From Macrostomum lignano (lineage: Eukaryota): a stretch of DNA of 41,840 nucleotides. The number at the start of each line of letters is the position of its first letter. Position 1 is the first letter of the stretch. Of this stretch, positions 1 through 41,840 are shown one piece after another. The translations under genes and the position numbers were made by a program. A model generated the notes under the pieces. It made no database searches. It worked only from the letters and a program-made list of their open reading frames with translations, and was not told where the DNA came from. The stretch covers positions 1-41,840 of the forward strand of contig NIVC01003271.1 in NCBI GenBank assembly GCA_002269645.1. The letters run 5' to 3'.

Positions 1-1189
1 CTAAATGTACATGCGTGACTGCGTGTACACTGATCTTCGCTACATTGTAGCACATGCATGTTTGTACTCGCTTGTGCTTCGTCATTTATATCAGCTCGGA
101 AAGTGAAACGAAAAGCTCTGGATGAGTCCGATCGTCAAATCCGATCAGAATCCGAATGGATTTCCCGGGACAAATTTCCACTCGGTTTCCGAGCTGCATT
201 TCCGATCGGAATCCGACCAAGCTTTTTTAGTGGGCCCTTCTTTGAAAGCCATCGTAGGCTACCAGCGTGCCCATTTAGTGGGAGAAAGCACCAGCTCGCA
301 CCGTCTTCAGCCTGTGTCAGACGCGGTCGATCTGCGCCGATATAGACTATCGCAGTGAATCGGCTGATGGAAGCCTTTGCCATACAGATGCGCAGAGTTC
401 AGCAGGTCGAAAGTGTCATTCAGACGCTTTGCGAATTCAAATGTCTGCAACACATCCTCTGATCACACGATAGACCAAAGTTCTGATGCCACTTGTTGCA
501 ACAGAATGGCTCAATACTTGTGCACTGCTCTCATTCGAGACTACCGCTTTGACTACGAGCGTACGTGTGCACTCGCCGACTCACTCAGAGGTAAGTTCAC
601 AAAATCGATTAAAAGTGAGACTATATTCCCCTAAAAATATTGAGATATTTCAATCTAGCTCTTGGTGCAGCTGTCTCTAATACGTAACTTGACTGACTCT
701 TTGCCATGCAGCAATGCGTATGAATTTGCATTGAGAAAACAAAGGGCATCGCACGATTCTCCTCTTCAGAACCCTTTCTGCACCATCCGCGGGCACAGCG
801 GTTGTAACGACAGATCAGAGCTCAGCTCCTTCGTAGGTGCCATGCAGTCTGTGGCTGCCAGTGGCCTGGTCCAGTCTGACTCGACGTCCGGCAGGCTTTG
901 GTAGTCACTGCAAAGATGACAGCTGCGAGGCTGCCGTCACAGCAGCCTGCCCTCTTGTGCCGAAGACTGCATGACTACCAAAGCGGGTCCATCAAACTTA
1001 AGAAATTTAGCACGTCAGGCAGGCATCATAGCAGCTGCAGCTGCTCCAAGAATAGCTGGAGCACCCTGGACTCCTTGCAGGGTTCAGGCAATGCCTCGCT
1101 GAAAGCTGCTGAGTACACAACAATAACAACAAAATACGCTGTCAGGATGGCAAAAGTCAGCGTCACAGGGCGCGCTTCATGGCTTGGGC

Positions 1190-1450
1190 TTGGGTTGGGC
1201 GCCCTCGACGGTCGAGGACAGCAGGGCGAGGTCGTCGGCGTAGCCAAGCACGCTGAGCCGCTTCTCCGGTTGACGTCGACCCACACGTCGCCGCAGCAGA
1301 AAGCCGTCGTCGTCGGTAGGAAGAGCAGTCCGCAGCACCCAGTCAAGCACCAGGACGAACAGGAACGGCGCCAGCGTATCTCCCTGAAGCACTCCGGAGG
1401 ATGTCTCAAAGGAGTCCGATAGGCCGTCCGTCCGGTCCGGTGCTGAGTAC
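1190..1450 (-). mobile_element. Internal fragment of a non-LTR (RTE-like) retrotransposon reverse transcriptase
   Basis: Minus strand reads DGLSDSFETSSGVLQGDTLAPFLFVLVLDWVLR...LSVLGYADDLALLSSTVEGAQ, which contains the QG motif and the YADD catalytic motif. It ends abruptly on both sides. Confidence 0.88.
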
Positions 1451-3327
1451 GTTGATGGGCATGTGCTTAAAGCAAAGTCGAGTTCTTCACTGTCAGCTGT
1501 GCAACTCTCTGCTTACAACATCCGCACCTTCAGAGGCTCACATCCATCACAAAACCTACTCACCTGCATCCCGTATGCATTTATGAAGATGGAGGCCGCG
1601 TTTATAGCCCTGACACTGCTGGAGGCCGCGTTTATAGCCCCCAAGCTTCATATCCAGCCACGTGTGGAAGCTCGGTTTGTGGAACACCTCCGGGCACAAT
1701 TAGTAGCACTAACCTGTCTGCTCGTAGCTCAGAAAAAGAAGACCATGCGTAAGATGATCAAGTTCAACTGACTTTGTCAGACTAGTATAACTTAAGAACC
1801 TAATTTTCTTTTACTCTGCGGTAAAGATAATTTCACTGTATTAAAAACATTTGCCCGTTTTTATGTTCTTTTTTCTCACTTACAGTAAACAAAAATATTG
1901 CTTGAATGTTTGCTAAATGAATAAAATATTCATCACTAAGTATACCAGTGGCATTAACAGCCTAACTTAAGATTATGTAGACAACGGGAATTATTTGTGG
2001 AGGTAAGGTTACAGTGTTTAAGGAAAGTTAGGAGAATGAATGCAAAACCAACCATTTGCATGTTTTCTTTCTTTAATTGTATCAAGTTTCAGTTTATTAA
2101 TGTTTGCGCAACATTTTTCGCCGAACCATCGGAATCTTTAGGCAGTTACACAGAAAGATGATAAATTTTTTGAATTCTAATAAGCCAATATGATGCAATA
2201 AAGAAGGTATGGGCAGCAAAATTAGATGGCAAAGTTTGAGAGGCAAGCACATAGGTCAGAAATCCTTAAATGGACACTCGCTCCTCTAACACTAAGTTGG
2301 ATGTTCATGGTGGGCTTTAGCTGCTTAAGGTACACCGCCCCAAGCGAAGACAATTTATACGCTGCGGTTACGGTCGATAATTTCAATTTTTCAGTGTGTC
2401 TAACTTTTGCGCATTCGAAAGATTTCAGTTTATTAATGCAATTAAATGAATTAATGCAAACATTATTAAACTGAAATTTAGAAAAGAAAGAAAGCATACG
2501 ATTTATTTGTGGTCTAGCCAAAGTAGTCACAGCTAGTTGAATAAATAAATGTTGCTTTTTATGCTCATACTCGTACTACCGAACAGAGAGTTTTGCTACG
2601 AGTGAACCATCCATCTATAGGTTATTTAGTATCTATGGCCCAACCCACTACTACTGTATTTATAAATGTACTCGTAGATTCGCTAGGCCAAGTTTGTTTT
2701 ATAGAGCGTCAGAATTTTTGTCTACAGTATTACTCGTAGTTAAACTCAGTTAAGTTAACGCTCAAAGCAGTCGCTTTTAGTTGGCTGAGATCCTCACCCA
2801 GTATCCTGACCCAGCAGCGTTTTACAAGCACCTAAATGAGCAATTTTAGCTCAGACAAGCTCAGACAAAAAGAGCATTTGTAATCTGAGTTTTTATGAAA
2901 TATTTTTGCTTTTTTCAGTTATCTCATAAGCAGCAAGACCTGTATTTTATCTTAAAAACGAAGATTCTAATGCGCTGCGCGTTTTCAGTTATTTGTATGA
3001 AAAAAGTAAACTTTTCTTCTTTCTCTATTTCTAATAAATTTAAACTGTTTCGGCTCACGTGAAGAAATTTGTGAATCACTTTTCTTATGAATCGCTTTTT
3101 TATCACTGCTGTACAGTAGTAGGAATTTGAGTAAGCATACGCCATGCAGTATTGTGCTTGTCTGCTGTTTGTCAAATAGAATGATACAGATCTGAAACAT
3201 AGGCCAAAAATTCATAAGAATGTAACATAGTGTAACATAAGGTCGGTTAATAAAACGGAACCCGAAGCTGTGCTTTACAGTTGTATGACATCGCAGTCAA
3301 CTCGTCGGTCGGGGCCAGCAAAGCATA

Positions 3328-5186
3328 TCAAGCATCTGGCGGCAGGTGACAGCGAACAAATCTAGTTGTGCGGAAATTAACAGGAATGGAAACGGGGTGA
3401 AGAGGTTTCCCACATCGGCTCAGCCGTTCCACCCCCAGGCTGGACTGAGACACCACCATAGGCTCGTAGAAAGTTCCCGACTCATGCAGCACAAAACCTG
3501 GCAGAAGGAGTTCGGCCACCTGAAGCTTCGCAGTCCTGTTTGCTTCCTCGACAGTCTCACCGAGGCCACCAAGCAAGCGGACACGGTCGCGATAGTCGGG
3601 ACTTCGCTCGCCCGCCTCAGGAAGGGGGATGCCGCTTGGCGCTTCCGACCCTCTCGGCTCTTCGCCACCTCAGCCTGCAGGAATTTCAGAACTAGTGCTT
3701 TACATTCGTGTGTTGTGGTTTATTCTAAGCAGAATCCAATTTTGGTGCATTCAGTGCCATGAAATTGTATATTAATTAAAATTTACTTTCTATTTGAATG
3801 TACTTACTGGAAATTATTAATCCTAAAAGTAAAAAATTACGAGCTAGTTTGAAGGCCCCTTTACTTTGCCATGAATTTTGTGTAAAGGTTGCACCAGCCT
3901 TGAAAAGTGCTTTGGCTTACCTCAAATCTTTCCCTAAAGTTTCTTTTTGGGTCACGCCTGCTTTTTTTGATGTCATCGACGGAGGGGCCACAACCCGCAT
4001 CAAAAGATGCGTCACTGTGAGCCTCATCAGTGGAGCAGCAGGAAGCGGAGTGCGCCGGCAACGATTGTTGGGCCTCCTCGGACGGCCCTGACTTTGCCTC
4101 GGAGGCTGGAGCCGTCGGTTGTGGCGTGGCTTCATCTGTTTGTGTTGCAAATAAAGTACCAGAAACTTTGGCGGATGTTTTCAAGTGTGTGTAACTTAAA
4201 AAAAGACTAAATTTTAGCTTTAAAGTTTTTTAATAATGTGAAACCATATGCTTGCAGTTACAATGCGATCGTAGTAACGACAAAAGTTAATAAACGCTTA
4301 GGAATAAAAATTCAGATTGTTAGATTCATTTCTAACCAGGCAACACTCGCTGAGACAGAGTCTGCAGGTGAGCCCTTAGTTTGCAGCACAGAGGGTCGTT
4401 GCTGCTGAGCCCCTCTTGCTCATTGAGAAAGGTCACTGCAGACTTGCTGGCTTCTCGGAATCCCAAAAAAAACTTTCCGACGCAGCAGGAACTTTCGGAG
4501 CGAGGAAAGTCGGTACCCATCGAAGCTGAAATGATTGTTAAACATTTTTATTTGATTTCGCTAAAATATGGGAGTAAATAAAGGCATTGAATAAGTGCTA
4601 TGCGTTTACCTTCACATTTTTTCAGCTGTGCTGACAGAGCCACGAGATGTTGTGTCGCAAGTTCAATTATCTCAGCCTTTTCGACTCGACTCTGGCCCTG
4701 AAAGTTAAACCCATGGCGTTTTTGGGGTCAAAATTGTGAATGCGATAGGCTGGGCAAAAGTTGCACTTTCGATACCTTTTTTAAATAAGCGGCCGGAATG
4801 AGGCGGCTCAGATCGCTCAAAGACTGGTTCATGCGGTCGCGGCGCCGCTTTTCAATAACCCTGTGCGACTGCGGGTCCTATAAGTAGTACAAGTGCTTAT
4901 CTTATAATTCAATTGAACTCACTTGAATTGAATTCACTTGAATTCATGTAATCCATTACGAAAAAACCTACCCTGGACGGTTTCATCTTCTTTGTCGCTG
5001 GGTCTTTCAGGCTTCCAGAATCTGAGTCTTTTTCAATTGAGGAGCTCCTAAATTATTGTGCACATGTTTTTGAATTAGCTGATGGATCAGAAACAATTAG
5101 CAAGTGAAATAAAACAGATCACAATCCTTGGTAAAAAAATTTCTCACTCACCAGCGCATTGCCAAAATAGGATTCGAATTCATCAT
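3328..5186 (-). CDS. cwo: Clockwork orange-like bHLH-Orange transcriptional repressor; 7 coding exons: 5186-5152, 5047-4972, 4877-4776, 4697-4610, 4525-4337, 4135-3921, 3674-3328 (apparent 1-nt frameshift near 3624-3628)
   Basis: bHLH: [52 protein letters not shown]. Orange domain: [34 protein letters not shown]-terminal cwo-type motifs: [37 protein letters not shown] introns have consistent phases. The start exon is less certain. Confidence 0.9.
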
Positions 5187-6384
5187 AAACTGCAGAAACG
5201 AGCGAACAGATTTCTTGCAGCGCAAAGTAGGAGAAGCACGAGATGTAAGGAGCAAAAGCTGCTTGGTTGCTTTAAGTATTGCTGCTGAAAATATAGAAAG
5301 AGGGGGTCAAGGCAGCTGGGTTCAAGCGCTATTGCGCTCGTTTCATTCTCTTCTCTTAACCACGAATTTATTAACCAGTTTGTCACGGTCAGCTAACCCC
5401 CAAAAATTAGCTTGGAAACGCTTGGTTCATTGTCTGCTGGACGCTTAGATTTTCTGCCTAAAGCAGCTATAGGTAGCTCGTATTAGTTTAGCAGAAACAA
5501 TGGCCTTTGAAAAGCTCCAGAAATGCATTTTTGCTTTACTCGCGCCCTGTAGAGTGCTGCTCCCTACAACTAGCCAATCCACCCTCAAGTGTGTGCAGCT
5601 TGCAATTGTCACTGCCACGAGCCGCGGTGGCAACCTCGCTGCAAATACTTGGCGAGCGTAATTTTGCTCACAAAGAAGCGTTTTGCCCTAGTTTGCATTT
5701 TTAAACTAATCTGCAGCATACATAGAATAGCAGTGTGTGCAATAGCGTGTGCACGTTTCTAGCATTCTGGCGCAGCAGTATTTCCACTTCCATCTAGTTA
5801 GCACACTGCACCCTACCACTCTCGTATACGTATCTATCGTATTCGTCTCGTATCTATGCTCGTATATGTAGTCACGACAGTAACCTTAAGTAAATTGGAC
5901 TCAGTCAAGACCTGAGCCGCATGCACAGGTTTTTGATCATATCTATAAAAATTTACCGTGATACTCACTACAATTAGTTTTAATTATTTTTTCTGTATTA
6001 AGTCATATTTAATTTACTGTCAACAGCGGATATTGGTTCACCCAAACCAATGCATTGTTTATCACTGCGGAATAATCATACATAGCTCAATTTGGGTGGA
6101 TGAATTACCGTATTCCCAAAGATGTGAAAAGTTTAGAGCTTCCTTATCAGACAACAAGGAAAAAGACAGCGAAATTCCCTGTCATATATGTGTAGATAAT
6201 CATAACCGTGTCACAGAGCGCGCCTCAAAGCTTTGGCGTGAAATAGGCCACATCTCGGGGCGCCAGCGTCAGCCAGCAGGGGGGAGTCGATGAAACCCAG
6301 TGTGCCTGAAACATCAGTAAGAGCACCTCCTGCACCGGCTATGGGCAGTACCATTCGGCGCGGATGATGTGGTCTGCCAGCTGG

Positions 6385-7335
6385 GTCGCCTGAAGAAACA
6401 CCTGGGTCACTCGTGCCCGGTGCACGAGAGAGTTGTCCTGGTGGAGGAAGATACCTTTCTCAAGCGTCTTCGGCCGCTGCTATGCGAGCGCCTGCAGAAC
6501 CTGAGACAAGCAGACGGTGCTGTATCATTCTGCCGTCACTGTGCCTTGCTGAAACGACAAAAAGACTGAAAAAAACTTGGTTGCCATCACTTTGCTGACG
6601 CTGCACTCGCGACAAAATTTAAGGAGAGCATCTTCTTTGTTGGTGACCCACCGCTGACTCTGCTCCTTGGTCTCTGGGTCGTAATAATAGAGTCAGGTTT
6701 CGTCGCCAACGAAAATGTTATCCACTAACTTTGAGCAGCCTCCGTCAAACCTGGCCGCCACGAGGTCGGCAAACTCAACGCGGGCTCGCATTGCGTGCAA
6801 CGCGAGCGGACAGCTTTCTCATGCCAAAGTGCTAGTGCAGGATCTTAATGATGATTTAATCCAACACTCCGACGAGCTGCTCCAATCAGCGAATCGTCAA
6901 TCGCCGATCTCAATAGCACATGGCGTCGAACAGCAGCAACGACTCCGTCGGAGACGGCCAAACTCGGCCGCCCCTCGCGAGTATCGACGTCCAGAGTGGC
7001 CGAGCCGCAAGGGAAACTACTCGTACTCGTACATCATCGACTGGGATGGTGCTTGATCCTGTAGAGCCTCACGCAGCGTCTGGAGGCTGGCGGCCGCAGA
7101 GCTGCCCAGCCGAAACTGGACCAGGATCGCCACTCGCCTATCGCGGACAGTGCTGTCAGCTGTGGCAGGGGGCATGTTTTCAGCCAAACTTTGGCTAGTG
7201 CGGCGCATCTTTGCGACCGATTTGGGTTGAAATCTTACAAGCGAACGTAGAAAAGCGAGATCTAAATGCTGATTAAGTTTTGTTTGATGTGCACAATTTT
7301 TAAGCTGCATTTTTCGGGAACTTAATAAGCACCCC
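6385..7335 (-). mobile_element. Degenerate mariner transposon (transposase pseudogene, 3' end missing)
   Basis: HTH-like RVAILVQFRLGSSAAASLQTLREALQDQAPS; EGRPS; HFGMRKLSAR; IFVGDET*LYYYDPETKEQSQRW; SKVMATKF; LHQDNSLVH. Several stops and frameshifts. Mariner-like terminus TA|GGGGTGCTTATTAAGTT at ~7335. No YSPDLAP segment or second TIR found. Confidence 0.85.
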
Positions 7336-7994
7336 TACATTTTTGAGTCCCAGCCAGGGTTTCAGTCTACAGGACTGCCCTCATATAACAAAAGGCAGCC
7401 CAGAACAAGATGCAGACAAACTGCTGCCATCGCGGAAGTTCCATCGCCTGTCCGTTAGCGCCTCAATGCTGGCGTCCAGAAAGAAGAGCACAACGGTTTC
7501 CTGCGTGTTGACCACCAGGCCGAAACTCGTCGCTACAATAACTGAAGACAAAGGTCGCAAACGAGTAGTCAATGATCGGGCCGGGCCGCAGAGCCAGCGT
7601 CATGCTAGCACGGCAGTTGACGGCCCGGCGATGCTCACCAAAGCGTACAAGCACATGGTCGAGCTGTGCCACCTACTCATTGCGTTTCGTCTGTCTTGAT
7701 CTTCTTGAGCCTGCATGATGGAAGCGGGTGATGGCCCACACCATTTCCTGTCTCTTCAGGAAGTCCTCCAGCGCTCTGGACAGTGCTGGTTTTCTTACGC
7801 GCCGCACAAAATTGGGCACAAAATTTATTTTATTGGGAGCCCCAAATAAGTCGTGAGTTGAAGCCAAGGAGGGTGAATGCGAGTCTGGGAAAAGAAATTT
7901 CAAAAGCTTCAATATGAAGAGCTGTAGTCCTATGGTTCATTTGCATTCGCAAATAACATGCGAAATTGTGTCACATGCAAGCAACGTTGGAACG

Positions 7995-8200
7995 AAAGAC
8001 TAAAGAACCAAGGACTGGGGGGTCGCCAAACACACCCTCAGTTACCCCAGGGATACTGGCACCCATTTTACAGCTGGCTGAAGCAATGCAGAGTTAAGTG
8101 TCTTGCTCAAGGACACAGATTGCTCTGAGTGAGTCTCGAATCGAACCCCCGACCTTTCAGTCGTGAGTCCGACGGACTAACCATTTGGCTGCAACTCCCT
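7995..8200 (-). mobile_element. tRNA-derived SINE with a CORE-like domain
   Basis: Minus strand has A-box-like AGCCAAATGGTT and B-box GGTTCGATTC, followed by GTGTCCTTGAGCAAGACACTTAACTCT...CTGTAAAATGGG, which resembles the CORE-SINE central domain. Confidence 0.7.
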
Positions 8201-9042
8201 AGGCTAAAAACATACAGTGTGTATTTGCTAAGTCTTTAAACTCGTAGCTCGCACATGTAGTTTATGTACCTCGGTAGCTAAATGCAGTTGCCGAGGTTTT
8301 AATGCATGCCTGATGACGATGCGAAAGTCATAACCGCAGTACACCTTGTGGGAGCGGGTGCCTGCGTACGTATCCGTCTGTCGCCTTGATTACGGCAGTG
8401 CCCTCCTGCTAAATTACTAACGAAAATCAACCAACAGTGTATCGTATCCTGCTAATTTTACCCGCGAGTTTAGCACCCGCACTTTGAAAGGTGCCACTCA
8501 AGTTTAAATTTCTGAATTATTCTTAGCTGCATATAATTTTGCATATTAAACTTACGATTGTGCAAAGGAATTATATAAATATATTTCTTTGTGTTATTGC
8601 TACACTTCTACAGATGCTGTGATATCACAGGGTGTTTTCTGCAGCGCAAATATTGCTCTTCTTCAGCTAATTAAGGTAGATGTGTATTATTTCGTGAAGA
8701 TACAGTAAACAAAAAGCAAAGCACGAGGCCGGAAAACGTGTTCATGATTATAGAAGGCTTTGGCCTATGAGCTGCGAAAGAGCTAGCCTCTATTCAAAAC
8801 AGTTTCCCTGTCGTGAACAGAACTGTAGCCTACTCATAGCTTGCGGTACACTCGTACGAGCGTAGGAGCTACTTGAGATAAAGCGAATGCATTAAACTTT
8901 TTATTTAACCTACATAAATACAGATTTCTGGGCTACTACTTATATAAATTCATTTAGCAAAATTGTGTTGTGCATAGACATTTTCTTAGCAAAAACTTGT
9001 TTATTGTACAGTTTAAAAACAGTTCACAGCTGGGATACACTG

Positions 9043-9245
9043 CTGCTGGGAATTACTGTAGCTGCATGGCTTACACACCCTTTAGAAGAGAATAATGTCC
9101 TGGGAATGTCCTGGCTGCTGGGAATTACTGTAGCTGCATGGCTTACACACCCTTTAGAAGAGAATAATGTCCTGGGAATGTCCTGGCTGCTGGGAATTAC
9201 TGTAGCTGCAGGGCTTACACACCTTTCAGAAGAGAATAATGTCCT
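9043..9245 (+). repeat. 72-bp tandem repeat, ~2.8 copies
   Basis: Unit CTGCTGGGAATTACTGTAGCTGCATGG...GTCCTGG starts at 9043, 9115 and 9187; the first two copies are identical. Confidence 0.95.
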
Positions 9246-9649
9246 TCAAGATGATCAAAGCAGCGCTTGAAAGTGCTAATTCCTTGAATGTTTTACATCG
9301 GATTGGTTTACGGTATCCAATCATTACTAGCGGATAACCGAAATTTGCTGTCTGAATCCAATTTCGCAGACATAGGAAATATAGCTCTATACAAGCAATC
9401 TAGTGCGGCCCCCCTTCGGGGCGCCCAATAAGCAAGAAGCAAAAATAGTTCATGGAAAACAATTAAAAAAGCAAATTTTCTTAAAGACCAATTCCTTCTT
9501 CACTTTTAAAAATCACATTCAGTGTAAATTTGACACGGACTATGATATTTGCTATGAATCTCTTTTTTCTAAAATTAACAGAAGACAACAAAATATAATT
9601 TTCACAAAGATAACAGACATTCCCGCTAAATACAAAATATTCCCAAGAC

Positions 9650-9952
9650 AGCAAGCATCCCCCTAGATAGCAAGCACCCCCCTCCAAAAGTAAGCAACCG
9701 CAGATAGCAAGCATCCCCTAATGCTCATAGCAAGCATCACCCCAGATAGCAAGCATCTGCAGATAGCAAGCATCCCCCAGATAGCAAGCATAGCACCCCA
9801 GATAGCAAGCATCATCCCCAGATGTTGAAGCATCCACCCAGATAGCAAGCACCCCAGATATTATAGAAGCATCCACCCAGATAGCAACCATTCTGCAGAT
9901 AGCAAGCATCCCCCAGATGTTGAAGCATCCACCCAGATAGCAAGCATCCTGC
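9650..9952 (+). repeat. Minisatellite with a CAGATAGCAAGCA(T/C)CCC core, ~18-20 bp units
   Basis: More than ten degenerate copies of CAGATAGCAAGCA in tandem. Confidence 0.9.
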
Positions 9953-10175
9953 AGATATACCTTTCTGCAGGAAAGGGACATACCTTTCAGAGGGGGGGCG
10001 AAAACAAAAAAACGAGACGAAAACGACTTTGTCTATGGCAATCGCGAGCCAATAGGAAGGAACGGGGGAAAGGGATGCTATGCTCGTAAAAGTGAAGATC
10101 GAGCGAGACAAAAATAACTGGCTTAGATTAGCACACTCTATTATTTCCTCTAATTTTATTGTTTCCTCTCCATGG

Positions 10176-10655
10176 GTTTGCAAATGTAACGGAACTTTTG
10201 TCTATGGTAGCAAGGCTGGCACAGCGGCACTTGCATGTAATTTGGTCCAACAAGCATCAATTTGGTCCATATAGCTTCATTTGCTACTGCTGTGGAGGCG
10301 CAAGATCAGCCCCACAGATGCACAGTATCGTGCGAAACGCGTCGTTAAATTAATTTAATGGTGATTTTCGCCTTTCTATTCATCTTTCACTTGCCAAGCG
10401 AGCAAATTTACCTGAAATTCCAGTTGGTTATCAGATTTGGACTAGAGCTAGCTAGAGCTCTGGAAAAACGACAGAAAATTGTTGGTAGACACGCTGATAT
10501 TCCAACGGTACGCAACAACCGAAGACGGTTACGAGGGGGCAAGAATTTTCCAAATGGTTCACGAGCGTTTGGATCAAATTGATGCTTTATGGACCAAATT
10601 AAATGCCGGTGTGCCAGCCTTGCTACCATTAGAGAAGTTCCGTTCATTGGCAAAC
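10176..10655. mobile_element. MITE-like element with ~90-bp imperfect terminal inverted repeats
   Basis: GTTTGCAAATGTAACGGAACTT...GGTAGCAAGGCTGGCACA...AATTTGGTCCA at 10176-10270 is the inverted match of 10570-10655. Confidence 0.75.
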
Positions 10656-11423
10656 GTATCTTGTTGGATTAAATTCAATGCGCGTAGGCCCTAATGGGCT
10701 GCAAAAAGCTATATAATAATTACTGATGGGGTTCGGCCTTTTCGGCCCCTTTCGGGAAGCCTTCGGGCCTCAGGTCTCAGAAATAAATCAATTAGAGCCC
10801 TGGCCCCCCACTCCTGTCATCCTGTCAGATGGTCAGCCCATGGTAGCTTGATCTTGTGGCAAGCAGTCTAGGTCCTATAGCTAAGAGAGGGACAGCGAGA
10901 GACAAGCAGGGAGAATTTTGAAGGTAGAGATCAGCTAATCCGCAGATTAACTAACCCGCTGCCACCAGCCCGTGCGTCCTGGCTCACCAAACCGGGACTT
11001 TCGAAATCGGGCTTCCGACTAGAGGGGGCTTAGCACGTACCTGCCAACTATAGTGTCTTTTCGCTGTCAATCTCGAAGTCATAGCCGATGACAAGGGACA
11101 CTGCTGGGACTTGATCGCATTGGCCATGCAGGTACAGAGGGGACTTGTGCAAGGGATTCTTGCAGTGGCGAGACTATGGGGTAGCTACATGTACTATTAC
11201 ATTGCTAAATACGAGGAATTTTACTTTTGGCCTTCAACGCGCCAACTAGCCTCTCGTAGCGCTGATGATAGGCTAACTCGAACATCAGAGACCGCATGAT
11301 TCATCACCCGAGCCGCTTGGCGAATCTAGAGTGCACAAAGTACATCTCTAGCGCCGATTTTGCACTATTGGCAATTTTGCTAACTGATTTGATAGTTTGA
11401 TCGACTGAGAACTGCCTTGCCAT

Positions 11424-11789
11424 CAGGCGCGTCGCCACCGGGGGGACAGGGGGGACATGTCCCCCCAGTAAAAGCTCTGGGGGGGACATGCCAATGCTTT
11501 GTCCCCTCCACCCCACCTTGTGGTAATCAGTAATTTTTCTACAGGGCGCCAAATTGTAGCGCCTTCGGCGCCCAAATGACTGTCTGCGGTGCTAAAATGA
11601 GTGCCTGTGGCGCTAAAATGAGTGCCTGTGGCGCTAAAATGAGTGTCTTCGGCGCTAAAATGAGTGCCTGCGGCGCTAAAATGAGTGCCTGTGGCACTAA
11701 AATGCATGAGTACCAAAATTTAGTCATGTACATGTACATGTCGAATTCTTGGCTTTGTCCCCACCATTAAATTCATGGCGACGCCCCTG
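11424..11789. mobile_element. hAT-type MITE with an 8-bp TSD and an internal 21-bp tandem array
   Basis: TIRs CAGGCGCGTCGCCA / TGGCGACGCCCCTG. Perfect 8-bp TSD CTTGCCAT at 11416-11423 and 11790-11797. About 6 copies of GCGCTAAAATGAGTGCCTGTG at ~11590-11705. Confidence 0.9.
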
Positions 11790-11934
11790 CTTGCCATTGG
11801 TCCACTGCGACCGGCGCCTACTAGCTTAGCTACTCATCTGAGCCATCGGCGAACAAAGGAATAAAACTGACAAAAATAACTGTCAGATTTAACCTTCTCA
11901 CTGATTCACTTAATTCACACCTCAGATTAGTAGA

Positions 11935-12110
11935 AGGCATGAGGGGGCTTTTGGGACAAATTCTTTCACCTCCTCCATAATCCCATTAAATCCATCTACA
12001 TTATCTCTGACAGAATCAGAAAAAATGGGGGTCGCACTTGCTCCGAAAACTTAGAACATATTCCTATTAAATCCATCCATATTATCCCTGACAGAATCAG
12101 AGCATAACAA
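11935..12110 (+). repeat. Degenerate ~80-bp repeat units, also present at 40700-41055
   Basis: TTAAATCCATC(C/T)A(T/C)ATTATC(C/T)CTGACAGAATCAG occurs twice here and about five times at 40.7-41.05 kb. Confidence 0.8.
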
Positions 12111-12305
12111 GTGTCCATTGACACCTGTTATGCTCACTGACACTGACAAAATCCACTGACATCCACCTATAGCATCTTCGAAACAATCAGAAAATAATCT
12201 GCATTCTTCTCCCCACATTCAATTCGCAACGTGCTACCAGATCCCAAAGACTTTAAATCATCAGCGCAGGGTCCTCACCCTTTGAAAAAAAAATTCTCAA
12301 TAAAA

Positions 12306-12541
12306 ATGTTTCCAGTTGTCTCTTCAGGTTCCTATTACAAAGTGCACGAGCCTAATTACAAGAGTAAGTACCGATGCAAACTTGAATGCAGCGAGTACAT
12401 GAGAAAATATTGGCCTGAGTTTGATATCAATGTCGTTAATATTAATCAAGCACTTAAATCTCACTGGTTTGAAAACACGGAGTAGTCATTAACGATTTTG
12501 ACAGCTATTATAACTTTGCTGAAGTTATAAGGCAGTTGTAG
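12306..12541 (+). pseudogene. Small (~79 aa) conserved element ORF with a 1-nt deletion; paralogue of 41234-41476
   Basis: MFPVVSSGSYYKVHEPNYKSKYRCKLECSEYMRKYWP...HWFE. Restoring one A at ~12473 gives KHGVVINDFDSYYNFAEVIRQL*, which aligns with the intact copy. Confidence 0.7.
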
Positions 12542-12602
12542 TAGCCAACTACAAGGTTGTGCCTGGCGGCTTATATCTTAATTTTACAAGTCTGAAGGCG
12601 AC

Positions 12603-13460
12603 TCACATTCTCTCAATAATAATTGTTAGCACAAACTCTTCCCCGTTAAAATCGACACCAACTCCATCCTCTGTTTCAAACTGCAGAACGATTTCATGTA
12701 TCTCTCTTTTACTCAGAATCACTCTTTTCACGGGGTTTGGCTTTTGCACAAGCATTTTGCCACCAGCAACAGAGTTTGAAATGTTAAAAAGTATGTTGGT
12801 TCGTTTGCCCTTGAATATCCAATCATGGCTCAGATTGCTGCGAATTAATATATTCAAACCTTTGACAATGTCAGCGATATTTGGCGCCAAGTACATACCG
12901 GATATTAGCCGGGACACAGCAACAGTGCCAGGCGCCTGCGGCGGGCTTTGGTCTGTGGTGCCACCATAAACTCTCTTTTCAAATCCCAACTCGCGATACC
13001 AAGTGCCATCTTTAAACTCTACCTCTGCGTCCTTATGAACTTGCAAGACAACTCTCATGACAGTTAGATCATAAGTTAATCTAACAGGGAACAGTTTATT
13101 TTCTGGTTTGCTTTCATCCGGTATCTCAAAATGCTTTCGTTTAGTGAAGACGTTCTCCAAGAAGTAATTATAAGTATCCACGCTCTGTGTGCTGACAGGA
13201 AATATCACAACCTCTGTTGTAGTACGCTTCCATTTGTAATAAAACTTGTTATTTTCCGCTGTCACATTGGGAACATTTGACCACCCAGTGAAATCATTGA
13301 GATAGACGTGGTAATTCGCCTCGGGATCCAAACGAAGTGGTTGCTCCAATTTTTGAATGAAGATTCCGTTTGAGTCAGTAATGCGACCCGCTACAGTGAT
13401 TGGAATGCTCTCCTTAGAGTGTGAAACAATGTTGTTTAGTCTTTCGGCTATGGCTTCCAT
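12603..13460 (-). CDS. Penton (minor capsid, single jelly-roll) protein of Polinton/adintovirus type, 285 aa, intact
   Basis: PLRLDPEANYHVYLNDFTGWSNVPNVTAENNKFYY at the N-terminus and ILIRSNLS...TNILFNI...GKMLVQKPN...IHEIVLQFETEDGVGVDFNGE at the C-terminus, the pattern of Polinton pentons. It lies directly downstream of the major capsid gene. Confidence 0.82.
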   Translation of the reverse strand: MEAIAERLNNIVSHSKESIPITVAGRITDSNGIFIQKLEQPLRLDPEANYHVYLNDFTGWSNVPNVTAENNKFYYKWKRTTTEVVIFPVSTQSVDTYNYFLENVFTKRKHFEIPDESKPENKLFPVRLTYDLTVMRVVLQVHKDAEVEFKDGTWYRELGFEKRVYGGTTDQSPPQAPGTVAVSRLISGMYLAPNIADIVKGLNILIRSNLSHDWIFKGKRTNILFNISNSVAGGKMLVQKPNPVKRVILSKREIHEIVLQFETEDGVGVDFNGEEFVLTIIIERM

Positions 13461-13482
13461 TTTTTTATTGAAAAAAAATTAT

Positions 13483-14777
13483 TCAAACTTTACTAGACGA
13501 GTTATTGATCATATTGACCTTGATTTTCCTCTCAAATGCATAGATAATAAACAGATCAACAGCCGTTGCGGCACCAAATTCTTTCCGCTCGATATTAGTC
13601 ACAATGTTAACAGGGCTATTGTCTGTAGGCATTTGTCTAGCAGTCACATCAACACCAAATATTGGCTATAGTTTTTTATACTGCAAGGTTGTCAAAACAA
13701 TACCGTTATTCTCTTTGACAGCCAGGTCCGACAGTTCATTGTAAAACTTACTAATCTTGTTCTCCGAGAAATTCCCATTTTGTGGCAATGCAGGGTATAA
13801 ATTGTCACTGATCTCATGTTGAATCGATCGAACGTTTCCATGTAGATATCTACCTACATTAGTCGTACTCCTCATAGTGACGATAATGTACCTTGATTGC
13901 TACAGGAGCCTTTTTTAATGCAAATATTGTGTCTTGCGTCATTCCGCTCATCTCTGCACATATAAGCTGTATAAGCAACATCAATGTCTTTCTCACTCGC
14001 CTTCAAGTATTCAGCTTTGAGTGCAGTCTTGGGCTCAATAATTTCTAAGTACAGCTCCACGCTAGTTAGCTTAATCTCCATCGATGTATGATTGACCCCC
14101 GACCAAATTCCTCTGTTCCGATCATCTCTAGTCAGTCTAAATGTGTAGCTGAAGTTGCTTGTCAACCGATTAAAGCTATTACAGAAACCACTCATAAACC
14201 TCAAAGGTACAAAAATATCTACAGACCTAAACAGCGGATTCTTAGCAGCATCGTTCTCACCAGCAAGAGCATAGTTGTATCTCTCCTTTCTCTTTTTGTA
14301 ACCAGGGTCATTCTCATCTCCTGTCTGTTCATTGGGGATGAATCCAGCACCGCTCCCCATCTGAATAAAATCCGGGTTCTCAATCAAGCAGTGGGTATCA
14401 TAGACCACACCAAAGTTTGCTATTCTTTCCAACTCTGTACTTCCATTGGACACATTAAACTCTTTGAACATATAAGCCCAGAAATTACTGGTTAGTGCGA
14501 CATCCGCATTGTATAGATCATCATTAGCATGAGCGGCGTCTGCGCCTCCTTTAGTTTTGAATTGAAACGTCATATAGAAGCCGCTCCTTAGACTGTGGAC
14601 ACTGACCAAAGACGAACATCCATTATATGTGAATGTCAGCGTTTGACCTGGACCCAAATTAGTTTCATTCTGATTTTCCTGACTGGGAACTCTTACCTGA
14701 GTCGCTTTGATTGTGCTATCATCACTCAAAATAGGCTTGTTAATTTTGTAGAAAACTGGTGTCAGTGGGTCGTTCAT
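13483..14777 (-). pseudogene. Major capsid protein (double jelly-roll, 'hexon'), disrupted
   Basis: The 301-aa ORF (KPILSDDSTIK...FVPLRFMSGFCNSFNRL) shifts frame at ~13900-13930 into QSRYIIVTM.... An in-frame TAG at 13666-13668 interrupts YKKL*PIFGVDV. The frame then continues to ...LFIIYAFERKIKV...* at 13483. Reconstructed length is ~420 aa. Confidence 0.8.
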
Positions 14778-14807
14778 TTTTTAACTAAAAATAAAATAAA
14801 ATAAGAA

Positions 14808-16074
14808 ATGAAGCGAAAAAGTACACAGCAGATATCTGAATTGGAGAAGCTAGCACAAGCACAGAAACGAGTTACCGGGCTAATAAATAAGGAGCAACAA
14901 TCCTACAATGAGTTTGTCCAAGCAGCCACAGAGTTTCATAAACCTGGGTATGGAGAAGCTAAGAAAAATACTGATTAGGTCAAAGAAACTATCGACGACA
15001 TACAGCAGGAAACCCTGGTGCAAAAGGTTTTGGGCAAAATTCCAGAAGCACCACAGATACAACCGCAACCACAACAACCACAACCACAGATACAGCCGCA
15101 ACCACAACAACCACAACCACGTCAATTACAACTAAAAGTGACAGATAACATTTTTGGACCAGTAGAGCGTGTAGAACATGATGGGAAATATGTATTTGGA
15201 ATAAGTATGTGGAGAAAAACATTTATAATGAACCAGTGAAATATTATATCAACATAAATAAGGAAAATATTTCTGTTGTCAAAGGCTCAGAAACTATGAA
15301 AATTCCTATCACAGACGCCTTACTGACTTTTATGACCAAGAACCAAGAGAGAATCTCGGACAAGCAGCTAAAGAACTACAGAGATCTAGTGACTTTTTCT
15401 CTTGCTAGAGATATAGAAATACTAATGGTCCCAGAAGTTCTGAAACATATGTACGATGGCGGTGTCAACCTGACTAAATTAAAAAAGTACAAGCACTAGC
15501 TTTAAACAATGGTTTGGTTTGCCAGATCAGGGGGAAGTCATGAAATCTAGAACAACAACAACAACAACAGCAACAACAACAACCACAACCACAACAACAA
15601 CAGCAACCACCACAACAGCAGCAACATTTTACAGAAGTACTCAGGCAACTGGAAAATGCAGATCCGACTCAAAATTAAGTAGCTAAATATAAAAATGATC
15701 ACCCAGATGCCTGGCAACGCTTAGAACAACACTCCCCAGATCGAATGAATAGAATCAATCAAAGAGTTTTCACACCTCAACAAAGACAGGCACCACATGA
15801 CAGTTCCATCTCTGAAAGTGAGCGGTCTTTTTCATCACCTCCCCAGCAGCTTCAAACCCAACCAACTCCACAACCCCAAAACCAACCGCCCAAATCTGGA
15901 AAAGGAATAACTGAAATCTACAAGCGAGTAGTGGTTCTTCTAGGAGCGGCAAAGACCGGAATGAAAGACGAGAATAGAAAAGAATTTGTCAACATCCTGG
16001 ACAAAATGCTTGAGAGAAAATACATCGATAAGAGGGCGAGAGAGCTTCTGCTTTCGCGGTTCAACAAAAAATAA
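14808..16074 (+). pseudogene. Conserved uncharacterised Polinton capsid-cluster gene, broken into pieces
   Basis: ATG at 14808, in-frame TAG at 14976, frameshift at ~15198 (VFG|NKYVEK), further lesions at 15500-15680. Motifs TDNIFG...YVFG, ALLTFMTK...QLKNYRDL and the C-terminal GKG...KRVVVLLGAAKTG...EFVNILDKM resemble a common Polinton gene. Q/P-rich inserts are present. Confidence 0.6.
15556..15625 (+). repeat. (CAA/CAG/CCA)n low-complexity tract; a similar tract lies at 15050-15125
   Basis: Runs of CAACAACAG and CCACAACAA that encode poly-Q/P. Confidence 0.85.
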
Positions 16075-16090
16075 TTTATTTCAAGTAAAA

Positions 16091-16477
16091 ATGCCTCTTA
16101 TTTTCGAAAAAGACATTGACAAATACTATGACAAAGAGGAACTTAATCTCATTAAACGCGGATCTTGCCTTTTCCCTGCAGGCCACTATCCAAGAAAAGA
16201 ACGCTCTGGGAATGGCCTTGCCGATTTGATCGCTCAGGGGGCCAAGATTTTTAAGGTCATTGGAGAGAACAAAGAGAACATCAAGAACGTTGCCGAAGCG
16301 GCTGGCAGTGTAGCCACAGCAGCCAAAAAGATAAAGGATACTGTAACACCTAAACAGGAGATTCAGCCGCTGGCCCCGCTGGCTCCGCTGGCCCCAAATC
16401 CAGACAGTGTGGACCCTGCAGTCTATGAGAAGATGAGAGCTAGCATTAAAAAAGGAAGTGGTTTTAAATTTGACTAA
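16091..16477 (+). CDS. 128-aa virion protein with an amphipathic helix (pVI/cupiennin-like membrane-active candidate)
   Basis: True start is AAAAATG at 16091 (MPLIFEKD). Contains SGNGLADLIAQGAKIFKVIG and ends in KKGSGFKFD. G-x-G motifs are typical of Polinton core proteins. Function is inferred. Confidence 0.55.
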   Translation: MPLIFEKDIDKYYDKEELNLIKRGSCLFPAGHYPRKERSGNGLADLIAQGAKIFKVIGENKENIKNVAEAAGSVATAAKKIKDTVTPKQEIQPLAPLAPLAPNPDSVDPAVYEKMRASIKKGSGFKFD

Positions 16478-16502
16478 AGGGTACTTTCCGAGGGTACAAG
16501 AC

Positions 16503-16649
16503 AAGTCCCGAAATGACACATTTAAGTCAGGAAATGACAGATTTAAGTCCAGAAATGACATATTTAAGTCCCGAAATGACACATCTAAGTCCCGAAATGA
16601 CACATCCAAGTCCCAAAATGACACATCCAAGTCCCAAAATGACACATCT
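16503..16649 (+). repeat. 21-bp tandem array, 7 copies
   Basis: Unit AAGTCCC(G/A)AAATGACACAT(T/C)(T/C), followed at 16690-16800 by three TTTGCGT(T/C)C(A/T)A(T/A)TTCGGC motifs. Confidence 0.95.
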
Positions 16650-16920
16650 TCTAAATGACTTATTATAACTTTTTGCAATCAATTTCGTCGTTTTTGCGTT
16701 CAATTTCGGCGCGAGGGCTAGTGTGCAGTCCAAACAACTGAGCCATAGACACTGGGCAACTTTTGCGTTCAAATTCGGCCTTTTTGCGTCCTATTTCGGC
16801 AGCTTACGGCATCAGACATTCTCCATTTGAAATTACAGAAACTAGCCTCGCCGCGACAAAATAACCATGGATACGAATGAACAATAAAGGACAATACACA
16901 TTTTTTTCATCATAGAAAAA

Positions 16921-17719
16921 ATGGACTTTTCAAACGACTTCAATCCTCACTGGACGCGTAATCAGATTAAGTTTTCTCATCACGAGTCAATCCCGAGTCA
17001 CTTCAGATGCATTGTTGTTGGTTCATCAGGTTCAGGTAAAACATTTAGTCTTTAACATGCTTCTTAGACCTGGCTTTATCGACTATGACACTCTGCACAT
17101 CTACTCTCCCACACTGTATCAAGATGAGTATAAAATGTTGATTGCAGGGCTTCAAAACAAACTGAACAAAGAGGACATTATTCAATGTTTTAATAACCAA
17201 CAAAACCTTCCCAGTAACCCAGAAATTGTAGCTGCTGAATATGCAAAGCACCTTAAAGACAACGAAAAATGGCAGAACATTAAAGTGTTCACCTATGGAG
17301 ATCCGCAGGTGGATCCAAAGACCAAACTTCTACCCCAACCAGATGAGCTAGAAAAGGGGAGAAAGCATTTGATCGTCTTTGATGATTGTATGACTGGCCC
17401 ACAGAAGCAGATAGAAAACTATTTTACAAGAGGACGACATAACAATTGTAATGTAATTTATATTGCACAGAACTGGTTCGAGCTCCCGAACAAAACAATT
17501 CGTGGGAACTGCAATCTGATTCTTCTGTTTCCAACCATTCCACAGGATAGGCTAAAAAGATTTTACAATGAGGTCATTGCGCCAGCCTATTTCATAAATC
17601 CAACAAAAAACTCAAACAGAAAAATTTCACAAGAAGAATTTGTTAACCTCTGCTGCGAAAAGTGGAACCAACCATATCAGTTTGTCATGATCAACAAGGA
17701 AAAAAGAACTGTAATTTAA
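16921..17719 (+). pseudogene. A32/FtsK-like DNA packaging ATPase, frameshifted just after Walker A
   Basis: MDFSNDF...FRCIVVGSSGSGKT (Walker A) from ATG 16921 shifts frame at ~17044 into LVFNMLL. Walker B LIVFDD and RGRHNN follow, then YIAQ and GNCNLILLF. Confidence 0.9.
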
Positions 17720-17735
17720 AATTTGCTATTAAAAG

Positions 17736-18554
17736 ATGTCTATTAATTTTGCAGGTGAATCCATTTCTGGCAACAGCACTCTTACATCAGCTCAGATATC
17801 CATCCTAGACAGGCAATATATCAACAGCGACGAAAAGATCCTAGAGATCAAACTGAATAAAAACAGACTGAAACAATTAGAGCGATCAAGGCATCTGCTA
17901 CAGATAAACATAGAAGATCTCCGCATAAAAGTGGCCAGGCAGAAGTTTGAAAGTGATAAGCTTTATGCGCAGTTTGCACACGCAACTAATGAACTTAGGT
18001 CAGAAATAACTTCGGCAGTCTCGCAAATCAATAGGTTAACATCGACAGGTAATCTTCTGAGAAATTCCACTGATAGGCGGATGCGTATTCTTGAAGAAGG
18101 AGTTTTCACAAACACAGTTAAAGTGAGTAATTTAGAAGAGTTTATGACTCAATCAACAGCGTTGCATGATAGAATTAGAGAAAACGTCGCAACCAACACA
18201 GGTAAAGTGAGGAATTTAGAAGAGTTCATGACTCAGTCAACAGCGTTGCATGATAGAATTAGAGAAAACGTCGCAACCAACACAGGCAAAGTGAGGAATT
18301 TAGAAGAGTTCATGATTCAGTCAACAGCGTTGCATGATCAAATCAAAGTAAGAATTACTGCAAATACAGTCTTTTTAGATTTAGTTTTTACCGAATGGCA
18401 GAAATCGGTGAGAAGAATCAGTCGTCTTGAGGGAGTACACAATCTTCCTGATATTGATACTGTTGAAGCAGAATCTACTGCTCGTCCGGTCATTTCTACA
18501 GATGAAATGACAAAAATCAAGAGCAAAGAGAAAACAGATCTTCAAACCGGATAG
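17736..18554 (+). CDS. 272-aa coiled-coil, fibre-like protein with 28-aa repeats, intact
   Basis: N-terminus MSINFAG. Three 84-nt repeats NT(V/G)KV(S/R)NLEEFM(T/I)QSTALHD(R/Q)I at ~18111-18345. The fibre role is inferred from position and sequence. Confidence 0.55.
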   Translation: MSINFAGESISGNSTLTSAQISILDRQYINSDEKILEIKLNKNRLKQLERSRHLLQINIEDLRIKVARQKFESDKLYAQFAHATNELRSEITSAVSQINRLTSTGNLLRNSTDRRMRILEEGVFTNTVKVSNLEEFMTQSTALHDRIRENVATNTGKVRNLEEFMTQSTALHDRIRENVATNTGKVRNLEEFMIQSTALHDQIKVRITANTVFLDLVFTEWQKSVRRISRLEGVHNLPDIDTVEAESTARPVISTDEMTKIKSKEKTDLQTG

Positions 18555-18587
18555 TTTTATAATTTTTTTATTTTTCTAGGGAAAAAA

Positions 18588-19198
18588 ATGGCCCAACAAA
18601 ATTCTCTATACGATCAGTCTCAATACGCTGAACCTAAAATACCGACAGCACCAAACTCAATGGCACCGAATTCGAACACACAAAACCTGGCACCAAGCCT
18701 GGATGCACCGAATCTGAATGCACCTACTGTAAATATTCAGACCGACTTTACCCCGTCATTACTTGTAACTCTCAACAATTTCGATTGATGGAGATTCAAA
18801 AAATGCGAGATGACATTGAAAAAAACATTTTCCACAACACAAAGAAAATTAAGCGCTATAACAGCCACTGTAAATTTTTCGACTACAGCAATATGATTCT
18901 AGGATCTGTGTCTGTTCTATCTGGATCTGCTGCAGCTGTCTCAACGTTGCCAGTCATCACAGCCCCAATCGCAATCCCGCTCGGCTCTGTGGGTGCTGCA
19001 TGTGGACTTATTTCAGCAATTCAGTCAACAGCGTTGCATGATCGAATCAAAGAAAGAATTGATGCAATTAAAGTCTTTTTAGATTTAATTTTTACCGAAT
19101 GGCAGAAATCGTTGAGAAGAATCAGTCGTCTTGAACGCTTGCATAATCTCAAAAACATTGACGCTGAATTGAGGCACAACAGACCACAAGGGAAATAA
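18588..19198 (+). pseudogene. Two-TM Polinton gene, copy 1, fused in frame to a fibre-type C-terminus
   Basis: MAQQNSLYD... shifts frame before LYPVITCNSQQFRLMEIQKMRDDIEK. The hydrophobic hairpin ILGSVSVLSGSAAAVSTLPVITAPIAIPLGSVGAACGLISAI then runs into QSTALHDRIKERID...FTEWQKSLRRISRLE. Confidence 0.7.
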
Positions 19199-19438
19199 GT
19201 GATCCAACCGACTTGACCACTGACCACAAATTTCGTGAGCCAACCGGTTTGATCACTAACCCAAAATTTCGTGAGCCAACCGGTTTGTTCGAGATCAAGT
19301 GTAGAATGGAGCTCATAGACAATGAAGAGGCAGATTCGAAGAGACCCGCGTTGCCGTCACTGCAGACGAAGCAATCAAAAGTAAAAAAAAATCTAACCAC
19401 CACAAACTAGTTGTCGATTTTTTTTAAATTCCCTAAAA

Positions 19439-19949
19439 ATGGATGCTCAAAATTCTCTTTATGATCCGAATGCACCCACAGCACCTAGTGCGCCTCATGA
19501 GCAACAAAAACTCTACCCCGTCATTTCTTGTAACTCTCAACAATTTCGATTGGTGGAGAATGGAGATTCAAAAAATGCGAGATGACATTGAAAAAAATAT
19601 TTTCCACAACACAAAGAAAATTAAGCGCTATGACAGCCACTGTAAATTTTTCGACTACAGCAATATGATTCTAGGATCTGTGTCTGTTCTATCTGGATCT
19701 GCTGCAGCTGTCTCAACGTTGCCAGTCATCACAGCCCCAATCGCAATCCCGCTCGGCTCTGTGGGTGCTGCATGTGGACTTATTTCAGCAATTACTGGAG
19801 CATTAGCGCGAAACAGGCGAAAAAAACTAAAGCAGCTACAGGAGAAGCAAGTAAAAGATAAAGGGGTGCTAACATCAATCATAGGGTATGTTTCAAGGGC
19901 AATCGAGGATAAGTTCATTTCAGAGGATGAGTTCAAAAAAATCATATAG
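19439..19949 (+). pseudogene. Two-TM Polinton gene, copy 2 (probably the 'GasderminX'-type adintovirus gene), with a 7-nt frameshifting duplication and a truncated 3' end
   Basis: MDAQNSLYD...KLYPVISCNSQQFRL, then an extra GTGGAGA, then MEIQK..., the TM hairpin, RKKLKQL and VSRAIEDKFISEDEFKKII*. The stop abuts the mariner derivative. Confidence 0.65.
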
Positions 19950-21348
19950 CTTAAAAAGTTAGTCGCTTATTTTAGCTTTCATGCCACGAAAGTCAGATTT
20001 TTATAAGTGCTTCCTGCTGTGAGCAGCATGCATTTGTTTGCATACCCTTAGCCATAGAAATACACACCAGATAATGCTTCTATGCTCACTCAGAAGAAAG
20101 CCACAACCCACAAGTAGAGCTGATCAAGTGGCTAATTAGCTCTACCAGTAGAGCTAGTAGAACTGGTAGAGCTCTGATTAGCTCTGCCAGCTTCAAACTA
20201 TTGGATCCACCTAACCCAGTTTGTAGGTGGATCCAATAGTCCACTATAGTACCGTCGTCTATTGGATCCAATAGACGACGGTCGTTTCGTCTGCCGCCAG
20301 TTCGTCTGCCACCCAGCTTTCGTCTGCAAGAGTACGATACAGTCGTTTCGTCTGCCAACGAATAGTAAAGTTTTATTAATAAGTGTAATATATGTCAGTT
20401 GTTGTCATTTATTTGAGATTTGAGATATTTGAGATAACAGTGATTAAGATATCGGGATCATTTCTTAGTAGTAATGACTTAAACGAGTAATTTCTGAATA
20501 TTTTTGTTTATATTTAAAAACTACGCAATTTAACGAATTCAATGCATTTTTTTCGTCATGATATGGCATGACGCCATACTATCTCTTAACCGTCTCAAAG
20601 CTTCAAAGCTCAAAAGCAATTAGTCGAGTTAGAATTATTTTACTTATTATAAGTAAAGTTACACGCGCACAAATTATAAATCCCATTCACAGCTTACTAC
20701 GTAGTCAATTAAAGCTATATACGAATAATTGTAATTCTTGGAAACATTGCGATAAGCAAAATAAAAAATACAAATACTACATCTTATTCTAAATCTGAAA
20801 ATTACTAGTAAATTCTAACTATTAAAAATAAACTATAAATTAATTTCAGCCATTTATAAAACTTATTTTGCTACTTATTGCTACTTATTGCCGGCAGACG
20901 AAAAGGCGGCAGACGAAATGACCGCGCCCCACAAACTGTTCGTTGACTGATGGCATTGGGACCATGAATACTGGTCAGGTTTTCGTGAATTTCAGGGCAT
21001 TTCTGACCAAGATTCCAAAGTGTGAAAATTGCATGTCTCTGCCCTTCTGTAGAGTGAATGTTAGGGTCCATGACAGGAACAAATATTGCAAGCTGCTGTC
21101 TTGCAACTCTGCGCTTGATCAGCTCTACTTGTGGCTTTCTTCTGAGTGAGCATAGAAGCATTATGTGGTGTGTATTTCTATGGCCAAGGCAAGGGTATGC
21201 AAACAACAGCAGGAAGCACTTATAAAAATCGGACTTTTGTGGCATGAAAGCCAAAATAAGCCACTAACTTTTAAGGCATATACTTTTTTCAACACACATT
21301 AATACTTGTGAAAGCAAGCAAAAGTGACACTACTTTCAGGACACCCCT

Positions 21349-21352
<4 letters not shown>
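19950..21352 (-). mobile_element. Internally deleted mariner derivative with long inverted repeats
   Basis: 19945-20128 is an inverted copy of 21114-21290. The terminus CACAAGGGGTGTCCTGAAAGT is followed by (TA)n. A transposase HTH start MDPNIHSTEGQRHAIFTLWNLGQKCPEIHENLTSIHGPNAISQRTV (21071-20931) is cut by an insertion. Confidence 0.75.
20279..20930. mobile_element. Nested non-autonomous DNA element with TTCGTCTGCC-repeat inverted ends
   Basis: CGGTCGTTTCGTCTGCCGCC on the left matches the reverse complement of GGCGGCAGACGAAATGACCG on the right. AT-rich interior. Superfamily not assignable. Confidence 0.65.

Positions 21353-21388
<36 letters not shown>
21353..21388. repeat. (TA)n microsatellite at the mariner end
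   Basis: About 18 TA units. Confidence 0.95.
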
Positions 21389-21389
<1 letters not shown>

Positions 21390-22164
21390 TATTCTACTAG
21401 GGTTTTTTTGAAAGGTGCAAGACAAGACAGGGTGTGTAATTTTAAAGTGCAATTTTAAGGCTCAAAGTGCAATTTCTCTTTATTTATTCTTATGTTAAAG
21501 CAGTGCAAATGAGGCTTAAAAGGAAAAATAAGTAATGAGACTGCGCCTAAACTGCACTTACTTTTTTAACTTCAGGGTGCAATTTCAAAATTTAAGATGC
21601 TAGATGCATATGCACATTGCACACAAAAAAGCTGCTATTGTATATCTTTAGATATCTAGGGATCAGGACGAGAAAGGTAAAGAAAAAAAAATTGCTAGAG
21701 AATCATTCTTTGGTTTTGTCATGGTATACTTTCCATTTAACTGTAATTGTTGTGACTGAGGCCTTTTGGCTATTGCCCTTTTGACTATCACCTTTTCGAT
21801 CTATTGCCCTTTTAACCAGTTCTTTTACCATTCAGGCCTATTCTTATCCTACTTGGCAAGGTCTAGATAGTCCAATGTATATATATATATATCATATAAG
21901 TTGAGGTTGGACAAGCAGAAAATTTTGGTCAGGCATGAAATTTTGTAAAATTTTCAAAGTTGGACATGATTGTAATTGTGATGTAGGTTATATAGTAACT
22001 TAAATTTAAGTTATAATTTAAATAAAAAAGTAAGCAAAAATTCACAACCTCATGAATAGGTTTCAAGAAAATCACAATTGTGAAGAAATGGTCATGAATT
22101 CACAAAATTGTGAGTGATCATGAACCTGATCCCTAGACCCTACGTATGAATCATACATGCACAA

Positions 22165-22297
22165 CCTTGAGAATCACTTGGCCATTTCTACTAGCAACAC
22201 ACATATAAGTCACTATTGGCTAAAAGCAGTCACATGACTACTATTCTGTCCAATAGTGACTTACATGTGTAGTGTTACCAATAGAAACAGCCAAGTG
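22165..22297. repeat. Fold-back (palindromic MITE-like) element
   Basis: CACTTGGC...ATAAGTCACTATTGG matches CCAATAGTGACTTAC...GCCAAGTG in inverted orientation. Confidence 0.65.
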
Positions 22298-24182
22298 AAT
22301 CCCTAGGTGGCACCCAAGCATGATATAAGCATGCTCAATTGCTAGCTAACTTGGCTAATCTAGTTGGTATAGTCCTCATATTGTGGTAGACCAAGGGTAA
22401 AGATAATTGAACTGCTTTTTGATAATTTTTTCTTGTTTTGACAAATTTGAACTTAAAGTATACATTGCAATTTGCATTTTGAGAGTCAAATTTAAATTGT
22501 CACTAACTAAGCTAGTGTGAACAACTAGTGTGAGTGTGACTAATTACTAGTATAATTTTAGAGATTGCCCATGTATTATTTAGTATCCAAACTTTAACAA
22601 ATCCAGTTGTCACCAATAGAGTCACCAACTAGTATGATTTTAAAGATTAAATTTTAAAAAATTATCAATTTTTATCTAAGGAACAAAGTTATCAATAGCT
22701 TTTGACCAATCACAACATTATATGGGCTATAGGCTTGTGGCATGTTTGAGTAGCTTCATACATGCCCAACCTCAAAATTTCACCCATCTGGTGCAACTTA
22801 GTTTTGTCCAGATTTGTGACTTAGTTCCTGCTGATTGCGACTTAATTTTCACTTTGTATATAACTTTTCTTGCCTTTTTCTCTTTTTTCTCTCTCTCTTT
22901 CCCTTTTCTCTCCTCTCCTTTATTTCTTTTCCCTTCTTTTCCTCTTTCTTTCTTCTTCTAATTTTTCATTTTTTTGCGTTTTCAATTTTGCAACTTACAT
23001 TGGTTGGCAGCCATTTCACCTATCTGGTTCGGATGGGTTGGATGGGTGTTGGGCATGTACAAGTTGCTTGATCTTGCTAATAAAATATTTTTAAATGCTT
23101 AAATATGTCTGACTATCATAGAAGTGCATCTTCAAGTTAGCAACAAATATTTGAAGGTCTAAAGCAATTATTGACTATCAAATGCTAACAAATTGATTGA
23201 CAACCAACCATTGATAATAAATACTACTAATAAAATGCAATAATCAACATAAAATTCAAATTCAAATATTTATTATAATGCATTTTGCATGCCTATTTGT
23301 TGTGTTATATTTTTTTTATATCAAAGAATAGAGTAAGAACAAAGTTTGAACAACATAGGTTGAAGTACAAATAATCAAGGGCAGGTTGAATTAAGCAGAT
23401 AAGCAATGTCATACCAGTGCTAACTCTCAAAATCAGTTTAAATAATACAAAGAACATTGCCAGTGCCACTATGTTGAAGTTGCATATTAAAAGTGGGAGA
23501 CTGAGCTTTAATGTGCAAAGCTTTCAGATGTGCAGATACTCTATTCTGCCTACTCAACTCAACCTGTCCCTGGTTTTTTGCACTTGACATATGGTCTATT
23601 ATCAACCAATCTAATATACATTTTATTTATACTCTTAATTTAATACAAAACATATATATTTGTTTTTTTCTTTTTTCTTTGCTCTTAATAATCTACTTGA
23701 CAATGCATCTAGGTACATGAAATTTGTTTTATAAAATAATTGAATTTTCAAAAAATGTCTGTCTTCAAATGTTAATTAATTGCATTTCTATGAGTACTTG
23801 TTTATCCTACTCTCAAAGTGAGCAACTTTATCTGAATACTACTATTATACTACTAAAAAATCATTTTTGCTTATTAGTTGACTTGCATACATTAACTTGG
23901 TATCTTTTATTTAAACTTTCTGGAACAGTCTAGGGAGAAAATTTATTTTACAGATGCCTATTCAGTTCTACTCATAGTTAAGACCTTTGCCTTTGCTTAC
24001 CTCTTTGTTTCCACTTTAGCCCCTAATTTGTTGATAGTCAAATTCTCACTGTCAGCTGTACATTGTTTCTCAGAAATGTAAGGCATGAAAATATACAAGT
24101 TCTCAAGAGCTTGTGATGCTTATCTGAGTGAGTCAGTTGTGCCAATCAAATTCAGTTGAATCTTTTGTAAGCTTTATTCATA

Positions 24183-24415
24183 GGGCCCTAGCTACATGGT
24201 CTAGCGCTCTCATGTGTCAGCTGCTCAGGCTCAATTCCAAGTACTGTCACATTAATTTGGGGCTAAATTGAAATCTCAGTTTGGGTGTTCTGATGAATTA
24301 ACGCCAGTGAGGGCCAATACCAAAGGCACTATGAAGTTTTTATGCCTAACAGTAAATAGAAGTTAGGGCCTCTAAATAGAAGTGTGCCAGGGTTCATACA
24401 GCCCCTTAATTCTAA
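24183..24415 (+). mobile_element. Degenerate SINE of the same family as 26474-26817
   Basis: Shares GTCACATTAATTTGGGGCT(A/G)AATTG...ATGCCTAAC(A/G)GTAAA...AGTTAGGGCC with the copy at 26.5 kb. Confidence 0.7.
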
Positions 24416-24850
24416 AACAATAGCCTAATAGGTTAATTTAGAGAAATCTCATAGAATTTCCATGTCACATTTCAATTTTTTATACTGCTAAGTCTTTTGA
24501 ATCAGTTTGTACAGTAAAGTCTGGCACAGGAATAGGAATTCACCCAGAGTACGTTTCTACTCTTGTGTACTTAGCCCGCTACGATACTCTTCCTTGGAAT
24601 TCCATAGCTAGTTCAGTAGTTAGTCTATTTATTCAGCTCCTTTCAATTCGAAATCGAAAATTCATTGCTTTGCTGGAGTTTAGCGCTATTTGGCCCTACA
24701 ATCTACATAATTTTTTGGCTAGCTGGATAGCAATAATTTTATCGCTGTTCTAATCTCAAACTACAGGACAGAATCTCAGCATAACACTGACCTCTTGGTA
24801 TTTCAGTCTTGAAGGCCTTTTCCTGGCCGTCCGTTGTGGCAGGTGAAACT

Positions 24851-27800
24851 ATGGCAACCTCGCAGCCTTTTGCTGAACTGCGGCAATGCAGGCTGGCTGA
24901 ACTTCGTGTTGTTAAGCAAATTGGTTAGTTTCTTATTTGTAATTACTGTCCAGATTATAGTATAGGTAGTTCGTAGAGCCTCAGCAAGAGATGAGAGAAG
25001 GGTGTTTTTTTAAGCACAATTTAGAATTTTTCATTCTTGCCACTCCTAAAGGTCGGGGCTCCTTCGGCTCAGTGCACAAGTGCGTCTTAAATGGCCGCCA
25101 TTGTGCGCTGAAGAAACTGAATCTTGCCAATTCCAGTGTGCGACCAGAATGGTGAGCTCGCTTCATTTTGCCTTACTGGCTTATGGAAGTCTAATAACTT
25201 TCCGGGAACCGTCACTAACACGCAGGATCCGGAATAGGCTGGTTAAAGAGATACTTTTGCTTCATCAGGTCAGCACTGAGTGTGACGCATTTGTCAGAAT
25301 TTACTCCAGCTGCACTGACGATGACGGACAGGTTGTTGGATACGTGATGGAGTACTTCAAGTTCGGCAATCTGCGGACGGTGTTCAACACTATGAAGAGC
25401 TTTGTCAGTTTTCCTAATTCACTAATCTGGCTGTTACTTGCCATACCGGTAGTTAAGTTTTGTTGCTATCATAGTTTAAATTCCTGCCTCTGCAGCGGTT
25501 GGACTGCCAAAACTTTCCCTGGTTGGCGGTGCACCTGCTGCACCAGGTGGCCGAAGGCCTGCGCTTCCTTCAAGAGAATCGGCAGCCAGTCCTGATGCAC
25601 AGAGATGTGGCAGTGGATAATGTCTTCGTCGACATGAATCTGCGGGCCAAGGTGAGTTAAATGATTACTTCCTAAATTCCTAAATAGACCGCGAGTAGCA
25701 AAAAACTTGACACTTGAATCAATCAGAATTGATTTATGGACCCGATTTCACTTTAAAATACATGTTCCATTTTCTTGCAATCCATTGGCAATCCATATCT
25801 TTAAAACAGTTAAAGTTGCACGTCGTCTTATAATATACGACGCTCGTATCTTTTTGCAGTCGGTTTGAGCTTAGGAGCAGTTGACTTAATAGTACCATAG
25901 ACATTTAAATGTTGTGCCATAGACATTTGTGTCCTTGACAAAGTGGGACAGAATAATCGGGCGTTAAATGTCATTAACTGCCCGCTAATTTCGCTATTTT
26001 TTTCCTGCAAGCGGGCTTAAATGTAGTCTATGGCATTAAAAGGCAAGAATAAGTGCCCAGCGGGCACAAAGGTCATGGTACAATCCAGAGTGACAGAGCG
26101 CTACACTCAGGACAACTGCTGGCCCTAGTCTATGGCCCAAAAGTGTGACTGGTAAGCAAAGACAATCTTGAGCATTCAACTTAGTCCATTTCCTCTTTTA
26201 GGATCTTAATTTCATTCTTATTATCGTAAAGCAGTGCAGTACAATGAAAGCGAACTAAATTTTAGAATGGAACCAGAAAATATTGAGATACATAGAATGC
26301 CAACGTAGCTTTAAAAAGTGAAGCCGATTTTCGCTTTCCGCCTGGAGTTTGGCTTTGGACCATAGACTAAAGTGTTTTGAGCTAAAATATATTTGTGATA
26401 AATATACTCGTACAAGTGCTTAAATCGCGCCGTTTGGGAATGAGAAGAACTGATACGTTGATAAAGCTGTGTAGGGGGGCTGTAGCCCAGCGGTAGCGCA
26501 GCTGCTCTGGTGTGCCAGCGACCCAGGCTCGATTCCAAGTGCAGTCACATTAATTTGGGGCTGAATTGGAATCTCGGCTTGGCTCTGCTCGTGCAATTAA
26601 CGGCCTTGAGAGCCAACCCCCCAATGCGCAGTGAAGTGTACATGCCTAACGGTAAAATAAAGTTAGGGCCGCTGTACACTCCTGTGTGAGTGTGTGCCCG
26701 CTTAAATGCCTGCTCAGGGGAGTCGGCGGAATGGGCAGTAATGCCTCTCGCCGGTTGTGTGCCTATGTCGCTTAAAGTGCGCCAGGGTGCACACAACCCC
26801 CTGCCTCTAATAAAAAAATGATATTCTATGTATGCTCAATATTCTCTGGATAGAACATAGGAAACTAACAGTAATTTAAAACGTAAGCGCGAGAAGTTTA
26901 TAATACACCTTTTCACCTTCAATTTTGATCAAAGTCCAGTTCTAAAAAACTAGTGGAAATTCAATTCAGACTGGGGACAATTTTGTCTATAGCTAAACCT
27001 TGCTTCGGTGGCAAAATCTTTTGAACTGGGGTTTTTTCTTGATTTTCCGTAAGCGTTGCTCCAGTCTGAATTGTCTGAATTGAATTTCCGCTAGTTTTTT
27101 TTAGAAATGGACTTGATCAAAATTGAACGTGAAGAGGTGTAGTGTTAATGTTCGTCAGACTCTGCAACTTATCACAAAATTGGCTGGCCGGCAATGCAGG
27201 CTGGAAGATGGCACAATGACTGACGGCCGCCCGTCCACGCACTTCGCAGCCGTAACCTCTACTTTCGGCGATCCTCTGCATGATTAAGATGCGCCATTGG
27301 TACAGCGGCATCAGTGGGGGTGGGCTGTCCAGTTCCCGCTGCGACCCGGGCAGTGCCAGCGTGCACTTAATTACTGCCTTCGGGCATACGTGTGCCTCTT
27401 CGACTGGGTTTAAAAACGGGCTTCAAACGTGCTTCCCAGCTCATATTGTTGCTGATTTGTAGGTTAGAGAGAGCTTAGAGAAGGTTAGAGTAATCCTTTA
27501 GCAGCAATGAGAGGACTAAGTTGAATGCTCCAAAGATAAGGTCTTTGCTCACCAGTTACATTTTTAGCCATAGACTAGGGGCAGCAGTTGTCTTGAGTGT
27601 AGCGCTCTGCTACTCTGGATTAGGTCAGCTGATCCCTAAGCTCAAACTGACTACAAAAAGCTATTGTATGTTAATACCCATGCCCTAAGGCTTAGGGCTT
27701 GAATGGAGAATTTGAGGGCGCCGCAAAGCAAATTTACGCCCAAAAAGCATGGGTATCACTGGTACTGTATCATAGGCATTTTTGCCTCAGCAAGGCGCTG

Positions 27801-29582
27801 CAGTGAGAGAAGAATGAAAGAGTGGGGGGAAAGTGTGGGTCGCTGTGGGTGTGATGGCGAAGCCTCACATTTCGACCATACACATTTCATTTAATGAAAC
27901 GAAGCTTTTCATGCAGCACTGCAGTTTAGAAACAAGTTGCAGTACAGTATCAAAGAGATTGAACCAACAATTTTGCGGGCATTATATTAAAGTTTTGACA
28001 GACTTGTTCGATTTATGCGGGCTTAAATGTAGTCTGTGGTATTAAAGAAATTGATTGAGTACCCGCCAGGCAAAAAAATCATGGTACAATGCTTGTTGCC
28101 GGAGTAGAAAACTGTCTATGGCTGACGCAGATGTTTCGTCTGTGTTATGATTTTGGTCATAGACAAAAGTGAACAATATAGATAGATGCCTTTTCTGGAT
28201 TGTTAGTTAGATTGTTACAGAGCTGCTTGTACAGACTAGCGTTATATGCAAATTGAAGGTGCAGAAGGTGAGATACTACTAAGTACCAATTTATTTCTAA
28301 CTAATAGAATTTATTTCTTTTTAATAATGCGTTTTAAACAAAATCGAGCCTACGAGTAGAAATAAATTCAAATAAATTTCTTGTGTTAAATCTTACCAAT
28401 AGTGTCCCTGTGCTGAATATTTCGGCTTCTCACTTTAATGCTGCAAATCATCATCATGCCCCCAATGCCTTACAGTTGGGGGACTTCGGCCTGTCCCGCA
28501 GTTTGCAGGACTCACTTGGCCAAGACACGCTGCACTTCGAGAACCTGGTTGGCATCGAGCGCCGCCCCCCAGAACTGCTGCTCGACCCCCTCCGCCGTCC
28601 CGATGAATTTATTGACCGATACCTGTTCGGCATCTGCTTATTTGAGGCCCTCACCTGCAGTTCGCTAAGGCACCGCATCGGTGACAGTGTGGCCGAGTTT
28701 CGAGACATGCTGATCGAAGGTCGTCACGTGAAATCGTTGACCGAAGCCCTGGATCGAGACTGCTTCAACGCCTACCCGCAGCGCCTTCGCCAGCCTGCCG
28801 AGGAATTCGAGTGCCTGCACTCTGCTGTCACTAACATCATGCAGTCCTGTCTGGCAAGCGAGCCCAACCTCCGCCCACCCTTTAGCAGGCTGTGTCAGCA
28901 GCTCGAAGAGCTCGGTCTTCCACAGAGTGAGGGCGTCAGTCGCGAGAAGGACTTGGCGTACGCCCTGTTGCAGTCCGATGAGAGTGACAGTGCGGGTGCG
29001 GCAGCTCCAGCTGCTGAAGCAGACATCGCCAGTGGCTGTGCGGCAACCAACGGCGATGCAATCACTAGGACTACGGGTACCATTCGCAGCAGCCTACACC
29101 CCGGTGACTCCGGTATGGCGTCGGCCATGCCAAGCGAGTTCCGGCACCAGCTCGGCACCGCCTTGCGTGTTGGCTTAGTGCAGGGCAAGGTCTTCGATGT
29201 GGATGCTCCTCCCCTTGATAGGGCAGAGGCGCAGCAGCCGCAACAGCGCCGTTTCACCGGGAAGCCTGCGCCGATTCAGCTTCTGCAGGCAATTTTCCGG
29301 TCAGGGCCGTTGCGCAACACGTGGCCGGAGCTCCTAAGCGCCCTTGGTGCCCCTGAGCAGGCCGTGAACGATGCAGCGCTGGCGGCCCGGAAGGACGGCC
29401 GGCTCGAGGCCGACGCCGCCATGGATTCGCTGCGGCTGTTGCCGGCTCCGCCCACCGTCAGGCAGCTCGCCGACGGGCTCGCCGCAGCTCGCTGCTCAGA
29501 TTCGACTTTGCGCCTTCTCAGTCGTCTGCAGGATAAGTTCTGCTCTCCCTTGTCCAGTGTAGATTCCAGTGGTGTGCGGTAG
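24851..29582 (+). CDS. TKL/RIPK-like protein kinase with a probable C-terminal death domain, 537 aa; exons 24851-24923, 25052-25151, 25226-25403, 25496-25651, 28476-29582
   Basis: IGRGSFGSV (Gly loop), ALKK, helix-C E (VKEI), YVMEY, HRDVAVDN, LGDFGLS, RPPE, DRYLFGICLFE, RPPF. All junctions are phase-consistent. The C-terminus NTWPELLSALG...PPTVRQLADGLAAARCSD has a death-fold pattern. Confidence 0.88.
26474..26817 (+). mobile_element. tRNA-derived SINE in intron 4 of the kinase
   Basis: Head GGGGGGCTGTAGCCCAGCGGTAGCGC (A box) ... GGCTCGATTCC (B box), with an A-rich tail AATAAAAAAA. Confidence 0.75.
26945..27102. mobile_element. Small MITE-like inverted-repeat element
   Basis: AAAAAACTAGTGGAAATTCAATTCAGAC matches GTCTGAATTGAATTTCCGCTAGTTTTTT in inverted orientation. 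Confidence 0.6.
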
Positions 29583-30946
29583 CGGCCTCTAATGATCGTC
29601 TAAGTAGTCAAAAACTATGCATAAAATTCTAAGCCCACAGAATCTGCATCCCTTGCGATGATAGCACTTGTTATACTTGTGACCTTGTGCATATTTATAC
29701 CGAAGATAATTTCGTTTTCTGTGCTCAAGCATATTTTGCTGCTATTATTGTACATATTTATAACTTCGTTTGCATTAGCTTTGTCCTTGGCTCTGGCAAA
29801 AATGGAAATTTCCAGGTTATCTTTGAAGCCCTTCCGTTTCAGAAATGCTTTATTTGCCAAAAGTTTAATGCTTGAATTACGTCGCAGACCGTAGTAAAAT
29901 AAAGGAACGCGAAGCTGTTTGTTTGTCTAATTCATTGTTTCTTCTGCTGCATTGACTTTGCGCCTCAAAGAAAGAATCTCCTTTCATTGTAAAAATAAAT
30001 TTTCTAATACTACCTTACGCTGTCTGTCAGCCAACTGGTGATTCTGTTTTTTAAGATTAACTGAATTAATCACATTTTAAGCATTGATTTAAAGCACGAA
30101 TTGTCTGATTTCTATATTTAATTGCTGCAGCGATTAATGCTAAGATCTTCGTTGTGCTAACAATCAGAATCGGATTGACCAGCGTTCTGCAAAGTGCAAA
30201 AGTCTGCAACGCAGCAAAAGACCGTCTTCGCATCCAAGCGTGTCCAAGCCCTACTGAATAATTCGATGTTGATTCAATTATCGCCGTTCCCAGAATTGTA
30301 ATGTAGATAGTCAAGTCCGTGATTAATTTGGCTGTTAATTTCATAGATAAGCTGAAATTAGATTAGATAATAATTATCGCAGTCGTTATGCATTGCCGCG
30401 TTCCAAATTGTTCCAAATTACATACTATATGGAGTCTACGGGCTTGCAGCTCTTCTTCATCATCAATGAACCTTTCATTGATTGAGCTGCGGTTTAATCT
30501 TGATACCAAATGTTTAAAAAAGAATTTTTACTACGATTATTATCAAGAACTACTTAAAGACGGAAAACTACGTTTAGGAAAATTTTAGGAGGTACCAGGT
30601 AGATTTTACTGAAGGCATTACGGGGATAGAAGATTATCATTTTCAGCACAAAATTTGTTATTGCTTTTGATAGGAGGTAGACTCGATGTTCATTTTTTGA
30701 TGTCTTGCCTTTCTTATAACTTTAGTGCCCCAAAGCAAAACACGAATACGCGATGTTGGCACCTCAGCAGCGCCGCTGGAATAAATACCCCCACCGCCGG
30801 CGGAGGGGTGGGCGCCCACCTAAACAACACAGAACGTACACACGCGGCGGTGGGTGCACAGACGCAGATCGCTTGGGCACTAAAGCCGGTTTGCTCAAGG
30901 CAAGCCTAGCACAAACCGCAGCCTTATATTCATACATGTAATGTAC

Positions 30947-31090
30947 TGTTGCCTAAAAATCATAAAAGGGAACAGTTTGACTCTGGCTTTATGAATCTAT
31001 TTCATAATTCTTAGCCGACTGTGTAACAAAATAAAATAGATTCATAAAGCCATATTAATCGAGTTGTGCCATTTTTATGCTTTATAGGCA
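30947..31090. mobile_element. Small fold-back MITE
   Basis: TGCCTAAAAATCATAAAA...TGGCTTTATGAATCTATTT matches AAATAGATTCATAAAGCCA...TTTTATGCTTTATAGGCA in inverted orientation. Confidence 0.6.
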
Positions 31091-33885
31091 TAGGACATGT
31101 ACGTGGGATCTAAAATTACATTACCTTATAATCCTTATTTCATAAACGAAAAGCTTTTTGAATATCAATAGACCTATAAGAAAGGCAAGTCATATCAAAA
31201 GATGAACATTGTGTCTGCTTTCTATCAAAAGCAATAACAATTTTTATGCTGAAAGAATTAAAATCTTCGTACTGTATTTTTTGGTAAACCTGCCTCCAAA
31301 AATTTGACAAAAACGTTGTTTCTCGTCCTACTTGAGTTGTCCTTGGTATTTATAAGCATACAGCATACACTGTAGTTTTTTGTCGCAAATTTATAGCGAT
31401 TGGCTTAAGAGAATTGATTAAGAGAACCATCAATGTACGAGCGTATCTGTACATGTTTATACGTGTACACTGCATGATTTACATGAGACAAATTTAGAAT
31501 TAAATGTAATTATTAGCCTTAGTACATAAAATTTCATAGATCCTGGTAATAATTATTAGAAGAATCAATTGTCTATGCACAGTACTAAACTGAAAAGTGT
31601 AGAGTAGCTGCGAGCTATCAAAATGCCGGAGTTACGGTAGGAAATGCTGATGCGTAAAGGTGATCTTTCGAGCGTGTAGCTGTAGTGTTCACACAGTCTT
31701 ATTTTTCAGTTTGTTTTTCGCCACTAAACACAATGAGTTATGTATAGGTTTTGAAGTATAATAATTGTTTAACTTATATTGAATTATAAGATATTATATA
31801 TTATAAGAATTATTGTAGCCGTTACTGTATTATAAGAAGCATATATAGGTTCTGTTGTTGAAAGTTCTCGAAACGGAAATTTTATTCGTAGCCACCAAGG
31901 GTTCCCATCCCCATAAGTAGTGATACTTTTGCCTATAGATTTTAATGCATGTGTGTAATTCAACAAGTTTGGAGTCATTGGAAAGCAGAAGATTGCATCT
32001 TTCGTTTGACTAGCTACAAACCTTTGGTAAATGTTATTTTAACGAGAACTATAGATGGTGCTCACTTCTTTGGCCTATACAAACAAGGGTTGTATATCAA
32101 GGAGGATAGGTGTTGATGAACCAAAAATCAATAAATTTACTTGAATGGTTCACAAAACGAATAGGGCATGTCGCCATCCATTTTGGAGGCCGCGTACATC
32201 TACGAGTATGATCGTTTGCGCAGAAATTGCTCAGTTTTTGCTGGTTTGAAACAAGCGCTTTATTTATCAAGCTGGAACTTCGAAGAACTTTGTCTTTTGT
32301 TAGCTGTAGACAGAACAAATATAGCTACTTATACCGGTAATTATATTTATTGATTTTCGTTCATCAATATCTCAGCAAACTATGCTAAGGAGAGCAGCCA
32401 CCGAAGAGTACTAATCCCAGAGCACCACCTAATTTAACCAATCCAAGCCATGCAAAGCAGCATAGGCTTGTCGGATTAATTAGCCCTGGTTGTTGGGTGC
32501 ATTTTTGCAGGTATCTTTTTCTTTTCGACTGGTCTACCATATTTTTGCCTTCGAAAATTGGAATTTAAAGTTCCAATAAATTCTTTAGCAATGGTTTGCT
32601 GATAATTGATTATTTCAAATTCAAAGGGTACTACTGTTTGTGCATGTGCAGGCGTTTACAAAGAGCACTAAGAGCACTACGTCGTAAAACATAAATCTCT
32701 GGCTTAAAATGTTTTAAAATTTTTCTGTGCTTTAAGGCAAGGACGAAGACCAAGGTTTCTAGTGATGGCTAACATTGTCAAGGTATATTATCACATATTG
32801 AATGGGGGTTACAGGATACAGTTTAAGATGGTATGCAATTCGAATACATTCATTAAATGCACGATAAGAAGCGAGCTATGTACTCGTACATATCGGTGGG
32901 CTATTAAAATCTGGGTTACCGGGTCGGATTGTCGTGCAGGTGGAACCGAGAGCTTTAATTAATTAGTAGTACTTGATACGGAGTTTTCTATCGACTATAG
33001 TTTAGTCTAACGTCCAGTGATGGACTAATAGACTAGAATTTTGGTGTCCTATTAAGTCTAGCGGTATTTTTGCATTAGGTAGGGTAGCACCAGTCACCAC
33101 ACTGCTGTCTAGTGAGCATGCATCAATATTGAGGGATTAATTACGTACAAACTTACATGTATGACAAAAATTCAATGCCTCTTAGGACCTCCAGAGTGGT
33201 CAGATTATAAATAGCTTGGCATTTATTATATTCATCTTTAGTCGAGTTTGTGACCGCATTCATGCGTCATCTTCAAAAGTCTACGCTATTTATGCTCACT
33301 AAGATGACGCCGCCACAATGTACGTAAGCGGACAGCAATAAGCAGGGCCGATTATTGGATGCTTAAAAGTGAGATAGATTGACCCAAACTCCAGCAACCT
33401 CGTTACTCAAAATTAGTTTTAGGCTAAGACCTGTTAAAACTTAAAGCCCCCGTCTAAAAAACTGGCGCCATTTTATTTTTCTTGTCCTTTAAGTAGTACT
33501 ATCAAGGTCGAGAGAATTTGGCCATCAGGTGTTTTTAGCCGCGGTAAAGGTGCCAGCTGGATCCTCCTGAAGCTGGCTATAATTTCATGCGCTTCAGAAG
33601 AGGCGAAATGAAAGTCAGCCAATTATATTCAACTCTGACCTCTTCTGATCTGCATGGTCATAGCAGGGTATTCAGGGTCGACTACCTCAATCTTCCGTTC
33701 CGCAGACGCTCACAAATTGAAAGAAAAATAAAACAATTAGCCGCGTAAAATAGAAAAAAAAATTTTCGATAAAAACTTTTGATTAGAATTTGGAATTTAG
33801 GATCTCATTGACAGATTGACAGAATAGCTGAATATACGTTTCTATAAGTACGAGGGTAACATGGCATTATGACCGCCTTTCAGTC

Positions 33886-36699
33886 ATGAATAAGCGAGTA
33901 GAACCAGAGGAAGTGCACACAAAAGGGGATGAACTGACTCGCGTGTACCGGCGCAGGTGGCTGACGTTGCTGTTGTTCTGCGCCTACTCCCTCTCCAACG
34001 CCTACCAGTGGATCCACCTCAATATTGTGTTTGACGTCATCTTGGCCAACTACAATGCCTCCTTGCCAAGTGAGCCATCACAGGCCAACCTAGCGATTGA
34101 CTGGCTATCCATGGTTTACATGCTGGCCTATGCGCTGCTCATACTGCCCGCCGCATGGGTGCTCGATAGATACGGCCTGCGTGTCACCAGCATCTGCGCT
34201 ACGTCGCTTAACTTTATCGGCGCTCTGATGAAGTGCTTCGCCACAGACTCAAACAGATTCTGGCTGCTGTTTGCTGGGCAGACGGTTAGTTTCTTTGACT
34301 GATATGACCCTACTTACTTCTGGGGGCCCAGAACCTGACAATCCAAGGGAATAAAATAGTAAATATGATAAACTAGTTAAAAAAATTAATCAATAGGAAA
34401 AGAATTCTGCATTATTCTGCAAAGTATTCCTTAGGACCAAAGGACGTCAACAAGTCTAGAGTTTGAAATTTAAGAACTTTCTCTTGTACTCGTAATTTAC
34501 TTCCTGAAGGTGTGTGCAACGGCGCAGAGCTTCATCTTGGGCATACCTGCACCGCTAGCAGCTGCTTGGTTTGGCATTAATGAGCTCTCAACAGCTACGG
34601 CCTTAGGAGTTTTCGGCACCCAGATCGGCGTAGCCGTTGGCTTTGTGCTGCCGCCGCTGTTCATCAGCAAAGGCGACGGTATGCAACAGCAGCTGTTATG
34701 GATGTTCATCGGAGGCGCCTGCGTCACCGGAGCTCTGTTTCTATTAGTGCTGCTCTTCTTCTGCGACAGACCGCCGCTGCCACCGTCGCTTGGGCAGTTG
34801 ACTGTTCGCAGAAATTCCCACAACCAGGAAGGCGAGACGAAGACGACTGGAAAAATGTACGCAGCCTCCTTGAGACGGCTTCTGACGTGCCCGGCATTTG
34901 TCTTGCTGACAATCTCCTACGGTCAGTTTTTGATGAGCAGACTGTTCTGTTAATTTCAGAGTACTTTTTTCTAAGCCATGTTTACAACGCAAACTTTGTA
35001 CAAACAACGCAAACGCAAACAATTACCCTTCTTTGGTCTTACACTACTAAATCTACTATTTAAGGTCTCAATACTGGGGTATACTACGCTTTGTCAACGC
35101 TGCTCAATCCAATTGTCGTACCAGAGTTCAAGGTAGCTGCTGAACTGATGATGATTTTTGCAAGATAGATCGCCCCACTTTTCCCAGAGAGAATAATTTT
35201 TATTTGATGTTTCTTCAGAAAATCGAAATAAATTCCACTTCCGTGGACGCTATAGAGCAGCAGGTCGGGTGGGCTGGCTTCACGCTCATCGCTGCGGGCG
35301 TCCTTGGGGCCGTCATCTATGGAATTGTTCTCGACAGGACGCGAGCCTTTAAGTAAGGTTTTTGTTTGAATACTCTTTAGCACGCTTTGTTATAACCTTT
35401 AAAAGCGTCACATTGTTTTCACTCATACAAATTTTGTAATTCAATAGTCCTCAACAACTGTAGAGCCAAAAAAGACTTAAAGCAGGATTAATTGAGATAA
35501 AATAACAGTAATTACGAGAATGCTCGACAACGCTAGACAAGACACGTTTACCTTTCAAATGGTTAATTAAGTTGTATTGCTAGTAGCGAATGGGGATCTA
35601 CGAGTAAATCAATTTTTTAAATCATTTCTATACTCATCAGACTGACGACTCTGTCGTGCTATTCGTTGTCCTTGATCGGCACTGCCCTGTTCACGGCCAC
35701 ACTGCCACTGGCTCAACTCTGGCTGGTGTTTGTCTCGATGGCCGTGCTAGGCTTCTTCATGACTGGCTACCTGCCAGTTGGGTTCGAATATGCGGCCGAG
35801 ATCACCTACCCGGAGAACGAAGGCCTGTCTTCCGGCATTCTTAATGCTTCTGCTCAGGTTGGTGCATAAAATGAAAGTGAGGGTGCATTCGTCCATGATC
35901 GGTATTTTGCCAACTGCTGACCCACCCAAAAGCTGCTCACACGTCCTTGCCTGCACAGTTATTCGTCGCCCCCCCAAATCGTGCGAGTCACTTGCCCCAA
36001 TATGACTAGCTATCTGCTTAAGCTTAGGCAAAAATGCAGACAACTGTGCCCACCCAGGCTACCATCTAGCTGACGTCATAAAGCTGGAGGTCATTGGTGG
36101 CTTTTTGCAAAGCGGAATAAAGTTCATATGAGCAGACATTCTCTTGTATTTATGGCGTACATATTGAAATACTGAAATTAGCTGCTGTTTTATAATGCCT
36201 GTTTTGCTATACAGCTATACACAATTGCTATACACAACCGCATATTTTCAAACAATACTTCCCTCAACAATACGGCCCTCCCTTAAGATTCTCGGCATAT
36301 CCTGCACCATCTTCGTCCGTGCAGTTATAGATGCTGTGAGCACTCTCGCTGCGAACTTCATCTTCTGTGGCCTCCTGCTGGTGGGCACCGTCCTAACAGG
36401 TATGCGCCGCAGTTTTACTGCGGTTGAGATATTTCTTCGTTGTTACAGTCGGCCATGATTTTGTAGTCAGTTCTCTGAATCGCTTTTGACTTTACACTCC
36501 TTTTATTCATAAAAGACGCATTTTTGATTAAGTATCACTGCAGCACAGTGCCTCATCCTTCACTTGGCACTCTGCTGACTTTAAACCTGCGACCAAAAAT
36601 CTCTTTGCAGCCCTCATTCGGTCTGATCTGAAGCGACAAAGAGCTAACCAAATACTGATTGATGAACCATCAGTTGGCGCAGCCGTGGTCCGTGGATAA
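33886..36699 (+). CDS. FLVCR: FLVCR (SLC49) family MFS transporter, 476 aa; exons 33886-34284, 34510-34921, 35065-35132, 35219-35352, 35641-35857, 36288-36399, 36611-36699
   Basis: VYRRRW...[96 protein letters not shown]. All introns are GT-AG and in phase. Confidence 0.95.
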
Positions 36700-37411
36700 G
36701 CCCGCTTAACCAAAAACCGCATGCGCACGCATATTAGGAATGTCATCGTGTTCTTTGAAGGCTGCTGCTGAAAACCTAATCCGATTAGATCTATAATATA
36801 CATTTTGATTATTTTGGTCAGTACAAATATCACTGGGGAAATGGAATTTTATCATATAAAAATTAAACCAAAACCTGTCACAGCGTCGTAGTCGCTATTG
36901 GTGCTCGGCTCCTGAACATTTTTATTGGCTTACTTCACTTGTTCAAAACGACACAAGTTGAAAAAAAATACTGTATGGAAAGAAAAAGTATACAAGAATT
37001 GGTCTAATTGGCTGAATTTTAACTAAGACGCGTCAAATGGATTTAAAAAGTGCGTTCATTATAGTATATTAACCAACAAAACGCAGGTGAATCGATTAAG
37101 CTTATGGTTTTACTGTACTGTACAGGAATGGAAGTTAAACCCCAATGAATCTCGGTTATAAATGAAAGTAAATTTTTATTTTACTGACGCATTACTACCT
37201 TAAAAAGGGCGAAGTAACAGTTCTCATGAGCATGCAGCTCCCTCACCAGAAGTAAGACATTGATGCAGTTCTCGGCAAGCTTGATTTGCTGTTCTGCTGA
37301 ATTAAGATCTGGGATCTCACTCTGGAGTGCGGATCTGGAACCTTAGTCTGGATTGGGAACCTGGGATCGGCTACCTTGAGTCCAGCGTTCTACCCAAGGA
37401 CTACATAAGTA

Positions 37412-37646
37412 GAAGGACGCAACACTCGAAATCTATGGAAAATGTTTTGAAGGCAACTTTTCCCCGAAAAATACACTACGGAGATAGGAATTAGTTTTAA
37501 TTTTTAAGCACAAAAATTGTTATTCCTTTCGATAGGAGGCAGACCCAATGTTCATCTTTTGACATGTTGTGCCTTTCTTATAGTGTATTTTTCGGCGAAA
37601 AGTTGCCTTCAAAACATTTTCCATAGATTTTGAGTGTCGCGTCCTG
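37412..37646. mobile_element. TA-flanked MITE with ~65-bp TIRs; a related inverted copy lies at ~31170-31330
   Basis: AGGACGCAACACTCGAAATCTATGGAAAATGTTTTGAAGGCAACTTTT...ATACACTA has an inverted match at 37581-37646. The interior matches 31174-31250 in reverse complement. Confidence 0.75.
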
Positions 37647-38403
37647 TATATACGTTGATTTAGTTGTCCTTGGTTCTACCACTCTGGAATATTAAGTCAA
37701 CTGCTAGAGGGACTAATTAGTTCAAACCATGCATAGATCTTATAATCAACAGAGTGCGTTTTGAGAGAAAGAAATCGTCTATAGCTACATGTTCACTTTT
37801 TCTGGGTCTGGAGGTTGTTGGAGCGCATTGTATTTTTTAAAGAAAACTGAAAGAAGTCGGCTTAAATGATTACGTAAACGATATAAGGAAAGCTGAACTT
37901 GAACAAACTTGGATGCTGTACATCAAATTTAAAGAAACCTGTGACTTAAAAAAGAGCCATACCGGAAGGCAACAATGCATGCAGACCGGGTTAGTTAAAC
38001 ATAGGTAAAGCAGACAAAGGGCTTTGTCGGTAACATAACCTAATCGCTCGGGGCATGCCAGCTGCTGCTGTTCGATTTGGGTTGCTAGAGCTGAAAATAT
38101 GGGCAAGGCATCATCTCTCTTATCGCTACATCATTTTATCTGCATTTTATTCAAACTCAGTTTCTCTTTCGACAATGGGAACTTCATCTTCGACACTTCA
38201 AGCTTAGCATCTCTGAAACAACATCCACTTCAGACAAACTCCCTTTCATTATCGACAACTGAAAGTGAACATCAATTCTAACCTCAAGAAAATGTTTCCC
38301 TGTGGTCAAATTTGTACCAAATTCTTACAGTTGTTCATTAAAGCAGTGTACGATCAGAATCTCCTTTTCTGTACGGATAGCTTCGTACCAAAGCAAACGG
38401 AAA

Positions 38404-40245
38404 TTTTGAAAAACGAAATTGCACTACAGAGATAGACACGTCTAAAATATTAAAAACTTCACTTCCACTTTCAATAAAGTCCACTTCATATCAACAGTCT
38501 ATGATTCCAGACCTACTGAAACTTCGATTCACTCTCGTCAAAGTGACGTCCAATTTAGACAGTCAACATGCACTTTAGACAGGGACAAGATTTTATGTCA
38601 TAGTCAGCATAAAGCCATACAAATATTTTGTGCACAAAGATTTTCATCAGGAGACTATGCGCTTAATCTAAAAACCTTTCAATCCCTCCGTGCACAATTT
38701 TCCGTCTATTTCTGCACCACAAACTCTGCGATTCTGAGCTATGGGAGACATCGAACCCTCATTGTACGAGGAACCTGGAGAGGAGGACAATGATTCTGTG
38801 AACAGTCACGTCAGCGGCGAGGCTCCAGTGACATGACGACACCAAGTGAGTGAACGCGACCGGTCACGTCTATTAGCTGCCCATCAGAAGGATGAGGATG
38901 AGGACTCGCATCTAAGCTGGGCATCAAAAGGACAACAGCGTACTCGATCATCAAGACAGGCAGAGTGGAGAAGCGTCCTTGTGGCGGGGCTACGAAAATC
39001 AAATGGGATGCCGAGTTACAGCAGTTTCTGTGCGACATTGTCGAGCAGAACCCCATGTTGACACTGGTGGAAATGAACACAATGCTGAGACAGGAGTTTC
39101 CTGCTCAGAAACCTTTTGTCACCGAGAAAACGCTGAGTATCAAACTGGACGGCGCACTGTTCACCACGAAGCTGGTACGCGACCTTCCAGCTCAGCGAAA
39201 CTCACCCGAAGTGCTAATGGCCAGAGTTGGCTTCGTTGAACGGCTGTGCTCACCCGAGACTGCGGACAAGGAAATCATCTTTATTGACGAGTTCGGGTTT
39301 AATGCATGGATGCACCGTTCGTATGGAAGATCGACACGTGGACAGCGAGCGTACCGCCAGGTTGCTGGACAGAAGGGTCAGCGGATCACGGTCTGTGTTG
39401 CTGAGTCCGGCTGCTGGAGTTGTTCACTATGCAACATACGACCGTGGCATGACGAAGGAACGGTTCGGGGAGTTTCTCACGATTGCGATCGCCAACTTCA
39501 GTAGCGTGTTTTCTGACAGTCGCATAAACGTTGTAATCCACAACGTTAGCAGCCATAGGACGCTGAAGTTTATGAGATCGCTGGCGTCGCCGAGATCAAG
39601 AGACTGCCCCCCCCCTACAGCCCTTTTCTAACGTCTGTTGAGAACGCGATCTCATGCTGGAAGCGGCACTGAAGCGACGCTTGTCAAGGATGCAAGACGA
39701 GTTCATTCGCCCAACGCAGGAACAGATCGCTGGTCGTAGTATGGCTGCGTACCGATGGGACATTCTGATGAGAGAAGTGGACGCCACTGGATTGCATCAC
39801 AGCAGAGAAGGTTGCTCGGTGGTTCGGTCACTGCGGCAGATATCTGCCACAGTGCTTGGCAACTCAGCCCATCAATGGTTAATTTGAATTTGAGAGAATT
39901 GCTGATTGGATTCACGTGTGAAATTTAAAATTGGACCTGAATATTTCTTGTTTCTAGTTAATTATTTCGTTCTTCTTTGTCTACAGGACTACAGATAAAG
40001 TCCCGCGGAGATTGCTTCAATTTTATTCATCTCCACAATAAACAGCATCCAAACTGGCCTGTCTAAAGTGCATGTTGACTGTCTAAATTGGACTTCACTT
40101 TGACGAGAGTGAATCGAAGTTTCAGACTGTTGTTTCAGAAGTTCATAGACTGTTGATATGAAGTGGACTTTATCGAAAGTGGAAGTGAAGTTTTTAATAT
40201 TTAAGACATGTACCTATTTCTGTAGTGCAATTTCGTTTTCCAAAA
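38404..40245 (+). mobile_element. Tc1/IS630-type (DDE) transposon with ~180-190 bp TIRs; transposase pseudogene at ~38830-39830
   Basis: 38404-38582 is the inverted match of 40051-40245. Transposase motifs: KLGIKRTTAYSII, LTLVEM, IIFIDEFGFN, GRSTRGQRA, VIHNVSSH, LPPYSPFL..VENAISCWK. At least 3 frameshifts. Confidence 0.88.
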
Positions 40246-40699
40246 GGGCCTGTCAACTTAAGCTCATAAAGCGGAGCCCGTGTAGCCTAATATAAGCGGA
40301 GCCCAAAAAGCGGAGCCCGAAAATAGGATCAAACAATTAGGTTAGTAAACGAATCACGGGGATGCGATAAATATTCGAACTGGATTAGCAAACGGGATCG
40401 AACCTGAAACGTAGCGTACAGTGCGATGAAATGAGCAAAGGGGATAAACGCTAAAAATGGGAAAACTAACCGAACAGAGTATGCAAAACCTTTTCGCAAC
40501 AAACGCCAAAAAACAAAAAAACAGAAAAAACACAAAAACAGAAAACAAACACAAAAAACAGAACAAAAACTCCCAAAAATAGACAGCCGACATGAAAAAA
40601 CACAATGCGTTAGAACCAAACTGGATTTAATGCGCAGGGAAGCAAAACTCTCAAAAGCCAGTAGAATGCATGAGGGGGCTTCTGGGACAAAATTTTTCA

Positions 40700-41055
40700 C
40701 CTCCTCCATAATCCCATTAAATCCATCTATATTGTCCCTGACAGAATCAGAAAAAAAGGGAGGTCGCACTCGCTCACAAAACGTCCTCCATAATCCACCT
40801 AAATCCATCCATATTATCCCTGACAGAATCAGAAAAAAGGGGGTCGCACTCGCCCACAAAACCTCCTCCATAATCCCATTAAATCCATCCACATTATCCC
40901 TGACAGAATCTTGAAAAAAGGGGAGGGTTCGCACTTGCTCTGAAAACTTCGAACATAATCGTATTAAATCCATCCATATTATCCCTGAATCAGGGTCCTA
41001 CTCGCTCACAAAACGTCATCCATAATCCCCCTAAATCCATCTATATTATCAGAGC
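40700..41055 (+). repeat. ~80-bp tandem array, about 5 degenerate units
   Basis: CCTCCATAATCCCATTAAATCCATC...CCCTGACAGAATC...GGTCGCACTCGC repeats at ~40701, 40786, 40864, 40950 and 41018. Confidence 0.85.
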
Positions 41056-41233
41056 ATAACAAGTGTCCTACATAATCCACTGACATCCACCCATAGCATC
41101 TTCGAAACAATCAGAAAATAATCTGCATTCTTCTCCCCACATTCAATCCGCAACGCGAAACCAGATCCCTAAGACTTTAAATCATCAGCGCAGGGTGCTC
41201 ATCCTCCGAAAAAAATCTAAATTTTCTCTAAAA

Positions 41234-41476
41234 ATGTTTCCAGTTGTCTCTCCAGGTTCTCATTACAAAGCGCACGAGCCTAATTACAAGAGTAAGTACC
41301 AATGCAAACTAGAATGCAGCGAGTACATGAGAAAATATTGGCCCGGTGTTGATATCAATGTCCCTAATATTAATCTAGCTATTCAAAGACACTGGTTTCA
41401 TAAGTATGGAGTAACCTACGTAAAAGATTACGACAGCTACTATAACTTTGCAGAAATCATTAAGCAATTGCGTTAA
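41234..41476 (+). CDS. 80-aa protein of unknown function, intact copy
   Basis: AAAAATG start; MFPVVSPGSHYKAHEPNYKSKYQCKLECSEYMRKYWPGVDINVPNINLAIQRHWFHKYGVTYVKDYDSYYNFAEIIKQLR. Conserved with 12306-12541. Confidence 0.65.
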   Translation: MFPVVSPGSHYKAHEPNYKSKYQCKLECSEYMRKYWPGVDINVPNINLAIQRHWFHKYGVTYVKDYDSYYNFAEIIKQLR

Positions 41477-41494
41477 AAAACATACTGAGTTCAT

Positions 41495-41719
41495 TTATTC
41501 GCAAGTATATTTACATAAAACAGGAGGAAATAAGGAGGAAAGAGCAGACACTGAGTGTGCAGGGCTATCCAGCTGAAAATTTTCTTCCGCGACGTGCAAG
41601 CTAGTTGCAAGGTTGGAAATGAATGAAGGTAGAGAAAGAACAAGATATTGTAGATCCTCGCAAAATCCAAAATCGATATTCTTCGGATCCAGAATAATAT
41701 TGATTTTCCTCCCGGTCAT
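41495..41719 (-). CDS. Hypothetical 74-aa ORF convergent with the small conserved ORF
   Basis: CAAAATG start context. It occupies the slot held by penton in the first copy. No motif recognised. Confidence 0.3.
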   Translation of the reverse strand: MTGRKINIILDPKNIDFGFCEDLQYLVLSLPSFISNLATSLHVAEENFQLDSPAHSVSALSSLFPPVLCKYTCE

Positions 41720-41840
41720 TTTGTGAACAGCACTTTCCTGTATTGTCAGGAATTCCTGTATTGTCAGGATTTGGCACGAGTTTAAAAAAATCCTGGAAAA
41801 AAATCCTGGAGATCCAGGAAAGTGTTTAGAAGACTACTAG

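Follow-up and report, generated by a model that had tools for sequence, protein, structure and literature searches.

Gene content and organization of the element

The DNA analysed here, referred to as the window, is a 41,840-nucleotide stretch of the Macrostomum lignano genome (contig NIVC01003271.1) that holds a virus-like element as well as a bHLH-Orange gene and intron-split kinase and MFS genes of the host. The retained element spans 8.0 kb, and its genes are intronless and tightly packed (Table 1). A sequence-only reading of the window had placed penton and major capsid protein (MCP) genes on the minus strand, across an A/T spacer from a run of plus-strand genes, and our analysis confirmed this layout together with its coordinates. 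Four features had gone unremarked in that reading: the doubling of the two-TM gene, the extra small gene at 12306, the second copy of the left end at 40660–41476 and the junction of the right end with a mariner-like remnant. Breaks are visible in six of the nine genes, the MCP and packaging ATPase genes among them, and the penton gene and two accessory ORFs are the open frames.

Table 1. Features of the element and of the neighbouring DNA in the window; functional names are predicted assignments.
Feature	Position	Strand	Remarks
Left terminus	11929..12200	+	starts AGTAGA, then ~81-bp subterminal repeats
Small gene adjoining terminus	12306..12520	+	compared with the copy at 41234, which is open (80 aa), the frame is interrupted near 12470
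Penton (minor capsid protein)	12603..13460	-	285 aa, open frame
Double jelly-roll MCP	13483..14777	-	broken by a frameshift near 13895 and by an in-frame stop near 13667
Spacer between the divergent MCP and ORF-A starts	14778..14807		exactly 30 bp, nearly all A/T
ORF-A	14808..16074	+	Q/P-rich; interrupted by two in-frame stops and by roughly three changes of frame (three-frame view)
128-aa open ORF	16091..16477	+	two G-x-G motifs
21-bp repeat, seven copies	16503..16649		within the 440-bp gap 5' of the ATPase
A32/FtsK-type packaging ATPase	16921..17719	+	frameshift near 17050, just past Walker A
272-aa open ORF	17736..18554	+	2.7 copies of a 28-aa repeat
Two-TM gene, first copy	18588..19198	+	frame broken near 18785
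Two-TM gene, second copy	19439..19949	+	frame broken near 19555; final codons overlap the mariner-like junction
Mariner-like remnant, non-viral	19928..21352		HTH_48, E 2e-5
Second terminus copy, direct orientation	40660..41476	+	80-bp repeats in greater number; small gene open (80 aa)

Identification of the virion genes

The minus-strand gene next to the spacer is identified as a double jelly-roll MCP. It aligned in two frames (tblastn) to an intact 428-aa relative, P0001, which is 78% identical to it, and PF21738 was present in all 11 members of the MCP alignment. The fold was read from the predicted model of P0001 rather than from the window's own broken MCP; this model (pLDDT 91) matched the Sputnik MCP in Foldseek with an E-value of 5e-19 and a TM of 0.66, and also matched PBCV-1 and mavirus. 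The MCP clade scores 29–51 bits against PF21738, compared with up to 337 bits for the PF21738 core, whose proteins its profile recovers as distant relatives, and the window MCP is ~15–22% identical to its most distant library matches.

The neighbouring minus-strand gene is identified as a single jelly-roll penton, with 12 homologues at 52–63% identity. Its AlphaFold model is of low confidence (pLDDT 57), and its best Foldseek matches were the mavirus penton (E 3e-4, probability 0.97) and Sputnik chain N (E 8e-4), followed by adenovirus capsid entries. In VIA-align, the best seven matches of the model were all viral capsid entries (Z 5.8–8.3), with the mavirus penton at Z 7.2 and an rmsd of 9.5 over 202 residues. 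Atlas assigned viral clusters to the penton with a score of 0.98, the recognition falling slightly below threshold. The predicted double jelly-roll of P0001, the virophage and adenovirus matches of the penton and the A32-type relatives of the ATPase described below uphold the viral call made from the sequence. Sequence searches of solved structures with the MCP, the penton and the MCP profile returned nothing significant, a tblastn search of phage records with P0001 gave no match, and the best 50 BFVD matches included no close adintovirus hexon, a result given no weight as the coverage of that library is unclear.

On the plus strand, the gene 5' of the 272-aa ORF is identified by its sequence relationships as an A32/FtsK packaging ATPase. 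We found 29 homologues, the best eight at 62–77% identity, and tblastn aligned the window gene to intact relatives in two frames. Pox_A32 scored above the cut-off in the relatives P0199 and P0210, and PHROGs gave a weak match to a terminase ATPase.

Thus the penton, MCP and ATPase labels of the sequence-only reading were verified with tools, while its terms "capsid-cluster", "pVI-like" and "fibre-like" had no meaningful match in Pfam or PHROGs. ORF-A, probably a single gene that has been broken up, and the 128-aa ORF matched no family (Pfam for ORF-A, Pfam and PHROGs for the 128-aa ORF); the C-terminus of ORF-A may resemble a conserved Polinton accessory protein, and the 128-aa ORF may be cupiennin/pVI-like. 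We infer that the repeat-bearing 272-aa ORF may be fibre-like or coiled-coil, its sole match being a weak one to SlyX (E 0.003). The small terminal gene had no match in Pfam, PHROG or Atlas, and an Rfam search returned nothing.

The two-TM gene is duplicated in tandem, with 273 of 277 aligned bases identical between the copies. The 3' end of the first copy is replaced by the tail of the fibre-like gene (135 of 159 bases identical to 18315–18473). The second copy has a hydrophobic stretch and a weak match to a two-TM Pfam family (CyanoTRADDas_TM, E 0.005), and PHROGs returned a weak match to phrog_11791. From these features the gene may be SLATT-like; it appears to be cut short, judging from the junction and from the usual form of the family rather than from an aligned homologue.

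The capsid genes have accumulated changes at conserved sites. Relative to columns that are invariant in the other close relatives, the MCP carries 17 private changes in 176 (4–14 in those relatives) and the penton 11 in 110 (1–6 in its close relatives). The ATPase, with one change at 109 conserved sites, shows no excess.

Ends of the element and flanking DNA

The left terminus starts at 11929, at the base that corresponds exactly to the start of the copy at 40660, and the flanks of the two are unrelated. Over 11929–12538 the second copy is 81–88% identical; further inward it diverges before the penton, and its inward sequence is not penton. The AGTAGA with which both copies start agrees at five of six bases with (AGT)2, the conserved 6-bp end motif of Mavericks (PMC8097293), there being only one end to compare. 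The stretch 11929..12200 probably represents the outer portion of a terminal inverted repeat (TIR). When we looked for the inverted repeats and the target-site duplication of an intact insertion, we found no inverted copy of 11929–12600 and no flank duplication within the 41.8-kb window.

At the other end, the second two-TM copy runs into the mariner-like remnant, whose arms are recognizable as an inverted match between 19928–20128 and 21296–21114 (81%). The left arm lacks the outer ~56–60 bp that the right end has, and the arm and the viral sequence overlap in a short similar stretch. The element thus abuts a transposon remnant that is missing its own outer end, which points to a deletion, with the right end at 19949 as its junction.

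The idea that the copies at 11929 and 40660 are the direct terminal repeats of a single element of 29 kb was rejected, as 19950–40659 consists of spliced host genes and ordinary transposons; just 9% of 21400–24900 is covered by frames of at least 100 codons, which also counts against it. A 4-mer model for virus-like flanking DNA had no power (leave-one-out scores ~0) and was not used as evidence.

Absence of replication, integration and protease genes

The sequence-only reading had seen no protein-primed polymerase (pPolB), retroviral-type (RVE) integrase or adenain protease, and this held across the window at Pfam sensitivity, with none found among 272 stop-free segments of at least 55 aa. 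It should be noted that the same scan missed the penton entirely and detected fragments of the MCP and ATPase only with E-values of 0.001 and 0.007, and that the absence applies to the retained 8 kb of an element cut at 19949. In the Alpha adintovirus order, as given by figure labels (ITR-PolB-Integrase-Fiber-...-FtsK-...-Penton-Hexon-ITR; PMC8502044 Fig. S2), PolB and integrase follow on the far side of the fibre, so that the missing genes would fall on the side that was cut here. Figure labels for Beta adintoviruses and vertebrate Mavericks place the integrase beside the penton and the protease inside the structural block (PMC8502044, PMC8097293); against this order, both are absent from the retained arm.

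A probable truncated and decaying provirus

We consider it probable, at about three in four, that the element is a Polinton provirus that lost its right-hand part and is decaying. The truncated provirus, one of two options offered by the sequence-only reading, is favoured by the broken genes, the single terminus and the deletion-like right junction. A complete Polinton-type DNA virus would have integrated into the animal germ line, and a deletion would then have removed its right-hand part, joining the two-TM gene to the interior of the neighbouring mariner-like element and leaving the remaining copy to decay neutrally. What remains would be the left terminus and ~8 kb of virion genes (penton and MCP on one strand, the ATPase with the accessory genes on the opposite strand), whose products in the intact virus would assemble the capsid and package the genome into it. 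The lost arm most likely held the polymerase, the integrase and probably the protease; the present copy would produce no virions and could not move. At 8.0 kb, the retained part is far shorter than intact Mavericks (12.7–24.6 kb, mean 16.9), and degraded loci make up 96% of 3,511 vertebrate Maverick loci (PMC8097293). One-ended Polinton remnants are known in C. elegans (10.1101/2024.01.15.575659).

The other option was a non-autonomous or satellite lineage in which polymerase and integrase were never present or were lost before the family spread. Such a satellite would keep its termini and capsid genes and depend on a helper, either a Polinton or a large DNA virus, for copying and insertion in trans. 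The window has no replication, integration or protease gene, the second terminus copy indicates that the family inserted more than once, mobile polintons without PolB have been reported in insects (10.1101/2025.02.07.637071), and PLVs without integrase can occur integrated (PMC11296320). However, mobilisation in trans requires both ends, of which one is present, the right end being a junction and no terminus; capsid supply requires an intact MCP and ATPase, both of which are broken. For the present copy a capsid-supplying satellite is contradicted on these grounds, and the second copy differs in its internal structure. We therefore regard this explanation as unlikely. It is quite improbable that the close clade as a whole (the window element and P0001–P0005, with the sisters P0010–P0013 and P0034) is a Polinton satellite lineage wholly without polymerase, integrase and protease; its members would consist of termini, the small terminal gene and the morphogenesis block, replicated and integrated in trans, with the window holding a damaged insertion. 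A provirus truncated in the same manner could instead have lost an arm with a different replication module (an SF1 or SF3 helicase, a primase-polymerase or a tyrosine recombinase), perhaps without a protease, a situation found in group 2 Mavericks and PLVs. Replication-module swaps are common among such viruses (10.64898/2026.06.19.733378; 10.64898/2026.10.13.758929), the structural block has no protease, and the MCPs form their own 30-row clade far from the PF21738 core. The AGTAG end nevertheless suits the protein-primed termini of Mavericks (PMC8097293), the MCP profile still reaches that core, and among coral elements those singled out in one survey as departing from PolB plus integrase number 52 of 4,862 (PMC11131425), leaving this variant distinctly unlikely.

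Two further explanations concern the breaks and the open frames. Sequencing or assembly errors could lie behind the breaks or the right junction, with an intact or longer copy in the genome: repeats and the near-identical tandem duplication lie near the right end, and endogenous polintoviruses are described as frequently misassembled (PMC11131425). This is highly improbable, given that in-frame stops occur besides frame changes, that neighbouring host exons keep long open frames of up to 414 codons and that substitutions are raised at conserved capsid positions. Co-option of part of the cassette by the host, for instance of the penton as an antiviral or structural gene, would agree with the three open frames but is scarcely credible: given 8–11 breaks across 6.5 kb of coding sequence, the probability that an 858-bp gene escapes them by chance is 0.24–0.35, and within its set it is the penton that shows the highest rate of conserved-column changes.

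Lineage and comparison with known systems

The reading as endogenous morphogenesis genes of Polinton/adintovirus type that lack a replication module is thus supported, as is the suggestion that the lineage may be undescribed: its MCPs form a separate clade, otherwise known only from proteins on short contigs, that appears to be without a name yet in a tree built from library proteins without named reference sequences. Its close relatives are mostly on contigs of <4 kb, which are uninformative either way. Genes of the sister clades occur on longer contigs: MCP P0030 and ATPase P0210 each on a contig of 10,407 bp, probably the same one, P0211 on one of 16,143 bp and P0232 on one of 335,123 bp. 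Profile scans of genome contigs confirmed none of 43 pattern matches for the MCP alignment and none of 48 for the ATPase alignment. The window provides a host anchor, tying the MCP, penton and ATPase of this clade to an animal genome, a terminus and a gene order. Should replication and integration genes prove to be missing from the whole lineage, it would represent a Polinton satellite reduced to capsid genes, the converse of transpovirons, which have no capsid genes. It would then be relevant to the questions of virion production by animal Polintons and of complementation between them.

Compared with known systems, the element shares with Mavericks/Polintons (adintoviruses, Polintoviricetes) the PF21738 double jelly-roll MCP, the single jelly-roll penton and the A32/FtsK ATPase (PMC8502044, PMC8097293, 10.64898/2026.06.19.733378), together with tight intronless gene packing, an AGT-type sequence at its one terminus and its location within the genome of an animal. 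Some adintovirus maps carry labels for SLATT genes (PMC8502044), and the window element has its two-TM gene. In contrast to Mavericks/Polintons, its retained part has no pPolB, RVE integrase or adenain and only one terminus, its penton directly adjoins that terminus, and its MCP scores low on PF21738. PLVs, MELD viruses and virophages (mavirus, Sputnik) provide the best structural matches for the MCP and penton, at just 8–13% sequence identity. Many PLVs are likewise without pPolB and RVE integrase (PMC11071308), but they bear a replication gene of another kind, and no such gene was seen in the window element. The mobile insect polintons also combine capsid genes with the absence of polB, and their TIRs are reported to contain genes (10.1101/2025.02.07.637071), as may be the case for the small gene of the window; they have TIRs on both sides and several similar insertions, whereas in the window element one end is present and the capsid genes are broken. 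With degraded vertebrate Mavericks and the C. elegans eri-6/7 remnants it shares stops, frameshifts, a missing TIR, neighbouring transposon debris and more than one remnant close together (PMC8097293, 10.1101/2024.01.15.575659). The element is a genomic fossil of this common kind, and whereas the C. elegans remnants retain the pPolB end (10.1101/2024.01.15.575659), it retains the structural arm.

Gene content and layout

The cassette at 11929–19949 is a real endogenous Polinton-type element that is one-ended and decayed. A sequence-only reading had placed penton and major capsid protein (MCP) genes head-to-head with a plus-strand run of further genes, and this layout was borne out, positions included. 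Frames of at least 100 codons cover 78% of 11929–19949 versus 21% of 19950–24900, and the sole unassigned gap inside the element, about 440 bp, is largely a 21-bp repeat array. At 16480–16920, downstream of the 128-aa ORF and upstream of the ATPase, the array (7 copies) is accompanied by short TTTTGCG-type repeats; the region may be non-coding DNA of the virus or an element that inserted there. In 12306–19439 and at 41234, most viral genes have a T-rich stretch and then AAAA directly before the ATG. Under a pattern defined post hoc, once the gene starts had been viewed, a T-run plus AAAA precedes 9 of 280 cassette ATGs, 7 of these being gene starts, and 7 of 1,052 ATGs outside the cassette (1–11928 and 19950–40659). 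Such starts resemble the signals that large DNA viruses have at late promoters and gene starts. Judged by its genes, the host is an animal: the window holds a bHLH-Orange gene as well as a kinase gene and an MFS gene, both split by introns.

Features of the cassette and the neighbouring host DNA
Feature	Position	Strand	Basis
Reverse-transcriptase fragment	1180–1512	−	
bHLH (E 2e-11) + Orange gene, Hairy/Hey/clockwork-orange-like, short introns	about 4335–4877	−	family match
Mariner HTH fragment	7020–7334	−	
Small element with 21-bp array	11426–11790, shortly left of virus		
Penton gene, 285 aa, open	12603–13460	−	ORF view + homologues
MCP gene, broken	13483–14777	−	ORF view + homologues
Spacer, exactly 30 bp	between MCP and plus-strand genes		
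ORF-A	14808–16074	+	
Gene (128-aa ORF)	16091–16477	+	
ATPase gene	16921–17719	+	
Fibre-like gene	17736–18554	+	
Hydrophobic (two-TM) gene, copy 1	18588–19198	+	
Hydrophobic (two-TM) gene, copy 2	19439–19949	+	
MITE nested in mariner-like remnant	20279–20924		
Host protein kinase gene, exon pieces	24970–29582	+	
MFS transporter gene, exon pieces	33832–35866	+	
Tc1-like DDE transposon, frameshifted, ~185-bp inverted repeats	38404–40245		

MCP homologues made up 13 of 1,003 candidates, nine at 67–89% and four at 46–50% identity, and Pfam PF21738 was matched by 11/11 members of the homologue alignment. An intact 428-aa relative (P0001), 78% identical to the window MCP, folded with 72 sequences at pLDDT 91, and its model matches Sputnik MCP (E 5e-19, TM 0.66), PBCV-1 Vp54 and mavirus MCP. 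For the penton, 12 of 546 candidates were homologues (52–63% identity). Its model was weak (pLDDT 57); the best Foldseek matches were mavirus penton (E 3e-4), Sputnik chain N and adenovirus capsid entries, and the best seven VIA-align rows were viral capsid entries with Z of 5.8–8.3, a range that the tool grades as middling. Because both models match viral capsid structures, the expected jelly-roll was found and the viral assignment stands. ATPase homologues numbered 29 among 106 candidates (best eight at 62–77%), with the Pox_A32 cut-off reached by 4 of the 6 relatives scanned. Family searches (Pfam, PHROG) gave no meaningful match for the capsid-cluster, pVI-like and fibre-like genes, whose labels are tentative resemblances. 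The two-TM gene, with a long hydrophobic stretch and a weak two-TM Pfam match (E 0.005), may be SLATT-like. The retained genes are a virion-morphogenesis module; PMC11071308 gives it as established for the group that MCP and penton are the shell proteins and that DNA packaging falls to the ATPase.

The whole window yields 272 stop-free segments of at least 55 aa, and not one matched a family of DNA polymerase B, rve integrase, adenain, helicase or tyrosine recombinase. This agrees with the earlier claim that pPolB, integrase and adenain are absent, within a sensitivity that is limited because the penton escaped the same scan.

Ends, junction and decay

The segment 11929–12538 has a second copy in direct orientation at 40660–41470, 81–88% identical; both begin with AGTAGA at the same base, and their flanks are unrelated. 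Since (AGT)2 is the commonest start of vertebrate Mavericks (PMC8097293), 11929 is probably a true terminus. Neither TIRs nor a TSD was found in the window, where the element has one terminus only: a search found no inverted copy of it, and neither left flank proved to be duplicated. The second copy departs from the first directly after the small gene; it is one more truncated left end or else belongs, as the opposite arm, to an insertion that leaves the window. This copy (40660–41476, plus strand) contains roughly four repeats of 80 bp and an open gene of 80 aa for which Pfam, PHROG and Atlas gave no match; it may be the end of a further insertion extending past the window edge. On the right side, the second two-TM gene leads straight into the remnant of a mariner-like element (HTH_48 match), whose arm at 19928–20128 mirrors 21296–21114 without the outer 56–60 bp present at the far end. 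The simplest reading is that one deletion took the virus's right part together with the transposon tip.

Six of nine genes are broken. The MCP aligns with relatives in two frames, shifting near 13895 and meeting an in-frame stop near 13667. The ATPase frame shifts near 17050. ORF-A, if one gene, is interrupted by two in-frame stops and some three changes of frame, and breaks also occur in the small gene at 12306 and in each copy of the two-TM gene. At alignment columns that never vary among the other close relatives, and with kinship among the relatives uncontrolled, the MCP differs at 17/176 (five relatives, 4–14), the penton at 11/110 (nine relatives, 1–6) and the ATPase, without excess, at 1/109 (eight relatives, 0–8). 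An 858-bp gene stays open by chance with probability 0.24–0.35, so the open penton frame calls for no special explanation. Within 18315–19793, the fibre-like gene tail and the two-TM gene are duplicated in tandem. Identity is 99% in the two-TM core and 85% in the fibre tail, with poor alignment of the two-TM 5' parts, a pattern that suggests gene conversion or that related copies of the virus recombined.

Lineage and origin of the remnant

The MCP profile search gave 625 representatives at E ≤0.001 and 25 at 1e-30. A quick tree was built from 99 rows, of which 98 are homologues of 380–520 aa (matches outside that length range were dropped) and one is the unbroken N-terminal part of the window MCP. 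The window MCP nests there in sets of 6, 11 and 30 rows, supported at 99–100. Among 36 MCPs scanned, four members of the 11-row set scored 29–51 bits for PF21738 and other matches up to 337. With a separate MCP clade, and because no informative name or accession is carried by any of 30 proteins examined or their listed cluster members, the lineage looks undescribed from its sequences, as had been suspected.

The sequence-only reading had left a choice between a truncated provirus and a satellite lineage that supplies capsids and depends on a helper. The single end, the junction and the breaks argue for a truncated copy. The present copy can neither supply capsids nor be mobilised, because its MCP and ATPase are broken and it has a single terminus. 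That the lineage itself is a capsid-only satellite seems unlikely. In insects, polintons without PolB are reported to stay mobile (10.1101/2025.02.07.637071), so even a non-autonomous derivative would have a precedent. The literature surveyed, which lies largely outside subscription journals, showed no report of a capsid-only lineage among animal Polintons. Scans of genome contigs with the MCP and ATPase alignments confirmed no match at all, and sister-clade genes lie on contigs of 10,407, 16,143 and 335,123 bp. The sister-clade ATPase P0232, on the 335-kb contig, possibly belongs to another endogenous copy in the genome of some host.

Most likely the truncated provirus goes back to a complete virus that integrated and lost its right arm, after which the remaining copy decayed. 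The retained element measures 8.0 kb; intact vertebrate Mavericks span 12.7–24.6 kb (PMC8097293), and 13–25 kb is quoted for Polintons in general in 10.1101/2023.08.22.554363. By its make-up the relic works as a morphogenesis module of Polinton type, and its source is most likely Polintoviricetes, with no family membership claimed; the tree, whose rows include no named references, does not assign it to group 1 or group 2 Mavericks or to a PLV group. The integrase of Beta adintoviruses and vertebrate Mavericks adjoins the penton and the protease lies within the structural block (PMC8502044, PMC8097293); neither is so in the window, which counts against a polymerase and integrase beyond the cut. 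From the right, the window reads cut, two-TM, fibre-like, ATPase, accessory genes, MCP, penton, terminus, and set against the Alpha adintovirus order (ITR-PolB-Integrase-Fiber-...-FtsK-...-Penton-Hexon-ITR; PMC8502044, Fig. S2 text) the polymerase and integrase would lie on the far side of the cut, from which we infer that the lost arm probably carried them.
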